A stretch of 64,000 nucleotides of DNA from Candidatus Aenigmatarchaeota archaeon (GTDB taxonomy: Archaea > Aenigmatarchaeota > Aenigmatarchaeia > Aenigmatarchaeales > Aenigmatarchaeaceae): contig JAFGAZ010000012.1 in NCBI GenBank assembly GCA_016933455.1, positions 1,625 to 65,624 of the forward strand, in the 5' to 3' direction. Below are positions 1 through 64,000 of this stretch, piece after piece (the stretch's first letter is position 1; each line of letters starts with the position of its first letter). The position numbers were made by a program, and so were the translations under genes. The notes beneath the pieces are model-generated. The model was not told where the DNA came from. It was given only the letters and a program-made list of their open reading frames with translations, and made no database searches.

Positions 1-139
1 CTCTTGGCGCATAATCTCCGAAAATTTCCTTAGCCATTTCTGGTTCTTGGGCTATTTTTTTGTATGCGAACACGTCAAACATTGTCAAAGGAACAAGTCC
101 TTTTTTGCAGAATACGCTTGGCGTTTTTTGACTTTCCAT
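1..139 (-). CDS. hypothetical protein, C-terminal part cut by window edge
   Basis: ATG at 139..137 (minus). Frame stays open to nt 1 (MESQKTPSVFCKKGLVPLTMFDVFAYKKIAQEPEMAKEIF...). No motif recognised. Confidence 0.3.
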   Translation of the reverse strand, partial: MESQKTPSVFCKKGLVPLTMFDVFAYKKIAQEPEMAKEIFGDYAPR

Positions 140-178
140 ACAATTCATAATGAGTAAAGAGATTTATGCTTAACTGAA

Positions 179-252
179 TGCCCCCGCCGCGATTTGAACG
201 CGGGTCTGTTCCTCCGCAGGGAACTGTTCTATCCAAGCTGAACTACAGGGGC
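179..252 (-). tRNA. tRNA-Arg (anticodon GCG)
   Basis: Reverse complement folds as a cloverleaf: acceptor GCCCCTG/CGGGGGC, D-arm GTTC..GAAC, anticodon stem GTTCC/GGAAC with loop CTGCGGA, T-arm CCGCG-TTCAAAT-CGCGG, discriminator A. CCA is not encoded. Confidence 0.85.
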
Positions 253-293
253 CTCAAGAATAAGATATTAATAAAGGTTAATAAAATATTGTT

Positions 294-1304
294 ATGATAA
301 ACGAACTCGACGAATACCTAAAGGATGTGCAGGCGGCAGATTTGGCTTCTCTTGAAACGTCCATAACCTCGAATGTGCTAGATCCATTGGAAAACCCTAT
401 TTCTTTCAACATCAAGCTGAGGAAAAACCCGGCATTCGGGACAAAGTCGAGAATAGACCTGGAAAGGGAGACAAGAAGAGTCGAGCTCACAGCGGAGCTA
501 AAGCCAAGGGCGCTTATGAACGACTGCATGTTCTGCGACCCGAAAAAGTGCGCCAACTTCGCGCCAGAGACAGGCCTTGAGAAGCAGTACATACAAAACA
601 AGGCCATAACCTTCTCGAACTGGTACGCAAGCGGCATAATACACGGCATCATAGTTTACAACTACACGACCCACATAACAAATCCCATTGACCTTTCTCA
701 CGAGGAGTGGGTGGACGGTTTGAGTCTTGTTCGGAAGATTGGAAAACTTACAAAGAAAAAGTATGTTTCCTTGCACAACAACTACGGCTTAAAGGCGGCA
801 GCCTCTTTGGAGCACTTCCATGGCCAGTACCACTGCGAGGACGAGCCATTGGCAATGACAAAACGAACAATGAAGAATGCTGACAAAGGATACTGGAAGT
901 CCTGGGTAAAGGCCCTAAACAACATGAACCTTGTGTTGGACTTTGATCAGAAGACAAAGACCGTGTTTTTCGTTGAATGGTCCCCTGCTTTCGGCAAGGT
1001 CGAGCTTGTTATAATGAATCTTGAGAACCCCTCGTTTGTTAACCTGAGTGACGACGAGATAGACGCAGTTGCCAAGTACATGCACAGGAGCGTTAGGATA
1101 ATTCGGGAGATAAGCGACCAGTTCAATGTCTTGAACTTCTCAGCTGCTTTGGATGACAATTATTGCAACCATTTCAGGATAATCCCAAGAGCCCCCATGA
1201 CAATTTCTCTAAAGGCATGGCAGGGATATCTGGAGTTCATGGGCGAGACTGTTCCTCACATAGACCCAAACAAGCTAGCAGACGCTGCCAGGGACATGAG
1301 TTAG
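294..1304 (+). CDS. GalT-branch HIT-superfamily nucleotidyltransferase (galactose-1-P uridylyltransferase / NDP-sugar phosphorylase-like)
   Basis: CMFCDP (CxxC zinc motif) followed about 115 aa later by HFHGQ, matching the H-x-H-x-Q active-site signature of the GalT family. 336 aa, ATG start. Confidence 0.55.
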   Translation: MINELDEYLKDVQAADLASLETSITSNVLDPLENPISFNIKLRKNPAFGTKSRIDLERETRRVELTAELKPRALMNDCMFCDPKKCANFAPETGLEKQYIQNKAITFSNWYASGIIHGIIVYNYTTHITNPIDLSHEEWVDGLSLVRKIGKLTKKKYVSLHNNYGLKAAASLEHFHGQYHCEDEPLAMTKRTMKNADKGYWKSWVKALNNMNLVLDFDQKTKTVFFVEWSPAFGKVELVIMNLENPSFVNLSDDEIDAVAKYMHRSVRIIREISDQFNVLNFSAALDDNYCNHFRIIPRAPMTISLKAWQGYLEFMGETVPHIDPNKLADAARDMS

Positions 1305-1373
1305 CATAAAAATTTCTAGTTTTGAGAGAAAAGGTATAGAAAACAATATATTTCATGGGTACCAATACTGGGC

Positions 1374-1793
1374 ATGGTAGATATTAAGACCAAAAGCCTA
1401 TACGATGTCAAACTCAGTAGCGGTTTTACTTACAATAAACTGGAACTGCCGTTTAGTTTTGGTTGTCAAGATTTTGCTCAAATGCCTTATTTCATTAAAG
1501 AGGCTTTGAGAGCAGATGAAATTGGTCTTGAAACGGCAGGCCAAAGCCATGACATTTACGTAAAAAAAGGCTCTAATATTACAGCCCGTTTGCGCATGTG
1601 CAACAATAATGGGAAAGGCGAAATTCTTGTCAAGAAAGATTTCAGAAACTTGGGAAATTTTATGTCTGAAAAAAACAAGAAAATTTTACAGGCAATGTTC
1701 AACTATTCTACAATTGACCATAAACTCACGGAATATCTGGAAGAACGCGGAATAGATGAAGAAAAAAACAAGATAACACAGTTGGCATTTTAA
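1374..1793 (+). CDS. hypothetical protein (139 aa)
   Basis: ATG-initiated ORF filling the gap between two confident genes. No motif recognised. Confidence 0.4.
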   Translation: MVDIKTKSLYDVKLSSGFTYNKLELPFSFGCQDFAQMPYFIKEALRADEIGLETAGQSHDIYVKKGSNITARLRMCNNNGKGEILVKKDFRNLGNFMSEKNKKILQAMFNYSTIDHKLTEYLEERGIDEEKNKITQLAF

Positions 1794-3122
1794 TTAAACA
1801 AGCTTCTTTACAACGCTAGAATACTTTTTGTACAAATCGTTTAGCTTTGTCTTGGTCTTCGCCTCGATGCACAGATTTATCTCGTGAGTGTTCATGCTGG
1901 GCCTGAACAAGACCCACTCGTTCTTGCTCAGTTTCATTCTGACACCGCCCATGACATGCTTTTCGTCGTGGTACTTTTTCTTGAGCCTTTTCATTACCTT
2001 CTTCTTGTTATCGTCGCTCCCGACATTCATGTAGAACTTGCCGATAGGGTTTATCATTGAGAACTTTTTGTCCTTTGCAATCTCAGACAGGCTCTTTTTG
2101 TTTTCTCTTAGTATCTTGGCCATCACGGCGGTTGCCAGAAAGCCGTCTGAAAAAGGATAGTAGTCGTTGAAGGAAAAGTGCGCGCTCTGCTCGCCCCCGA
2201 AAAGCGCCTTTTCGAATGCTATTCTCCTTTCGATATAGCCGTGCCCTATCTTGCTCCATATCAGCTTGCCGTCGCAATTTTCGGTAAGCTCCTTAAGGCC
2301 GCTGGACGCGTCTCTTGTAACTATTATCTTGCCCCTGCTTTTCTTGTCTAGGACATAGTCTATGAATATCGCCATGACTTTGCTTATGTCCACCTCGTTG
2401 CCTTTTTCGTCTATGAACACCGCCCTGTCCCCGTCGCCGTCAAAGGCAACCCCAAAGTCCGCCTTCTTTGCCTTTACCTTGTCTTTTAGTGTTTTTAGGT
2501 TGGACGGATTTAATGGGTCAGGGCTGTCGAAGCCAAAGAAGTTGACGTCCTGGATGTCGTGCAGGGCTGTGACTTCTAGGCCAAGCCTTTTTAGAAGGGG
2601 GATCGTTGTCACAGCAGAGCCGCCAAAGAACTCGGCAACTATTTTGCTGTCGATGCGGCCAATCTTTCTCTTGATGTATGTCAAGTAGTCGTCTGAAATC
2701 TTGCTCTTTGTCATCTTGCCGTTGCCCTCGATGAACTTGCCGAAACTGTAGGTCTTTTTCAAGTCATCGAGTTCGTTGATGAAGCTAATCCCGGACGGTC
2801 TGACCAGCTTTAGGCCGTTCCATTCCTTTGGATTGTGAGAAGCAGTAATCATTGCGCCGAACGTCTTCTTCTTCCATGCGTAAAAGTATAGCATGGGCGT
2901 TGTGACCATGCCAATGTTTACAACATTGCATCCTGTTGAGGTTATTCCCTTTGTGAACTGGTCGAATAGCCTTTTGGAAGAAAGCCTTGTGTCATAGCCA
3001 ACAGCGATGTTCTTGTTGCCCTTGAGCATTGTGCCAAGGGCCTTTCCCATTTTAAGCATTATCTTTTCGTCGATATCCTGCTTGTATATGCCACGTATGT
3101 CGTAGGCTCTAAACAATACCAT
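1794..3122 (-). CDS. alpha-D-phosphohexomutase (phosphoglucomutase/phosphomannomutase)
   Basis: Active-site serine loop TASHNPKEWNGLK and metal loop GVAFDGDGDRAVF. 442 aa. Confidence 0.9.
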   Translation of the reverse strand: MVLFRAYDIRGIYKQDIDEKIMLKMGKALGTMLKGNKNIAVGYDTRLSSKRLFDQFTKGITSTGCNVVNIGMVTTPMLYFYAWKKKTFGAMITASHNPKEWNGLKLVRPSGISFINELDDLKKTYSFGKFIEGNGKMTKSKISDDYLTYIKRKIGRIDSKIVAEFFGGSAVTTIPLLKRLGLEVTALHDIQDVNFFGFDSPDPLNPSNLKTLKDKVKAKKADFGVAFDGDGDRAVFIDEKGNEVDISKVMAIFIDYVLDKKSRGKIIVTRDASSGLKELTENCDGKLIWSKIGHGYIERRIAFEKALFGGEQSAHFSFNDYYPFSDGFLATAVMAKILRENKKSLSEIAKDKKFSMINPIGKFYMNVGSDDNKKKVMKRLKKKYHDEKHVMGGVRMKLSKNEWVLFRPSMNTHEINLCIEAKTKTKLNDLYKKYSSVVKKLV

Positions 3123-3171
3123 ATACTATAATTGTTATCTGGCTTAAAAAAAGAAAATTATGCGTATAGTA

Positions 3172-3450
3172 TTAGCTTTTGTAAAAAATTTTCTTGAAGT
3201 CGTTTAGCAGAAGAGATGTTTTTTTAAGCGATGTCAAGGCTTCTTCGCCTTTTTTTGTTCTTTTACATTCGTATCTATCTTGAGCAGGTTTCCTTTCTTC
3301 TAAAAGTTCTGAACCTATTAAAGAGTTGTAATATTTCAAAAAATTTACGTATGATGTGTTTGATTTGTGATATACACACGTTTTGGATTTCCAGTTTCCC
3401 GTATTTCTAAGAATATTTTCTACTATGTCGTTTCTGCTTCTTTTTGCCAT
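3172..3450 (-). CDS. small winged-helix DNA-binding protein (HTH_45-like)
   Basis: Start moved to ATG 3450 (MAKRSRNDIVENILR...). The pattern IVENIL..x..KT.VYHKSN.SY..F..Y...L....LLE resembles small archaeal wHTH proteins. AT-rich TATA-like sequence lies just upstream. Confidence 0.5.
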   Translation of the reverse strand: MAKRSRNDIVENILRNTGNWKSKTCVYHKSNTSYVNFLKYYNSLIGSELLEERKPAQDRYECKRTKKGEEALTSLKKTSLLLNDFKKIFYKS

Positions 3451-3484
3451 TATTATATTGATATAATAAACTTTAAACGTCTTT

Positions 3485-4954
3485 TCAAGAAACAATTGCT
3501 TTCGGGTGCAGAACAATGGTGTGCGGCTTTGTCATCTCGATTGCGCTGTGCATTACTCCCTGCCTGCCCATGCCGGATTCCTTGTCCCCGCCGAACGTGA
3601 AAAGTCCAACGCCGTGCGTCGGGTGGGCGTTCACATGCACAGAGCCTGACTCTATTCTAAGGCCAGCATCGATTGCCTTGTCAATATCCTGGGTGAATAT
3701 GCAAGAATCCAAGCCGAATTCCGACTTGTTGGAAAGCTCGATTGCTTCCTCATAATTCTTAACCCTGATTATCGTAACAACAGGGCCAAAGGTTTCCTCC
3801 CAGGCAATTCGCATGTTCTTGGTAACATTGTCTAGTAAAGTGGGCTCGAAATAGCCGTGCTCGTATTTCTTGCCTCCACACAAAAGCTTGGCTCCCTTTG
3901 AAATCGCGTCGTCAACAAGCTCCTTGACAAAGCTGGCAGCCTTTTCGTTGATCAGCGGGCCAACAACAGTGTCCTCCTTTGAAGGGTCGCCGAACTTCCA
4001 TTCCTTCATTTCTTCCATTGCCTTTTCAACGAACTTGTCCGCAATTGATTCAACAATTAGTATCCTGCTTATGGCATCGCACCTCTGCCCCGAGAACTTG
4101 AGAGAGCCTATCAGGCATTCTTTCACAGCATTGTCCAAGTTACAGTCGTCAAGTACAATGGCAGGCGCCTTCCCGCCAAGCTCCAAATGGAGCTTTTTCA
4201 TGCCTGCAATGCTTGCCAGGTGCTTGCCCCCCTCTGTTCCGCCGGTGAAGGAAATCATGTCAACGTCAGGATGCGCCACCATAAAGTCGCCTATCTCAGA
4301 GCCCGAGCCAGTCACTATGTTTACTGTCCCGTCTGGCATGCCCGCTTCCTGCATAATCTTTCCAAACATCAAAAGGGAAATCGGGTCTGCGCTTGCAGGC
4401 TTTACAATAACAGAGTTGCCTGCCGCTATTGCAGGAGCGATTTTAGAAATTGCTGTAAACAGAGGATAATTAAAAGGGCTTATTGCCAAAACAACCCCTA
4501 AGGGCTGCCTCATGACAAGGGCTGTGTCTCTTGTTTCCTTGAGAATGTCGCCTCCTATTATCTCGCCTCTTAGGGCCTTGGCTTCTTCTGCTGCAAGCTT
4601 TAGCCTTGTAACGGATGCATGCACCTCTCCTTTTGCAAGGCTTTGAGTCTTGCCCGACTCTTTGCATATGATGTCTATGAAATCTTCAGAGTACTTTTCC
4701 AAAAGCTCTGCCATCTTGATTAGAATCTCGGACTTTCTAAAGGCAGGCATGTTAGCCTTTGGTTTTGATTTGAAAGCAGCCTTTATTGCTTTCTCAGCAT
4801 CTATCTTGGATGCCTTTTGCACCTTTGCTACCAATGAGCCGTTTGCAGGGTTTATGACATCCAATGTTTTTTTTGTGGACGATTCCACCCAATTGCCGTT
4901 TATCAGAAGCTTGTAGGTGTCGCCTGATTTTATCTTGTCAAAAAGCTTGCGCAT
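3485..4954 (-). CDS. gapN: NAD(P)+ aldehyde dehydrogenase, probable non-phosphorylating glyceraldehyde-3-P dehydrogenase (GAPN)
   Basis: ALDH motifs LELGGKAP, FSGQRCDAISR (catalytic Cys) and EETFGPV. Start moved to ATG 4954 (MRKLFDKIKSG...), because the track's 95-aa extension overlaps the divergent PFK gene. The GAPN assignment rests on glycolytic context only. Confidence 0.8.
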   Translation of the reverse strand: MRKLFDKIKSGDTYKLLINGNWVESSTKKTLDVINPANGSLVAKVQKASKIDAEKAIKAAFKSKPKANMPAFRKSEILIKMAELLEKYSEDFIDIICKESGKTQSLAKGEVHASVTRLKLAAEEAKALRGEIIGGDILKETRDTALVMRQPLGVVLAISPFNYPLFTAISKIAPAIAAGNSVIVKPASADPISLLMFGKIMQEAGMPDGTVNIVTGSGSEIGDFMVAHPDVDMISFTGGTEGGKHLASIAGMKKLHLELGGKAPAIVLDDCNLDNAVKECLIGSLKFSGQRCDAISRILIVESIADKFVEKAMEEMKEWKFGDPSKEDTVVGPLINEKAASFVKELVDDAISKGAKLLCGGKKYEHGYFEPTLLDNVTKNMRIAWEETFGPVVTIIRVKNYEEAIELSNKSEFGLDSCIFTQDIDKAIDAGLRIESGSVHVNAHPTHGVGLFTFGGDKESGMGRQGVMHSAIEMTKPHTIVLHPKAIVS

Positions 4955-5047
4955 AATAGAATATTGGTATGCACTATATATTTGTATTGCTTGTGTAATG
5001 CGCGAATTGCTTTGCTTTTTTATTCTAAGAATTTCAAAATATAAACA

Positions 5048-6094
5048 ATGAAAAAAATGAAGATAGGCGTTATGACAGGCGGAGGCGACTGCCCTGGCCT
5101 TAATGCCATAATACAGGCCATAGTGAAAAAGGCCAACGACTACAAGTTTGAGGTAGTCGGATTTCTTGACGGCTATACAGGCCTTGTAGAAGGCAATGCC
5201 AAGACTTTGACTGTTGATGATGTCAACGACATTTATCAAGATGGCGGAACTATTATCGGGACATCAGGGGCAAATCCCTTCAAGCTAAAGGACGGCCAAA
5301 AAAAGATGCTTGATACTCTGGAAAAATTCAAGATAGACGTTATGATTATTGTGGGTGGGGACGGCACTTTGAGCTCTGCTAAAAAGTTAAGCGGGCTTGG
5401 CGTCAATGTCATTTGCATTCCAAAGACAATCGATAACGATTTGTCATCAACAGACTACTGCATCGGCTTTCAGAGCGCAGTTGAAACAGCGGCCGAGGAG
5501 ATATCAAGGCTGCAGACAACTGCAAAGTCCCATGACAGGGTGATGATTGCAGAGCTCATGGGAAGAAGTTCAGGCTGGCTGACCTTGATGTCAGGCCTTG
5601 CTGGGGGGGCCCATATAATTCTTGTTCCTGAAAAAGAAGTCGACATTGACAAGGTATGTAAGATAATAAAAAAGAGGAGAAAGCTTGGCAAGACCTACAC
5701 GGTTATCGCTGCATCAGAGGGCATAAACCTGAAAAACTGCGATATTCCTCTTGTTGCTAGCGATGAGAGAGACGAGTCCGGCAACATCAGGATGGTCACA
5801 AGAAGGGTTGCTGAGGTTTTGGAAAAAGAGATAGAGAAAAAGACAGGCATTTCGACAAGGTCTGTTGTTTTGGGGCATGTGCAAAGAGGGGGCTCGCCTG
5901 TTGCATTCGACATAAACTTTGGCATAAGGCTTGGCTTATCTGCTGTTGAAATGGCCAAGAAGAAAAAATTCGGCTATGCTGTCGTCATAAAGGGAGTTAA
6001 GATATCCAGTGTCAAGATAGAAGACGTTGTCGAGAAAACAAAGGTCTTGGACAAGAAACTTTTGAAGCTTGCGGACTTTTTTTCTATGATGTGA
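5048..6094 (+). CDS. pfkA: 6-phosphofructokinase (PfkA family; phosphoryl donor uncertain)
   Basis: GVMTGGGDCPGLNAII, IVGGDGTL, IPKTIDNDL, MGRSSG, LGHVQRGG. Confidence 0.9.
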   Translation: MKKMKIGVMTGGGDCPGLNAIIQAIVKKANDYKFEVVGFLDGYTGLVEGNAKTLTVDDVNDIYQDGGTIIGTSGANPFKLKDGQKKMLDTLEKFKIDVMIIVGGDGTLSSAKKLSGLGVNVICIPKTIDNDLSSTDYCIGFQSAVETAAEEISRLQTTAKSHDRVMIAELMGRSSGWLTLMSGLAGGAHIILVPEKEVDIDKVCKIIKKRRKLGKTYTVIAASEGINLKNCDIPLVASDERDESGNIRMVTRRVAEVLEKEIEKKTGISTRSVVLGHVQRGGSPVAFDINFGIRLGLSAVEMAKKKKFGYAVVIKGVKISSVKIEDVVEKTKVLDKKLLKLADFFSMM

Positions 6095-6098
6095 AATT

Positions 6099-7229
6099 AT
6101 GGACCATTTAGAATATTTCAGCAGTAAAAGAAATCCTCTGTCAGGAGATTTGGTTTTCGACGCCTTGTTTCCCCCAAAGGAAATAATTCTGGCCGCCAAT
6201 GCAAGAGTTTCCATGCAGATTATCGAGGGAATACTAAAGGCTGCCAAGGAAACGCAAAACGTTGTTATTTTGGAGATGGCTTTGTCTGAGATGAATCTTG
6301 ATGGCGGATATTGCGGGGTCACGCCAAAAACTTATGCCAATCGCGTAAGCAGGGCTGCAAAAAATGTTGGCTGGTATGGCTATGTTCTTCATGCTGATCA
6401 TCTAACTGTCAAGAAAGGAACTAGAGATGAGATTGAAAATCTGAAAAAGGAAATAGACGCAAGGGTTAATGCCAAGTTCTCCAGTTTCGCAATAGACACT
6501 TCGCTTCTTTTCGACAATACAAAGGGGAAATCTGAGGACCGTTTGAAAAAAGTCATAAAAAATTATGTCATACTTTTCAAACACCTCAAAGGCAAATTAG
6601 ACAGTTTCGGCAAAGAGGGCGAGGTCGGGGAGATAGGTATTAAGGAATTCACAAGGGTCGAAGATGCCATTTATTTTCTAGAAAAACTTAAGGAAAACGA
6701 TATAGAGCTTAATTGGCTTGCCATCTCAAACGGGTCAAAGCATGGGATTAGTGTTGATGAAAATGGAAACATAATACCGAATAACAATATCAACATAAAA
6801 ATAACGGAAAAGATTGCTGATGAGATTTCCAAAAAGTACAAGACAAGAATTGTGCAGCACGGGACAACAGGAACTCCAATTGATTTCATAGAGAAAAAAT
6901 TCCCCAAGGGCAAGATAAGCAAATGCAATGTTGCAACGCACTGGATGCTGCTTGTCTGGGACATACTCAAAACATACGAACCCAAATTATACAAGAAAAT
7001 TTACGATTGGACAATAGAAAAATACAAGAGCGATAGTGTCTGTGATGCAGAGACTTTTGCCAAAAACAGCAAGTACGCCATAAAGCATTTCTTTGACGAA
7101 ATAGAGAACATAAGCGATGCTGCCAAGAGCGCTATAAGGAAAAAGTCCTACGAAGACGCATTGATTTTCTTCAAAGCATTTGGAATGAAAAAGACAGCCA
7201 AAAAAGTCTATGAACACATGAACAAATAG
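6099..7229 (+). CDS. fba: class II fructose/tagatose-bisphosphate aldolase family protein
   Basis: Ordered class II aldolase motifs: VLHADHL (HxDH), FAIDTS, EGEVGEIG, ISNGSKHG, VQHGTTGTP. It starts 4 nt after the PFK stop. Confidence 0.7.
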   Translation: MDHLEYFSSKRNPLSGDLVFDALFPPKEIILAANARVSMQIIEGILKAAKETQNVVILEMALSEMNLDGGYCGVTPKTYANRVSRAAKNVGWYGYVLHADHLTVKKGTRDEIENLKKEIDARVNAKFSSFAIDTSLLFDNTKGKSEDRLKKVIKNYVILFKHLKGKLDSFGKEGEVGEIGIKEFTRVEDAIYFLEKLKENDIELNWLAISNGSKHGISVDENGNIIPNNNINIKITEKIADEISKKYKTRIVQHGTTGTPIDFIEKKFPKGKISKCNVATHWMLLVWDILKTYEPKLYKKIYDWTIEKYKSDSVCDAETFAKNSKYAIKHFFDEIENISDAAKSAIRKKSYEDALIFFKAFGMKKTAKKVYEHMNK

Positions 7230-7235
7230 CAACAT

Positions 7236-8411
7236 TCAAACTATTTTGTTTTCAACTAAAATTCTTAGAACTTCCGCAACGCTCCATGCCTGTGATGTTG
7301 TTCCCCCTGGCTCATAAGGTGAATTTCCTGAAAATACTTCCGGTAATGACTTGTATGGGCTCTCAAGGCAGAACCTAACCAAAGGTGTTAGAACCTCTTT
7401 GATTTCTTTTTCTCTTCCAAGCTTTGCCAGTGCGTCGCAGTAGCCGCCCATAAGCCAGGGCCAAGCAGTACCCTGATGATATGCCTTGTCTTTTTCCTCT
7501 ATAGGAAGAGATGTGTCGTACGTTCCAATGTATCGGTGGTCCTTTGGAGAGAGTGTTCTAAGGCCTCCTGGCGTTAGAAGCTCTTCCTCTACTTTCTTTA
7601 GCACCTGCTTTTGCCTCATTTTGGAAAGAAGGTCGTCATTGACAGCAAATATCATGTTGGGTCGAACAGACCAGCCGTAAGGGTCGCCGTCAACAACGTC
7701 CATTAGGCATCTTTGGCTTTTGTTCCAGAACTTTTTGCTAAAAGAGGCCCTGATGTTTTCCGTAAGGTAGACATGGTTGTTGTCAAAATTAGAAAGGAAT
7801 TTCAATGCCTCGTACCAGAGAACGTTTATCTCCACCGCCTTGCCGTTCCTTGGTGTTATGGGCTCTGCTTTGCCGAAGCAGTCGGCGTCCATCCAGGTCG
7901 CCTGAGCTGGGCTAACCAAAAAGCCGTCGTCATCCATCCAGATGTTTTGCCTTTTGCCGCATCTCTTGTAGAAGGTCCCCTTTTTGTAAGAGTCTATAAC
8001 GCTTTTCATGGTCGGCAGCATCTTCTTGACGAATTCGGAATCGTTCGTGTATTCATGGTACTTTTTCATGGCGTGGACAAACCACAAAGAAGCGTCAACT
8101 GAATTGTACTCTGCGCATTCCTTTTGAATGATGTTGGGTATTATTCCGTTTTTCTGGAATTTTGCAAACCTTTCGAAAACCTGTTTTGCCTCTTTGAACT
8201 TTTTTCTAGTCAAAAGTATACCCGGCAGTGAGACAAACGAGTCCCTGCCGTACTCGTGCAAAAACCAGTCGCGGCTCGCAGCCCATATCTGCACAGAGCC
8301 GCCCACCTTTTTGACAAACAAGTCGGCAGCTTGATTGAACGTTTTCAATACTGCTTTATTGTCCCATTCGAACTTTCCTGTTTTAAGCACAGTTTCCTGG
8401 TTGGCTGACAT
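7236..8411 (-). CDS. amylo-alpha-1,6-glucosidase / glycogen debranching enzyme (GDE_C catalytic domain only)
   Basis: YHQGTAWPWLMGGY and SQAWSVAEVLR are typical of the (alpha/alpha)6 GDE C-terminal domain. At 391 aa it lacks the N-terminal domain of longer archaeal homologues. Confidence 0.8.
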   Translation of the reverse strand: MSANQETVLKTGKFEWDNKAVLKTFNQAADLFVKKVGGSVQIWAASRDWFLHEYGRDSFVSLPGILLTRKKFKEAKQVFERFAKFQKNGIIPNIIQKECAEYNSVDASLWFVHAMKKYHEYTNDSEFVKKMLPTMKSVIDSYKKGTFYKRCGKRQNIWMDDDGFLVSPAQATWMDADCFGKAEPITPRNGKAVEINVLWYEALKFLSNFDNNHVYLTENIRASFSKKFWNKSQRCLMDVVDGDPYGWSVRPNMIFAVNDDLLSKMRQKQVLKKVEEELLTPGGLRTLSPKDHRYIGTYDTSLPIEEKDKAYHQGTAWPWLMGGYCDALAKLGREKEIKEVLTPLVRFCLESPYKSLPEVFSGNSPYEPGGTTSQAWSVAEVLRILVENKIV

Positions 8412-8495
8412 GATTACAATATTTAGAATACTGAAATAAAACCTTTATCCAAAGCGTTTTAAGCCTTTTGGGATTCAATAATTTATAGTGATATT

Positions 8496-8891
8496 ATGAA
8501 AAAACAGATAAATCAAAATAGATTATTCATTCCCCTATATCTCAAGGAAAGGGTAGTCGAGACATCAAAGAAAAGCTATGAATTCGAAAAAAACCAGGTA
8601 GATACGAAAGAAAATAAGGGTTTGTATAATCTTGAGAAAAAAGAAGACTACATTTTCAAGCTCACGAACCATATAATCAGCCCTTCCAAAATTTCTGTTC
8701 CAATGAACGATGTACTTAAAATCCTCGATAATATAGAAAAACCACAAGAAAAAGTAAAAGACGAAATACAAAAATATTCAATTGTTCTAAGAATGAGCCC
8801 CTTTGATAAAAAGCAAACACCTGATAATGGATACCTTGGTGGTATTGATGTTATGACAGGTGAAAAAGCAACTGATTATAGTTTTGATTGA
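8496..8891 (+). CDS. hypothetical protein (131 aa)
   Basis: ATG ORF in an otherwise empty gap. Lys/Glu-rich, no motif recognised. Confidence 0.4.
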   Translation: MKKQINQNRLFIPLYLKERVVETSKKSYEFEKNQVDTKENKGLYNLEKKEDYIFKLTNHIISPSKISVPMNDVLKILDNIEKPQEKVKDEIQKYSIVLRMSPFDKKQTPDNGYLGGIDVMTGEKATDYSFD

Positions 8892-8939
8892 TTTTGTTGT
8901 AAAGAAAAAGTTTAATAGACGATTCAAGGATATATAATT

Positions 8940-9602
8940 ATGAAGACGCCCGTCTTGATAGTTAACCTAAAGCAGTACGACCAGTCTCTCGGCAGAAACT
9001 CAATAAAGTTTGCAGAGATAGCTAAGAAGATGTCAGACAAGCACAATGTTTCTGTTGTTATTGCTCCGCCAGCCCCGATGATTGATGATACTTCTAGCAT
9101 ATGTTTGACAATGTCTCAGCACATTGATCCCTACGAGCCTGGTGCTCACACGGGTTCGCTTCTGGCAAAGCATGTAAAAGAGCTAGGTTGCATAGGCACC
9201 ATAATTAATCATTCTGAAAAAAGAATTTCTTATGAAAATATTGAAAAGTGCGTCGAGCTTTGCAAAAAGCACAGGTTAATTTCCGTTGTTTGCGCCAAGG
9301 ACAACAAGGAAGCAGGGGAATTGGCTGCATTAAAACCTGATTTTATTGCAGTGGAGCCTCCCGAGCTTATCGGAGGGGACATATGCGTTACAACAAAGCC
9401 TGAGGTTATTGTCGAATCCGTAAAGGCAGTTAGTGATGTTTCCCCTCAAACAAAAGTCCTGTGCGGTGCGGGAGTTAAGCACAGGGACGATGTTGAAAAG
9501 GCAATCGAACTCGGATCCCAGGGAATACTTGTTGCATCAGGGGTTGTAAAGGCAGACGACATAGAAAATGCAATGGAAGACCTTGTGATGGGGATGCTAT
9601 GA
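8940..9602 (+). CDS. tpiA: triosephosphate isomerase, archaeal type
   Basis: IINHSEKR, AVEPPELIGG, CGAGV. 220 aa, typical of short archaeal TIMs. Confidence 0.9.
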   Translation: MKTPVLIVNLKQYDQSLGRNSIKFAEIAKKMSDKHNVSVVIAPPAPMIDDTSSICLTMSQHIDPYEPGAHTGSLLAKHVKELGCIGTIINHSEKRISYENIEKCVELCKKHRLISVVCAKDNKEAGELAALKPDFIAVEPPELIGGDICVTTKPEVIVESVKAVSDVSPQTKVLCGAGVKHRDDVEKAIELGSQGILVASGVVKADDIENAMEDLVMGML

Positions 9603-10033
9603 AAACCAATTTGAAAAAATTTACTGGCAATAAAGTGACAATGAAAGTAAAGGATTCTGTAAAGAATGGAAAGAACATATACAAAAACACCAAAGGACAT
9701 GAAAATGAAATCAATACTGTTCTTGTTGACTTGCCTTCCAAGAAATCGGGTTTGAAGAACTTGATGGTCACCATGAACACTGTTTGTTCTGGTAAGGTGA
9801 ACAAAGAATCAAAGATGACAAGAGGCCACAAGCATGATGCCGACGAAGTTTATTTGTTTCTAAAAGGTTCCGGGAAGATAATAATCGACAAGAAAAAACT
9901 GACTGTTAAGAAAGACGACTTGGTTACAGTCCCGTCCAATAAATATCACAGAGTGATAAACACTGGGAGAAATGATTTAGTCTTTCTAACGATTTTCCAA
10001 AAGCATGGACAGAGCCATCTCAAGAGCTACTAG
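9599..10033 (+). CDS. pgiA: cupin-type glucose-6-phosphate isomerase (cPGI)-like
   Basis: SGKVNKESKMTRGHKHDADEVYLFLKGSG ... VTVPSNKYHRVINTGRNDLVFLTIF aligns by eye with the Pyrococcus cPGI core (PGKVGKEFFFTKGHFH..AEVYVALKGKG ... VYVPPYWAHRTVNIGDEPFIFLAIY). ATGA overlap with tpiA. Confidence 0.65.
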   Translation: MKTNLKKFTGNKVTMKVKDSVKNGKNIYKNTKGHENEINTVLVDLPSKKSGLKNLMVTMNTVCSGKVNKESKMTRGHKHDADEVYLFLKGSGKIIIDKKKLTVKKDDLVTVPSNKYHRVINTGRNDLVFLTIFQKHGQSHLKSY

Positions 10034-10034
10034 A

Positions 10035-12152
10035 TTATTCATCGATTTCTATTGAAACTGCAACATCTTCCACGATCATTCCTCTATCATAGCCATAGTA
10101 ATAGTCCTGGTAAGAAAGCTCTATTTCGCTTATCTCATCCAGAGTGTAGAGGTTATTTGCCTTGATCATTTTGTTGGATGCCGTGTACAGCACGTTGTCA
10201 ATGTAGAGCGACCTTCTTATCTCAGAGTTCCAGTCATAGTACCACTTTTCATCTTCCTTTACTGTCTGGTTAGTGTGCGTTACAGTTCCCCTAAGGGTTA
10301 TGCCGTCTGTCAAGTCGACATTCAACACATAAGCTCCTTGGAAGGTGTCCTCATAGTTGTTTTCATAGACCCTTACAGGCAATACCAGCAAGTTCTTTTC
10401 CCTGTCGAAAAGTATTGCCTTGTGTTCATACAAAGCCTCGGAATAGGTGCCGCTCTCCCCTATTATGTACTTTGAAATCTCAGTCGGGTTTGAAACGTCA
10501 CTCACATCAAAGAGCGATACCTTCATGCCCAATGTTCTTCCCTGTTCTGTTGCGTCCCTGCCGACTCCTATTATGTGCGTCTCGTCATATGGATGCAGAT
10601 ACTCGGAGACGCCTGTAATCTTTAGATAGCCCAGAACCTCTGGGTTGGTCGGGTTGCTAAGATCTAATACAAACAGCGGGTCTATCTGCCTGAAGGTCAC
10701 CATGTAAGCCTTGTCTCCCATAAACCTTACAGAGTGTATGGTCTCGCCGCTTGCCAAATCCTCGACCTTTCCTACTATGTTTAGGTTCTCGTCAAGGACA
10801 TACATGTGGTTTAGTGAATCTGTTCTCCAGTTGTTGGTGGTTGTGGCAACCCTAAAGTAGCCGTTGTGCTCGTCCATTGAGAACTGATCTAATGTGTATC
10901 CTGGAACCTCGCCGCTAGTGACATAGTCTATGACGCCCCCTGAAATGGATATCTTATGTATTATGCTCTTTTCAAGCTCCTTTGATATCTCCTGGTAGAC
11001 GTTTTGTACATCTTCTTCAACTCTTTTCATGAACTCTGCTCCCGCTTCCGGGTCAAGGGTTGCTATGTAGTCTTGCACAACTTCTCCGATATCGTTCATC
11101 TTTTCATAGTCTTCCTTATCGGAATTTCTTATGCCGTTTATCTTGAGCTGGACCTCGAAAGGTACGTTTGGAATTATGGCTTGGTCTATTATCCTGTCGT
11201 AATAGTCAGCCTCCCTTAGCCTTTGTGTGTATGTTACATAGATGTTGTTTTGGGAAACATGCATGTTTTGGGTATAGCCCAAAAGGAAGGTCTTGCTTGC
11301 AAAGTCCTCATTGTCTATTTTGGAGTTTATTGCCAAAACAGTCGTGAAAGTGTATGATGTGTCATAATGGTCAAAGTAGTATACGTCTGAAGCTGCCAGC
11401 CTTTTGGTGGAAGAGCCCGAGCTTATTGACGGCAGCTGTATCGGGTCAGAGCCTCCGTAGTAAATTGGCTGGTTAACTATCACATAGACATAGTCGCCAA
11501 TCATCCTAGAGTCATAATAGTTGCCCTCTGTTTCAACGTTTCTTTTCAAAACAGGGTTTGCTTTGTCTGTTATGTCATAGACCTTGACAAAGGACACCTG
11601 GGAAGATCTTGACGCTATGCCTATTTCAGGCAAGCCTGAGCTGTAGTAGTACTCCCAGCCGAAAAGTATGAGCCTGTTGTCATTGATTAGAATTTCGCTG
11701 ACGCTTCCATTGACCTTTATCTCTGAAACGTTTGTCATCTGTTCCGCAGGATATGCGTCAATTATAGTGACCTTGCCTCCAGATACAACATATATGTAGT
11801 CGCCGTCTGTCTTTATGATGTCAGCCTCGTCAACGCCCTCGACTTGGATGTTTGTTTCGGAGTAGCTTATTGCATCAGAAGAAGTTTGCGAAACTGTTTC
11901 TGCTTTGCCTGAATCAGAAATGCCCATGTTCATTTCCTCAGACACTCTTGAACCTGCTGCCATTGGGGCAATTGAAAGGTCGTACACGCTAGACGAGCTT
12001 GAGCTTTGCTTTAGGAAATTCTGCATCTCGCTGTAGGAATTAAATCTTTTTATTCCTTCTTGAGATTGTGCTGGATTCTGCAAAAAAGCTGCAGCCAAAA
12101 TAATAGAAACCAATACCAAACCTAAAATCATGAACGCTGTTTGACCTTTCAT
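10035..12152 (-). CDS. secreted beta-propeller domain protein (Beta_propel family) with class III-like signal peptide
   Basis: N-terminus MKGQTAFMILGLVLVSIILAAA. Family-typical blocks NIQVEGVDEADIIKTDGDYIYVV and FRQIDPLFVLDLSNPTNPEVLGYLKITGVSEYLHPYDETH. Confidence 0.75.
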   Translation of the reverse strand: MKGQTAFMILGLVLVSIILAAAFLQNPAQSQEGIKRFNSYSEMQNFLKQSSSSSSVYDLSIAPMAAGSRVSEEMNMGISDSGKAETVSQTSSDAISYSETNIQVEGVDEADIIKTDGDYIYVVSGGKVTIIDAYPAEQMTNVSEIKVNGSVSEILINDNRLILFGWEYYYSSGLPEIGIASRSSQVSFVKVYDITDKANPVLKRNVETEGNYYDSRMIGDYVYVIVNQPIYYGGSDPIQLPSISSGSSTKRLAASDVYYFDHYDTSYTFTTVLAINSKIDNEDFASKTFLLGYTQNMHVSQNNIYVTYTQRLREADYYDRIIDQAIIPNVPFEVQLKINGIRNSDKEDYEKMNDIGEVVQDYIATLDPEAGAEFMKRVEEDVQNVYQEISKELEKSIIHKISISGGVIDYVTSGEVPGYTLDQFSMDEHNGYFRVATTTNNWRTDSLNHMYVLDENLNIVGKVEDLASGETIHSVRFMGDKAYMVTFRQIDPLFVLDLSNPTNPEVLGYLKITGVSEYLHPYDETHIIGVGRDATEQGRTLGMKVSLFDVSDVSNPTEISKYIIGESGTYSEALYEHKAILFDREKNLLVLPVRVYENNYEDTFQGAYVLNVDLTDGITLRGTVTHTNQTVKEDEKWYYDWNSEIRRSLYIDNVLYTASNKMIKANNLYTLDEISEIELSYQDYYYGYDRGMIVEDVAVSIEIDE

Positions 12153-12203
12153 AATTATTCTTTGTCAAAGCGGCTTAAATACCATTTGCATTTTGTTAGG
12201 TTT

Positions 12204-13982
12204 TTACCTACCCAATTTTTCCAAAGCCAAATCGTGCGCCTTCAGGTAGTTCTTTGCTAGTATCTTCCAGTCGGAAAGCATTGCAAGATCCTTTGCCTCG
12301 GCCTTTTTGGGTATCCTGTTTTTTCTTTTCATGCTAACAACTTTCCAGAGAATGTCGCTCATATTGCTGACTATTTCTTCCCTGCCTTTTCCGTCCCTTT
12401 CCAAAACCATCATGCCTTCTCTTCCCTTTAGCTGCGGCTTGATGAATATGCCAAAGCCTGTCAAATCTGAAGTTACAGCCAAGACGCCGTTGGCTGCAGC
12501 ATCAAGAGGGGTGTAGCCCCATGGCTCGTAATATGACGGGAAGATGCCAAGGTGCATTCCCTGCACTGCCTGCTCATAGTTAAGACCCAAAAGCTTGTCA
12601 GTTGACGAAAGGTAAGAGGGGTAGAATATAACTTTGACCCTGTCTTCCTTCTTGTTGGTAAGGCCGTTTTTCCTAAAAGCCTTTATTATGCTGTCGTTTT
12701 CCTGGTCAATATTGAAAACACACAAAGGTGGAACGCCCTTTCGCTTGAATGCCAGCATCTTTCTTTTCAGTTCCAAAAGAAAGTCGTTCCTGAAAATATT
12801 CGAAGTTTTAGGCATCTTGCCCCTTACTATTGATTCTATTGTCATATCCTCTATCCAAGGCATCTCTTCGTGTATTTCTTCTTGCATGTCCTCATAGAGC
12901 CTTATGCTTTCAAGCAGTTCTATGTTGGGACCCGCTGTCCAGCTGGGTACAAAGAAGAAAACAAAAATGTTTTTCTTCTCGCCCTTCTCCTTCATCTTGT
13001 CATTTAGCTTGCCAAGCGCGTCTATTAGGATGTCGTAGCCCTTGTTTCTGAACTCGTATCTGCCTGATGTAAAGAAGAACAATGAATCGAAAAGATTGGT
13101 GTCATAGTAAGGTCCAAAGTAAGCATTAAGAAAGTCCTTTATCTTCTTTCTGTATTTTCTGTGGGATATTGCAAGCTCTTCCATGGTGGGGAACTTTGAA
13201 GTGTCCAGGCCGTTTGGCAAAACCATGTCGGGTTTTTTGCCCAGTATGTATTCTGCCTCCTTGGCGGTTATTTCTGAAACCGTTGTGAATATGTCGGCGT
13301 TTTCCGCACAGGATTTTTCCATCAAATGCTTTGACTGGATGCCGTAATTGTATGACCTTTTGGGGTCTATGGTTTTTGCGCTGTTTACTTCCGTGTACAG
13401 GTCCTCTCCGCTTCCTGCTATCGACCTGCCAAGTATTGTGGCATGCGTTGTAAACACTGTGGGCACCTTTCCCTTCAGATAAAGCAGCCCTGCCCCAGAC
13501 AGCCACTCATGGAACTGGCAAACCACCTTTTTGTCTTTTAGTTTTGCAATTACCTTTTCAAGAAGCATGCCAACTACCGTTGACCAAACAACAGGCTCGT
13601 CAAAATCATATCCTGCGTTCCAAGAGTCTATCTTGTATTCGTTCCACAGCCTTTCCTTTATCTTGTTGGCATTCTTCATCATGCCAGAATAGTCGACAAG
13701 TATGACGTTCGGCTTGCTGGGTATTAGCCACTTGCCATAGAAGCAGCTTATGCCCATCTTTTCCATTTCCAAAAAAGCGTTCTTGAGAAATATCGGTGGC
13801 TTGCGCTTCATTGTTTCAAGAACCGCCTTTTCCTTGAACCACGGGCCTATCAAAAAGTAGTCTTCCTTGTAGTGTTCGACCATTCTCGAAGCCTTTGACT
13901 TTAAGACAGCGTATATGCCGCCCACCTTGTTACACACCTCAAAGGATGTCTCAAACAGCATTTGGTTTTTGCTTTCGCTCAT
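12204..13982 (-). CDS. glycogen synthase, GT3 (eukaryote-type) family
   Basis: N-terminal FEVCNKVGGIYAVLKSKA matches the GT3 glycogen-synthase signature (E..N.VGGIYTV). 592 aa. ATGA overlap with the upstream GH57 gene. Confidence 0.75.
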   Translation of the reverse strand: MSESKNQMLFETSFEVCNKVGGIYAVLKSKASRMVEHYKEDYFLIGPWFKEKAVLETMKRKPPIFLKNAFLEMEKMGISCFYGKWLIPSKPNVILVDYSGMMKNANKIKERLWNEYKIDSWNAGYDFDEPVVWSTVVGMLLEKVIAKLKDKKVVCQFHEWLSGAGLLYLKGKVPTVFTTHATILGRSIAGSGEDLYTEVNSAKTIDPKRSYNYGIQSKHLMEKSCAENADIFTTVSEITAKEAEYILGKKPDMVLPNGLDTSKFPTMEELAISHRKYRKKIKDFLNAYFGPYYDTNLFDSLFFFTSGRYEFRNKGYDILIDALGKLNDKMKEKGEKKNIFVFFFVPSWTAGPNIELLESIRLYEDMQEEIHEEMPWIEDMTIESIVRGKMPKTSNIFRNDFLLELKRKMLAFKRKGVPPLCVFNIDQENDSIIKAFRKNGLTNKKEDRVKVIFYPSYLSSTDKLLGLNYEQAVQGMHLGIFPSYYEPWGYTPLDAAANGVLAVTSDLTGFGIFIKPQLKGREGMMVLERDGKGREEIVSNMSDILWKVVSMKRKNRIPKKAEAKDLAMLSDWKILAKNYLKAHDLALEKLGR

Positions 13983-15139
13983 TGCAATCTCCTCTTTATG
14001 TCTTGCATTATGTTCATGTAATTTATGAAAGCGTCATAAGGGGAGTTGTAGGGATTAAAGTATTTGTGCACATCCCCGTCAGCCCACCACTTTGTGCACA
14101 TATAGTAGAAATGGTCTGAAGTTTGCAAAAGCCTCCAAAGATGCATTAGTTCCGGTTTGTTTTTTACAAGGCCCTCTAGCTTTGACATTTGCTCAAAGGC
14201 CAGCTGTTGCATCTCGTTTTCCAGCCATGCGGACGTGTCTCTTTGCACATCAGCCCATGACAATACAAAGGGCACGTCTATTTCCCCGACAGGTCTGTGG
14301 TTTGTCACAATTTCCGACGGCGTCTTGAAATCGAGGTGGTCGTATTTCAAGACCTCGTTGGGCAGATGTTTTAGGAATTCGAATATGCCAGTGTCCTCCC
14401 ACTGGTGCTCCCCGAAGGTCTCATAGTCGATAAACAAGTTGACGCAGTCGCCCTGGCAAGATGATATCCAGGAAGCGTACTTGTCTGCTGTCAAAGGGTG
14501 TTGTTCCCACCACTTGGCAGAGAAGCGAAAGCCAATGTCATCGCTTAGCTTGTAGTTTCTTAGCATGGCTGATATGTTCGAGCAGTTCTTTGGACGGTAA
14601 AGATAATTGGGGGATCTCCAGCCAAGTATGTTTTCATGGCCCTCTGTTATTATGCCCTTAAAGCCCATGCCCTCCACTGTCTTTGCTATGTCGTTTGAGT
14701 ACATGGCTTCAGTGTTCCTGAAAACCTGAGGCTTTTGGTTAAAGTTGTCCTTTATCATGTCCTTGTGCATCTCTATTTGCTTTTTGAATTCATCAATGGA
14801 GAAAAGAGCTGCCAGCGAGTGATAGTATGTCTCGTTTAGAAACTCGACAGAGCCTGTTTTTGAAAGCTCAACAAAGGAATCCAAAACATCCGGAGCGAAC
14901 TTTTTGCACTGCTCCATGAAAACCCCTGTTAGGCTAAAAGATATCCTGAACTTTTTATCATGGTTGTCTATCAAATCCAGCAATACCTTGTTTGTCGGAA
15001 GGTAGCATTTTCTTGAGATCCTTTCGAAATATTTCCTGTTCCTTTCGTCGTCGAAATACGGGACGTTTTTTGAAAAAACATTAAAGCGATTGAGCCTCAT
15101 TGGCTGGTGCACCTGGAAATAGAAGCATATTGATGTCAT
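13979..15139 (-). CDS. glycoside hydrolase family 57 (AmyC-like alpha-amylase / glucan-processing enzyme)
   Basis: Start moved to ATG 15139 (MTSICFYFQVHQPMRL). GH57 motifs HQP and DYETFGEHQWE. ATGA overlaps at both ends. Confidence 0.8.
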   Translation of the reverse strand: MTSICFYFQVHQPMRLNRFNVFSKNVPYFDDERNRKYFERISRKCYLPTNKVLLDLIDNHDKKFRISFSLTGVFMEQCKKFAPDVLDSFVELSKTGSVEFLNETYYHSLAALFSIDEFKKQIEMHKDMIKDNFNQKPQVFRNTEAMYSNDIAKTVEGMGFKGIITEGHENILGWRSPNYLYRPKNCSNISAMLRNYKLSDDIGFRFSAKWWEQHPLTADKYASWISSCQGDCVNLFIDYETFGEHQWEDTGIFEFLKHLPNEVLKYDHLDFKTPSEIVTNHRPVGEIDVPFVLSWADVQRDTSAWLENEMQQLAFEQMSKLEGLVKNKPELMHLWRLLQTSDHFYYMCTKWWADGDVHKYFNPYNSPYDAFINYMNIMQDIKRRLQ

Positions 15140-16278
15140 AGAGATCTCCTGTAAACATCTATTGTTTTGTCTGCAACGCTGTCCCATCCGAATATGTCAA
15201 GTTCCCTGTAGGAATTTCTTCTCATGCATTTTCCAAGAACAGGATAATCCAAAATCCCCATTATTATGTTGGCCATCTCGTGCGTGTCCCAGTAGTCTAC
15301 CTTGAAGCAGTGTGATATTTTCTCGGCAACTCCCGCGTTCTTTGAAACTATTACAGGCGTTCCTGAAGCTATTGCCTCAAGGGCGGTTATGCCAAAGGGC
15401 TCTGCAACAGATGGCATGACATATGCGTCTGCCATGGAATAAGCCTGGCGCATCTCATCTTCTGACAAGTAGCCGGTAAAGACAACGTTTCCCATTATGT
15501 TCATGTTTATTGATGTTTTGATAAGCTCGCTTAGCTTTTCTCCTTGGCCCGATACTGCAAAGAGCACGTCCTTTCTTTTCTCCAGAACCTTTGCAGCTGT
15601 TTGCAAAAAGAATATGGGGCCTTTTTGGTTTGTGAGCCTGCCTAAAAATAATATGACCTTCCTATTCCCCTTTTCTGTCAAACCGAAGAATTTCTTGCGG
15701 TCTATGCCGTTGTATATGACTGTTATCTTACCAGAATCAGCTCCGTACCTTTCTATTAGCTGCACTTTCATCTGCTCGCTAACTGTTATCACAAGGTCCG
15801 CATTCAAAACGCCTGACTTTTCAATTTCTACTATTCTTTGATTGGGAAATATGTTTGCTGTTCTGTCGTATTCTGTTGAGTGCATGGTAAGAACAAACGG
15901 CTTGCTTTTCCTTTTTTTTATCTCAATGCCAGCAGGAACGCTTATCCAGTCATGGGAGTGTATGACATCAAAATCGTATTTCATGGCCAAATCAACGCAT
16001 TTCTTGTTGAACGACTCTACTTCCTGGAAAAAGTTCCAACCATAGCCCTTTTCGAATGTTTCAGGCGGCGTGGTGTTGTACGTGGAGACTACGGAACTTC
16101 CCACTTCAACTATTTCCACGTTCTTTAGATTGTGCTTTACGTTGCTTAGCCTTTTTGGTATGAACAAAAGAACACTAATACCCTTTTCGCCAAGGTTCTT
16201 TACCAATTCATAGCAATGAGTACCAAGACCTCCTGTCTTCGCAGGGGGAAACTCCCACCCTAAAATAAGAACTCTCAT
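15136..16278 (-). CDS. GT-B glycosyltransferase (GT4/GT5; archaeal glycogen-synthase-like)
   Basis: MRVLILGWEFPPAKTGGLGTHCYEL resembles the archaeal GlgA-type N-terminus. E-x7-E region PSVAEPFGITALEAIASGTPVIVS. Confidence 0.8.
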   Translation of the reverse strand: MRVLILGWEFPPAKTGGLGTHCYELVKNLGEKGISVLLFIPKRLSNVKHNLKNVEIVEVGSSVVSTYNTTPPETFEKGYGWNFFQEVESFNKKCVDLAMKYDFDVIHSHDWISVPAGIEIKKRKSKPFVLTMHSTEYDRTANIFPNQRIVEIEKSGVLNADLVITVSEQMKVQLIERYGADSGKITVIYNGIDRKKFFGLTEKGNRKVILFLGRLTNQKGPIFFLQTAAKVLEKRKDVLFAVSGQGEKLSELIKTSINMNIMGNVVFTGYLSEDEMRQAYSMADAYVMPSVAEPFGITALEAIASGTPVIVSKNAGVAEKISHCFKVDYWDTHEMANIIMGILDYPVLGKCMRRNSYRELDIFGWDSVADKTIDVYRRSL

Positions 16279-16396
16279 TACATCAACTTTTCATCTAAAA
16301 TTCCTAAAAATCCAGATGAATTTTATCTCAATTTGGACAAGATAATAATAAGATAAGCTTTATATTAAAGATATCTTATAAAAGATTATATAAAGG

Positions 16397-16699
16397 ATGA
16401 TTCGAATGACAAAAAACGTTTCAGATGAACAAGCTTTTTGGTTTTCTACAGAGGAAGGGAGCGCAGGTTTTGTTGCCCACGACACGCTCGAATTAAGGGA
16501 TGCTTTCAGAAAAGTTCCCATGAAGTCAATAAAGTTCCACCTAAGAGAGGACAAGAACGATTTCGAGGCATGGCTAAGGAATGTTATGGAAGATCATGCT
16601 GTTGCAGACAGTGTTGTCAAGATAAAGGAAGACTTTTCCAAAGGCTCCTTGAAGGGAGTTGCTCTAAGAAAAACTCTAGTTAAGACCCTAAAGAAGTAA
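16397..16699 (+). CDS. conserved-looking small protein (100 aa), function unknown
   Basis: ATG ORF divergent from the glycogen operon. FWFSTEEGSAGFVAHDTLELRDAF..IKFHLRE.KNDFEAWL. No catalytic motif. Confidence 0.5.
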   Translation: MIRMTKNVSDEQAFWFSTEEGSAGFVAHDTLELRDAFRKVPMKSIKFHLREDKNDFEAWLRNVMEDHAVADSVVKIKEDFSKGSLKGVALRKTLVKTLKK

Positions 16700-16726
16700 A
16701 ACAATCGCGTTTCTTAATGGAATAGC

Positions 16727-16736
16727 TTTAAATATA
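16727..16736 (+). promoter_or_regulatory. TATA-box-like element upstream of the zinc-finger/aEF-1beta pair
   Basis: TTTAAATATA lies about 40-50 nt upstream of ATG 16774/16785. Confidence 0.35.
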
Positions 16737-16773
16737 TTTAATCAATAACTGTTATTCTATAAAGTGAGCTTAA

Positions 16774-16937
16774 TGAAACTAATATGCACAAGTTGCGGGG
16801 AAAATGTCGTAGGGCAGGAAGAGTTTGTCAAATTCAAGTGTCCTGCATGTGGCGAAGTAGAGGTAATAAGATGCAAGAAATGCAAGAAAATGTCAAACCC
16901 CTACAAGTGCTCAGCTTGCGGTTTTGAGGGTCCATAA
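16774..16937 (+). CDS. COG2888/HVO_2753-like 4 x CxxC zinc-finger protein, reading frame interrupted after the first CxxC (or a 50-aa version starting at ATG 16785)
   Basis: ATG 16774 reads MKLICTSCG, then stops (aaa atg tcg TAG). The frame offset by one base (backward from 16800) reads ENVVGQEEFVKFKCPACGEVEVIRCKKCKKMSNPYKCSACGFEGP* ending at 16937. Adding one G to the GGG run at 16798-16800 would restore a 54-aa protein with four CxxC pairs. It sits immediately upstream of aEF-1beta, as is typical for this family. Confidence 0.6.
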
Positions 16938-17185
16938 TGGGTATTGTAGCTGTTGAACTAAAGATAATGCCCTCTTCTCCTGAGGTCGATTTGGAGAAGA
17001 TAAAATCAGAAATTTCTAGTATGATGAAGCTGCAAGACTCCAAGATAGAGCCTTTGGCTTTTGGCCTAAACCAGCTCAAGATTCTTGTGGTTGTGCCTGA
17101 CAGCGAGATGGGAGACATCGAGGGAAAGATAAAGGAAATTGAGGGTGTTTCAGAGGTAGAGTCGGGATCTGTTACAATTCTTTGA
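16937..17185 (+). CDS. ef1b: translation elongation factor aEF-1 beta
   Basis: MGIVAVELKIMPSSPEVDLEKIK...EPLAFGLNQLKILVVV...IEGVSEVE. 82 aa. TAATG overlap with the upstream gene. Confidence 0.9.
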   Translation: MGIVAVELKIMPSSPEVDLEKIKSEISSMMKLQDSKIEPLAFGLNQLKILVVVPDSEMGDIEGKIKEIEGVSEVESGSVTIL

Positions 17186-17198
17186 TTCTACAGAACTA

Positions 17199-17207
17199 TT
17201 TAAATAA
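17199..17207 (+). promoter_or_regulatory. TATA-box-like element for the 17249 gene
   Basis: TTTAAATAA lies about 45 nt upstream of the ATG. Confidence 0.35.
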
Positions 17208-17235
17208 TATCAACGGCTATTAAGATTAGAAAATA

Positions 17236-17241
17236 GGAGGT
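17236..17241 (+). promoter_or_regulatory. Shine-Dalgarno-like GGAGGT
   Basis: GGAGGT lies 7 nt upstream of ATG 17249. Confidence 0.4.
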
Positions 17242-17248
17242 AATAGAA

Positions 17249-17476
17249 ATGGTAGAATTCGAAACAAAAGAAACCCGTGAAGTCAAGTTTGGAAACAACA
17301 AGTTCTTAGAAGTAGCAAGAAAGATAGCAAAGACACCTGATGGTGACAATGAGTTTATTTCGATCTCGAAAGGATTCGTAACACCCATGGGTCAGAAGAG
17401 ATTCAAGAACGCTTTGGGTTTCCCAGCTGAAGACGAAATCAAAACACAGTTGATTGAAGCATTGCAGAACATATGA
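17249..17476 (+). CDS. small conserved protein (75 aa), weak PC4/YdbC-like resemblance
   Basis: Has its own TATA and SD. The pattern FGNNKFLEV..K....GDNEFISISKGFVTPMGQKRFKNALGF recalls PC4-type ssDNA-binding folds. This is from memory only. Confidence 0.5.
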   Translation: MVEFETKETREVKFGNNKFLEVARKIAKTPDGDNEFISISKGFVTPMGQKRFKNALGFPAEDEIKTQLIEALQNI

Positions 17477-17539
17477 TTTTTCAAGACTCTATCAACTAAA
17501 GCTTCATTAGATTTATAGTCAATCAGGAATGAGATGAGA

Positions 17540-17671
17540 CTAAACTTTCTTTTTACCATGACACAGCTTGCAGCCGCACTGTTCTTTGCATCTAACGCAA
17601 ACCATGGCCCCGCACATTGGGCATGTCTGCGTTGCCATGCCGCCGCAGGATTGGCATATTCCCATCATCAT
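17540..17671 (-). CDS. Cys-rich mini-protein (43 aa), zinc-ribbon-like
   Basis: Hand translation: MMMGICQSCGGMATQTCPMCGAMVCVRCKEQCGCKLCHGKKKV* (10 Cys). It starts 4 nt after the stop of the upstream regulator gene. Absent from the ORF track (under 60 aa). Confidence 0.5.
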   Translation of the reverse strand: MMMGICQSCGGMATQTCPMCGAMVCVRCKEQCGCKLCHGKKKV

Positions 17672-17675
17672 GATA

Positions 17676-18146
17676 TCACTTTAGCTTGTGCAAAAGACCC
17701 ACATACTTGTTTACACGGTTGACCTCGTCTTCTAGAATGTTTAGAGCTTTCATAACATTCTTCTTCTCTTCACCGTCCTTTATTATTTCAAGCTCGTCTT
17801 TGTACTCGTCGAACTTTGCCAGGGTCCCGTCTATGCTTTTTTGTATCCTCATTATGAAGGCTTTCTTTAGGCCTTCAAGCAGATTGCCGTGCAATTCGAC
17901 ATAGAGCTTCCTGTCCCCTGCCTTTTTGGTCTTCTTTATCATACCCAAAAACTCAAGAAGGTCCAAGCTAAGAGAAACAGTGGATAGAGAATAGCCGGTT
18001 TTCTTTGCCAGCTCGTTTAATGACAATTTTTTATTAGAAACCAAAAGAGCGCCTATCACCCTGCCGTGAATTTCAGAGTAGCCGATTGCTGTTGCTATCT
18101 CAGCAAATGTCGTGTATATGCCCTTTTCAATGTCTTTTGTCTTCAT
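17676..18146 (-). CDS. wHTH transcriptional regulator (COG1510/GbsR-MarR-like)
   Basis: HGRVIGALLVSNKKLSLNELAKKTGYSLSTVSLSLDLLEFLGMIKK, then a helical C-terminal half. Confidence 0.7.
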   Translation of the reverse strand: MKTKDIEKGIYTTFAEIATAIGYSEIHGRVIGALLVSNKKLSLNELAKKTGYSLSTVSLSLDLLEFLGMIKKTKKAGDRKLYVELHGNLLEGLKKAFIMRIQKSIDGTLAKFDEYKDELEIIKDGEEKKNVMKALNILEDEVNRVNKYVGLLHKLK

Positions 18147-18147
18147 T

Positions 18148-18714
18148 CTACCACAATAATGAGTATATTGACAGTGTTATAATAATTGCAACTGTTGCTC
18201 CAGCAAAAAGCTGGTATGTGTCGTGTGCCTTTGCCTTGAGCCTAATCCACATGGTGATGATAGTTATCAGGTAAAGCGGTGTTAGATGGGCTCCGAAAAC
18301 AAATACCAATGCTGTTGTTGGACCTGCCATCCCAGAAGCATGAGCCGATATCTTCCAAAGGATGTTCACAATGGCTATTGCAGATGTCACAAAAAAGTAT
18401 GACAAGGAAAGCAGAAACATTACTTTTGAATCCAGCAACCAAAAGGTAACTGAGCAAGCCAAAAAGCAAAGTATTGTTACAAGATATGGTTTTGACCTTC
18501 TTTTCCTATCCTCTATGTCAAAGTCCTTTTCAAAATAGTAGACAATTAAAACAGGAGCCAGGATAAGGAAGATGGTTGCTATCAGCATGCTTGAAAGGCC
18601 AGTTGCATTGCCAAGGCCTATTGGAGAAAACAGAGAAAAAACTAGAGATGCCATGATAGCACCTGAAGTCGGGGAAAGAATCAACGACATGATGTCGTAC
18701 TTGCTATATCTCAT
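18148..18714 (-). CDS. polytopic membrane protein, possibly a divergent PAP2-type phosphatase
   Basis: About 6 hydrophobic segments. KISAHASGMAGP and IRLKAKAHDTYQ loosely match PAP2 motifs C2/C3. 1-nt gap to the regulator gene. Confidence 0.55.
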   Translation of the reverse strand: MRYSKYDIMSLILSPTSGAIMASLVFSLFSPIGLGNATGLSSMLIATIFLILAPVLIVYYFEKDFDIEDRKRRSKPYLVTILCFLACSVTFWLLDSKVMFLLSLSYFFVTSAIAIVNILWKISAHASGMAGPTTALVFVFGAHLTPLYLITIITMWIRLKAKAHDTYQLFAGATVAIIITLSIYSLLW

Positions 18715-18788
18715 CGTAGATAATTTTATATAATCTCGAACTTATAAACTTTTATAACTTTTGAAAAGTTGCAAAAGTTGGTTTTATC

Positions 18789-20309
18789 ATGAATGTTATC
18801 AAGACAACACAAACATTATGCCCAGAGTGCCTAAAGATTCTGCTTGGGACGATTTTCGAAAAGGACGGCAAGGTCATGATTAAGAAGACCTGTCCCGAGC
18901 ACGGGGATTTTGAGGACGTTTACTGGGGCGACTATGAGATGTACAAGAGGTCGGAAAAGTTCGCTAAAGACGGCAAGGGAATTGACAACCCCAATGTCGA
19001 ACTGAGCAAGGCCTGCCCCCAGAACTGCGGACTTTGCAATATGCACAAATCCCACACAGCACTTGGAAACATAGTTGTCACCAACCGCTGCGATTTGCAG
19101 TGCTTTTATTGCTTCTTCTATGCCAAGGCCATGGGCTACGTATACGAGCCTACCTTGGACCAAATAAGAGAGATGCTAAGAAACATGAGAAAGGAAAAGC
19201 CGGTTCCCTGCACTGCTGTGCAGCTAACAGGCGGCAACCCGGAAATCAGAGAGGACCTATTGGACATAATAAAGATTGCAAAAGAGGAGGGCTATCACCA
19301 CGTTCAGCTAAATATCAACGGCACGCACAAACTGCAGCACGATGCAGAGTGGGCAAAGAAGGTAAGGGATGCTGGTGTTAACACTGTTTATCTTAGCTTT
19401 GACGGCACAACTCAGCAGACCAATCCCAAGAATCATAAGGAGATTCCAAAGATGCTGGAAAACGCAAGAAAGGCCGGTATGGGCATTGTTCTTGTCCCCA
19501 CTGTTATCAATACTGTCAATGATCACGATGTTGGAAATATTCTAAGGTTTGGAATAAAAAATATAGATGTCGTGCGCGGCATAAACTTCCAGCCGGTCTC
19601 GCTTGTTGGAAGGATATCAAAGGCCGACAGGGAAAAGATGAGAATAACAATTCCTGATGTGATAAAGAGAATGGAGGAGCAAACAAACGGCGCTGTTTCC
19701 AAGGACGATTGGTATCCTGTTCCAACCGTTGCCCCAATAACTCATTTTGTAGAGGCCATAACAAAGAAGCCAATGTACGAGCTTTCTGCTCACCATGCAT
19801 GTGGAATGGCAACATACCTTTTCCTTGACGGTGATAAGATTGTTCCTCTTCCAAGGTTTGTTGATGTCGAGGGTCTTGTAAAGTACCTTGATGAGAAGGC
19901 TGAAGAGATCAAGGGTGGCAAGAACAGGGCAATAACTTCCATGAAAGTTATAAGCAAGATAGGAAGCTTTATTGACAAGGAAAAGCAGCCCAAGAACTTG
20001 GACCTAAAGAGGATTCTAATCAATGCTTTGGTCAAGCACAACTACAAGGCTTTGGGCGAATTGCACCACAAGTCGTTGTTTGTAGGAATGATGCACTTCC
20101 AGGATTTGTATAATTACGACATCGAAAGAGTGAAGAGATGCTGCATACACTATGCCCAGCCTGACGGCAAGATTGTTCCGTTCTGCGCTTTCAACGTCAT
20201 ACCTCAGTGGTACAGGGACAAGATACAGAAAGAGTACTCGCTTTCAATAGAAGAATGGGAAAAGAAGACCGGAAGAAAGCTGGAAGACGATTTCTACAAG
20301 AGACAGTAG
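18789..20309 (+). CDS. radical SAM enzyme (COG1964-type, N-terminal zinc-ribbon; same broad family as tetraether lipid synthase Tes/GDGT-MAS)
   Basis: LCPECL...CPEHG, then NRCDLQCFYCFF (CxxxCxxC). 506 aa. The Tes-like assignment is inference. Confidence 0.8.
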   Translation: MNVIKTTQTLCPECLKILLGTIFEKDGKVMIKKTCPEHGDFEDVYWGDYEMYKRSEKFAKDGKGIDNPNVELSKACPQNCGLCNMHKSHTALGNIVVTNRCDLQCFYCFFYAKAMGYVYEPTLDQIREMLRNMRKEKPVPCTAVQLTGGNPEIREDLLDIIKIAKEEGYHHVQLNINGTHKLQHDAEWAKKVRDAGVNTVYLSFDGTTQQTNPKNHKEIPKMLENARKAGMGIVLVPTVINTVNDHDVGNILRFGIKNIDVVRGINFQPVSLVGRISKADREKMRITIPDVIKRMEEQTNGAVSKDDWYPVPTVAPITHFVEAITKKPMYELSAHHACGMATYLFLDGDKIVPLPRFVDVEGLVKYLDEKAEEIKGGKNRAITSMKVISKIGSFIDKEKQPKNLDLKRILINALVKHNYKALGELHHKSLFVGMMHFQDLYNYDIERVKRCCIHYAQPDGKIVPFCAFNVIPQWYRDKIQKEYSLSIEEWEKKTGRKLEDDFYKRQ

Positions 20310-20346
20310 AAATTAATTTTAAATTTTTTGAAACTTTATAATTTCT

Positions 20347-20907
20347 ATGGAGTTAAAGACTAAAAGGCTTGTTCTAAGAACAATAACAAAAGACGATGTT
20401 CAAGACTTGATTAGTGGTTTGAACAACATAAATGTTTCTAGAAACTTGGCTCTAGTGCCTTTTCCTTATACACAAGAAGATGCCATTTGGTGGATAAACA
20501 AGTGTTCTGAAGAGGAAAAAAAGAAGCCGAGGACAGACTACAATTTTTCCATAGAACACTTTGTCGACAAAAGAATAATTGGTTCTGTCGATCTTTCACA
20601 TGTTGACGAATTCAACGGAACAGCTACTTTAGGATACTGGCTGAATGAAAAATATTGGAAACAAGGTATAATGACAGAAGCTGTTGAAAGATTATTGGAA
20701 TATGCTTTCCAAGAAATTGGGTTAAGAAGAATAAACGTTTCGGCTTTCGTTGAAAATGATGGGTCTAATGCTTTGATAAAAAAAATGGGTTTTGATGAAG
20801 AGGGAAAAAGAAATAAAGCAGTAAAAAGCAAAGCTGATGGGAAAATACATGATGAATTTATTTATGGACTTTTGAAAATTAATTGGAAAAGAAAAATAAT
20901 TTTATAA
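20347..20907 (+). CDS. GNAT N-acetyltransferase (RimJ/RimL-like)
   Basis: LRTITKDD..., LGYWLNEKYWKQGIMTEAVERLLEYAFQEIGLRRI, FIYGLL. Confidence 0.8.
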   Translation: MELKTKRLVLRTITKDDVQDLISGLNNINVSRNLALVPFPYTQEDAIWWINKCSEEEKKKPRTDYNFSIEHFVDKRIIGSVDLSHVDEFNGTATLGYWLNEKYWKQGIMTEAVERLLEYAFQEIGLRRINVSAFVENDGSNALIKKMGFDEEGKRNKAVKSKADGKIHDEFIYGLLKINWKRKIIL

Positions 20908-20931
20908 TGGTTAAAATTCTTAATGTATCTT

Positions 20932-21942
20932 ATGGGAGTTCAGATATCTAGGATACTGCCTAAGAAGGAAATAGAGTTTAGGGACCTTTCGGGCAAGACT
21001 TTGGCAGTTGATGCTTTTTTGTGGATTCATCAGTTCCTTAGCATAATAAGGCAAAGGGACGGTACGCCTCTTAGGGATTCTAACGGCAGGACAACAAGCC
21101 ACCTTAGCGGCATACTATATCGTTCTGCAAAGCTTATGGAAAACGACATAAAGCTGGTTTGGGTATTCGACGGCGAAAAGCCTGACCTTAAGACCATGAC
21201 AATAGAGGAAAGAAAGGAAAGAAAAGAGGACGCCTTGAAAAAGTGGAAAGAGGCTTTGGATCTTGGGAACATGGAAGAGGCAAGAAAGGCTGCGCAGATG
21301 TCTTCTTCCATAACAGGCGAGATGATTGAAGAGTCAAAAAAATTGCTTTCTTACATGGGCATACCTGTTGTGCAGGCCCCGTCGGAAGGGGAGGCCCAGT
21401 GCGCCCACATGTGCCGCAACAACGTTGTCTATTCTGTTGCCAGCCAGGACAGCGACAGCCTTTTGTTTAATACTGCAAGGCTTGTTAGAAACCTTTCCAT
21501 TACTGGCAAGAGAAAAATACCCGGAAAGAATTCTTATGTTGAAATAAAACCTGAGATAATAGAGCTCAAATCGGTTCTAAAGGAACTTGGGATAACGCGC
21601 GAACAGCTTGTCATACTTGGAATTCTTGTTGGTAGCGACTATAATCCAGGCATAAAGGGCATAGGTCCAAAGAAGGCTCTCAAGCTTGTCAAGACAGAAA
21701 AGACTTTGGAAAACGTCTTAAAGAAAATAGAATGGGACTATGACACGCCTGCTCAGGCCGTGTATGATTTTTATCTAAACCCTCCTGTTGAGGATGTTGA
21801 ATTGAAATTTGGTGAGGTCGACTGCGAAAAGATCACAAAGCTGCTTGTTGACGATCACGACTTTTCCCAGGACAGGATAGACAAGGTGACAAAGACCTTG
21901 ACTCAAGACAAGCAGAAATCTTTAGGAAGCTGGTTGAAATGA
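20932..21942 (+). CDS. fen: flap endonuclease 1
   Basis: Start set at MGVQI (ATG 20932). AVDAFLWIHQFL, VWVFDGEKPDLK, VQAPSEGEAQCAHM, SQDSDSLLF, GIGPKKALKL. Confidence 0.9.
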   Translation: MGVQISRILPKKEIEFRDLSGKTLAVDAFLWIHQFLSIIRQRDGTPLRDSNGRTTSHLSGILYRSAKLMENDIKLVWVFDGEKPDLKTMTIEERKERKEDALKKWKEALDLGNMEEARKAAQMSSSITGEMIEESKKLLSYMGIPVVQAPSEGEAQCAHMCRNNVVYSVASQDSDSLLFNTARLVRNLSITGKRKIPGKNSYVEIKPEIIELKSVLKELGITREQLVILGILVGSDYNPGIKGIGPKKALKLVKTEKTLENVLKKIEWDYDTPAQAVYDFYLNPPVEDVELKFGEVDCEKITKLLVDDHDFSQDRIDKVTKTLTQDKQKSLGSWLK

Positions 21943-23054
21943 AGTTCACAGAGGCATTGGATTTCAAAAAGTTGGTCACATACATTCCAAACAAGATAGA
22001 GCCAGTTCATAACTGGTACTATTTCAAGGAGGGCTTTTCAAAGCAGCTTGTCGACACATTTATCCAGAGATTTGGTCTTAATAGCAAATCTCTTGTGCTA
22101 GAACCTTTTTGCGGTTCAGGCACAACGCCCCTTGCATGCAAGCAGCATGGCATAAGGTCTGTCGGGTTTGAAGTTTCTCCGTTCTTTGCTTTTGTTTCCA
22201 AGGTAAAAACAAGAGACTATGATTTGGAAAAATTAAAGAGAGACATTGACATAGCCATATCTTGGAAATTCGAAAGGCCTGAGAGCATACCCAACGAAAA
22301 GCACATAAGAAAAGTGTTTTCCAAATACACTTTGCAGGATGCAATCTTCTACAAGAACAAGATAATGGAAATAGAGAATAATTATTCAAGAGATTTTTTG
22401 CTACTAGGTCTTATAGACTCTGCAATGAAATCCAGCTGGACAAAAAAGGACGGCGCTGTTGTCAAGATACAAAAGAAGGGCAAGCCCCCTTTGAAAAAGT
22501 TCTTCAAGTACAAGATAAAGAAGATGTTCAAGGACTTGAAAAGGTCAAACATCAAGCCTGTTGAGACGCAGATAATTCTGGGGGATTCGAGAAATCTTAG
22601 CCTTGACAATGAAACAGTTGATGCAGTTATAACATCCCCTCCATATCTAAACAAGATAGAGTATTCCAAGATATACAACATTGAGACTTCTTTGTTCTTT
22701 GATTTCCCAAAAAGCAAAGTAAGGTCATACATTGGTTCGAAAGTGGACGAGTTTGGCAGCGAGATCGGATTTTCAGATTTTCCCCTAACAGCCAAGGCTT
22801 ATTTTAGCGACATGAACGACGCAATAAAGGAAATGTATAGAGTCTGCAAGGATGGCTCAAAGCTTGCAGTAGTTATAGGTGGTGGCTGTTATCCTGACAG
22901 AGCAATAGAATGTGATAGGATAACTGCTGAGCTTGCCGAGAAAGTAGGGTTTAAGGTAGAAGAAATTTTGGTTGCCAGAAACTCCTGGTGTACAAGGGCA
23001 AGAACAATCAAAGTCGGTCAGGTCAGGGAAAGCATAATACTTTTGGAGAAATAA
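21939..23054 (+). CDS. SAM-dependent N6-adenine/N4-cytosine-type methyltransferase, orphan (DNA or RNA target unresolved)
   Basis: Motif I EPFCGSGTTPLAC at about residue 55 and motif IV VITSPPYLNK at about residue 230. ATGA overlap with fen. Confidence 0.65.
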   Translation: MKFTEALDFKKLVTYIPNKIEPVHNWYYFKEGFSKQLVDTFIQRFGLNSKSLVLEPFCGSGTTPLACKQHGIRSVGFEVSPFFAFVSKVKTRDYDLEKLKRDIDIAISWKFERPESIPNEKHIRKVFSKYTLQDAIFYKNKIMEIENNYSRDFLLLGLIDSAMKSSWTKKDGAVVKIQKKGKPPLKKFFKYKIKKMFKDLKRSNIKPVETQIILGDSRNLSLDNETVDAVITSPPYLNKIEYSKIYNIETSLFFDFPKSKVRSYIGSKVDEFGSEIGFSDFPLTAKAYFSDMNDAIKEMYRVCKDGSKLAVVIGGGCYPDRAIECDRITAELAEKVGFKVEEILVARNSWCTRARTIKVGQVRESIILLEK

Positions 23055-23057
23055 AAT

Positions 23058-23693
23058 TTACTTAAAGCCGTGCTTGCCTTTCAAAGGAACAAACATGAAA
23101 TTTCCAAGGTCCTTCTTTTCACCCTTCTTTGTAACCGAATATAATTTTTGCAGATACAAATTCCCAACAGGTATCAAAAGAATTCCATCTGGTTTTAACT
23201 GCTTCAAAAGCTCTTTTGGTATTTCGGGAGACCCTGCTGTGACGATTATCCTGTCATAAGGCTTGTGCTTTTCCAAACCAACTGAGCCGTCTCCCTTGAA
23301 AACCTTCGCGTTCTTTATTTTCATTTTTTCAAGATTTTCCTTGGAGAATTTTACAAGCTCAGGTATTATTTCCAAACTATATACAATGCCATTTTCTCCG
23401 ACCATATCAGCTAGAATGGCTGTTTGCCACCCGGAGCCTGTGCCTATTTCTAATATCGTTTGCCCTTCTTTGACATCCAGAGCCTCTGTCATGGCAACTA
23501 CTGTTGCGGGCTGAGATATTGTCTGGTCCTTTCCTATGTATAAGGGAACATCCCTGTAGGCCATGTATCTTACAGAATTTGGAACAAAGTTCTCTCTTGG
23601 TACATTTCTTAGAGCCTTTTCCACATTTCTTGACTTTAGGTATCCGATGCTTTTGAGGTGTGTAATTAGGCTCTCGTTTTCAACGTTTACCAT
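23058..23693 (-). CDS. pcm: protein-L-isoaspartate O-methyltransferase
   Basis: ISQPATVVAMTE, LEIGTGSGWQTAILA, IIVTAGSPEIP. Confidence 0.9.
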   Translation of the reverse strand: MVNVENESLITHLKSIGYLKSRNVEKALRNVPRENFVPNSVRYMAYRDVPLYIGKDQTISQPATVVAMTEALDVKEGQTILEIGTGSGWQTAILADMVGENGIVYSLEIIPELVKFSKENLEKMKIKNAKVFKGDGSVGLEKHKPYDRIIVTAGSPEIPKELLKQLKPDGILLIPVGNLYLQKLYSVTKKGEKKDLGNFMFVPLKGKHGFK

Positions 23694-23726
23694 ATATTTA
23701 TTTTGTCTGTATTACATAAAGAATTT

Positions 23727-24545
23727 ATGCCTGAGAGTCTTTCTGGTCTTGAAAAAAGGATAAAGAGCCTTCAAGTGCAAGGCGCCAAAAATATTGCGAT
23801 TGAAAGCCTGATATTTCTAAGAACGCTTGTCAAGAAAAAGGGTTTCAGGAACGACTTTAGGGAGGCTGTAAAGAGGCTAGAAAAAACAAGGCCGACAGCC
23901 GTTGTTCTTCACAACTGTTTAGAAGAGATAAAGAAAGAAAAAGATGTCAAGGCGATTGAAAGGCTTCTAAGACAGCTAAAGGATGCTGACAAGCAAATAG
24001 CCCTTAAGGGAAGGGGCCTGATAAAGGACAAGACAAGGATAATGACAAGATGCCATTCAAGCGAGGCTTTGGCTTTAATAAAATACGCTTGGAAGGACAG
24101 AAAGAAGATGAAGGTTTACGCCACTGAGACAAGGCCAAAATGGCAGGGAGTTAAAACCGCAAACGAGCTTGCCAAGCTCGGTATTCCCGTAACTTTGATA
24201 GTTGATTCTGCAATGGGTTTTTTCATAGACGATGTCGACATGGTAATAGTGGGTACGGATGCCATGAGAAATGAAGGCTTTGTGAACAAGATAGGAACAT
24301 ACATGCTAGCCCTTTTGTGCAAGGAGCACAAAAAGCCCCTTTATGTTGTGGGAGATACTTTGAAGCTTGATAAAAGAAAATACATACAAATAGAGGAAAG
24401 AGACCCAGACGAGGTTTACAAGGAAAATCTAAAAAATCTCTATGTTAGAAACCCGGCATTTGACATAACGCCTTGGAAATATGTTAAAAGGGTTATAACT
24501 GAAAAGGGTGTTATGACGCCTGGTAACATTAAGAAATTGTTATAA
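23727..24545 (+). CDS. ribose-1,5-bisphosphate isomerase (eIF-2B alpha/beta/delta family, e2b2)
   Basis: The track start 23703 is TTG. The first in-frame ATG is 23727 (MPESLSGLEKRIK). IF-2B family blocks TRCHSSEA (Cys), ETRP..QG and VGTDAM (Asp). Sits adjacent to RuBisCO. Confidence 0.75.
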   Translation: MPESLSGLEKRIKSLQVQGAKNIAIESLIFLRTLVKKKGFRNDFREAVKRLEKTRPTAVVLHNCLEEIKKEKDVKAIERLLRQLKDADKQIALKGRGLIKDKTRIMTRCHSSEALALIKYAWKDRKKMKVYATETRPKWQGVKTANELAKLGIPVTLIVDSAMGFFIDDVDMVIVGTDAMRNEGFVNKIGTYMLALLCKEHKKPLYVVGDTLKLDKRKYIQIEERDPDEVYKENLKNLYVRNPAFDITPWKYVKRVITEKGVMTPGNIKKLL

Positions 24546-24562
24546 GCGTAAACAATATCTAT

Positions 24563-24571
24563 CTTAAATAA
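24563..24571 (+). promoter_or_regulatory. TATA-box-like element upstream of rbcL
   Basis: CTTAAATAA lies about 31-39 nt upstream of ATG 24602. Confidence 0.3.
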
Positions 24572-24601
24572 CAAAAAGAAAGAAGAAAAAAAGTGTTTAA
24601 A

Positions 24602-25828
24602 ATGGGTTACAAAGATTTCATTGATTTGAGCTACAAGCCAAAGGATGACATAGTTTGTCAGTTCAGGGTCGAGCCCGCAAAGGGCATTTCTGTCAAAAGA
24701 GCGGCCGAGATGGTCGCCGGCGAGTCTTCTGTTGGCACTTGGACTGATGTTTCTACCATGAAGCCTAGGATTAAAAAAATAGGGGCCAGGATATTTTCGA
24801 TAAAAGGAAAGAATGTCAAGATAGCGTATCCATCAATTCTTTTCGAGAAAGGCAACATGCCCCAGATACTTTCAAGCATTGCTGGCAATGTTTTTGGCAT
24901 GAAGGCGGTCGAAGGCCTAAGGCTCGATGATGTTTCTTTTCCAAGAAGCATTACCAATTCTTTCCAAGGTCCGTTATATGGTATCAAAGGAATAAGAAAG
25001 CTTCTTGGTGTTAAGAAAAGACCTTTTGTTGGTACAATAGTAAAGCCCAAGATAGGTCTTAATGAGAGCGAGCATGCAAAGGTTGCATACGATGCTTGGT
25101 CTGGTGGCATAGACATTGTAAAGGACGATGAGAATCTATCAAGCCAGAAATTCAACAAATTCGAAAAAAGAATAGTAAAGACATTAAAGATGAGAGACAA
25201 GGCAGAAAAAGAGACTGGTGAGAAAAAAGTTTACATGGCAAATGTCACAGCAGATGTTGGAACCATGCTTAGAAGGGCCGAATTTGTAAAGGATAATGGC
25301 GGCAGGTACATGATGGTAGACATTCACACTGTGGGATGGTCTGCTCTTGAGACTCTTAGGGAAGCTAATGATGATCTTAAACTTGTTATGCATGCACATA
25401 GGGCAGGTCACGCTGCCTTTACAAAGGATCCTAGGCATGGCATTTCCATGAGGGTCATTTCCCAGATAACAAGGTTAATAGGCCTTGACCAGTTGCATGT
25501 TGGAACTGCTGTGGGCAAGATGTTTGAGACAAAGCAAGATGTTCTAAACAACTGTGACGCCCTAAGAAGCAACATGAACGGCATAAAAACAACAATGCCG
25601 GTGTCTTCAGGAGGCCTTCATGCTTGCATGATACCTGCTCTTGTCAAGATATTTGGTAATGATTTCATAATCCAGGCTGGTGGTGGAGTGCACGGCCACA
25701 AGGACGGGACTGTTGCAGGCGCAAAATCCATGAGACAGGCGCTAGATGCTGCCATGAATGATATTCCTTTAAAAGAATGCGCAAAGAAAAATAAAGAGTT
25801 GGCAACTGCCATAAGACAATGGGATTAA
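24602..25828 (+). CDS. rbcL: RuBisCO large subunit, form III (archaeal type)
   Basis: GTIVKPKIGL, DIVKDDENL (carbamyl-Lys/Asp/Glu), MHAHRAGHAAF, SSGGLH, QAGGGVHGH. ATG 24602 preferred over the track's GTG 24593. No small-subunit gene nearby. Confidence 0.9.
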   Translation: MGYKDFIDLSYKPKDDIVCQFRVEPAKGISVKRAAEMVAGESSVGTWTDVSTMKPRIKKIGARIFSIKGKNVKIAYPSILFEKGNMPQILSSIAGNVFGMKAVEGLRLDDVSFPRSITNSFQGPLYGIKGIRKLLGVKKRPFVGTIVKPKIGLNESEHAKVAYDAWSGGIDIVKDDENLSSQKFNKFEKRIVKTLKMRDKAEKETGEKKVYMANVTADVGTMLRRAEFVKDNGGRYMMVDIHTVGWSALETLREANDDLKLVMHAHRAGHAAFTKDPRHGISMRVISQITRLIGLDQLHVGTAVGKMFETKQDVLNNCDALRSNMNGIKTTMPVSSGGLHACMIPALVKIFGNDFIIQAGGGVHGHKDGTVAGAKSMRQALDAAMNDIPLKECAKKNKELATAIRQWD

Positions 25829-25829
25829 T

Positions 25830-26198
25830 ATGGAAAACGAAAAAAAGAGCAGAATTCCGAGGATAAAGCTGACAAGAAACGACTATGTCGCAATAGTTGC
25901 GCTTTTGTTGTTCGTTATAGTTCTAACAATACCTACTTACTTGCCAAAGGACAATTGCGAGGTTGCAAGACCAGAGTACAAGTGTGCAACTTTCGAGCAG
26001 GTTATGATAGAAAACTGCCAGTATTGGAGTGAGTATGGCTGCGATACTGATTCGGATATCAGCCTTGTTCAAGTGGAATGGTACATAGAAAATTTGTGCG
26101 ATTTGCAAAACAGATACCATGGAACAGACCTTGATTGCTCCAATCTCAAGATGGCATGCAACATTATTACAAAAAGCGACACTTGTTCCTTGGCCTGA
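25830..26198 (+). CDS. membrane-anchored Cys-rich small protein (122 aa)
   Basis: One N-terminal TM (YVAIVALLLFVIVLTIPTYL), then a domain with 8 Cys. Starts 1 nt after the rbcL stop. Confidence 0.5.
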   Translation: MENEKKSRIPRIKLTRNDYVAIVALLLFVIVLTIPTYLPKDNCEVARPEYKCATFEQVMIENCQYWSEYGCDTDSDISLVQVEWYIENLCDLQNRYHGTDLDCSNLKMACNIITKSDTCSLA

Positions 26199-26243
26199 TA
26201 GAATTTTATTAACTAAAATTTCTAATTAAAGTTAGTTGATTTC

Positions 26244-27692
26244 ATGGTAGATTACGAAAAAATAGGCTTCAAATGTGGCGTTGAGATACACAACCGTCTG
26301 GACACCAAAACTAAATTGTTCTGCGGCTGCAAGCCGAGGTTTTCCAAAGAAAAGCCTGACAATCTTGTCAAGAGAAAGCTTAGGGCTGTTGCCGGAGAGA
26401 TGGGTCAGGTTGATTCTGCTGCTTTGTACGAGTATCTTAAAGATAGGACCTTTTTTTACCAATGCTTCCCAGAGGAGACATGCCTTGTGTGCGTTGACGA
26501 GGAGCCTCCAATGTCTGTAAACAAGGAGGCTTTGGAAATAGCTCTGCAGATAGCCAAGATGCTAAAGGCTGAAATTCCCGAGGAAATTCATGTTATGAGA
26601 AAGACGGTTGTTGACGGTTCCAACACTTCCGCATTCCAAAGAACAGCCATAGTTGGTCTAAACGGTGTTTTGAAAACTTCCCAGGGTGATGTCGGCATAA
26701 CCAACATATGCCTTGAGGAGGAGTCTGCAGGTAAGGTCAAGAAAGACGGCAATGAGCTAACTTATCGTCTTGACAGGCTTGGCATTCCTCTTGTTGAGAT
26801 AGGCACTGCGCCTGACATAAAAAATCCTGAGCATGCAAAGGAGGTTGCTGAAAAAATAGGCATGCTTGTTAGGTCCACAGGCAAGAGCCAACGAGGTATT
26901 GGCGTTACAAGAGAGGATGTTAATGTTTCTATAAAGGGGGGTGCAAGGGTCGAGATAAAGGGCGTTCAAGCTCTTGACATGATACCGCTTCTTATTGAAA
27001 ACGAAATCAAAAGGCAGCAAGAGATGATAAAGAAGGGTGAAAAGCCGATCGAGGAGACAAGGGTTGCCAAGGACGACGGTACTACAAAGTTCACAAGGCC
27101 CCTTCCTGGTGGGGAGAGGATGTATCCTGAGACCGACGCTGAAAGCATCATGGTTACAAAACATATGCTTTCCAAAATAAAGATACCTGAAACATGGGAG
27201 GAGAAGGCAGAAAGATTTTGCAAGATTCTTCCTGACGGCATGGTTGACCAGGTGCTAAAGAGCGATTATCTTGGCATTTTTGAGAAGCTTGTTGAGAAAT
27301 ACGACCCGGTTCTTGTGGCAAATACGGTCACATCCACTGTAAAAGACATTCGAAGAAATGGTCTTGATACTGATTTGATAACTGACGAGATATTAGAGGA
27401 GCTATTTTCTTTTGTCAAAGAAAAGAAAATTTCCAAGGAGGCAATACCTAAGGTTCTGGAAGTTGTTTGCAAAAATGATATTTCTGTTTTGGATGCTATC
27501 GACAAAGCTGGTCTTGAGTCTATGGACGAAAAGCAGCTTGAAAAGATAGTGGAGAAAACACTAAATGATCATTTTGATTTGGCTAAAGAAAAAAGGTTCG
27601 CCCCTTTGATGGGACTTGTCATGAAAGAAGTTCGAGGAAAAATAGGCGGAGACATTGTCTCCAAGGTTCTAAAAAAGAAACTGGAAAAATAA
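26244..27692 (+). CDS. gatE: Glu-tRNA(Gln) amidotransferase subunit E-like (GatE), short form
   Basis: GFKCGVEIHNRLDTKTKLFCGC, VVDGSNTSAFQRT (GatE-specific; GatB has YPDLPKGYQISQ), RMYPETD, YqeY-like tail FAPLMGLVMKEVRGK. 482 aa versus about 610-630 in canonical GatE. Confidence 0.75.
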   Translation: MVDYEKIGFKCGVEIHNRLDTKTKLFCGCKPRFSKEKPDNLVKRKLRAVAGEMGQVDSAALYEYLKDRTFFYQCFPEETCLVCVDEEPPMSVNKEALEIALQIAKMLKAEIPEEIHVMRKTVVDGSNTSAFQRTAIVGLNGVLKTSQGDVGITNICLEEESAGKVKKDGNELTYRLDRLGIPLVEIGTAPDIKNPEHAKEVAEKIGMLVRSTGKSQRGIGVTREDVNVSIKGGARVEIKGVQALDMIPLLIENEIKRQQEMIKKGEKPIEETRVAKDDGTTKFTRPLPGGERMYPETDAESIMVTKHMLSKIKIPETWEEKAERFCKILPDGMVDQVLKSDYLGIFEKLVEKYDPVLVANTVTSTVKDIRRNGLDTDLITDEILEELFSFVKEKKISKEAIPKVLEVVCKNDISVLDAIDKAGLESMDEKQLEKIVEKTLNDHFDLAKEKRFAPLMGLVMKEVRGKIGGDIVSKVLKKKLEK

Positions 27693-27711
27693 AAATAGGA
27701 GTCCTTTCGGA

Positions 27712-28977
27712 CTACCATTTGGGCTTGAATTTGCTGCTGTCTCTTGGAACAGAACTTCCGCTTCTTCTCCTTCCGCCCCTTGAGCCACCAGAGCTTCTTG
27801 AACCAAATCCTCTTCTAGGACCGCCCCTTCCTCTTGGACCGTCGTTTCTCCTGCCCGTGTCAAACGGAAGCATCTTGAGGTTTTCTATCTCAAGCTTCTT
27901 TATGTCGTAGGAGAACTCGTTCACAATCCTTCTAAAGGAGTCGTGGTCTTCCCTGCTTAGCATGGAAATTGCCTTTCCCTCTTCACCAGCTCTTGCTGTT
28001 CTTCCTATTCTGTTGGCAAAGCTTTCCGCGTCCTTTGGTATGTTGTAGTTGAATATGTGCGAGACGTTCTTTATGTCAAGTCCTCTTGATGCAACGTCTG
28101 TTGCCACAACCACTTTAACCTTGCCTTCATGGAAGTCGTTTAGCACTCTTTCCCTTCTGGCCTGGGTTAGGCCGCCGTGAATTGCCACAGCGTCGATGTT
28201 TTGGTTTTTTAGGTTTTTTGCAATCATGTCTGTTTCCCTTCTGGAATTGCAGAATATCATTGCAAGCTCAGGGTTTTCCTGCTTTACTAGGTGCACGAGC
28301 AAAGAGAATTTGCTCTTTCTGTCGGCATTGCAGTAGAACTGCTTTAGCATGCTCTCGTCTACCTTTATCTTGGTTCTTATGTCCTTTGCGTTTTTTGTGA
28401 ACCTTCTTTTCATCCTGTCTAGTCTTTCTGGCATTGTTGCGCAAAAGAGCAGATTTTGCTTGTCTTCGGGCATTCCCTTTTCAATGTCGTCGATGTCCTC
28501 TGCAAAGCCCATGTCTATCATCTTGTCGGCCTCGTCTAGAACAAAGACCTTGATGTTTTTTAGGTCCATGTTGCCCCTTCTTATGTGGTCAAGCACCCTT
28601 CCAGGAGTTCCCACTATTATCTCGGCTTTCTTAAGGCCTCTGAGCTGTGGCTCAAAGCCCACGCCGCCGTATATGGTTTGCACAAACAAACCCTTTTTGC
28701 TAGAGAACTTTTCTAGTTCCTTTGCAGTTTGTATTGACAATTCCCTTGTAGGGGAAAGTACTAGGGCTTGTATGCCGCTTCCTTTCTCTGTTTTTTCAAC
28801 AAGGGGTATGCCGAAGGCCGCAGTCTTGCCAGAACCTGTCTGGGACTGGCCGATAACATCATGACCGTCTTTAATAAGAGGTATTGTTTCAGCCTGTATC
28901 TGCGTAGGCTCCTCAAAGCCTATGTTTTTCAAAGAGCTCAATACACAGCTCTCTATGTTTAATTCTTCAAATTTCAT
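27712..28977 (-). CDS. DEAD-box ATP-dependent RNA helicase with RGG-rich C-terminal tail
   Basis: Q-motif region, SQTGSGKT, VLDEADKM, (S/C)AT, HGGLTQARR, ASRGLDI, RIGRTARAG. Tail GPRGRGGPRRGFGSRSSGGSRGGRRRSG. Confidence 0.9.
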   Translation of the reverse strand: MKFEELNIESCVLSSLKNIGFEEPTQIQAETIPLIKDGHDVIGQSQTGSGKTAAFGIPLVEKTEKGSGIQALVLSPTRELSIQTAKELEKFSSKKGLFVQTIYGGVGFEPQLRGLKKAEIIVGTPGRVLDHIRRGNMDLKNIKVFVLDEADKMIDMGFAEDIDDIEKGMPEDKQNLLFCATMPERLDRMKRRFTKNAKDIRTKIKVDESMLKQFYCNADRKSKFSLLVHLVKQENPELAMIFCNSRRETDMIAKNLKNQNIDAVAIHGGLTQARRERVLNDFHEGKVKVVVATDVASRGLDIKNVSHIFNYNIPKDAESFANRIGRTARAGEEGKAISMLSREDHDSFRRIVNEFSYDIKKLEIENLKMLPFDTGRRNDGPRGRGGPRRGFGSRSSGGSRGGRRRSGSSVPRDSSKFKPKW

Positions 28978-29185
28978 TCAAATCAAATCCTTAATTTTTT
29001 CAAAAAGTCACACATGCAATAGAATTAGTATAACAAACTAACGCTATTTTAACAAGGCATTGTACTTTTATTACTATTTAATAGGAACTAATAGTATTTA
29101 AAACTTGTTTTTTCACGAAACATTCATTACTCCGGAGTAAATAATAAGCATTTAAGCTTTTATGCCCTATAAAGTTTTGATTTTA

Positions 29186-30943
29186 GTGTGTGGTATAATA
29201 GGTTACACGGGCAACAAGAAAGCTTCGAAAGTGGTTCTAAAAGGTCTTATGACCTTGGAATACAGGGGCTATGATTCTGCAGGCATAGTGACGCTTGATC
29301 CAAAGATAAGAATACAAAAGAATGTTGGTAAGATAAATCAGATAGACTTTGACATGGAAAAGTTGCCAGGAAACGTTGGTATTGGTCACACAAGATGGGC
29401 CACGCATGGCGGGGTCACAAAGGAGAATTGTCATCCTCATATTTCAAACAACGGCAAAATTGCGGTTGTTCACAATGGCATAATAGAGAACTATCAGGAG
29501 CTGAGAACTTTTCTTGAGGCAAAGGGTTTTGTTTTTAATACACAGACAGATACTGAAGTTATACCCAACCTGATAGAGATGTACATGAAGGAAAACGATT
29601 TTCTGGATGCTGTCAAAAAATCCATAAAGATGCTCGAGGGAAGCTATGCCCTTGCCATAGTTTGCGAGGGCCTTGAAAAAGTAATAGCAGTTAGAAAAGA
29701 CTCGCCCCTTGTTGTCGGAGTCGGAGATGAAGAATTTTTTGTCGCATCAGATGTTCCTGCTTTTATTGAGCATACAAAAAAGGTGATATATCTTCATGAG
29801 AACGATCTTGTCATAATCAACAAAAAATTGAAAATATTCAATCTCAAAGAGGACAGAGAGGTTGAAAGGCCTGTGCATAACATTGATTGGGACATGGAGC
29901 AAGCAAAGAAAGGCAACTTTGAGCATTTCATGCTAAAAGAGATTGCCGAGCAAACAGAGAGCATCAAGAAATCCCTGAGGAACAACACGAAGGAAATAGA
30001 AAGGGTTTCTTGGATGATAAACGATGCCAGAAAGGTTTATCTCATAGGATGCGGTTCGTCTTACCATGCATGCCTTTCCGCAAGCTACAAGTTCTCATCT
30101 CTTGCAAAGAAACACCTTGATGTTGTTTTGGCATCCGAATTTTCCAATTACAGGGATCTTATTGAGCAAGACAGTCTTGTGATAGCTGTTTCACAGTCAG
30201 GCGAGACCGCAGACATTTTGGAGGCCGTAAAGTCCGCAAAGGAAAAAGGAGCCAAGGTAGTATCCATTGTCAATGTTACAGGGTCATCGCTTACAAGAGA
30301 GTCTGACGAGCTTTTGATGATGAACTCAGGCCCTGAGATATCTGTGCTTTCTACCAAGACGTATACTTCGCAACTTGTTGTTCTCACGCTTTTGGCGTAT
30401 GCAACAGCTGGCAGGTATGACGAGGGAAAGGCCAAGATAAAAGATCTTATCAATTATGTTTACTACATAACATCGGCCAATGCAAGAGACTATATAAGAA
30501 AACTTTCCGAGAAGATAAAGGACTCTGAGCACATATACCTAATCGGCAGGGGTCTTCAGTACCCAACAGCTCTTGAAGCTGCTCTTAAGATCAAAGAGGT
30601 TTCATACATACATGCGGAGGGTTTTGCCGGAGGTGAGCTAAAGCATGGCGCAATAGCCATGATAGAAAAGGGAACGCCTTGCATTGTATTCACTTCAGAT
30701 TTGACCGAAAAAGAAATGGTCGGCAATGCATCAGAGCTCAAGGCAAGAGGGGCATACATAATAGGTATAGGCCCAAGAAACAACGACCTTTTTGACTTCT
30801 TCATAAAAGTCATGCAAGCCGACGAGGCCAACTCCATATGCCAGATAATACCAATACAGATTCTTGCCTACCAGTTGGCATTGCTAAGGGGCTGCGATCC
30901 CGACAGGCCGAGAAATCTAGCCAAGTCTGTTACTGTCAAATAA
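29186..30943 (+). CDS. glmS: glutamine--fructose-6-phosphate aminotransferase (isomerising)
   Basis: Start set at GTG 29186, so the nucleophile Cys is residue 2 (M-CGIIGYTG), as Ntn amidotransferases require. Two SIS domains. C-terminal PRNLAKSVTVK. Confidence 0.9.
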   Translation: MCGIIGYTGNKKASKVVLKGLMTLEYRGYDSAGIVTLDPKIRIQKNVGKINQIDFDMEKLPGNVGIGHTRWATHGGVTKENCHPHISNNGKIAVVHNGIIENYQELRTFLEAKGFVFNTQTDTEVIPNLIEMYMKENDFLDAVKKSIKMLEGSYALAIVCEGLEKVIAVRKDSPLVVGVGDEEFFVASDVPAFIEHTKKVIYLHENDLVIINKKLKIFNLKEDREVERPVHNIDWDMEQAKKGNFEHFMLKEIAEQTESIKKSLRNNTKEIERVSWMINDARKVYLIGCGSSYHACLSASYKFSSLAKKHLDVVLASEFSNYRDLIEQDSLVIAVSQSGETADILEAVKSAKEKGAKVVSIVNVTGSSLTRESDELLMMNSGPEISVLSTKTYTSQLVVLTLLAYATAGRYDEGKAKIKDLINYVYYITSANARDYIRKLSEKIKDSEHIYLIGRGLQYPTALEAALKIKEVSYIHAEGFAGGELKHGAIAMIEKGTPCIVFTSDLTEKEMVGNASELKARGAYIIGIGPRNNDLFDFFIKVMQADEANSICQIIPIQILAYQLALLRGCDPDRPRNLAKSVTVK

Positions 30944-30970
30944 AACAGAAAAAAAATTCAAAAAGAGTTT

Positions 30971-31375
30971 TCATCTCTTGAGCTTCTTTCCTATAAAGCC
31001 GCCTATGGCTCCAAGGATTATGCCCATTGCGATGAACCAGGCAAATGCACCTACATAAGGTGAAAGCATACCGCCCAATAATGCCACAACGGAATCAAGG
31101 AATGAAATTCCTGTTGATGCGGTTATCCACTCCGATCCTATTAACATTGTTATAAGACCGCCTAGAACTCCGCCAATCACGCATGCGATTATTCCGTTGA
31201 TAACTGCATTTATCGGCTTTGCTGCCATTCTGCCTATGTACATACCTGCTATCAATGCTGAGATCAACACAGCATATGGTGCCAGGTTTATTGGTAGCAT
31301 ACCACCTACCATGCCAAGGGCAATTGCCAATACCACGTAGATTAATGCTCCTTTCAAAAATGGTTTATAGTCCAT
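30971..31375 (-). CDS. small Gly-rich polytopic membrane protein (134 aa)
   Basis: Start moved to ATG 31375 (MDYKPFLKGALIYVVLAIALG...), because the longer track ORF overlaps the upstream methylthiotransferase gene. 4 hydrophobic glycine-zipper-like segments. Confidence 0.55.
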   Translation of the reverse strand: MDYKPFLKGALIYVVLAIALGMVGGMLPINLAPYAVLISALIAGMYIGRMAAKPINAVINGIIACVIGGVLGGLITMLIGSEWITASTGISFLDSVVALLGGMLSPYVGAFAWFIAMGIILGAIGGFIGKKLKR

Positions 31376-31421
31376 GTACTCACTTTTTAGAATAATAATT
31401 TCCCTGAATATAAACCTTGCT

Positions 31422-32696
31422 TTAAACGGATTCCGACAGGATGTATGCCTTGTCCGCCTTGATAGCCTCGACATTGACAAATTTTCCAAAATTGTTGCCT
31501 TCAAGCTCGACAATGAACAATTTGTAGGCGCAGTTCCTGCCAAACCACTGGTTCTTTTTATTGCCCTTCTTGAAAAGCAGTATTCTTCCCTTCCATCCCA
31601 GCCATTCCTTGTTTTTTTCCAAGGAAAGCTGCCTGACAATCTTGGATAGTTTAATGCTTCTTTTAATTATTGCATCGGAATTTACTTGCTTCATCTTTGC
31701 TGCGGGCGTGTTCGGCCTTGAGCCGTACTTTGACACATTTACCCAGTCAGGCCTTACTTTTTTCACCAAATCAATAGTGTTTTGGAACTGCTCTTCCGTT
31801 TCTCCTGGAAAGCCAACAATGACATCGCTCCATAAATTGCATCTGAAACTTTGCTTGAATTTTGATATTATCTTTTCAAAATCCCTGACACTATGACCTC
31901 TGTTCATTTTTTTAAGGATCGCGTCATCACCGGACTGAACAGGCAAGTGAAGGAATTTGTATACCTTTTCATTTTCATATGCCCTGATTAGTTTAGGGAG
32001 AATTGGCAGAACGTTTCTTGGGTTCATCATGCCGACTCTAATCATAAAGTCCCCTCTGATTTTTGTCATGTCGTTCAATAGTTCTGGTAGCTTGCCGTTG
32101 CCATATGAAGCATTATCTTGTGACGTTATCCACATCTCCTTGCAGCCTTGTTTGATTGAATTTCTTACCTCCTTTAGGATGTCTTCTTTCGGATACGAGA
32201 AGAGCTTTCCTTTGGCCAATCTGACACAGCAGTATGAGCAGGAAGAATTGCAACCTGTTGATATAGGAACTATGTCTATTAGAGAATTTTTTCTAATTTT
32301 TGCAAGACATGCTTTTACTTGATTTGATTTTCCTACCAATTCAATTCTCTTTCCTTTTATGGTTTGCTTTGCTGCTTTAACTATGTCATTGACATGATGC
32401 GTGCTAACAAGGCTTGCATTAGGAAATTTTTTTACAAGAATTTCATGTATGCCTTCTGGCATGCAACCTGATATTATAATTTTTTTTCTCGGATATTCTT
32501 CGATTATATCGCTTATTCTTCTTAGTATCTTATGCTCTGTTGGCGTTTTGACATAGCATGTAACAAATATCAAAAGACCTGCATTCTTTTCATTGTCAAC
32601 AATTCTAAAGCCAGAATTTTTCAAAAGACCCGCTATTGCTTCCCCTTCGGCTTGGGAGTTTGAACAGCCGTATGATTCCACATAAACATTTGTCAT
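31422..32696 (-). CDS. radical-SAM methylthiotransferase, archaeal/eukaryotic MtaB (CDKAL1)-type
   Basis: UPF0004 domain VYVESYGCSNSQAEGE, radical SAM GCNSSCSYCCV, C-terminal TRAM-like domain. Confidence 0.85.
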   Translation of the reverse strand: MTNVYVESYGCSNSQAEGEAIAGLLKNSGFRIVDNEKNAGLLIFVTCYVKTPTEHKILRRISDIIEEYPRKKIIISGCMPEGIHEILVKKFPNASLVSTHHVNDIVKAAKQTIKGKRIELVGKSNQVKACLAKIRKNSLIDIVPISTGCNSSCSYCCVRLAKGKLFSYPKEDILKEVRNSIKQGCKEMWITSQDNASYGNGKLPELLNDMTKIRGDFMIRVGMMNPRNVLPILPKLIRAYENEKVYKFLHLPVQSGDDAILKKMNRGHSVRDFEKIISKFKQSFRCNLWSDVIVGFPGETEEQFQNTIDLVKKVRPDWVNVSKYGSRPNTPAAKMKQVNSDAIIKRSIKLSKIVRQLSLEKNKEWLGWKGRILLFKKGNKKNQWFGRNCAYKLFIVELEGNNFGKFVNVEAIKADKAYILSESV

Positions 32697-32734
32697 GTAA
32701 TCAAGAATTATATTTTCAAAAGAATTATAAGAAG

Positions 32735-33133
32735 CTAATCACTGATTATTGTGACGATAACTTCTCTTTCCCTATCCTTTGTGTCAAAGTTGGCAACCAT
32801 TATCTCTTGCCATGTGCCGAGCTGCATCTTGCCATCCTTTATCGGGATAGTTTGGCTGCTTCCCATAATAGCGGACCTTATGTGAGAATGGGCGTTTTCT
32901 GCATGCTGGTATATTCCCTTCTCAGGGGCTATTTTTTCCATTGCTTTTCTTAGGTCTTCAAGAAGCATGGGATCGTCCTCGTTTATTATAACAGAACATG
33001 TGGCTCCTACCGAGAACAAAGAGCACAAACCGTCTTTTATTTTGGATTTCCTAAGAACATCTTCGACCATGCCTGTTATGTTAACGATTTTCTGAGACTT
33101 TACTTTCAATTTAACAGAGTCCTTGTACATCAT
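32735..33133 (-). CDS. YjbQ/UPF0047 family protein (secondary thiamine-phosphate synthase-like)
   Basis: ITGMVEDVL, LCSLFSVGATCSVIINEDDP, HAENAHSHIRSAIMGSS, DGKMQLGTWQ. Start moved to ATG 33133/33130 to avoid overlapping the upstream gene. Confidence 0.8.
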   Translation of the reverse strand: MMYKDSVKLKVKSQKIVNITGMVEDVLRKSKIKDGLCSLFSVGATCSVIINEDDPMLLEDLRKAMEKIAPEKGIYQHAENAHSHIRSAIMGSSQTIPIKDGKMQLGTWQEIMVANFDTKDREREVIVTIISD

Positions 33134-33155
33134 ATAATTAGATTGATGTTGAAGA

Positions 33156-33824
33156 TTATAAAATTTGTTTGTCAACAAACTTGGCATCAATTATTTTGTA
33201 TACCAGTCTGTTCTTTTCCAGTATTTTCTCAGTTTTTGTTATTTCAAGCTTTCTTGAGAATATGGGGCAATCCAAAACCAATGTCTCGAGCTTGCCGCTT
33301 TCGCCGCTTATGTCAATTCCCTTTTTCTTGAGGGACGCTATTGCTTTTTTGTCTATCATCTTTCCTAGCCACGTTTTGGTAAAGCCTTTCTTTGGAGCAG
33401 CTGTCACCATTATCTCATACTTTTGTTCTAGCATTTCCTTCAAAATATCAAAGGGTTTTTTGCCCCACAAAGGAAACAATGCCTTAAGGCCAAGTTCTTT
33501 GCAAACATCCACAATCATCTTCTTTTGGTGCTTGTTTGCAACAGCCCCGCAAACAACGCCCTCGACCTCGAGGTTTGTCAAAAGCACCTTTAGGTCCTTT
33601 GACTCCAATTCGTCCATGCCAGTTGAGCCCTTTGATATCAGCTGCATGCCAAGAAGCCTTGACTGCATAAAGGCAAGCCCGACATTTGGCGTGTAGAATA
33701 TGTAGCTTTCAGGCTTTTGGGAAATTGCTGTTGCCAGCTTTTCAACAGAATGACCCATCTCCTGGGCCTTTTGTATGGCAAAAACCGAATCCTTTCCACC
33801 GGAAAACAAGGCTACTAATTTCAT
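33156..33824 (-). CDS. PP-loop ATPase of the diphthine-ammonia ligase (Dph6/MJ0570) family
   Basis: MKLVALFSGGKDS (SGGxDS PP-loop). The track's first codon (33836) is TTG; the ATG is at 33824. Confidence 0.75.
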   Translation of the reverse strand: MKLVALFSGGKDSVFAIQKAQEMGHSVEKLATAISQKPESYIFYTPNVGLAFMQSRLLGMQLISKGSTGMDELESKDLKVLLTNLEVEGVVCGAVANKHQKKMIVDVCKELGLKALFPLWGKKPFDILKEMLEQKYEIMVTAAPKKGFTKTWLGKMIDKKAIASLKKKGIDISGESGKLETLVLDCPIFSRKLEITKTEKILEKNRLVYKIIDAKFVDKQIL

Positions 33825-33871
33825 GCTAATCAACAATTAACTTATAAATACTTTATAAAGTATTAATAATA

Positions 33872-33880
33872 TTTAAATAA
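33872..33880 (+). promoter_or_regulatory. TATA-box-like element upstream of tbp
   Basis: TTTAAATAA. Its spacing (centre about 16 nt before ATG 33892, about 31 nt before ATG 33907) favours the second ATG as a near-leaderless start. Confidence 0.35.
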
Positions 33881-33891
33881 AGTGATATTCT

Positions 33892-34434
33892 ATGAAAAGT
33901 TTTAAAATGAAAATAGAGAATGTTGTTGCTTCATCTTCTTTGAACGTGCCAATCAAGCTTGAGAAGCTGGTCGCGAACCTTAGCGGAATCGAGTACGAGC
34001 CAGAGCAGTTCCCAGGTTTGGTGATGCGTTTAAAGGACCCGAAAGCTGCTGCTTTAATTTTTTCTTCGGGAAAGATAGTATGTACTGGAGCAAAGTCCCC
34101 AAAGGACGCAAATATAGTAGTCTCAAAGATTGTGGCTAGAATGAACAAGCTGGGCCTTAAGATACCCAAGACATACAAGGTAAGGCTTGAAAACATAGTC
34201 GCTTCTGCAAAGTTGGATACTGAGCTGAATTTGAATAATATTGCTTTTACTTTGGAAAACACCGAATACGAGCCAGAGCAGTTCCCTGGTCTGGTATATA
34301 GGATGGATGATCCAAGAGTAACATTCCTTCTTTTTGGTAGTGGCAAAATTATTTGCACTGGTGGAAGAAGTATAGCTGATGTGAAGCGAGCAATAGTTAA
34401 GCTTGACAAACGCTTAAGAAAATTAGACGCGTAG
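33892..34434 (+). CDS. tbp: TATA-box binding protein
   Basis: Two TBP repeats (IENVVASSSL.../LENIVASAKL...), each with EYEPEQFPGLV and SGKI(V/I)CTG. Alternative start at ATG 33907. Confidence 0.92.
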   Translation: MKSFKMKIENVVASSSLNVPIKLEKLVANLSGIEYEPEQFPGLVMRLKDPKAAALIFSSGKIVCTGAKSPKDANIVVSKIVARMNKLGLKIPKTYKVRLENIVASAKLDTELNLNNIAFTLENTEYEPEQFPGLVYRMDDPRVTFLLFGSGKIICTGGRSIADVKRAIVKLDKRLRKLDA

Positions 34435-34441
34435 TGTTTTC

Positions 34442-36445
34442 ATGGAAGTTGAAAAGTTTGAAGAATTTTTTAGTCAATACTATGAAAAGGATTTGCTTGC
34501 GGCTGCGGCTAAAGGCGAAAAATCCCTTGTAGTCGACTTTTCACTTCTAGACAAGTTCGACCCCGAGCTTGCAGACCAGCTGCTAAACAGCCCTGATGAG
34601 GTCATGGATTATGCCAGGGAAGCCCTTTCCAACATAGACTTGCCTGAGGGCAATTTGGAAATAGAGCCAAGGTTCAAGAACCTGCCTGAGCAAAACATTC
34701 TAAGGATTAGGAATTTGCGTTCCGAGCACATTGGCAAGTTCGTTTCTTTGGACGGAATTGTTAAAAGAGCTTCCGAGGTCAAGCCCGAGGTTTCCTATGC
34801 TGTTTACGAATGTCCCCTTTGCCAGGAGAAAATTTCTGTTATGCAGGATGAAAGGACAATAAAGCCCCCTGCAAGGTGCACCAATCCAGAGTGCAGGGTA
34901 AAGTCCGGCTTTGTTCAGGTTGACAGGAAACTTTTCGATGCTCGTTGGATTTTCATTGAAGAGCCCTTTGAAATGGCTGACGGTGACAGGCCGGGAGAAA
35001 CTTCTGTTTATCTAAAGAACGACTTGACTACACCCAACATGCAAAGAAAAACAGATCCAGGCAACAGGATTCGCGTTAACGGTGTTTTGAAGGAAATACA
35101 AAGAACTGTCAGAGGCAAGGTCAAGACCCAAATGGACACATATGTTGAGGCCAATTTTGTCGAGCCCACTGAGATAGAGTGGGAAGAGGTAATAATTTCC
35201 GAAGAGGACGAGGAGAAGATAAAGGAATTTGCAAATGATCCAAAAGTTTACAAAAGGCTTGTCGATTCAATAGCACCTTCCATATTCGGCATGGACGAGA
35301 TAAAGAAGGCTGTTATTTTCCAGCTTTTTGGTGGCGTTCCACAAAAGCTGCCAGACAGGACCAAGATAAGAGGAGATATACACATTTTGCTTATCGGTGA
35401 CCCTTCAACTGGTAAAAGTCAGATACTCAAGCTTGTTTCAAAAGTCATACCAAGAGGAAAATACGTTGCCGGTAGGGGAGCTACCGCAGCTGGTCTTACT
35501 GCCACTGTTGTCAAGGACGAGGAATTTCTTGGTGGATGGGTTTTGGAGGCTGGAGCCATGGTGCTTGCAAACAAGGGTATCATAGCAATAGACGAGTTTG
35601 ACAAGATGACAAAAGAGGACCAGATCGCCATGCACGAGGCTTTGGAGCAGCAGACGGTTTCTGTTGCCAAAGCTTCGATTGTGGCAACGCTTCCTGCACA
35701 GGTCTCTGTTCTTGCTGGCGCCAATCCCAAGTACCTAAGGTTCGACCCTTACAAGTCTGTTGCCGAGCAGGTGGAAATTCCTGACACCTTGCTTGGAAGG
35801 TTTGACTTGAAATTCGCCCTAAAAGACATTCCAGACAAGGTCAAGGACGAAAGGTTGGCAACACACATAATAGAGACAAGGCTAAAGCCAGAGACTGTGA
35901 CACCCGAGATATCCCCTGAGTTCATAAGAAAATATGTTGCTTATGCAAGAAAGTACTGCAAACCCGAGATGACAAGAGAAGCAGCTGATAGGCTCAAGAA
36001 CTTTTACCTTGACATGAGGAGTCTGTATACTGGCGAAGGTGCAATAGCCATAACCCTTAGACAAAACGAGGGTCTGCTTAGACTTGCCGAGGCTTCTGCA
36101 AAGATAAGGCTTTCCCCGAAAGTCGAAATACAAGACGCTGAAAGAGCTGTTGAGATAATGAGGTATTCCATACAGCAGCTTGGTTATGATTATGAGACAG
36201 GAAAAATAGACATAGACAAGACAGAAGGCATGCCAGCTTCGCAAAGAAGCAAGATACATGCTATTTTGGACATACTAGAGATGCTTGAAAAGAAGCTTGG
36301 AAAGCCTGTTTCAAAAGAGGAAATTATTGCCACCGCGGAGGAGCAAGGTATTAAAGCTTCGACCACAGAAGAATTATTGAGAAGACTAAAAACAGAAGGT
36401 TCTATATTTGAACCAAGAGTGAATTATATTGAGAGGATAGGTTAA
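34442..36445 (+). CDS. mcm: MCM replicative helicase
   Basis: Zinc motif CPLCQ..CTNPEC, Walker A GDPSTGKSQ, Walker B IDEFDKM, SVLAGANP, arginine finger LGRFDL, C-terminal wH. No intein. Confidence 0.95.
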   Translation: MEVEKFEEFFSQYYEKDLLAAAAKGEKSLVVDFSLLDKFDPELADQLLNSPDEVMDYAREALSNIDLPEGNLEIEPRFKNLPEQNILRIRNLRSEHIGKFVSLDGIVKRASEVKPEVSYAVYECPLCQEKISVMQDERTIKPPARCTNPECRVKSGFVQVDRKLFDARWIFIEEPFEMADGDRPGETSVYLKNDLTTPNMQRKTDPGNRIRVNGVLKEIQRTVRGKVKTQMDTYVEANFVEPTEIEWEEVIISEEDEEKIKEFANDPKVYKRLVDSIAPSIFGMDEIKKAVIFQLFGGVPQKLPDRTKIRGDIHILLIGDPSTGKSQILKLVSKVIPRGKYVAGRGATAAGLTATVVKDEEFLGGWVLEAGAMVLANKGIIAIDEFDKMTKEDQIAMHEALEQQTVSVAKASIVATLPAQVSVLAGANPKYLRFDPYKSVAEQVEIPDTLLGRFDLKFALKDIPDKVKDERLATHIIETRLKPETVTPEISPEFIRKYVAYARKYCKPEMTREAADRLKNFYLDMRSLYTGEGAIAITLRQNEGLLRLAEASAKIRLSPKVEIQDAERAVEIMRYSIQQLGYDYETGKIDIDKTEGMPASQRSKIHAILDILEMLEKKLGKPVSKEEIIATAEEQGIKASTTEELLRRLKTEGSIFEPRVNYIERIG

Positions 36446-36446
36446 T

Positions 36447-37193
36447 ATGGATATCAAAAGGCTTACAGCAAAGAAAGTTTCTGTAAAGGAAATCCAGGAA
36501 GGCAAGTACGTGAAGCGAGAGGGTTTCCAGAGCAGCTATGTTCTGACCAATCTTGGAAGAAGGCTTTCAAGAGTTAGGCTCTTGGCTTTAATTGTTAACA
36601 AATTCGTGAGCGATGATGAAAAGTACGCTTCAATAACCTTGGATGACTCGACTGACACCATAAGATGCAAGTCGTTTGTCAACACCAAGATATTCGACGG
36701 CTTTGGACCCGGGGACCTTGTGGACCTTTTCGGCAAGCTTCGCGAATACAACGGCGAGATATACATAATGGCCGAGATAATAAGAAAGGCAGACCCTAAC
36801 ATGGAAACTTTAAGGATGCTCGAGCTTGAGAACACAAGCGAGGAGCAAAGAAAGAAGATAAAAAAGATACAGGGGCTGCAAAAGCAGACATCTGATGCAG
36901 ACGAGCTAAAAGCCTTGGTTAAGGATTTCATGGGAGTCGAAGACCTTGACGGCATTGTCGAGGCTCAGGCTGTTAGCGAGAAGATAATAGAGGAAAAAAC
37001 AGTGACAACCAGCACCATAAAGAGTCAGCTGCTAAAGATGATAGAAAAGCTAGACAAGGGAGACGGTGCTGACTATCAGGAGATCTTGAAAAAGTCCATG
37101 TTTTCCGAAAACGAAGTCGACATTGCTATTCAGGATTTACTAGAATCTGGCATGTGCTACGAGCCCACGCCGGGAAAAATAAGGAAGTTGTGA
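36447..37193 (+). CDS. OB-fold + C-terminal winged-helix protein, RPA32/Stn1-like
   Basis: VRLLALIVNKFVSDDEKYASITLDDSTDTIRCKSF......GDLVDLFGKLREYNGEIYIMAEII matches the RPA32-type OB pattern. C-terminal DIAIQDLLESGMCYEPTPGKI is wH-like. 1-nt gaps to mcm and eif2b. Confidence 0.5.
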   Translation: MDIKRLTAKKVSVKEIQEGKYVKREGFQSSYVLTNLGRRLSRVRLLALIVNKFVSDDEKYASITLDDSTDTIRCKSFVNTKIFDGFGPGDLVDLFGKLREYNGEIYIMAEIIRKADPNMETLRMLELENTSEEQRKKIKKIQGLQKQTSDADELKALVKDFMGVEDLDGIVEAQAVSEKIIEEKTVTTSTIKSQLLKMIEKLDKGDGADYQEILKKSMFSENEVDIAIQDLLESGMCYEPTPGKIRKL

Positions 37194-37194
37194 T

Positions 37195-37602
37195 ATGGAA
37201 TACGAAAAATTGCTAAACAAGGCTTACGAAAAAATGCCCAAGATAGAAAAGACAGTCGACAGGCTCGAGGTCCCTGATCCGGAGATAATAATCCAGGGAA
37301 GGCAGACAATAATTAGGAACTTTTCCCAGATATGCGAGATCATAAGAAGAGACCCCAATCATCTTTTGAAATTCCTAACAAAGGAACTTGCAACGCCAGG
37401 GGGTTTTGATGGCACAAGAGCCACAATGCAGTCAAAGATATACAGGAAGCTAATCGAAAACAAGATGAAAGCTTATGTTCGTGACTATGTCATATGCAAA
37501 GAGTGCGGCAAGCCTGACACCAAGCTTGTCAAGGAAAACAGGATAGATTTTCTAAAATGCGAGGCGTGCGGTGCCAAGTCTCCTGTCAAGTCGATAAAGT
37601 GA
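37195..37602 (+). CDS. eif2b: translation initiation factor aIF-2 beta subunit
   Basis: YEKLLNKAYEKMP, GRQTIIRNF..I......RDPNHLLKFLTKELATPG, zinc ribbon CKECGKPDT...CEACGA. Confidence 0.9.
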   Translation: MEYEKLLNKAYEKMPKIEKTVDRLEVPDPEIIIQGRQTIIRNFSQICEIIRRDPNHLLKFLTKELATPGGFDGTRATMQSKIYRKLIENKMKAYVRDYVICKECGKPDTKLVKENRIDFLKCEACGAKSPVKSIK

Positions 37603-37606
37603 CACA

Positions 37607-37957
37607 ATGAAAGGCCAATTCTTCATGGTGGCTACGGTAATAATGATAATTACGCTAATGGCCCTTGTCAGGTACTTTTACAGCTTCTCTGACATAAACC
37701 TAACCCAGATAAAGGAGATAAGCGAGCTTGAGTATGTGCCATACATTAGGCAAAGTCTTGATGACGTTATAGCCTCTAATAGCGGGGATTGCAACAAGCT
37801 TCAGGTTGATTTCGACCAGACCGTTGTTTTTCTTGAGAACAAGATGATAGAAAGGGGCATGGTCTTAGACATCGATTACACTGTCAACTGTCCTTCTGCG
37901 CCTCTTGTTACATATTCTTTTGAAATACAAAGTCCGGATATTCTAATTGAGGCATGA
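37607..37957 (+). CDS. small secreted protein with class III (type IV pilin-like) signal peptide
   Basis: MKGQFFMVATVIMIITLMALV has the K-G/Q cleavage-type motif plus a hydrophobic helix. 116 aa. Confidence 0.45.
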   Translation: MKGQFFMVATVIMIITLMALVRYFYSFSDINLTQIKEISELEYVPYIRQSLDDVIASNSGDCNKLQVDFDQTVVFLENKMIERGMVLDIDYTVNCPSAPLVTYSFEIQSPDILIEA

Positions 37958-37959
37958 CA

Positions 37960-39021
37960 TCATTTCAAGAAAAGCTTCATGAAAGGCATCTGCTCTCTTA
38001 CTTTTCTTTTCGAGCAGTGTAGCCTTTCTGACAATTCCCCATAAAACTCGTCGTCTTCTGCTCTTTTCTTTTTAGTCCTGCCAAGAATCATGAACATGTC
38101 AGGTGGCCTATACATCGTAAAGCCCTTTTTGCTTCCAAGAGAAGACATGGAAGCTATCATGTCCTTCATGTACTTTTTGAATCTCCAGTTCTGGTTCTTG
38201 TAGATTTTTTCCCTGAACATGTCAGCCTTGCTTAGAAGGTCGAAGGCTTTTGCAATGTCTTGCGTTTTGCTAAATTCGGTTGTGATGTTTTGCTCTGTCC
38301 ACCAGAGTATTTCATCTGCATTTTTTTCCGAAAGGTTTATTGCATCAAGAGCGGTCTTTATGTCTTTCTTGAAAATTGCCTGCATTGTCTCAAATATTGA
38401 AAGCTGTATTTCTCTGTACCCCATGGCCCTCATCTCGAGGTCGTTTAAAGCAGAACGCATGTCCCCGTTTGAGTTTTCCGAAATGTCTGACAGGATTTGT
38501 TGGTCTATCTTGAAACCCTCTTTTTCCGCCACGTTTGCAAGAAACTTTGCTATCATGTTCTTTGGAATCTTTCTGAACTTTAGCATGTCGCAGTACCTTC
38601 TTATGCTCTGCAGCTTCTTGTCGTAGGGGTTTTGGGAAATTAGTATTACAGGATGAGCGCTCTTTTTTATTATCTCAATTATTTCCCCAGAGCCCCCTCT
38701 GTCGCTCATGCCAGAGAGGTTTTCCGCCTCGTCAACAAGAATTAGCCTCCCTCCCATCAAGGAGCCCTCCTTTGTTGCCGGTATTAGCTTTTTCATGGAT
38801 TCCGCGTTTCTCTTGTCGCTGGCGTTAACTTCCAGAATACGAAGGTTTCTTTCCTTTGCTATTAGTTCCACCAATAGATTTTTCCCAAGACCTGATGTCC
38901 CGTGAAGCATTAAAGCCTTGCCAGGCTTCCATTTCTCCAGCCAAGAAATAATGTCGCTTATCATGGACTTTTGGCTAACCACTTCTTCCAAAGATTTCGG
39001 TTTGTATTTGTCAACAAGCAT
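37960..39021 (-). CDS. rfcL: replication factor C large subunit (short form)
   Basis: DKYKPKSLEEV, Walker A LHGTSGLGKN, Walker B LVDEAENL. 353 aa versus about 470-500 typical. Confidence 0.8.
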   Translation of the reverse strand: MLVDKYKPKSLEEVVSQKSMISDIISWLEKWKPGKALMLHGTSGLGKNLLVELIAKERNLRILEVNASDKRNAESMKKLIPATKEGSLMGGRLILVDEAENLSGMSDRGGSGEIIEIIKKSAHPVILISQNPYDKKLQSIRRYCDMLKFRKIPKNMIAKFLANVAEKEGFKIDQQILSDISENSNGDMRSALNDLEMRAMGYREIQLSIFETMQAIFKKDIKTALDAINLSEKNADEILWWTEQNITTEFSKTQDIAKAFDLLSKADMFREKIYKNQNWRFKKYMKDMIASMSSLGSKKGFTMYRPPDMFMILGRTKKKRAEDDEFYGELSERLHCSKRKVREQMPFMKLFLK

Positions 39022-39144
39022 CTAATCAACATCCTCAGATATTAAGGGTCCCCTGTAGTTGCATTTCTTGCACTTCCACACAAGGCCTCCTGCCCATGGA
39101 ATAAAAATGACATCCTGGCTTTTGCAATTCGGGCACTGCTTCAT
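39022..39144 (-). CDS. zinc-ribbon mini-protein (40 aa) between rfcS and rfcL
   Basis: Hand translation: MKQCPNCKSQDVIFIPWAGGLVWKCKKCNYRGPLISEDVD*. ATG lies 1 nt after the rfcS stop; the TAG abuts the rfcL ATG (39021). Confidence 0.5.
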   Translation of the reverse strand: MKQCPNCKSQDVIFIPWAGGLVWKCKKCNYRGPLISEDVD

Positions 39145-39145
39145 T

Positions 39146-40093
39146 CTATTGCCTGCTAACAGTGAACTGCGCCAAAAGCGCCTCGAGCTGTATCAATTCG
39201 TTGCCTGTCTGCATCCTGTACTCAAAGTCCCCGACCTTTTCGATAAGGCATGCCTTTGCCGTTTCTGATACGTCAAGGTCGTATATCTGGCTGGAAATTC
39301 TTTTTATGATGTCTTGGCCTGATATCCCTCTTTTCAGCAAAAGTTCCTTTAGGATGCTTCTTGCTTCAACAAATTTGCCCTTTAGGGCAAGATTTACCAT
39401 TTCCTTTATTTCTTCCGGCTCTGCCTGCGCAGCCACCTCGTATATGGTGTCCTTTGTTATCTTCTTTCCAAGAGTCGCAGAGGACTGCAGAAGGTTCACT
39501 GCCTTTCGCATGTCACCCTCAGAAATATCATATATGGCATCAAGGCCGTCCTCGCTGATTTCTATTTTCTCGCCTTTGACTATCCTGTCAAGATAGTCAA
39601 CAACATCCTTTTTGGAAAGGAACCTGAACCTGAAAACCGCGGTCCTGCTCTGGATAGGCGATATGAGCTTTGATGAGTAGTTGCAGCTTATTATGAACCT
39701 GCATGTGTCAGAGTATTTTTCCATTATCCTTCTAAGCGCGTTTTGCGCATCTGACGTTAGGGCGTCCCCCTCGTCTAGAAATATTATCTTAAAGTTCGAG
39801 TTAACGGACTTTGTCCTAGAGAAGCTCTTTATTCTGGTCCTTATAACGTCAATTCCCCTCATGTCCGAGGCGTTGGTTTCCTGGAAGTTGTGCGTCCAGT
39901 TCTCCCCGAAAAGCTCCTTTGCTATGGCTATTGCGCAGCATGTTTTGCCGGTTCCTGGGGGCCCTGCAAATATCATGTGGGGTATTGTCTTGTTTTTCAC
40001 AAACGACTTTAGCCTGTCAACGACGTGTTTTTGGTTGACCACGTCATCTAGTTTGTGAGGCCTGTATTTTTCAGTCCATATAGAGAAGTTCAT
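39146..40093 (-). CDS. rfcS: replication factor C small subunit
   Basis: WTEKYRPHKLDDV, GPPGTGKT, FLDEGDALT, SRTAVFRF (SRC-motif variant). 315 aa, no intein. Confidence 0.95.
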   Translation of the reverse strand: MNFSIWTEKYRPHKLDDVVNQKHVVDRLKSFVKNKTIPHMIFAGPPGTGKTCCAIAIAKELFGENWTHNFQETNASDMRGIDVIRTRIKSFSRTKSVNSNFKIIFLDEGDALTSDAQNALRRIMEKYSDTCRFIISCNYSSKLISPIQSRTAVFRFRFLSKKDVVDYLDRIVKGEKIEISEDGLDAIYDISEGDMRKAVNLLQSSATLGKKITKDTIYEVAAQAEPEEIKEMVNLALKGKFVEARSILKELLLKRGISGQDIIKRISSQIYDLDVSETAKACLIEKVGDFEYRMQTGNELIQLEALLAQFTVSRQ

Positions 40094-40191
40094 AAGAGCA
40101 CCTGTAATAATACCTTATGGAGAGTTAATAAATTTAAATGTAAGACTTAAAAGCTTTCATTTACAACTTAATGCTTATCGAAAGCGTTTAC

Positions 40192-40200
40192 TTTAAATAA
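40192..40200 (+). promoter_or_regulatory. TATA-box-like element upstream of rpl40e (leaderless spacing)
   Basis: TTTAAATAA centred about 26 nt upstream of ATG 40222. Confidence 0.4.
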
Positions 40201-40221
40201 AGTAATCAAGAAAGTGATTTT

Positions 40222-40398
40222 ATGCCAAAGACAAAAATAGAAGCTGTAACAAACAGGTTGTACAACAGGGTTTTCATATGCATGAAGTGCAACGCCAAGC
40301 TAAGGACCGACCAAAGAAAGGTGTCCCAAGGCAAGGTAAAGTGCAGGAAATGCTTCTCAAAGGACCTAAGACCCAAATCCAAAGAAAGGAAGATATGA
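40222..40398 (+). CDS. rpl40e: 50S ribosomal protein L40e
   Basis: Hand translation: MPKTKIEAVTNRLYNRVFICMKCNAKLRTDQRKVSQGKVKCRKCFSKDLRPKSKERKI* (CxxC...CxxC ribbon, basic). Under 60 aa, so absent from the track. Confidence 0.8.
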   Translation: MPKTKIEAVTNRLYNRVFICMKCNAKLRTDQRKVSQGKVKCRKCFSKDLRPKSKERKI

Positions 40399-41207
40399 TG
40401 CTAGCTTGTCTTGAAATGACAAGACCTTTGAACGGATTGATGTCAGTTTTCGCTGTCTTTGTCGCTGCAACGCTTGTCAACTTTCCTATATCTTATCCCA
40501 TGCTCTTGGCCTTTCTTGTGGTATTTCTCGTTTCAGGGGCAGGCATGGTCATAAACGACTATTTTGACTATGACATAGACAAAATAAATCGTCCCAAAAG
40601 GCCTCTGCCTTCTGGCAGAGTTTCAAAGAGAATGGCTCTTGTTTTTGCCTTCGTACTTTTCCTAATAGCCAACGTCTTGGCATTGATGCTCAATGTGCAG
40701 ATTTTGGCATTAACTGTTTTCAACACAATTGTCGCCTTTGTCTATTCTTGGAAGCTGAAAAGAAAGCTGCTTATAGGAAACATGACTGTTAGCTGGATGG
40801 TGGCCTCAACTTTCATTTTTGGCAGCCTGCTTACCAAAACCTTAGATCCAATAATAATAATACTTTTCATGCTATCGTTTTCCGCCAATCTTGGCAGGGA
40901 GATAACAAAAACCATTGAGGACATGAAGGGCGACATGAAAGCCAAGGCAAACACCCTGCCGATAGTGGCAGGCAAGAACTTTGCCGCGTGGGTTGCCTGC
41001 ATTTTCGTGATATTTTCCATATTCTTCAGCTTCATGCCGTATATGTTCGGTTTGCTTGGAGTGAACTACCTTTCACTTGTGATAGTTGCTGATATTTTCT
41101 TTGCAATATCATGCCCCTTGGCATTGGTCACTCCTCACAAGTCCCAGAAAGTAATGAAAATAGCCATGATCATAGCACTGACGGCATTTCTTCTCGGAGC
41201 CTTCTAG
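40395..41207 (+). CDS. UbiA-family prenyltransferase, digeranylgeranylglyceryl phosphate synthase-like
   Basis: Start at ATG 40395 (MMLACLEMTRPLNG). NDYFDYDIDKINRPKRPLPSG. About 8 TM segments. ATGA overlap with rpl40e. Confidence 0.8.
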   Translation: MMLACLEMTRPLNGLMSVFAVFVAATLVNFPISYPMLLAFLVVFLVSGAGMVINDYFDYDIDKINRPKRPLPSGRVSKRMALVFAFVLFLIANVLALMLNVQILALTVFNTIVAFVYSWKLKRKLLIGNMTVSWMVASTFIFGSLLTKTLDPIIIILFMLSFSANLGREITKTIEDMKGDMKAKANTLPIVAGKNFAAWVACIFVIFSIFFSFMPYMFGLLGVNYLSLVIVADIFFAISCPLALVTPHKSQKVMKIAMIIALTAFLLGAF

Positions 41208-41892
41208 CAAAGCTTCTATAGTCTTCCACAAGATGCCCTTCGCTTCTGCATTTGCCTCTTGAATAGCAGCTGGCCAGAAACACCTTTGCTGTTTTTCCGG
41301 GTATAATATCCTGGTCAGAGTCGCCTATGTAAGTAAAATCCTCAAGACCTGAGCCGTATTTTTTCTTTAGAAAGTTGTCTACTTTTTTTTTCTTGTCTTT
41401 CCCGTCTAGCATATCTATCACCACTTTGTCAAACTTGTTTTCTTTGAAAAGCATTTCGTTCGAAACAACATCTGTTATGTGCGGTGGTCTTAGGATGTAC
41501 TTTGCTGCAGGGTTTCTGCTGCAAACTATGACAGGCTTGCCTGCTTTTTTGAAAGTATTCAGCAGCTCCAAATAGCCAGAGTCTATACGCCTTTCTAAAA
41601 AGCGCTTTCCTGCTGTGTCTATGTCTTCTTCGCTCATGCCCTTTGCGAACGAGTGGTAAAGAGCGTTATACAAAGAGCTCTCTATTTTGTGTATTTTTCC
41701 CCTGCTGGCGTTTTTCGAAAACCAGAAAGAAAGATAAGCTGCCGGGGAGTAAGGCTTGCCTTTTTTCAATGAATCGGATGTAAAACGGATAAAGTTATCT
41801 GGCAATTTTAGTCTCAAGACAGTTGGGTAAGAGACGCCGTCAGCATCCGAAACCAGGCCTTTAGAATTGGCAATTTTTCTGAATATATCCAT
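41170..41892 (-). CDS. HAD-superfamily hydrolase-like protein
   Basis: Motif I LVSDADGV, motif II IVCSRN, motif IV IGDSDQD. The 3' end overlaps the convergent UbiA gene by 38 nt. Confidence 0.55.
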   Translation of the reverse strand: MDIFRKIANSKGLVSDADGVSYPTVLRLKLPDNFIRFTSDSLKKGKPYSPAAYLSFWFSKNASRGKIHKIESSLYNALYHSFAKGMSEEDIDTAGKRFLERRIDSGYLELLNTFKKAGKPVIVCSRNPAAKYILRPPHITDVVSNEMLFKENKFDKVVIDMLDGKDKKKKVDNFLKKKYGSGLEDFTYIGDSDQDIIPGKTAKVFLASCYSRGKCRSEGHLVEDYRSFARRLREEMPSVL

Positions 41893-41961
41893 TTTATTCT
41901 TTGAATAGTTGGTAAGTAGTTTTTTTAAACCCTGTGGGAGAAAGTAATATAAGTGATTATC

Positions 41962-42255
41962 ATGTTCGATAAGATTGACAAAATAATAAAGGAAAAAAAG
42001 CTAACACCGCCTGACTGTACTTATCATACTCTAAGGCCTTTGGAAAACGGGGGCAGGCTTAGGGTTCTTGTTGTCAAGGGGGAGGACGTTGCCCATGCCG
42101 AGCTAATTTGTCCTTTCTGCGGCAAGTACACCTATTCAAAGCAGGAGTACAAGAAGGTGTCCAAGACATCCAAGATAAGGATGAGAGTCGAGTGCTCAAG
42201 CTGCGGCAAGAAGACCAAGGTCGAGAAGCTCAAGGGAAAGAAAGAGAAGAAATGA
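41962..42255 (+). CDS. zinc-ribbon small protein with Lys-rich tail
   Basis: ATG 41962 (the track start 41953 is GTG). CPFCGK...CSSCGKK, C-terminal KVEKLKGKKEKK. Confidence 0.5.
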   Translation: MFDKIDKIIKEKKLTPPDCTYHTLRPLENGGRLRVLVVKGEDVAHAELICPFCGKYTYSKQEYKKVSKTSKIRMRVECSSCGKKTKVEKLKGKKEKK

Positions 42256-42308
42256 TTTCTTATAATCGAATAAATAAATATCTCTTCTAAATAACTATAA
42301 CATAATAT

Positions 42309-42382
42309 GCCTTGGTAGCTCAGCCTGGTAGAGCGCTTGCTTGGTAAGCAAGAGGTCGCGAGTTCGATTCTCGCCCAAGGCT
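42309..42382 (+). tRNA. tRNA-Thr (anticodon GGT)
   Basis: Acceptor GCCTTGG/CCAAGGC, D-arm GCTC..GAGC, anticodon stem CTTGC/GCAAG with loop TTGGTAA, T-arm GCGAG-TTCGATT-CTCGC. Confidence 0.85.
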
Positions 42383-42390
42383 CTTTAACA

Positions 42391-42399
42391 TTTAAATAA
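42391..42399 (+). promoter_or_regulatory. TATA-box-like element for tRNA-Pro
   Basis: TTTAAATAA centred about 27-30 nt upstream of the tRNA 5' end (42425). Confidence 0.45.
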
Positions 42400-42424
42400 T
42401 CTTCTTCTATATTCTTTCTATTGC

Positions 42425-42499
42425 GGGCTCGTAGTATAACTTGGTTTAGTATTCCAGCTTTGGGAGCTGGAGATCGGAGTTCAAATCTCCGCGAGCCCA
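42425..42499 (+). tRNA. tRNA-Pro (anticodon TGG)
   Basis: Acceptor GGGCTCG/CGAGCCC, anticodon stem CCAGC/GCTGG with loop TTTGGGA, T-arm CGGAG-TTCAAAT-CTCCG, discriminator A. The D-stem is weak (two G-U pairs). Confidence 0.8.
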
Positions 42500-43093
42500 T
42501 TAAATTTTTCTAATAAATGTCAGAAAACCCGTGTGCGCAAGCATTTGTGTTTTAGGTCTAGTGTATGTGTCTCCCTCTATCTGCCACTCTCTTTGAAGCT
42601 TCTCCAAAATCTTCGGCTTTCCAAATTCGTACTTTTGCACTTCCTTCCAAAGGTCTTGTATCTGCTCGATGTGCATGGAGTATACAACAAGATATCCTCC
42701 TGACTTTAACGCTTTGAAGGCATGGCCTACAACCCTTTCGGGATTTTTCATGTCCAGTGTCACCAAGTCAACATCCTTTTCCTTTATGCCTTTGGTAATG
42801 TCAGCATTCTTTATCTTGACGTTCTTGAAGCCGGCTTTCTTTATGTTGGCGCTTGCAATGTCAAAGAACCTCTCCTCTTTTTCGTATGTGTAGACCTTGC
42901 AGCCCAGATTGCCAAGAAAAAGCGAAAGAAAACCTGAGCCTGAACCAGCATCAACCACTTTCCAGTCGTGCGTGCAGCCAGTAAAGGCTATGATATCGCC
43001 AATGTCTTTTTGCGTTATTACAGCAGGGCCCCTTTTGGCCTTGCGCAAAAAGTCGTTTATGTTTTCAAGACTCTTCATAATAATCTTTCTCAT
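42500..43093 (-). CDS. trmI: tRNA (adenine-N1)-methyltransferase, TrmI/Gcd14-like
   Basis: VVDAGSGSGFLSLFL (motif I), VDLVTLDMKNP, LKSGGYLVVY. Confidence 0.7.
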   Translation of the reverse strand: MRKIIMKSLENINDFLRKAKRGPAVITQKDIGDIIAFTGCTHDWKVVDAGSGSGFLSLFLGNLGCKVYTYEKEERFFDIASANIKKAGFKNVKIKNADITKGIKEKDVDLVTLDMKNPERVVGHAFKALKSGGYLVVYSMHIEQIQDLWKEVQKYEFGKPKILEKLQREWQIEGDTYTRPKTQMLAHTGFLTFIRKI

Positions 43094-43124
43094 TTATAAG
43101 TAACATTGAAAAATATAATAAAGT

Positions 43125-43943
43125 ATGTTCGAACTTTTGTTGTTCTTGATTGCCTTCATAGGCAGCCTTGCATGCGGCTTGTATGACCTTAAGACATCAA
43201 ACGTTCCTGATTCTGTTTGTCTTCTTATGATAGCATCGGGTTTTATCATTCATATAGTATACGGCTTTTCAACAGGCGACTTTGCCAATCTTGTAAACTC
43301 CTTATTGTTCGGGGGGCTTTTCCTCGGCTTTGGCCTTCTCATGTACTTTACCGGTCAGTGGGGAGGCGGGGACGGAGAGCTGCTAGTCACAATAGGAGTG
43401 CTTCTTCCAACAATGACTAGCGTAAGCACGATATTTCCCTTTTCCATAAGCTTTTTTGTAAACAGCTTTTTCATAGGGGCAATATATTCCATAATATACT
43501 CCCTGATACTTGTGTGCAGAACGCCCAAGATAAGCAAAAAGTTTGTTTCCAACATGAAAAGCAGCAAGGTGCTTTTTGCATGCGTTGTTGTTGCAGCCTT
43601 TTCAACTATATTTCTTTTCTTTTCGCAGCCGGCATTTTTTGCAATAACCATACTCTTGCTTGTGCTGATTGTTTTCCAAAGGTTTTCCAAGACAATAGAG
43701 GAGAGCTTCTATAGGAGAATACCCACAAAGAAGCTGCAGGTTGATGACATGCTAGGAGAGGACATACCAAAGCTTAGGTTATACAAGCGCTATATCAAGG
43801 GCCTTTCGCAAAAGCAGGTTGACAGAATAAGAAAGCACAAGAGATATGTGATAGTGCGCGACGGCATAAGATACGGTCTGGTCTTTCCCCTAAGCTTGCT
43901 CTTCACTTATTTCATCGGGGACTTTTTGCTCTTCTTTGTGTAG
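43125..43943 (+). CDS. A24-family prepilin/preflagellin aspartyl peptidase (PibD/FlaK/EppA-like)
   Basis: First catalytic Asp in GLYDLKTSNVPD, second in GQWGGGDGELL (GxGD). Polytopic membrane protein. Confidence 0.75.
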   Translation: MFELLLFLIAFIGSLACGLYDLKTSNVPDSVCLLMIASGFIIHIVYGFSTGDFANLVNSLLFGGLFLGFGLLMYFTGQWGGGDGELLVTIGVLLPTMTSVSTIFPFSISFFVNSFFIGAIYSIIYSLILVCRTPKISKKFVSNMKSSKVLFACVVVAAFSTIFLFFSQPAFFAITILLLVLIVFQRFSKTIEESFYRRIPTKKLQVDDMLGEDIPKLRLYKRYIKGLSQKQVDRIRKHKRYVIVRDGIRYGLVFPLSLLFTYFIGDFLLFFV

Positions 43944-44873
43944 TTGAACGTATGAATCAACCACTTCTTTTATTGCTTCATCTAGGCCCACTGTGGGCTC
44001 AAAGCCAAGGTCTGTTTTGGCCTTTGTCATGTCAAATGTCATGTTGGTTGTGAGCATGTCGACATGGCAAGGAAGCATTAGCGGCTTTTCTTTGGAAAGC
44101 CTGCCTTTTATCATGCTAGAGTGCATTTTGGCTTTGGCAAAAAGACTTGACGTGTGCTTTGTCGGAGGTTCCACACCCAGATGTTTGCAAAACATGGCAA
44201 GCAGTTGCTTTTGAGTCTTAAAGTCCTTGCCTGCCACTATGTATGTGTTTTTAGGCTTTCCCAAGGAGTTGGCCAAAACAAGCGCCTGTATAATGTCGCT
44301 TACATGTATCCACTGCAAAAAGTTTTTGCCATCACCTAGTATGTGAAAATCCCCTTTTTCAAGTTCAGAAATAAGAAAGCCAAAGTCCTCTGCGAAATCA
44401 GAGCCGAGAGCTTCTGGAGACCTGACAACAATGCCGTTGTTTTCCAAAACCAAATTCTCAGCCTCCTCCTTTGTCTCAGCGTAAAAGCTTGTGGGGCTGC
44501 ATTTTGTTTTTTCGCTAACAGGCAGTTCCTTAAAGTTCTTTCCCATGACCGATGTTGTGCTAAGGTAGATTACCTTCTTGCCCTTGCTTGCATCAATAAC
44601 GTTTTTTGTGCCAAGCACGTTCACTTCGTACATGTCGTCTTTTGGAGAAAAATTGTCTGTAACAGCAGCCAGATGATAGATTGTGTCAACATCTTTCATG
44701 GCCTTTTCAAGCGTGCTTATGTCTAGTACGTTCCCGTAGAATATCTCGACGTTCTCGTCTTTTATCATGTTGTCTTTTACAAGAGCTCTTATAGTGTTTC
44801 CGCTTCTTAGCAGAGAAGTGATTAGGTTCTTTCCTATCTTTCCAGAGGCTCCTGTTATTAGTATGCTTGCCAT
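43890..44873 (-). CDS. NAD-dependent epimerase/dehydratase (extended SDR)
   Basis: ILITGASGKIGKNL Rossmann motif and YAETK (YxxxK). The 3' end overlaps the convergent peptidase gene by 54 nt. Confidence 0.8.
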   Translation of the reverse strand: MASILITGASGKIGKNLITSLLRSGNTIRALVKDNMIKDENVEIFYGNVLDISTLEKAMKDVDTIYHLAAVTDNFSPKDDMYEVNVLGTKNVIDASKGKKVIYLSTTSVMGKNFKELPVSEKTKCSPTSFYAETKEEAENLVLENNGIVVRSPEALGSDFAEDFGFLISELEKGDFHILGDGKNFLQWIHVSDIIQALVLANSLGKPKNTYIVAGKDFKTQKQLLAMFCKHLGVEPPTKHTSSLFAKAKMHSSMIKGRLSKEKPLMLPCHVDMLTTNMTFDMTKAKTDLGFEPTVGLDEAIKEVVDSYVQLHKEEQKVPDEISEEQA

Positions 44874-44932
44874 GTAAAATCAATTATAGTTTGATTTACA
44901 ACTATAAATTGTTCCTTGCTTTAAAGAAAATA

Positions 44933-45442
44933 TTACTTGATAAGATATGTGCCTGGCAGCTTCTTTGATGCCTTTTTCAGGGCTGCTCTTACTTCTTTTT
45001 CTGTGTTTGGTTTTGACTTTACGCTGAAAACTCTTTGGCCCTCTTTTATCCTGGCTGCCTGCCCTATGGGCTTGCCAAAGCTTCTTCTCATTCCCTGCGA
45101 GAACCTGTCAGCTCCTGCTCCTGTTGCTATTGAGTTTTCCCTTAGAACATGATGGGGATATACCAAAACTTTGAAGAAGAATGTTCCTTCTCCTAGCTTT
45201 TTGCTTAGGTGTTTTAGGGTTGTAATTCTGGCAGATTCCAAGGCATTCGATCTTATCTGGACATTGTCTTTGCATACAAGCTCTAGTGTCTGCTCATAGT
45301 CGCCCTTTGCGCCCATTTCGAATTGGTGTATCTTTCCTACAGGCACACCTTTTACATAGCTCTTTCTAGGCTTGTGTATCGAAATCCTTGTGAAAGGCTT
45401 TTTCGTTATTTTGTTGTATGCTCTTCCTGGTCTTAAACCCAT
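44933..45442 (-). CDS. rpl10e: 50S ribosomal protein L10e (uL16)
   Basis: MGLRPGRAYNKITKKPFTRISIHKPRKSYVKGVP. ATG 45442 (the track start 45457 is TTG). Confidence 0.9.
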   Translation of the reverse strand: MGLRPGRAYNKITKKPFTRISIHKPRKSYVKGVPVGKIHQFEMGAKGDYEQTLELVCKDNVQIRSNALESARITTLKHLSKKLGEGTFFFKVLVYPHHVLRENSIATGAGADRFSQGMRRSFGKPIGQAARIKEGQRVFSVKSKPNTEKEVRAALKKASKKLPGTYLIK

Positions 45443-45487
45443 AAAATCATCTTTCAAAGATTACGCACGAGAATTTTATAAATGTTT

Positions 45488-46660
45488 CTAAAGCTTCCAA
45501 AAGCTCTTTTTCTTCTTCTCTTTGCTCTTAACATTATGCTTTCTAACGGCCCTTTCAACTGTTTTTAGGACCTTTTTGTCATTGCCAACACCGCATGTGT
45601 TGCCAACCCCTATGAGTAGTATTTTTTCGTTTTTCTTGGACCTTTTCACAGAATCCAATATGCTCTCCTTTGCATTTGCAACTGAGTCGTATATCTCCTT
45701 TTTCATTGGCATTAGGGCTTCCATGTCAGAGACCTTTACCACAACAGCGTCCAAAGGCATCATCTTCTTGGCTGCAAAGTCCTCTATTGCAAACCTCTCA
45801 ACGCCTATGCCTCCCATTGCAACTCCTACACCCTCTGCTATTATGCCGGTCTTTTCTCCCTCAAGCTTGAGGCCTGCGTCAACTGTTATTATCTTGTTTA
45901 TTTTCTGCTTTTTGGTGAACTTTGTTAGGAACTTGCCCGGGTTTCCTGTTGTTGCACCTGGTCCGTCTGCCTTTGAAACCCATACCTGCCTGCCCTCTAT
46001 GCTTGTCTTGGCCACTGCGAATTCCTCGTCCTTGTAAATTGTCACCTTGCCATCTATCATGCTTGCAGCAACCAAAGGCCCTATGCCGTCGCCTATTGGC
46101 ACGCCGTCCACGAATGCCTTTGTTGCCTTCATGGAAGCTTTTGCCATTCTTGTTATGAGCGGTATTTGCATCTGGATGACCATTGCGTACTGGAACATCT
46201 TGTATTTTTTTATCATCTCGATATAGTGCCTAACTATCTTGGCTATCTGATGCGTTGTTATTGCCCCTGAAAGCGCGTCCCTTACGTTCTTTTTGTCATC
46301 CTCTGATGCATTGGGCATTAGCTGGTTTACAAAATACTTGAACCTGTAATCGTAATTTTTGACCAGATGGTCGAGCTTTCTCATTATGCCGTAAGGATCA
46401 GTGCTTATGGGAGATACTGCGAAAAAGTCCATGAACTTTGATATCTTTTCTTTTTTCTTCTTGTCAGTTCCCTTTGGCAATTTCCTGTATATGTATCCCT
46501 TTGACTTTCTGGCCATCTCCTCAAGGTCTGCGGCTTCTTTTTCAAGCTTCATTATGGTCTGCGCTGTCATAAGCCTTGGTCCGAATAGTATCATTATTAC
46601 AAAAAGCACTAGCCATACTACCGTTGATATCCAGTCACCGCCGAGAAGTTGCGAAATCAT
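45488..46660 (-). CDS. conserved archaeal membrane-anchored protein (DUF1512-like, from memory)
   Basis: N-terminal TM WISTVVWLVLFVIMILFGP, then a 360-aa soluble domain. No catalytic motif recognised. Confidence 0.55.
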   Translation of the reverse strand: MISQLLGGDWISTVVWLVLFVIMILFGPRLMTAQTIMKLEKEAADLEEMARKSKGYIYRKLPKGTDKKKKEKISKFMDFFAVSPISTDPYGIMRKLDHLVKNYDYRFKYFVNQLMPNASEDDKKNVRDALSGAITTHQIAKIVRHYIEMIKKYKMFQYAMVIQMQIPLITRMAKASMKATKAFVDGVPIGDGIGPLVAASMIDGKVTIYKDEEFAVAKTSIEGRQVWVSKADGPGATTGNPGKFLTKFTKKQKINKIITVDAGLKLEGEKTGIIAEGVGVAMGGIGVERFAIEDFAAKKMMPLDAVVVKVSDMEALMPMKKEIYDSVANAKESILDSVKRSKKNEKILLIGVGNTCGVGNDKKVLKTVERAVRKHNVKSKEKKKKSFWKL

Positions 46661-46705
46661 CTAATCACTTTTTAATTGGTTGCAGTTTACTGCTTATATA
46701 ATTAA

Positions 46706-47293
46706 CTACAACAAAAACAGCAAAATTGCGGTTGTCACGGGTATTGTTATGTTGTCATCCACTTTTGGCAGTGCTTCGACAAGGGTTGCTGCAATTGCTG
46801 CTATTATTGCCTTTATCGGGTTTGTGAAAAAGTATAGCACGAAAACTGCTGTCAAAAAGAAGGTGGTGCTGCCCTCCCATGTTTTCTTCTTGTTTATTGG
46901 AAGCTTTCTTTTGCCGAAAAAATAGCCTACAAGAGTCGATGTGGCGTCTGCTAATGCTAGCACTGCAATTGACGCTGCTGCTATTTCTGTTGGGAAGATG
47001 AATGTAACCAAAAAGCATCCTATGTAGAAGGTTATGGCGCCGTGGAATGACCTTTCGTTTTTCCTCTTGCAGCTTTTTATTTCCTCCTCGACTATCTCCT
47101 CGAATTCGTCTAGCTTCTTGTTTCGGACAAGCTTGTATTTGTTCTTGTTCTTCATGTATTCGTCTAGTATCAGGAAAGAAAGCGATGTTGCAAGCATTGC
47201 CAGCGAGGCCAAGAACTTGCCAAGTATGTAGATTAGGGCTATGCTGAATATGCCCATTGCATGTATTGTTTTTCTTTTGATTTCCCTGTTCAT
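46706..47293 (-). CDS. CTP_transf_1-family membrane enzyme (polyprenol/dolichol kinase or CDP-alcohol-forming cytidylyltransferase-like)
   Basis: N-terminal REIKRKTIHAMG. C-terminal LADATSTLVGYFFGKRKLPINKKKTWEGS matches the GD..AS..G..FGK....KTxEGS block. Confidence 0.6.
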   Translation of the reverse strand: MNREIKRKTIHAMGIFSIALIYILGKFLASLAMLATSLSFLILDEYMKNKNKYKLVRNKKLDEFEEIVEEEIKSCKRKNERSFHGAITFYIGCFLVTFIFPTEIAAASIAVLALADATSTLVGYFFGKRKLPINKKKTWEGSTTFFLTAVFVLYFFTNPIKAIIAAIAATLVEALPKVDDNITIPVTTAILLFLL

Positions 47294-47297
47294 TGTA

Positions 47298-47597
47298 TCA
47301 CTTCTTTGTTCTTTTCTTTCCTATATATTTTTTGATTGCTTTGAAGAACTTTAGCATTTTGTGGTAGGACTCGTATGAAATAAAGAGTATCAGCCCTATG
47401 AACGAGAAAGTTATGGCTGTCTCGATGTTTGTGACAAGGGGCAAGCCCATGTAGTTGGCAACCCACGGGAACACAAAGCCTGCAACAGAAACCAGAGCGG
47501 CCCTTACAAAGAACCTAAACATCTTGTACGAGACAAAGATTACAACTATGAATACCATGAAGACCAAAATGGATTCCAAGGTCAGCTCCACGACCAT
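47298..47597 (-). CDS. small 3-TM membrane protein (99 aa) with basic tail
   Basis: Three hydrophobic segments. C-terminal KKYIGKKRTKK. 4-nt gap to the downstream gene and 32 nt to minD. Confidence 0.5.
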   Translation of the reverse strand: MVVELTLESILVFMVFIVVIFVSYKMFRFFVRAALVSVAGFVFPWVANYMGLPLVTNIETAITFSFIGLILFISYESYHKMLKFFKAIKKYIGKKRTKK

Positions 47598-47629
47598 ATA
47601 GAATAATGGTGGATTTTCTTTAAAATATG

Positions 47630-48400
47630 TTAATCAGTGCCGAGAAATCTTTTTATTCTGCCCTTAAAGCTCGTGTCCTCTTTGATGCCTATTAGGTGTC
47701 CTGCCAGCCTTTTCATTTCCCTGCTTGCTGAAGACCTGGGTTTGTGCAAAACCAAAGGCGATCTTTTTGCAAGGCTTACCTGGACATTGTTGTCATGCGG
47801 TATGCTGGCTATCACTGGCAGCTCTGTTAGTATCTCAACTTCCTTTCTTGAAAGCTCGTGGCGTTTCTTGGATACCATGTTCATGACAACACCGACCGGC
47901 CTTTTGCCAAGACCCTTTATTATTTCCTTGCATTTTATGACATCCGTGACCGCAGGTATGTTGGGGTTGGTTACAAAGATTATCTCATCGCTTGCCTCTA
48001 TTGCTGATATTGCCTCGTTGCCAAGCCCTGGCGCTGAATCTAGAAGTATGATGTCTGCCTTTTTGTGCAGCTCCTTTATCACGTGCTTTAGCTTCTTTGA
48101 GTCCACGCCCTCTATTTCCCCAAGCCTTATTGACGCAGGTACTATTTTCATGCCGCTTGGATGCTCATACATGGCTTCCTTAAGCTCGGTTTCCCCCCTT
48201 AGCAGGTGGTTTAGTGTGACAGGGCAATAGTACATGCCCAACGACAGGCTAAGATGAGATGTCGTCAGGTTGCAGTCAACTACTGCAACGTTTTTGTTGA
48301 ACTTTTTTGCCAGAGCAGCGCCTAGGTTAGAGACGATTGTGGTTTTCCCCACACCACCTTTGCCTGATATTATGCCTATTTTTCTTTTTTTCTTGACCAT
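47630..48400 (-). CDS. minD: MinD/ParA-family P-loop ATPase (archaeal MinD-like)
   Basis: Deviant Walker A SGKGGVGKTT, Walker B ILLDSAPG. Start at ATG 48400 (MVKKKRKIGII). Confidence 0.85.
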   Translation of the reverse strand: MVKKKRKIGIISGKGGVGKTTIVSNLGAALAKKFNKNVAVVDCNLTTSHLSLSLGMYYCPVTLNHLLRGETELKEAMYEHPSGMKIVPASIRLGEIEGVDSKKLKHVIKELHKKADIILLDSAPGLGNEAISAIEASDEIIFVTNPNIPAVTDVIKCKEIIKGLGKRPVGVVMNMVSKKRHELSRKEVEILTELPVIASIPHDNNVQVSLAKRSPLVLHKPRSSASREMKRLAGHLIGIKEDTSFKGRIKRFLGTD

Positions 48401-48404
48401 GCAA

Positions 48405-49370
48405 TCACTTTGCACTCTTCGTGCTAAGGTTTAGTATCTTTTCCTCGTACTTTGTCCTCATTTCCTCGTAGCTGTGCCTTGATATTAGGCCTTCCCTGTA
48501 CTCTTCCTCAAGCAGGCCCTTGGCCTCTTCAAGGCTTCTTATCTCGTCGTCGACCTTGCTGTCTTGCTTTTCTCGCCTTATCAGCCTTTTTATCTTAAGG
48601 CCAGGTATGCTGCCTGGCGTTATATTGCTTTTTTTATTTCTTCCCAAAACAAAGAACCAAAGAAACATGGCTATAATTATAATTATCAAGGCCAGTATTA
48701 AAATCGTCTCGAATGAAATGCCCTTTGCTTGCGTTACTGGGCTTGTTTCTGCTATTGAAAGGTCGTATTCGGCCTTTTTGACTATAACTTCGACTTCCCT
48801 TATCTTTTCACCCGCCTCGTCGTAAAGCCTGCCGTACACATCGCTTGATGCAGCTTCAAGCAGCAAAGTTGCCTCGTCTATTTGTGCCCTTATCTCGCTT
48901 ACATCGCTGCCCCCTGCAGCTATACCATTTGCCTCGCTTTTTAGGCTTATTAGCTGGTCGCTAAAGTCCTGTATTTCCGATAGTAAGGAGTCTGTTCTTG
49001 ATGCGAATATCTCAACAGAAAAGTCTTCCCATGTAGTGACTTCGTCTGACACCGCTCTTAGTGAAAAGTCAAAGCTTCCGTTCTCCTCCTCGGCAGGAAC
49101 ATAAAGCTTGAATAGGAAAGCTGCTGTTTCTCCTGGCTGCACGCGCTTGGCTTCGTCTTGGGCCTCAAACCATGATGATTTTTCACCATCTATTAAAACC
49201 TGCACATTGTTTAGAGCAACATCTCCCGTGTTTTCCACGTCTATGCTAAGGTATCTTACCCAGCCCTTTTCGACCAGTATGTTTTCCTCAAAGCCTGTTA
49301 TCTCTATGCTTTGAGCAAAGGCTATGCTGGCAAAGAGAAGCATTATTATCAGTATTAGTATTTTTTTCAT
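48405..49370 (-). CDS. type I membrane protein: signal peptide, CARDB/NEW3-like Ig domain, helical stalk, TM, cytoplasmic SHOCT-like tail
   Basis: Start at ATG 49370 (MKKILILIIMLLFASIAFAQS). LSIDVENTGDVALNNVQVLIDG...VQPGETAAFLFKLYVP. TM ILILALIIIIIAMFLWFFVL. Tail EEEYREGLISRHSYEEMRTKYEEKIL. ATGA overlap with the upstream wHTH gene. Confidence 0.65.
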   Translation of the reverse strand: MKKILILIIMLLFASIAFAQSIEITGFEENILVEKGWVRYLSIDVENTGDVALNNVQVLIDGEKSSWFEAQDEAKRVQPGETAAFLFKLYVPAEEENGSFDFSLRAVSDEVTTWEDFSVEIFASRTDSLLSEIQDFSDQLISLKSEANGIAAGGSDVSEIRAQIDEATLLLEAASSDVYGRLYDEAGEKIREVEVIVKKAEYDLSIAETSPVTQAKGISFETILILALIIIIIAMFLWFFVLGRNKKSNITPGSIPGLKIKRLIRREKQDSKVDDEIRSLEEAKGLLEEEYREGLISRHSYEEMRTKYEEKILNLSTKSAK

Positions 49371-49579
49371 TTCGCCCACCACATGATCTTCTCCTTGGGG
49401 CCGTGGCTTGATTTTTCCACCTTGCTGCCAATAAGGCCCATTGACTTTAGCTTGTAGCAGTGAGAATTGGCCGTAGGCCATGTTATCTTAGAATGTTTTG
49501 CAATAAGGTAGGTGGACATGGGTTTTTTAGCTTTCTTTAGAACTTCTAGTATTTTCTTGTCTACCTCGGTTGTTATCAT
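49367..49579 (-). CDS. small winged-helix protein (70 aa)
   Basis: KKILEVLKKAKKPMSTYLIAKHSKITWPTANSHCYKLKSMGLI is an HTH plus wing pattern. Confidence 0.6.
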   Translation of the reverse strand: MITTEVDKKILEVLKKAKKPMSTYLIAKHSKITWPTANSHCYKLKSMGLIGSKVEKSSHGPKEKIMWWAK

Positions 49580-49593
49580 AATATATTAATATA

Positions 49594-51117
49594 TTAATAT
49601 ATATTTAAAAATTCTTCAGCAGACTGCTGCTCTTGTTCCTCGACTTCTTTGACGGCTGATGGCACGATTTCTCTTAGACCGTCTGCAAATACCTGGGCTA
49701 TGTCGTCGTAGCCGTACTCCTGCCAGGACTCTCCTATCTCCGCCAGGGTGTTTTCCACCATGTTCTCTTTTTTCTTGTCCCAAAGGCCCTGACTCTTTAG
49801 CTGCTCGACGTTGTTTTTCAGCTCATCTATGTAGGACTTTATGTCGGTCGTGTTCTCTGCCCTTGAAATCATGTTCAAAATCTCGAAAAAGTTCATCCTT
49901 GCATCCGACTTTAGCACGTTCTCGGATACCTTTGATATCTTGGAGCTTACCTCCTTTAGTTTCTCGAGCATGTTTCGCGATATCTCTGTTTGCAGCCTCA
50001 TGGTTGAGCCGACACCCTCGCCCTCTATCGACTTTAGCCTATCTTCCATTTCCCTGCCCTTTTGTTCTAATAGCGTCATGCCGCTTTCCAGTTCGTTTAT
50101 TATTGATGGCAAAGACTTTATGCTGAAAGATTTCTCTCCCTCCAGTTTCTTTAGTTCTTCCTCCACCTTCTTTAGCAGGCTTTCGTTTTTTTGCTTTAGT
50201 TCGTTGTAGGAGGATTTTGATATCTCGCCCTTTCTGTCCTGCTCTTCCAAAGTTGCCAGAAGCCTTAGAATGTGCTCCTTTTTCGTTCTCATGTTGTCTC
50301 TTCTGTTTATTATTTCCTCTTCGGGTATCTTGAGAACTTCCTGAACGTCTTTTAGCTGCTCTTCTATTTTTTCCCTGCTTGAAACTATGACATTGTTAAC
50401 GCCCTTCTTGAAGATGTCCATGTCGTCCTTGGAAACAAAGCTCCCTAGTTTTATGTTTATCTCGTCCACTGATTTGGTAATTTCCCTGCTCAGATCGTCT
50501 ACCTTTTCTAGCCTTATTTTGAACTGGGGAAAGTCCTTCATCCTATTCTCTGTTTCTATGTAGAATCTCTCTGTTTTTGCAGACAACCTGTCAACATCCC
50601 TTTTCGTCTGCTCCATTTTGGCAGCCGCATCGTCCATCTTCTTTAGGGTCTCTGTCAGGTTCTCGATGCTTCGTATGTTTTCGGTGATGTTTTCCATGTT
50701 CTCTATTTTTCTTACAAGCTCCTTGTTGCCAAGTTCCATCTTTTCTATCTTCATTTCAAGGCTCTCTATTTCGGTTTTTCTTTTTTCCATGTCCTTTCTT
50801 ATCCGCATGGGCTCGATGTCTGTTACAGAATCAGAAAGCATCTTGACCTTTGTTTCCATCTCCTTTATCATGGTCTCTCTTTGGAATATCATGGACCTAA
50901 GCTCGCCTATCTTTTCTGACAGGTCCCGTATTCTCTCGTCTGCTTGGAACTTTACATCTTTAAGAGCAATAAACTCGGCCCCGAGCTTTTCTATCCTCAT
51001 CATTATTTCCTTGAGGCTAACTTCCTGCTCGAACTTGTATTTTTTCTCCTCTTCCTTGGGCCTTTCTTTTATTATGCCCTTTTCCTTGAGTATCTCTACC
51101 ACTGTTTTGGTTTCCAT
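49594..51117 (-). CDS. 507-aa coiled-coil protein (Glu/Lys-rich), function unknown
   Basis: ATG 51117 (the track's 51120 is TTG), 4 nt after the giant gene's stop. Heptad-rich throughout. Internal SHOCT-like motif DRKGEISKSSYNELKQKNESLL. Confidence 0.7.
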   Translation of the reverse strand: METKTVVEILKEKGIIKERPKEEEKKYKFEQEVSLKEIMMRIEKLGAEFIALKDVKFQADERIRDLSEKIGELRSMIFQRETMIKEMETKVKMLSDSVTDIEPMRIRKDMEKRKTEIESLEMKIEKMELGNKELVRKIENMENITENIRSIENLTETLKKMDDAAAKMEQTKRDVDRLSAKTERFYIETENRMKDFPQFKIRLEKVDDLSREITKSVDEINIKLGSFVSKDDMDIFKKGVNNVIVSSREKIEEQLKDVQEVLKIPEEEIINRRDNMRTKKEHILRLLATLEEQDRKGEISKSSYNELKQKNESLLKKVEEELKKLEGEKSFSIKSLPSIINELESGMTLLEQKGREMEDRLKSIEGEGVGSTMRLQTEISRNMLEKLKEVSSKISKVSENVLKSDARMNFFEILNMISRAENTTDIKSYIDELKNNVEQLKSQGLWDKKKENMVENTLAEIGESWQEYGYDDIAQVFADGLREIVPSAVKEVEEQEQQSAEEFLNIY

Positions 51118-51121
51118 CAAA

Positions 51122-54100
51122 TCACTTCTCTTCCATGCTCTTGAGCCTGGTGTTTATAGAATCAATATACGTCTCGGCCATCCTCATCTGTCCGGTCTTG
51201 ACTTTTTCACCGGCCAGCTTGAGCTCAAGCTCCATGTCATAAGTATCTATTCCCTTGCTCTTTAATTTTTCTACTTTTTCTGCCAGCTCCTTTATCTTGT
51301 CAGCATAATCCTCGTACTTTTGCAGCTCCTCGTCTGTTAGCCTGAACGTGTCGTGTAGCAATGGCCTAAAGGTTATGAACCATGGCTTGCCGTCGTTGTA
51401 CGATGGGTTTTGAACCATGCCTGTTCCAATGTCTAGCTTGGGTATGGACTCTGCATAGTCCCAGCCGTACTTTGTCTTTATCCTGTTTACGTCTCCCTCG
51501 TACTTTGTTCTGAGCTGCATTTCAGTTGCAATAACAGCCCTTATGGCTCCCTTGAAATCCAAAAGCACCTGCGAAATCATCACAAGACCGATTCCCCACT
51601 TTCTGAATTCCCTGCAAGCTCTCTCTATTGCCTGGTATCCTCCGCCTTCAAGGGAAGCTCCTGATTTCTTGGAGTACTTTGGAAGTAGCCTGTGCACCTC
51701 GTCAAATACTACCATTAGTTTCATCTTCCTTGACTCTGGCCAGGACACCTTGAACATGTAGTCGACAGTCTTTCTGATAAAGTAATCCAGTTGGTCTGCT
51801 GTTAGCTTGTTTAACACGAAAACGGTCATCTCTCCTGGCTTTACATACTTTTCTATCTCAAGCTTGAGGAAGGGATCTTTTATCGGGACAATCGAACCCT
51901 TGAAAGACCTTGCCTCTTCTTCCTTCATGCCGAATTTCTTGTAGTTGTTAATCATTTCCTTGTCATTGTTGGATCTGATAAAGCCTGTCCACTGGGCTGT
52001 GGGGTCGAAGACTATGACTGGAATGTTCTTCTTTAGGGCCTCTTCAGCCATGACCATGGCAGCCACTGTCTTTCCAGAGCCCGTGCCGCCTGCTATTATG
52101 GTGTGGGTTGTCAATTTCTCTTCTTCAATGTAGGCATTTGTATTGGTCTCGGCTATCTTTCCAAGCAAAAGCCCCTTCTTGGGCAGCTTGTTTAGCTTGA
52201 CAGGCCTTACATACCTGCCCCTGACCCTTTTCTGAGAGTGCCATTTCTCGAATAGTTTCCAACCCAAAAGGAAGCTGGGTATTGCTACGAAAAGAACTAT
52301 GTATGTCATCCAGTTGGTGAACAGGTCTATTAGGAATGTTATTATCCATGGCTGGTCGACTACGCTAAATGAAGTCACAGACGTGGCTATCTTGTCGTCG
52401 TACGATGCCACGGCTTCTAGCACGTAAAGACCCAATGCGGTGTCCTCTGGTATTCTCATTCTCCTCACAAAAGTGGTGGACGTTTCAACTGCTATTGATT
52501 CCTCATCCACTGTTAATATTTCCTGGGTTTCAGTAGATTTTATGGTGTAGTTGTTTATTATATCTACTCTTTTAGTCATTCCCAAATTGTATATTGTCAC
52601 CTGGTATTCTAAAATTCCTCCCGGCCTTACTTCTTTTGTTATGGCGTCAACCTTGAGGTCTAGGAGCTTTTCTCTTTCATATTCCACCCTGAGTATAACG
52701 TCTATTGTCTCGACAACTCCGTCGTATTCAACTTTAATCTTGCCGTTGTAAACGCCCGGAATAGTTGTCGGCATTGTTGTGAACTTTATCTTGGCATTGA
52801 CTGTCTCTCCTGCTTGTATGTCTAATGTGTCGTCCTCGAACATTGTGTATGGCCATATGGCGCCGTCAACGGAGAGCTTGACTTGTTTTGCCACTGACCT
52901 CTTGTTTGTTAGGCCTATGCTTACTAATTGGTATTCGCCCGGATAGAGTCTGACTTCGATTAATCTTGTTGTAAGGGTTATGTCTGTTTGTATTGCATCT
53001 TTTTCTTCGACCGTTGTTGTTGGAGCTGACCCTCCTCCTGGTGATCCTCCTGTCGGTCCTGTTGGTGTTGTTCCGCAGTCTGCGGGGCAGAAGGCGCTAG
53101 TTTCTCCATACAGCGATTCGCAAGCACCGTCCCCGCATATGAACTCTGCCACAGCATATGCTCCTGATATTTCCGACATGCTGGTTGTCAGGGTGTTGTT
53201 GAATATGTCAAGAGTCGAGCTAAGCCTTGTCCAGCACGAGTTGTCCGTTGCCGGAGTCCTGTTTGAGAACAGCCAGTTCTCGCACCTGTATATGCCAAGT
53301 GATGTCTCAGAGGAGTAGCCTGTTCCCGTGTAGTTCATGATTAGTGTTGCGTCAGTGTAGTTGAGTATTGTCTGGAAGTACAATGCCTTTGCAACTCTCG
53401 AGTTGGCCCCTCCGATAAGGAACGTTGACAGCGGGTCTATCAGGGTGGCGTTGTCTATATCGGAGGCTATGCTAACGTTGGAAAGGTTCACTGCGTTGTT
53501 TAGAGTGCCAATGCCCACATCATAGTATCTCATGTGCGCTATGTTGCTGTAGTATCCTGAAGCGTTCGATTCAAAGCTGTCAAGCAGGCTTCCTGTTGTG
53601 TTGAACATGTCAAATGATACGTCCACCGGGTAGCTTTCCGCATCTACTGATGTTCCGTTAAACCATGCCGGAACGTATACCTCGAACCATCCTGACTCGT
53701 TGCCCCAGTTGTTCGACGAATCATTCGCAAACACTGTAAAGTAATAGTCGCCGACCTCTGTTAGATTTGATAAAGTATAATCCCAAGTATCTCCTCCTGC
53801 AGGCGACATTGAGTAGTTTGCTACAGTTCCGTTTATTGCTGGGTATGTTACCTGCGCTATCACAGTACTAACTCCGCCTGCGTCAGTTACATTGGCCTCT
53901 ATTGTAACGTCGCTAAGAGGCAAAATAGAGTTGGCCTCTACTGTTATCTCGGGAGGCGTTAGGTCAGGTCCTCCTGTTGCAACTATTCCAAACCATTCTG
54001 CTATTATTCTTATTAGAGATATTATTCTGTCTGCAAAGGCGTTTACGTTCAAAGCTTCTGTTATGTTGACAAGCAGTGTTCTGTATCTGCTAACAGAGTC

Positions 54101-57100
54101 TGTTACTGACATTACAACGCTAACGATCCTTTCGTAAACGCGGCCTGATATGCTGACATCTGTAAGTACATTTATTTGCTCGGTTATCATCATCAAAATA
54201 GACTGCGTTCTTGCTGCAAATTCGTTTAGATAAATGCTGTCAGCTATGTTTCTTGTGAATGACATTAGCCTGTTTGCTGCATCGCTAATTCCAAGAGCTT
54301 GGATCGTATCTCTTATGTAGACAAAGTTCCTTGTGACACTGTCGCCTATGTTGAATGTCTCTGAAATCCTAATGAATAGTGACTGCAACCTGCTTACTAT
54401 TGCGTTCGTATTGAGTGTTTCAGAGACGCTTCTTGTGATACTAGATAGCCTGCTTGCATAATCTGAAGTTGTTATTTGTTGGATTACGTTTATCAGGGTC
54501 GCAAGTGTCCTGTCCACTGTGCTCTGGAAACCAAAGCTGTCTGTTGCTGACCTTATTGCAGAAATTATCCTGCCTGTAATGCTGCTTATATCAAGACTTT
54601 GATTTATCTGCAGTGTTATTGCCTGGATTCTTGAAGCGATTTCATTTATGCTAATAGATTGCTGCAATGTTCTTGAGAACATCATCAGTCTCTGTGAAGC
54701 GTTGTTTATTATAAGCGAGTCTATAATCTCTCTGATGTACACAAAGCCCCTTGAAACACCCGAGGATATGCCAAAGCTTTCTGACATTACCCTTGTCAGA
54801 GCCTGCAGTCTTGCTGCAAGGTTCTGCGCTGTTATGCTCTGTGATATCTGCCTGATTATTGCTTGCAGCCTTGATGCGTAATCAGACAAACCTATTGGAT
54901 TAGTTACACTTCTTACGGCTATCGATATCCTGCTGGACAGCTCGTTTATGTTGAACGAATCTGCAAGTATCCTGGTCAAAGCCTGTAGTCTTGAGACTCC
55001 TTCATTTATGCCAAAGTAGCCAGTTGCTGTTCTGTAAAAGTCAGATAATCTGCTTGCATTGTTTTGCAGACCAAATGACTCTAATATCTCAAGTAGCATG
55101 GCGGTTGTTCTTTCCACAAGCGATTCTATGCCAAGACTGTCTGAAACAGTCCTCATTATTGCCTGCAATCTGCTTGAAACGTTTTCAATTGATATTGTCT
55201 GGCTTATCTGTATTGTTATGTCCTGCAACCTATCAGATAGAACGTTCAAGTTGAGCTGCTGCGTTATAGTCCTTAGGTAGCTGTAAATCTGGTTGCTTGC
55301 GTCGCTTATGTTTATTGTTTCTATCACGTCCCTAAAGTATGAAAAGCCCCTAAATATGTTCGATTCAAAAGTCAGGGTGTCATATACACCTCTTAGCATT
55401 GTTGTTAGCCTCTGCGAAATCTCGTTCACAGACAATTGCTGTGTTATCGATCTTATCACGCTTGCAAATCTTGTGGAATAGTTCTCAATTCCTATCGAAT
55501 CTGAGACGCTTCTTATTATGGTAAATATCCTATTGGAAACTTCGTTTATGTCAAAGGAATCCGTTATCATTCTTGATATCAATTGCAGCCTTGATGCGCT
55601 GTCGCTTATGCCAAAGTAGCCAGTTGCTGTTCTGTAGAAATCAGCAAGCCTGCTTGCGCTGTCGCTCATGCCAAAGCTTTCTGTTATCTGCAAAAGCATT
55701 GCAGTGAGCCTGTCAACTGCGCTGTCTATGCCAAAGAAGTCCGTTACTGACCTCATTATGATTGCAAATCTTTCAGAGATGTTGTTGACGTTTATTGTCT
55801 GTGCAAAGTACCTTGTTATGTCTTGTATTCTGTCTGCTACGTTGTTTATGCCAAGCTGTTCTGACATCATCCTAAAGTAGTTATACAACTGGCCAGTCGC
55901 ATCGCTTATGCTGAACGTGTCGCTTATGCTTCTGAAGTAGACAAAGCCTCTGAATATTCCAGAGTTAAATGATATCGTGTCGAATATATTTCTGAATATG
56001 GATGCGAATCTTTCAGAGACATTGCTCACATTTATCGAGTCGGATAATATCCTAAGTATGCTTGCCATTCTTTCCGATGCTGTTTGCATTGTTATGCTAT
56101 CTGTTGCCGACCTGAAAGCGCTCATCAGTCTTGATGCCGATTCATTGAATTGGAGAATGTTTCCTAATGTTCTAAGTATCGCTTGGAGTCTTGATGCAAG
56201 GTTGCTTATGTTTAGAGTCTCTGTTGCGTTTCTTGTGATCAATGCCAGTCTTGATGACGCATTCTCTATACTAAAGAAGTCTGATATCTGCCTAAACATC
56301 AAAGCCAGCTCTTGCGAAACATTGCTTACGGAAAGCTGCTGGGTTATTGCCCTGAATATTGAAGAGAGTCTGGAGACGCTTTCGTTTAGTGTTATCTGCA
56401 GAGCCACTTCTACTCTGTTGTATCCCATCTTGTCTGCTATTGTCTGCAAATTGAAAGTTATCGTGTCGAATATAATTCTAAGGTATGCGTACATGTTGTT
56501 TGCAGCATCCGTTATGCCGAGGCTTTCAAGCGCCATCCTAATGTATGTTGGTACAAGGCCCGAGCTTGAGGATGCTGAGAAGTATGATGTCACTGATCTA
56601 ATTCCTGTTGCTATTCTTGTTGCATAGTCGTTTAGTGACAGTGCCTGGCTTATCATCTGCGTTATTGACTGCAGCCTGCCAGCCAGATTGTTTAACGCTA
56701 TATTCTGCGTTGCCTGCCTTAGCATTGTTGCAAGCCTTCCTGATGCATTTTCGATGCTGAAAGTTTCGAATACGTCTCTTAGGTATGCAAAGCCTCTTTC
56801 CGTTGCCTGGCCTAGGCCAAACGAATCCGTTACTGTTCTTATTATTTCCTGCAGCCTGCTGCTTGCGGCATTTATTGCGATGCTGTCTGCTATGCTTCTG
56901 AAGATGCTTGCCAGTCTTTCCGAAGCCTCTGATATACCGAAGCTGTCTGTCACTATCCTGAATATAGAGGTTATCCTTTGTGCGGCGTTGTTTATTCCCA
57001 AGCTTTCTGTCAACAGTCTTTGTATTTCAACTAACCTGTTTGCAGAGTTTTGCAATCCTATGGTTTCTGATAGAAGTCTTAACATTGTTGATAACCGTTG

Positions 57101-60100
57101 GGAAATGTTTTCTATTTGGAAAGATTCTGTCACTGACCTTACGAATGAGAAGCCCCTTGAAACCGCATCCGAAAGTTGCAATGTATCGGTTATGCTTCTA
57201 AATATAGATGATAATCTTTCGGCAACGTTTCCTAGGTTTATATCCTGTCCTATAATCCTAAGCATTGCTGTTAGCCTATCTGCCGAGTCGCTTATGCCAA
57301 AGCTTTGCACAACGCTTCTTAGGGTTGCTGTTAATCTGTCAGCTATACTATCAATTCCAAAACTATCTGTCGCTGTTCTATATGCTGACAAAATCCTGTT
57401 GGATATGTTTTCAATCGAAAGCGTTTCTGTTATTTCTGTTATCAAATATTGCAATCTTCCTGCAAAGTTTTCCAAGCTTAATGTATCAGTAACAATTCTT
57501 GAGAAGGTCACCAGCCTGTTGGCATAATTTTCTATACCAAAGGAATCTGCTGTTATTCTCAGGAATGAAAAGCCCCTTTCTATTGCCGAGTCGAATGAAA
57601 GTATTTCATAAACGTTTCTAATAATTGAGGCTATTCTTTCTGCTATGTTGTTTAATGATAACGAGTCTGTAATTTCTCTAACAAAGCTTCCAAGTCTTGA
57701 CATTGAAAATGTCGTTGTGAAATAGTCAGTTATGGTCCTGAAGATGTCACTTAGCCTTCCAGACGTTTCTGTTAATGTGAAACCTTGCAGCGGATTCCTG
57801 TTGTATTCCCCTAGCCTTCCTGTCTCATCGTCTAAGGAAAATATCTGTGAAGAGTTCAGGAAGTGCTCTCCTATGTAGAGGGGTATCTGCAATGACGAAG
57901 ATGTATAGTTTTCTCCTTCCGAAGCTCTAGCTGTGTAGTAGTAGTAACTATTGTCCAAAGTAGTTGTGTCGTTCCAAAGGTTATAGTCTGAGCAGTTATT
58001 GCCTGCTCTACATAATATTTCTTCTGCAGATAATACGCGTGGATATATTTTCACTTCATCTATTGTTCCATTGAAGAATGAATCACCATTCGTTAGTCTT
58101 CTCATAGAACCTATAGTTATACTTCTATCATAGCTTCCCATAGCATTGGATGATACAAATTCGTTTTCTAAACCATTTATATAAAATTTTATTGAACCTG
58201 TATTGTTATCAACAGATATTGCTACATGTGTCCATTCATTATTAGTAATTGTATAGCTACTGTCATATAGATCTCCATTACCATCCATCCATACTAATTC
58301 ATTATCTAATCCGCCGCCTTGATTATTTAATCCAAAATCCCATGCCTCTGTTCCTGTGTATCCTAGACTTCCTTTGCTTACTATTCCTTGCCAGTCATCG
58401 CCTTCATCTTTCCAATTTATCCAAGCTTCAATTGTAATTTTATCTTCTAATGTTAATGATTCTGAATTAGAAATTTCAATATAATCGCCTAATCCATCAA
58501 ATTCTAAGCAGTTCCCATAAGTACAGCCGGATGACCATATTGGTACTCCATGTGTGGAGTTTTTCAAAGTTCCTGTGTTGTTGTTGCCAGTATCATCAAA
58601 TGTGTAATTGTTCTCACCTTCGTCAAAGTGCCATATTGCTGAGACTGTTCCGTTTCTGTAAAAGTCATAGTAGACATCTGAATCGCCTGTGTTCTCTTCT
58701 GACATAGAGAAGTTATTTTCTATGGAGTTGTCTGACCTGGTCTCGTATAGTTCTTTTATTTCGCCTGTTGATAATGAGCGGTTCCACAATCTCACCTCGT
58801 CCATAGTTCCTGTGAAATTTTCCGAATATGCGATATTTGCCCTGCCCAATTTTATTTCCTTTAAGCTGTTGGAAAAGTCACCTTCTCCCGATATGTCGAA
58901 TGAGTTCTCAAAATCCCCGTCCATGAAAATCGAAACATTGTCTCCGAAATAAAAGACTGAGACAGAATGGTGCCAAATGCCGTCATTATAAGAACCAACG
59001 GTGCTTCCGGACTCGCCAGTGCTAACGCCGTCGCTTAATTCAACTCCTACGTTTCCGCCTACTGATAAATATGTGTGCCATCCCTGGCTCCAGGACTCGG
59101 AACCCTTCGAGATGAACCTTTCTTTTCTTCCAGATGATGTAGTTTTGAACCACCATTCAACTGCAAAGTCAGATGAACCGAGCGTGTTCAGGTTGGAATA
59201 GTTGTATATTTCCACAAAGTCAGCAATGCCATCGTATTCCAATGCTTTGCCTAGTTTACCATTAGTCCATGAAGGGCACGCTTCACCTCCACAAACACCT
59301 GTTTGATTTTTCAAGTATCCTGTATTGTTATTTCCTGATTTATCATATGTGATATTACGAATACCTTCATCAAACTTCCAGTATCCGACAAGTCCTGAAG
59401 TATTTACCTCGGCAGTGTTGTTGCTAAGAGTAATGTTTGGCTTTGCCTTGCTAATTAGCATCCATGAAGTGCTTGTCGAGGACGAATAGTTCTCTGATGT
59501 GGAGTAAACGCAGGTATAGTTCCAAAGGCCTGCGGGCAAGACAATTGTCTCATCGATAGGTGTTGTTCCCGTATCGACCTGGCTACCGTTTCTATAAAGT
59601 GTTAGAGTTGCTGAACTATCGCCTGTTACCAAGCTGCATTCTGCTACATCCGTCAGTCCATAGTCTGTGTTGTTGTTGGTAAGCGAGATTGAAACAGATG
59701 ATGTTGCCTTTCCTATATTGATAAAGTACGACTTGGAAGCCGAAGAATAGTTTGTATTTCCAGATGTGTTGTAGACATACCAGTGTGTCTCGTTCGCAAA
59801 TGTCATGATGTCAGACTGTGGATTGCTTGAGCCCACTGAGGTGTTGTAGTATCTGTAAAGCGTGAATGTGGGGACGTTTCCAAATAATCCTGTAAAGTAA
59901 CCTGTTGCATTAGACGCCTGGCCGTATGTATAGCTCTTGTTGCCTTCTGTTCCGTTTATGGTCAGGTTCATGTAGCTTTCTGTCGAAGAGTTCTGGTTTA
60001 TCGTTACAGTGTCAGTAACTCCTGTTGCATTAGCAGTCCAGTTAGCGCCTCCTGTAGCATTGAACCTGTAAGCATATGATCCGACTCCTAGGTATATCTG

Positions 60101-63100
60101 CTCCTGGTAGGTTTCGGTGTCGTCTACCATGGAAGAGTCCCTCCAAAGCTGGTATGTAACGTCGCTGTCTCCGCTGTTGGATTCGGTTCCTGTTACTGTT
60201 GACTGGTAGGGGTATGTTTGCGTTGTTCCTCCTGATATGGACAAGTCCATTGTCGCCTTGCTGACGCTCAAGGGAAGCAGTATTGAAGACTTTGTATAGT
60301 TCTGGGTCGGTGGCATGAAAGCCTCGTAATAGTATGATCCGGCTCCCAAAATCGTTGCGTCATATTCTGTAGAGTTCTTGGCTCCCCTAAGGACTGCTAT
60401 TTCTTCGTCTGTTAATGTCCTGTTATAGACTCGGAATTCGTCAACCATACCGTCGAAATATTCGTTTGAGAAGCATGCCCAGTATGTGTTTCCAACATAC
60501 CAGTAATTGGTATTCGAATCTGCAACAGTACCAAAATCTGACCTGCTGTTGCTTCCAACAAGACCGTTTTCGTCGTATAACTGTATATCGAACACTCCGT
60601 CGTAAGCATCTGTCGAGCTTTCTTGTTTTATTCTAAACACTGCAAAGTACCACTTGTTTTCCCATGTTATGCTGCTTATGCTCTGACCCTTGCCTCCCGA
60701 CTGGTCATAACATGTTCCATATACGCTGTCTACTCCTATAGAATAGCCCCATCTCTTGTAGAAAAGCCAGCTCTGTGAATTCAATTCAGATACATCTGGT
60801 TTGAACCATGCCGTCATGGTGAGATTGTTACCGTTCACAAGAGGCTCTAGACTGTCGCTTCTTACATACTCCTTTTTATCCAATTCCAAGGCCTTTCCGA
60901 ACTTTCCTTGGGTCGCGTTGGGGTCGTTGTCTAGTTGAAGCATGTCTATGTTTGTAGTGAATGGTGTCGTGTCAGCTGCTTCCAATGACCATATTATCTT
61001 ATCTACTTTTTCTGTGTGGAGATCGTCTAGTCTTATCCAATCAAGATTTATGTGCTGGTAGTATCTTGAGAGGTCCGAACGGTTAAAGTCCCATTGTATG
61101 TAATCGATTGTGGAAAGGTCCAAAGCGCCTGGAGCTTCGTCTGTTGGGCTTGAGAGGTCTAATGCATAAGCCTTCCAGTTGGCATACTGGCAGCCCAAGT
61201 CCCAATAGGCCCAATCACCTGAAGTGTCGTATGCATAAAGTCTAAGGTAATCTGTTTCTTCGCAAGGAACACAGTGTGACATCATGAAATGTAGGTAAGA
61301 ATTTGAAGACCAGTCCCAGTTTCCTGTTGGGTTATATCTGAAATAATAATCCGTGTTAGTGCTCAAATCGTCCCCATAAACATAGAACCTTACGTAATAG
61401 TCCCCTTCCCTGTTGGAATCCACTATTGATATTGAAGACGACCCTCCAGTATTGTTTTTTGACCAATCTGTTATTGACTCGCAGTTTGTTATTGTTGTAT
61501 TGCTGCCTCCGTTTGAATTGTCCTTTCCTCCATATCCGTTCATGTAAGCCATATAGAGCCATTTATTCTCCCAATTATCCGAGGAAAAGTCAATGTCCCA
61601 GTAGCGGTAGTTGTCGTCAGAGTCGTATACGTATACTCTTGCTTGATTAAAGTCTGTGCTAGATCTATTATTTCTGATCCAGAATGTCTGCTCAAAGTTG
61701 TTATTCCAATTCCACGTTCCTGAGGGATCGTAAGATATATTGTATGTGTTGCTTGCCGAAGGTGATGAAACCGTGTCTTTCAAAGAGTATGTTCCGTCCT
61801 TCTTTTCAGTATAATCCAGTGAAAGGCTTGTTCCTGTAAAGTCTGATGTTGATTCCATCGAGCTCGTGGTTGTCGGTGTTGGATAAAGCCTTGCATCGGA
61901 GTTTGATTCGCTTGCGTCATGAACAATTGAGCCTTCTATTTCGTCAAAAGACCAGTAGAGTATGTAATCATCCAGAGTGTTCGTTGTGTTATTTACTCTG
62001 AACATGTAGGCTCCGTTGATATCATTTGCATTGTTTTCGGACACGCTAAAGTTCGTCTGCGTTCCGTATGTTACCGATGATTGGTATATTTCCTTTATTT
62101 CATCTGATGAAAGTGTTCTGTTCCATACCCTAACCTCATCTATGGTGCCATTCATTATTCTTACTGCATCGTTTCCCTTTCCTATTATAACGCTATTCGA
62201 ATCGTTTCTCAAAACTCCTGTAACGGTAAATAAGAAGCTATTTACCAATGTTCCATTTACATATATTTTTCCGGTCCCGTTAGGTAGATAAGTTCCAACG
62301 ACATGATACCAAGCATTTGTCTGTATGTCTATATCCCCGCTGTTGTCGCAGTCCCAATCCGTGTCATTTGCTACACAGAATTCTATACCGTCAACTCCCG
62401 TATGGAAAACTATTTCATACGCATTTCCGTATTGGACTTTTCCTATTATCGGATAAACTTCTCCTCCACTAAACTCATTTAACTTGGCCCAACCTTCTAC
62501 GGTTAATTCGTTCATACTGCCTAGAGAATTTGAATCCTGGATTTCTACATAATCCCCTTCACCGTCAAACTCCAAACCTTGACCGAATCTTCCCTCTGTC
62601 CATGTCGGCACACCGTGCGTCGAGTTCTGCAAAGTTCCGTCATTATCCCAACCACTTGCGTCATATGTCGTGTTACCGATACCCTCGTCTAACTTCCAGT
62701 AGCCTACAAGACCGGAAGTGTTGACTTCTGCTGTATTGTTGCTCAACGTGATGTTCGGCTTTGCCTTGCTAATTAGCATCCAGGATGTGCTTGTAGAGGA
62801 CGAGTAGTTCTCTGATGTTGAATAAGCGCAAGTATAGTTCCAAAGTCCTGCAGGGAGTACTGTTGTTTCGTCTATTGGTGATGTTCCTGTGTTAGTTATC
62901 GTCTGATTTCTATACAATGTCAATGTGGCTGAGCTATCTCCTGTTACAAGCGAACATTCTGCTATGTTTGTCAAGCCGTAATCGGTATTGTTATTGGTTA
63001 ATGCTATTGAGACTGACGAAGAACCCTTGTTGACCAAAGCATAATACGTCAGACCTGTAGAGTTGTCTGAATAATTCTCGTTTCCTGTTGCATTTACCTT

Positions 63101-64000
63101 GTAAGCATACGTTCCGTTTGATAATAGTATCTGCTCACTTGTTCCCTTTGATACACCGTCCCTGTAAAGGGAAGGTGTCAGTACAGTTGATGTTCCGGTT
63201 GCGTTCACAGCTTCAGGATAGGTGTATGTTTCATTGTCGTTTAATGTCGTGTTCAGGTATAGATTTACGGGGTTTGATGCTTTGGCTATTGTCAAAGTGT
63301 TGCTATCACTTTCAGCAGTGTAATTGGTAGTTGCAGTCATGTTGCAAATAACTTCAACGCCTCCAGGTGCTGCGGCAAATACAGTTGAGCTGTCGTTGTA
63401 TTCGTTGTGCTCAAGTCCGTCATAGTAAAGATTTGATGTACCATCTCCCTCGCAAGTGCAAGTCAGTGTTGTCGCTGCGCCGTAGGTGTATGACCATCCG
63501 TTTGAGGAAGCTATGGTACATGTAGTTGTTGTGTTCTGCTCAACAGTCATTGTCTGCGTGTCCATGTCGTCTGTTGCTGAAAAGTTTGTGCAGCCTGTGG
63601 TGTTCAATTTGTATTCATAGCTACCCACGCCTAGCGTTATGTCCGTTTCTCCACTTCCCTTGTCAGAATCATCCCTCCATACCTTGTATGTGCATCCTCC
63701 GTCAACAGAATTTGATTCAGAGTAGCTGACAGTCACCTGCTTTGGATATGTATATGTCCATGTGCTGTCTGTTATTGTGAGCGAGCCTGTGGGTGTTGCC
63801 TTATTTACTGTCAAAATGTCCGTATCGCTTCCAGCAGTCCAGTTATCACAACCTGTTGTATAGTAAGTATAATTGTAAACATCAGCTCCAAGAACCGTGG
63901 TGTCGCTTACCGAAGACCCAGAATCAATAGAGCTTCCGTTCCTTAATAGCTCGTACGTGCAGTCGCTGTCCCCTATGTTCGATTCAGATCCATAATAGTC
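51122..64000 (-). CDS. giant multidomain surface protein (more than 4,290 aa, N-terminus outside window) with C-terminal TM segment and cytoplasmic HerA/FtsK-like ATPase
   Basis: Single open frame from the window edge to TGA 51124..51122. Hand translation of 63815..64000 has no stop and continues the Ig-like module (..SESNIGDSDCTYELLRNGSS..). See the domain sub-features below. Confidence 0.9.
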   Translation of the reverse strand, partial: DYYGSESNIGDSDCTYELLRNGSSIDSGSSVSDTTVLGADVYNYTYYTTGCDNWTAGSDTDILTVNKATPTGSLTITDSTWTYTYPKQVTVSYSESNSVDGGCTYKVWRDDSDKGSGETDITLGVGSYEYKLNTTGCTNFSATDDMDTQTMTVEQNTTTTCTIASSNGWSYTYGAATTLTCTCEGDGTSNLYYDGLEHNEYNDSSTVFAAAPGGVEVICNMTATTNYTAESDSNTLTIAKASNPVNLYLNTTLNDNETYTYPEAVNATGTSTVLTPSLYRDGVSKGTSEQILLSNGTYAYKVNATGNENYSDNSTGLTYYALVNKGSSSVSIALTNNNTDYGLTNIAECSLVTGDSSATLTLYRNQTITNTGTSPIDETTVLPAGLWNYTCAYSTSENYSSSTSTSWMLISKAKPNITLSNNTAEVNTSGLVGYWKLDEGIGNTTYDASGWDNDGTLQNSTHGVPTWTEGRFGQGLEFDGEGDYVEIQDSNSLGSMNELTVEGWAKLNEFSGGEVYPIIGKVQYGNAYEIVFHTGVDGIEFCVANDTDWDCDNSGDIDIQTNAWYHVVGTYLPNGTGKIYVNGTLVNSFLFTVTGVLRNDSNSVIIGKGNDAVRIMNGTIDEVRVWNRTLSSDEIKEIYQSSVTYGTQTNFSVSENNANDINGAYMFRVNNTTNTLDDYILYWSFDEIEGSIVHDASESNSDARLYPTPTTTSSMESTSDFTGTSLSLDYTEKKDGTYSLKDTVSSPSASNTYNISYDPSGTWNWNNNFEQTFWIRNNRSSTDFNQARVYVYDSDDNYRYWDIDFSSDNWENKWLYMAYMNGYGGKDNSNGGSNTTITNCESITDWSKNNTGGSSSISIVDSNREGDYYVRFYVYGDDLSTNTDYYFRYNPTGNWDWSSNSYLHFMMSHCVPCEETDYLRLYAYDTSGDWAYWDLGCQYANWKAYALDLSSPTDEAPGALDLSTIDYIQWDFNRSDLSRYYQHINLDWIRLDDLHTEKVDKIIWSLEAADTTPFTTNIDMLQLDNDPNATQGKFGKALELDKKEYVRSDSLEPLVNGNNLTMTAWFKPDVSELNSQSWLFYKRWGYSIGVDSVYGTCYDQSGGKGQSISSITWENKWYFAVFRIKQESSTDAYDGVFDIQLYDENGLVGSNSRSDFGTVADSNTNYWYVGNTYWACFSNEYFDGMVDEFRVYNRTLTDEEIAVLRGAKNSTEYDATILGAGSYYYEAFMPPTQNYTKSSILLPLSVSKATMDLSISGGTTQTYPYQSTVTGTESNSGDSDVTYQLWRDSSMVDDTETYQEQIYLGVGSYAYRFNATGGANWTANATGVTDTVTINQNSSTESYMNLTINGTEGNKSYTYGQASNATGYFTGLFGNVPTFTLYRYYNTSVGSSNPQSDIMTFANETHWYVYNTSGNTNYSSASKSYFINIGKATSSVSISLTNNNTDYGLTDVAECSLVTGDSSATLTLYRNGSQVDTGTTPIDETIVLPAGLWNYTCVYSTSENYSSSTSTSWMLISKAKPNITLSNNTAEVNTSGLVGYWKFDEGIRNITYDKSGNNNTGYLKNQTGVCGGEACPSWTNGKLGKALEYDGIADFVEIYNYSNLNTLGSSDFAVEWWFKTTSSGRKERFISKGSESWSQGWHTYLSVGGNVGVELSDGVSTGESGSTVGSYNDGIWHHSVSVFYFGDNVSIFMDGDFENSFDISGEGDFSNSLKEIKLGRANIAYSENFTGTMDEVRLWNRSLSTGEIKELYETRSDNSIENNFSMSEENTGDSDVYYDFYRNGTVSAIWHFDEGENNYTFDDTGNNNTGTLKNSTHGVPIWSSGCTYGNCLEFDGLGDYIEISNSESLTLEDKITIEAWINWKDEGDDWQGIVSKGSLGYTGTEAWDFGLNNQGGGLDNELVWMDGNGDLYDSSYTITNNEWTHVAISVDNNTGSIKFYINGLENEFVSSNAMGSYDRSITIGSMRRLTNGDSFFNGTIDEVKIYPRVLSAEEILCRAGNNCSDYNLWNDTTTLDNSYYYYTARASEGENYTSSSLQIPLYIGEHFLNSSQIFSLDDETGRLGEYNRNPLQGFTLTETSGRLSDIFRTITDYFTTTFSMSRLGSFVREITDSLSLNNIAERIASIIRNVYEILSFDSAIERGFSFLRITADSFGIENYANRLVTFSRIVTDTLSLENFAGRLQYLITEITETLSIENISNRILSAYRTATDSFGIDSIADRLTATLRSVVQSFGISDSADRLTAMLRIIGQDINLGNVAERLSSIFRSITDTLQLSDAVSRGFSFVRSVTESFQIENISQRLSTMLRLLSETIGLQNSANRLVEIQRLLTESLGINNAAQRITSIFRIVTDSFGISEASERLASIFRSIADSIAINAASSRLQEIIRTVTDSFGLGQATERGFAYLRDVFETFSIENASGRLATMLRQATQNIALNNLAGRLQSITQMISQALSLNDYATRIATGIRSVTSYFSASSSSGLVPTYIRMALESLGITDAANNMYAYLRIIFDTITFNLQTIADKMGYNRVEVALQITLNESVSRLSSIFRAITQQLSVSNVSQELALMFRQISDFFSIENASSRLALITRNATETLNISNLASRLQAILRTLGNILQFNESASRLMSAFRSATDSITMQTASERMASILRILSDSINVSNVSERFASIFRNIFDTISFNSGIFRGFVYFRSISDTFSISDATGQLYNYFRMMSEQLGINNVADRIQDITRYFAQTINVNNISERFAIIMRSVTDFFGIDSAVDRLTAMLLQITESFGMSDSASRLADFYRTATGYFGISDSASRLQLISRMITDSFDINEVSNRIFTIIRSVSDSIGIENYSTRFASVIRSITQQLSVNEISQRLTTMLRGVYDTLTFESNIFRGFSYFRDVIETINISDASNQIYSYLRTITQQLNLNVLSDRLQDITIQISQTISIENVSSRLQAIMRTVSDSLGIESLVERTTAMLLEILESFGLQNNASRLSDFYRTATGYFGINEGVSRLQALTRILADSFNINELSSRISIAVRSVTNPIGLSDYASRLQAIIRQISQSITAQNLAARLQALTRVMSESFGISSGVSRGFVYIREIIDSLIINNASQRLMMFSRTLQQSISINEIASRIQAITLQINQSLDISSITGRIISAIRSATDSFGFQSTVDRTLATLINVIQQITTSDYASRLSSITRSVSETLNTNAIVSRLQSLFIRISETFNIGDSVTRNFVYIRDTIQALGISDAANRLMSFTRNIADSIYLNEFAARTQSILMMITEQINVLTDVSISGRVYERIVSVVMSVTDSVSRYRTLLVNITEALNVNAFADRIISLIRIIAEWFGIVATGGPDLTPPEITVEANSILPLSDVTIEANVTDAGGVSTVIAQVTYPAINGTVANYSMSPAGGDTWDYTLSNLTEVGDYYFTVFANDSSNNWGNESGWFEVYVPAWFNGTSVDAESYPVDVSFDMFNTTGSLLDSFESNASGYYSNIAHMRYYDVGIGTLNNAVNLSNVSIASDIDNATLIDPLSTFLIGGANSRVAKALYFQTILNYTDATLIMNYTGTGYSSETSLGIYRCENWLFSNRTPATDNSCWTRLSSTLDIFNNTLTTSMSEISGAYAVAEFICGDGACESLYGETSAFCPADCGTTPTGPTGGSPGGGSAPTTTVEEKDAIQTDITLTTRLIEVRLYPGEYQLVSIGLTNKRSVAKQVKLSVDGAIWPYTMFEDDTLDIQAGETVNAKIKFTTMPTTIPGVYNGKIKVEYDGVVETIDVILRVEYEREKLLDLKVDAITKEVRPGGILEYQVTIYNLGMTKRVDIINNYTIKSTETQEILTVDEESIAVETSTTFVRRMRIPEDTALGLYVLEAVASYDDKIATSVTSFSVVDQPWIITFLIDLFTNWMTYIVLFVAIPSFLLGWKLFEKWHSQKRVRGRYVRPVKLNKLPKKGLLLGKIAETNTNAYIEEEKLTTHTIIAGGTGSGKTVAAMVMAEEALKKNIPVIVFDPTAQWTGFIRSNNDKEMINNYKKFGMKEEEARSFKGSIVPIKDPFLKLEIEKYVKPGEMTVFVLNKLTADQLDYFIRKTVDYMFKVSWPESRKMKLMVVFDEVHRLLPKYSKKSGASLEGGGYQAIERACREFRKWGIGLVMISQVLLDFKGAIRAVIATEMQLRTKYEGDVNRIKTKYGWDYAESIPKLDIGTGMVQNPSYNDGKPWFITFRPLLHDTFRLTDEELQKYEDYADKIKELAEKVEKLKSKGIDTYDMELELKLAGEKVKTGQMRMAETYIDSINTRLKSMEEK
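51340..52190 (-). other. HerA/FtsK/VirB4-clade P-loop NTPase domain of the giant protein (approx. limits)
   Basis: THTIIAGGTGSGKTV (Walker A), KLMVVFDEVHRLLP (Walker B), GIGLVMISQ. Followed by a coiled-coil tail at 51125..51340. Confidence 0.7.
52255..52350 (-). other. transmembrane segment of the giant protein
   Basis: WIITFLIDLFTNWMTYIVLFVAIPSFLLGW, followed by KLFEKWHSQKRVRGRYVRPVKLNKLPKK (positive-inside). Confidence 0.7.
52355..52990 (-). other. two CARDB/NEW3-like Ig domains preceding the TM (approx.)
   Basis: RLYPGEYQLVSIGLTNKRSVAKQVKLSV...IQAGETVNAKIKFTTMPTTIPGVYNGKI, and RPGGILEYQVTIYNLGMTKRV... Confidence 0.4.
53975..57830 (-). repeat. about 64 tandem 20-aa (60-nt) coding repeats with 6-10-unit super-repeats
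   Basis: Units such as RLASIFRSIADSIAINAASS, RLQEIIRTVTDSFGLGQATE, RGFAYLRDVFETFSIENASG. A 31-nt identity at 55006..55036 and 55606..55636 is offset by exactly 600 nt. Confidence 0.9.
58000..58640 (-). other. LamG/ConA-like lectin domain 4 (approx.)
   Basis: AIWHFDEGENNYTFDDTGNNNTGTL...CLEFDGLGDYIEI...WTHVAISVD...IKFYINGL...FNGTIDEVKIYPRVLSAEEI. Confidence 0.75.
58741..59400 (-). other. LamG/ConA-like lectin domain 3 (approx.)
   Basis: GLVGYWKFDEGIRNITYDKSGNNNTGYL...ALEYDGIADFVEI...WHHSVSVF...FTGTMDEVRLWNRSLSTGEIKELY. Confidence 0.75.
59330..59712 (-). repeat. internal duplication, copy B (Ig module + LamG start)
   Basis: Roughly 75-80% nt identity by eye to 62640..63025. Shares an identical 26-mer GGCTTTGCCTTGCTAATTAGCATCCA (59439..59464 vs 62756..62781). 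Confidence 0.85.
60385..60915 (-). other. LamG/ConA-like lectin domain 2 (approx.)
   Basis: GKFGKALELDKKEYVRSDS...LTMTAWFKP...WYFAVFRI...FDGMVDEFRVYNRTLTDEEIAVL. Confidence 0.65.
61025..61835 (-). other. two tandem jelly-roll, CBM-like modules (approx.)
   Basis: YNISYDPSGTWNWNNNFEQTFWIRNN...ARVYVYDSDDNYRYWDIDFSSDNWENKW, and YYFRYNPTGNWDWSSNSYLHFMMSH...LRLYAYDTSGDWAYWDLGCQYANWKAYALDLS...IDYIQWDF. Confidence 0.35.
62075..62718 (-). other. LamG/ConA-like lectin domain 1 (approx.)
   Basis: GLVGYWKLDEGIGNTTYDASGWDNDGTL...GLEFDGEGDYVEI...LTVEGWAKL...WYHVVGTY...IYVNGTL...MNGTIDEVRVWNRTLSSDEIKEIY. Confidence 0.75.
62640..63025 (-). repeat. internal duplication, copy A
   Basis: Protein level: SLVTGDSSATLTLYRN...LPAGLWNYTC.YSTSENYSSSTSTSWMLISKAKPNITLSNNTAEVNTSGLVGYWK in both copies, 3,317 nt apart. 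Confidence 0.85.

Follow-up and report, generated by a model that had tools for sequence, protein, structure and literature searches.

A phased 20-residue repeat in a giant aenigmatarchaeal protein and in phage fibre-like proteins: a new repeat type of the fibre or stalk class

A giant ORF on the minus strand of the window (the whole stretch of 64,000 nucleotides that was analysed) carries an array of about 61-64 units of 20 residues (53984..57832, aa 1995-3277), and this repeat is a new type inside a known functional class, that of fibres or stalks. The array matches no family in Pfam or NCBIfam (E<=0.1) and nothing in a sequence search of the PDB, in line with the preliminary description of this DNA, which had recognised no repeat family, and literature searches returned no description of the repeat or of its fusion to a HerA-like ATPase. 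A profile of the units, searched widely as had been proposed, retrieves at E<=1e-10 a set of 726 protein clusters, none of them named, which preserve the consensus and phase of the unit. We see an even chance that the array forms a rigid, oligomeric, coiled-coil-like rod with a 7+7+6 pattern that acts as an extracellular stalk.

Results

The giant ORF, taken from the ORF list and its translation, extends from 51122 to >64000 and encodes >4,290 aa, with the stop codon at 51122-51124 and the first listed start at 63814 (4,230 aa from start to stop). Its reading frame is uninterrupted for 12.9 kb up to the window end at 64000, and because the frame is open at this edge the N-terminus is missing. 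The domain order is four LamG domains, the array, beta-sandwich modules, a transmembrane (TM) segment and a HerA-like ATPase, all on the minus strand like every other feature given below. The N-terminal ectodomain (57833..64000) combines threonine-rich beta modules with four Laminin_G_3 (ConA-like lectin) domains detected with Pfam/NCBIfam at aa 417-1933, and has a high density of N-x-S/T sequons, 3.9 per 100 aa. The post-array ectodomain (52340..53983) consists of beta-sandwich modules, a Cys-containing segment and a Pro/Thr/Gly linker, and bears a weak NPCBM_assoc-like match at aa 3642-3697. A single TM segment followed by a K/R-rich stretch (52256..52339) comes next; beyond it lie a cytoplasmic HerA/FtsK-type P-loop ATPase domain (DUF87; 51320..52177), assigned by a domain profile match, and a K/E-rich C-terminal tail (51125..51319) that is probably helical. 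Because all 114 sequons of the ORF are N-terminal to the TM segment and none lies beyond it, the topology is taken to be N-out, C-in. The giant protein is best read as a type-I surface protein, N-out and anchored at its C-terminus, of a tiny symbiotic DPANN archaeon that resembles Aenigmatarchaeota; the MCM encoded in the window is 73-89% identical to MCM of Aenigmatarchaeota MAGs.

The identity autocorrelation of the amino acid sequence has peaks solely at multiples of 20 (background 0.075±0.019), with z = 9.5 at lag 20 and 10.7 at lag 200. An HMM derived from the units recovers 61 of them, close to the 64 or so first reported, and its parsing places 20 in perfect phase in block A (56558..57757, aa 2020-2419) and 37 in block B (54152..56371, aa 2482-3221). 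The two irregular spots of the preliminary description were both found again at approximately the same positions. The one between the blocks is a phase-shift region of 62 aa (56372..56557, aa 2420-2481), holding two degenerate in-phase units and one 22-aa variant of the 'Y-N-R-V...S-V-S' type, of which the distant homologue P0001 has a similar variant; the other is the array tail (53984..54151, aa 3222-3277), made of a 21-aa 'G-R-V-Y-E-R-I-V' variant and the two last units. The unit consensus is R1-[LIV]2-x-[ST]4-[FLIV]5-[LFIV]6-R7-[ST]8-[LIAV]9-[ST]10 for positions 1-10 and [DQE]11-[ST]12-[LIF]13-[TSGN]14-[LIF]15-[STN]16-[DN]17-x-[VA]19-x for positions 11-20.

Variant units with RGF or RNF begin at aa 2080, 2220, 2340, 2622, 2822, 3022 and 3162, that is, at spacings of 7, 6, about 14, 10, 10 and 7 units. 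Super-repeats of 200 aa (600 nt) exist as claimed. Block B contains three of them, each of 600 nt (55352-55951, 54752-55351 and 54152-54751), and identity among its units is 39% at the 10-unit lag, the other lags giving about 26%; between super-repeats 1 and 2, amino acid identity is 47.5% and nucleotide identity 57%, and the 31-nt identity between 55006-55036 and 55606-55636 is exact. Between units in general the mean identity is 28% (amino acids) and 43% (nucleotides). The array has 0% Cys, 0.2% Pro, 0.1% Lys, 8.9% Arg, 14.0% Ser, 8.3% Thr and 12.6% Ile, and 1.5 sequons per 100 aa versus 3.8 in the flanking ectodomain, which bears out its earlier characterisation as lacking Cys, nearly lacking Pro and being poor in sequons. 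An abundance of Ser, Thr, Ile and Val is also compatible with beta structure, which counts against a helical rod.

Two AlphaFold runs (a 34-row alignment over 320 aa and a 69-row alignment over 140 aa) both predict one helix of 16-18 residues per unit, broken at unit positions 13-15. The structure prediction of unit blocks that had been called for thus yields a helix-break pattern but no confident fold (pLDDT 39-47, pTM 0.18-0.19 in both runs); this low confidence, by which the helices are a prediction, weighs against the rod model. Among 1,710 family windows the hydrophobicity spectrum peaks at a period of 3.33, and the hydrophobic moment reaches 1.36 at 100 degrees versus 0.5-0.6 at 170-180 degrees. 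In mean-field DCA, i+3/i+4 couplings reach z = 3-8.5 over a column-shuffle null (pairs 3-6, 9-13, 7-11, 1-5, 3-7, 8-12, 2-6 and 18-2), and conserved pairs of opposite charge lie at i,i+4 (D17 to R1 and R7 to D/E11). On average the i+2 couplings are the strongest, an observation against the model, though they are dominated by two pairs of the RGFxY unit subtype. Across the break, couplings appear only in the break-flanking pairs 11-17, 12-18, 13-19, 9-19 and 8-20, and the pairs expected for full hairpin packing between successive helices lie at z about 1. Positions 16-17 prefer the N-cap residues S/T/D/N, and position 14 prefers G/N as C-cap; a G-containing link of 2-3 residues with an N-cap is a classic alpha-alpha hairpin connection too, which again counts against the model. 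The repeat part has PDB profile matches only to helical bundles and designed helical repeat proteins, and all of them are weak. AlphaFold, the hydrophobic moment, the i+3/i+4 covariation and the charge pairs agree with the amphipathic helix plus short turn per unit suggested at the outset, and the unit is modelled as an amphipathic helix of ~17 residues (running roughly from position 15-17 as far as position 12 of the following unit) with a break of 2-3 residues, which would fall at [LIF]13-[G/S/T/N]14. The hydrophobic positions 19, 2, 6, 9, 13 and 15/16 are spaced 3-4-3-4-(2-3)-(3-4), equivalent to two heptads and a hexad (7+7+6), or 20/6 = 3.33 residues per turn.

Family members are of two kinds: surface proteins of archaea that have a signal peptide and are membrane-anchored at the C-terminus, and phage proteins at the fibre position, often with LamG. 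Among the top 150 members, about 25 have a signal peptide, a C-terminal TM segment and 20-77 units, and about 110 are phage-like with neither signal peptide nor C-terminal TM segment. Of 66 members scanned, 18 carry Laminin_G_3 and one a podophage fibre-tail adaptor domain. Terminase and portal genes adjoin the member P0044, and the gene for P0034 comes after terminase, capsid and LamG-protein genes in a phage structural module; a viral contig protein sharing the N-terminal domain of P0044 has a different repeat of ~20 aa at the place of the array. The large member P0005 is annotated as from a Bathyarchaeia archaeon. Family-wide, successive recognised units lie an exact multiple of 20 apart in 83% of cases, the chief exceptions being spacings of 21 and 22. 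The repeat is absent from the cultured, annotated phages in INPHARED, and PHROGs holds it as the 'unknown function' families phrog_12240 and phrog_23524. As judged from gene position and domain content, the repeat probably forms the shafts of many phage fibre-like proteins.

An orthologue from an independent assembly, P0007, aligns with the last 517 residues of the array over 26 units with 0 gaps at 34% identity, and with the post-array part at 72.5% identity. All three RGF units lie at matching places in this alignment, and the irregular tail is likewise gapless, at 25-40% identity per unit. In locus L033 the syntenic orthologue carries about 100 units, whose sequence is quite different. Together with the family-wide spacings, these comparisons suggest that unit length, phase and count are under stronger selection than side chains. 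Synteny with L033 extends to the downstream gene for a K/E-rich, coiled-coil-like protein of 508 aa (49594..51120), 41% identical to the product of the gene after the giant ORF there. A ParA/MinD-type ATPase gene (47630..48415) is conserved, with counterparts downstream of the giant gene in both L033 and L034; in locus L001 the gene for P0001 is likewise followed by one of ParA type.

Discussion

HerA-family ATPases function as hexamers and phage fibres as trimers. Oligomerisation of the array is favoured because the C-terminal domain is HerA-like and phage fibres are trimeric, and several parallel chains, most likely three, would join through the hydrophobic stripe. A continuous coiled coil could not accommodate the overwinding implied by 3.33 residues per turn, which calls for a helix break in every unit, and the product would be a straight, segmented, coiled-coil-like rod, roughly 150-190 nm long if the chain runs forward throughout and about 60 nm if the helices stack as hairpins. 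A role as spacer or stalk, as first proposed, is consistent with the domain architecture and with the occurrence of the array in phage proteins whose genes occupy the tail-fibre position.

The same helices might instead form a monomeric zigzag or solenoid, in which each 17-residue helix folds back through the F-G-I-x-D link as an alpha-alpha hairpin and the helices are stacked laterally, so that one chain makes a rod of about 60 nm. Both AlphaFold runs show the helix-break pattern that this requires, G14, a hydrophobic residue at 15 and an N-cap at 16-17 are typical of short helix-helix connections, the break-crossing couplings with i+j near 28-30 (11-17, 12-18, 9-19, 8-20) look like the start of a hairpin ladder, and the weak profile matches include designed helical repeat proteins. 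However, the pairs 5-3', 2-6' and 6-2', farther along the putative hairpin, stay at z about 1, a two-helix periodicity of 40 residues is absent (identity at lag 40 is no higher than at lags 20 or 60), and AlphaFold, usually confident for alpha-solenoids, gives a pTM of only 0.18-0.19 in both runs; moreover, a single hydrophobic arc of ~120 degrees per helix would be ill-suited to a flat sheet of equivalent helices. We regard this fold as unlikely. Of the 'regular solenoid or fibre' first put forward, the fibre or stalk fits, and the intrachain helix-helix packing required by a monomeric solenoid was not seen. That each unit forms a beta-hairpin, or else a coil in a beta-solenoid or in a triple beta-helix like those of many phage fibre shafts, is an improbable reading. 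It accords with the Ser, Thr and Ile contents and the scarcity of Lys (0.1%), with the strict polar/non-polar alternation at consensus positions 8-20, with the i+2 couplings and the excess of even over odd separations, and with the phage fibre context; yet beta periodicity yields half the hydrophobic moment that helical periodicity does, the conserved Asp at 11 and 17 would sit on the 'hydrophobic' face of a strand, i+4 couplings such as R7-D11 are significant, and both AlphaFold runs give helices although AlphaFold usually recognises beta-solenoids.

Exchangeable apolipoproteins consist of 11/22-mer amphipathic helix repeats with Pro as breaker and contain Lys, and DPANN archaea generally lack lipid synthesis. 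An apolipoprotein-like array of Gly-punctuated, class-A-like helices lying on a membrane or carrying lipids between DPANN cell and host would suit this lipid dependence; D11 and D17 would be central on the polar face and R1 near the polar/apolar boundary of the helical wheel, and helices folding upon the surface of a partner typically receive low confidence from AlphaFold. The array shares with apolipoproteins tandem amphipathic helices of ~20 residues with a breaker and acidic residues in the middle of the polar face, but its breaker is Gly/Ser/Asn instead of Pro, Arg stands in place of Lys, its context is extracellular prokaryotic and phage proteins, and Pfam and PDB searches detected no sequence similarity. 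A lipid carrier would be unexpected in phage fibre-position proteins, where the repeat is common, or in the Bathyarchaeia protein P0005; orthologues strictly keep unit length and count, which points to a geometric role, and the gene neighbours have no lipid connection. We consider such a function highly improbable. Hardly any credence is due to an assembly artefact or to non-functional, fast-drifting low-complexity filler, even though misassembly is common in repeat arrays and the array diverges twice as fast as its flanks in the comparison with P0007. Collapse or expansion is very unlikely because the units are so diverged, the longest exact match at the 600-nt super-repeat offset being 31 nt; the independent assembly is collinear across 26 units, the frame is unbroken throughout the 12.9 kb, and consensus and phase are constant over the 726 clusters.

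Staphylothermus tetrabrachion and Sulfolobus SlaB are surface stalks with a C-terminal TM anchor, in which continuous heptad/hendecad coiled coils adjoin the TM segment. The giant protein resembles them in placing a long, predicted helical rod between distal domains and a C-terminal anchor in an N-glycosylated archaeal surface protein, but its rod is segmented every 20 residues and separated from the TM segment by beta-sandwich modules, and the chain runs on into a cytoplasmic ATPase. With phage tail-fibre shaft repeats (Phage_fiber and Phage_fiber_2; triple beta-spiral/beta-helix) the family shares an N-terminal domain followed by a repeat shaft, often LamG, the gene position of its phage members and the modular swapping of shafts behind a common N-terminal domain; unlike these, the 20-residue repeat has no Pfam phage-fibre match and is predicted to be helical, not beta. 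The beta-layer coiled coils catalogued by Hartmann et al. (2016, eLife; PMC4786415) are all homotrimers, many of them phage fibres, and include the alpha/beta coiled coils Tcar0761, OMP100 and the Streptococcus prophage tail-fibre hyaluronidase 2C3F. There, too, a 6-residue element interrupts the heptad frame (7+7+6 = 20 in the array), the break opens with a hydrophobic and then a small residue, followed later by an acidic one and a new helix, and the known cases occur in trimeric fibres and prokaryotic surface proteins; the array period of 3.33 coincides with the lower limit that is given for coiled coils without interruption (PMC4786415). In contrast, the array break motif is [LIF]-[TSGN]-[LIF]-[STN]-D-x; compared with the published consensus [aliphatic]-A-T-K-[polar]-[DE] (PMC4786415), it agrees in its aliphatic and small residues, departs from T at beta3 and K at e, and has its acidic residue one position early. 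The near-invariant Arg at positions 1 and 7 has no counterpart, a strict 20-residue period over at least 60 units is not described in PMC4786415, and the trimer state, known for beta-layer coiled coils, is putative for the array. For nanohaloarchaea, giant proteins and LamG have been discussed (PMC10266531). Giant LamG-bearing surface proteins of DPANN archaea are comparable by description with the protein analysed here in type of lineage, in a length of >4,000 aa, in several LamG domains and in a presumed role in cell-cell contact.

In the oligomeric stalk proposed here, the rod would hold the glycosylated, lectin-like LamG domains away from the cell and within reach of the surface of a partner cell, and in phages the same 20-residue repeat would be the shaft of fibre proteins.

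Periodicity and Composition of the Array

The array lies within a single minus-strand ORF, which has its stop codon at 51122–51124 of the window and its first listed start at 63814 (taken here as aa 1). The frame is open to the end of the window at 64000, and the protein is therefore longer than 4,290 aa, with its N-terminus cut off. The repeat is directly visible once the translation is set in rows of 20. Over aa 2015–3274, the autocorrelation of amino acid identity is 0.22–0.28 at the multiples of 20 from lag 20 to lag 200 (z = 7–11, with the maximum at lag 200), against a background of 0.075 ± 0.019 at all other lags, and an HMM built from the units recognizes 61 units. By this HMM, 20 units are in perfect phase in block A (aa 2020–2419) and 37 in block B (aa 2482–3221). 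Between the blocks is a phase-shift region of 62 aa (aa 2420–2481), comprising two degenerate in-phase units and one 22-aa variant unit, and the array ends in an irregular tail (aa 3222–3277) that includes a 21-aa variant unit. The strict phasing of the 20-aa units in the preliminary description is thus borne out by the translation rows, the autocorrelation, and the HMM alike, and the two irregular spots that it listed were found again as the phase-shift region and the tail.

Units of the RGF/RNF type, which had been taken to delimit super-repeats of 6–10 units, start at aa 2080, 2220, 2340, 2622, 2822, 3022, and 3162. The super-repeats are evident in block B, where identity is 39% at a lag of 10 units and ~26% at other lags; super-repeats 1 and 2 share 47.5% of their residues and 57% of their nucleotides. 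The array contains no Cys, 0.2% Pro, 0.1% Lys, 0.1% Trp, and 8.9% Arg, and it has 1.5 N-x-S/T sequons per 100 aa versus 3.8 in the flanking ectodomain, in agreement with the scarcity of Cys, Pro, and sequons described before.

A variant unit of 21–22 aa, Y-[EN]-[RK]-[VI]-[VE]-x5-[ILV]-T-x-S-V-x-R, occurs at aa 2462–2481 and 3225–3242 and at several sites in P0001, a distant homolog; this phase-shifting unit is common to the two proteins despite their identity of only 25%. In P0001 it appears to mark every +2 phase jump, and it may be a dedicated punctuation or hinge element. Two antisense ORFs on the plus strand over the array (55977–56627, 216 aa; 56688–57527, 279 aa) most likely arise from the repetitive pattern of codons and would not be genes.

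Conservation and Turnover of Units

Mean identity between units is 28% at the amino acid level and 43% at the nucleotide level, and at the 600-nt offset of the super-repeats no exact repeat exceeds 31 nt, which leaves nothing for an assembler to collapse; the 31-nt identity given in the preliminary description is exact. A gap-free ortholog is stronger evidence against an artifact than this low identity. P0007, a partial NCBI protein from a separate assembly, aligns with aa 2761–4051 of the window protein without a single gap over the last 517 array residues (26 units), and three RGF units and the odd 21-aa unit occupy matching positions in both proteins. Identity between the two is 34% in the array and 72.5% past it. 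That the array is an assembly artifact or non-functional filler is hardly conceivable.

A second ortholog is encoded at a syntenic locus on a JGI contig (L033), which shares the downstream genes; its C-terminal 956 aa are 60% identical to the window protein, and its array has about 100 units of quite different sequence. By these comparisons, unit length and phase are very tightly held and the side chains much less so, and copy number shifts over longer evolutionary distances. The giant ORF of L033 (51–9290, at least 3,079 aa) runs past the contig start; its annotation begins only at an internal ATG and gives a protein of 969 aa, and spurious small antisense genes are called across its repeat array. 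Giant repeat genes of this type are probably under-counted in public gene calls.

A Large Repeat Family in Archaea and Phages

The preliminary description recognized no repeat family, and the searches agree: Pfam and PDB sequence searches gave no significant match on the repeats, and its statement that the pattern is none of the leucine-rich, choline-binding, pentapeptide, TPR, and HEAT repeats withstood direct Pfam scans. No LRR model matches the 4,230-aa protein at E ≤ 0.1, and the unit consensus lacks the LxxLxLxxN core. Choline-binding repeats (CW_binding_1, PF01473) were rejected because there is no match, Trp is at 0.1%, and the aromatics are not conserved in a GW/Y pattern. Pentapeptide, TPR, HEAT/ARM, and Sel1 repeats have no Pfam matches on the window protein, and a 40-aa super-period is lacking; one homolog has a sub-threshold Arm_4 match (19 bits against a cutoff of 27). 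Phage-fiber Pfam families gave no match in direct scans of the window protein and family members, and a trimeric autotransporter adhesin stalk was rejected given the lack of YadA-type Pfam matches, the anchor of a single TM helix, and the archaeal host. PF27237, listed for P0001, is the C-terminal domain AF_1625_C and not the repeat.

When the whole array was used in a word-indexed protein search, only four proteins were found, each with 20-residue repeats of its own. A profile search, a check that the preliminary description had proposed, recovered a large family: with 18 three-unit blocks of the window array (alignment A1) as the query, an exhaustive search of 1.84 billion cluster representatives yielded 1,703 proteins at E ≤ 1e-3, of which 726 pass E ≤ 1e-10 and 118 pass E ≤ 1e-30. 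Long runs of matches in constant phase modulo 20 are seen in almost every one of the best 150. Across the family, 83% of the gaps between consecutive recognized units are exactly 20, 40, or 60 residues, the commonest exceptions being 21 and 22, and the consensus is R-[LIV]-x-[TS]-[FLIV]-[LFIV]-R-[ST]-[LIAV]-[ST]-[DQE]-[ST]-[LIFV]-[TSGN]-[LIF]-[STN]-D-x-[VA]-[TS]. None of the 83 members scanned has a Pfam model on its repeats, nor does the newer precomputed Pfam annotation place one there; the source names are without exception "hypothetical protein" or "DUF87 domain-containing protein." Bacterial and phage members appear in PHROGs only as the families of unknown function phrog_12240 and phrog_23524. 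The repeats of members P0044 and P0003 were unmatched in tblastn searches of GenBank phages, the window array had no match in IMG/VR, and literature searches on the repeat, AF_1625, and giant DPANN proteins yielded no description of the repeat.

Two classes can be seen among the best 150 proteins. About 25 are low-GC proteins of 1.1–3.3 kaa with a signal peptide, a C-terminal TM segment, and 20–77 units; those with a named source are from Bathyarchaeia and Pacearchaeota MAGs. About 110 are proteins of 470–1,400 aa without signal peptide or TM segment, in which an N-terminal domain of 250–400 aa is followed by 10–25 units reaching almost to the C-terminus. This second class sits in phage genomes: the genes for the large terminase and the portal lie immediately downstream of that for P0044, and the gene for another phage-type member, P0034, belongs to a compact structural module in which terminase, capsid, and a LamG protein precede it. 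One member has a podophage fiber-tail adaptor domain, and 18 of the 66 members scanned have Laminin_G_3. The recurrence of array and LamG together in phage fibers and archaeal giants argues that the array is a shaft bearing a binding domain.

In a viral contig of IMG/VR (L035, IMGVR_UViG_3300003267_000193, 6001–8277), a protein with the N-terminal domain of P0044 (44% identity) has a ~20–21-aa GSLSxTQAAETLSAAGAVA repeat, unmatched by the unit HMM, in place of the R-x5-R repeat. Since one N-terminal domain is joined to another ~20-aa repeat, the shafts are exchangeable modules. A distant match, P0004 (1,043 aa), has a CxxCxxCC zinc/iron-chelating domain, no signal peptide, and about 35 Arg-rich units of 20–21 aa (FVENLSxLxDVFxRRxxYxRR); it may have branched off from the repeat as a cytoplasmic form, or the pattern may be convergent.

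Architecture of the Giant Protein and Its Gene Neighborhood

Pfam places four Laminin_G_3 (ConA-like lectin) domains at aa 417–1933, nothing within the array, a weak NPCBM_assoc-type beta-sandwich match at aa 3642–3697, and a DUF87/HerA P-loop domain at aa 3884–4050; NCBIfam contributes a partial match to TafC, which is LamG-like, and nothing else. A K/R-rich stretch comes directly after a hydrophobic segment (aa 3826–3853). The N-x-S/T sequons, 114 in number, are all N-terminal of the hydrophobic segment and none is in the 377 residues beyond; the protein therefore has an N-out, C-in topology with a cytoplasmic ATPase. The DUF87 match scores 38.4 bits against a curated cutoff of 23.2 and includes the Walker A motif GGTGSGKT. 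The C-terminal domain is of the HerA/FtsK type: PDB HerA chains match at E = 2e-5, and among solved structures the domain is nearest to HerA proteins. A pattern scan of GTDB genomes for the ATPase domain found no relative.

The ATPase (51320–52177, minus strand) is joined through one TM segment to the C-terminus of the giant extracellular protein. This ectodomain–TM–ATPase module was seen in 14 database proteins (P0007 and P0155–P0167; 39–72% identity, about 700–1,100 aa called), several of which are probably truncated gene calls of similar giants; the fusion is real, since all of them have this C-terminal module. The N-terminal ectodomain also has an internal duplication of 125 aa (aa 265–389 and 1371–1495; 62648–63022 and 59330–59704, minus strand) with about 86–88% amino acid identity, taking in a TNNNTDYGLT...SKAKPNITLSNNTAEVNTSGLVGYWK module that runs into a LamG domain; this duplication is far younger than the duplications within the array.

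Other genes of the window code for MCM, both RFC subunits, GatB/E, glycogen synthase, DUF1512, and a prepilin peptidase (Peptidase_A24, 43125–43943) and mark it as cellular archaeal chromosome; its MCM is 73–89% identical to those of Candidatus Aenigmatarchaeota MAGs (DPANN). Downstream of the giant gene (47630–51120) are genes for a 508-aa K/E-rich protein, a 358-aa protein, and a ParA/MinD-type ATPase. The order is kept at 9290–12608 of L033 and at 5991–9250 of a further locus, L034, the members being a K/E-rich coiled-coil-like protein of ~510 aa, a protein of ~330–360 aa without Pfam match, and the ATPase. A ParA-type gene also comes after P0001 (L001, 17165–19353), near type-IV-pilus-like ATPase and platform genes (T2SSE/T2SSF); because the window's downstream genes have no homology to those after P0001, a ParA-type neighbor is all that the two loci have in common.

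Structure of the Unit and a Proposed Segmented Rod

The preliminary description imagined an amphipathic helix and a short turn per unit, in a long spacer or stalk. AlphaFold2 (monomer) was run twice on family alignments kept in phase, once with 34 rows spanning 320 aa and once with 69 rows spanning 140 aa, and both runs predict one helix of 16–18 residues per unit with breaks at unit positions 13–15. Confidence is low (pLDDT 38.6 and 46.6; pTM 0.18 and 0.19), tertiary packing is undefined, and a Foldseek search of the PDB with the 140-aa model, which gave no match, is uninformative at a pLDDT of 46.6. The sequences point the same way. The hydrophobicity profile, averaged over 1,710 family windows, is strongest at a period of 3.33 (20/6), and for the segment that runs from position 18 to position 13 the hydrophobic moment at 100 degrees is 1.36. 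Opposite charges are conserved at i,i+4 (D17 to R1, R7 to D/E11), positions 16–17 favor the N-cap residues S/T/D/N, and position 14 favors G/N/S/T. In mean-field DCA of the same 1,710 windows, the pairs 3–6, 9–13, 7–11, 1–5, 3–7, 8–12, 2–6, and 18–2 stand out at z = 3–8.5 relative to a column-shuffle null, which ignores phylogeny; among the i+2 couplings, the largest are due to the RGFxY subtype of unit. One helix per unit is thus probable, and the helix-and-turn picture gains from the moment, the charges, and the couplings as well as from both models, with the low pLDDT against it. The stalk role agrees with the LamG partnership and the phage-fiber gene contexts. The repeat, its family, the architecture, the gene contexts, and the helical propensity are shown here, and the oligomeric state, geometry, and length of a rod and its part in adhesion are inferred.

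A beta-rich fiber would suit the S/T/I/V-rich composition too; the moment, however, is only about 0.5–0.6 at 170–180 degrees, and we regard such a fiber as improbable. If the helices packed within one chain, as a monomeric zigzag or solenoid, each unit could keep its predicted helix and break; pairs expected of a fully packed antiparallel hairpin are at background level in DCA, couplings across the break are confined to adjoining residues (11–17, 12–18, 13–19, 9–19, 8–20), and the autocorrelation has no 40-residue period. Couplings at +20 and +40 were rejected as contacts, as they reflect concerted evolution of neighboring units. A monomeric arrangement is accordingly unlikely; an apolipoprotein-like lipid-binding array is very improbable. 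A canonical heptad coiled coil was rejected because the hydrophobic power is concentrated at 3.33 and 5.0, with a period of 20 in place of 7 or 21; the helix break predicted every 20 residues speaks against a sustained one as well.

Hartmann et al. (PMC4786415) show that a continuous coiled coil can have a periodicity no lower than 3.33 and that, where six residues are inserted in the heptad frame, a parallel trimer gives way locally to a beta-layer of three residues; the cases known are homotrimers and include many phage fibers. The unit combines a core at positions 19, 2, 6, 9, and 13 with a six-residue element (13–18), giving 7 + 7 + 6 = 20. In an alpha/beta coiled coil (PMC4786415) a hexad or a nonad is inserted into the heptad frame, and the unit shows such a hexad at the level of sequence pattern only; the break predicted by AlphaFold coincides with this element. 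Compared with the beta-layer motif [aliphatic]-A-T-K-[polar]-[D/E], the element [LIF]-[TSGN]-[LIF]-[STN]-D-[ASV] likewise has an aliphatic beta1, a small beta2, and an acidic residue ahead of the new helix, but it lacks T at beta3 and K at e, and its acidic residue is at f, not g. By its pattern the array would work like a beta-layer fiber, yet we do not assign it as a member.

In the most likely mechanism, several chains would associate into a forward-running, segmented rod. Such an oligomer fits the failure of AlphaFold on the single chain, the lack of intrachain helix–helix couplings, the phage-fiber context, and the HerA type of the C-terminal domain. HerA-family ATPases work as hexamers. 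For 63 units the rod would be about 150–190 nm long, or about 60 nm if the helices stacked as hairpins, and it would project the glycosylated LamG modules from a small archaeal cell to a partner surface. It is possible, if doubtful, that the whole is an undescribed and widespread fiber fold, a strictly periodic segmented coiled coil with two helical heptads and a six-residue non-helical layer repeated 10–100 times, common to phage shafts and giant archaeal adhesins, on which single-chain predictors fail, and that the fiber is continuous through one membrane pass with a HerA-type motor, making a surface tether on an ATPase ring.

Implications

Stalk or fiber-shaft repeats in giant surface proteins are a known functional class. 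The repeat type itself is undescribed, widespread, common to archaeal surface giants and phage fibers, and without a confident single-chain AlphaFold model. At least 726 clusters (50%-identity representatives, E ≤ 1e-10) bear it without a name, a Pfam/NCBIfam model, or a solved relative, and its definition would annotate a large block of "hypothetical" phage fiber and archaeal surface proteins. If the 7 + 7 + 6 scheme is true, nature would offer in this array a very long coiled coil with breaks at regular intervals, of use to protein design and to the study of fiber mechanics. For the DPANN, the giant protein stands as a candidate for an adhesin of long reach with a coupled ATPase. Its gene belongs to a conserved cluster that also encodes a coiled-coil protein and a ParA/MinD ATPase, and the protein is thus a concrete target for work on the contact of DPANN symbionts with their hosts.
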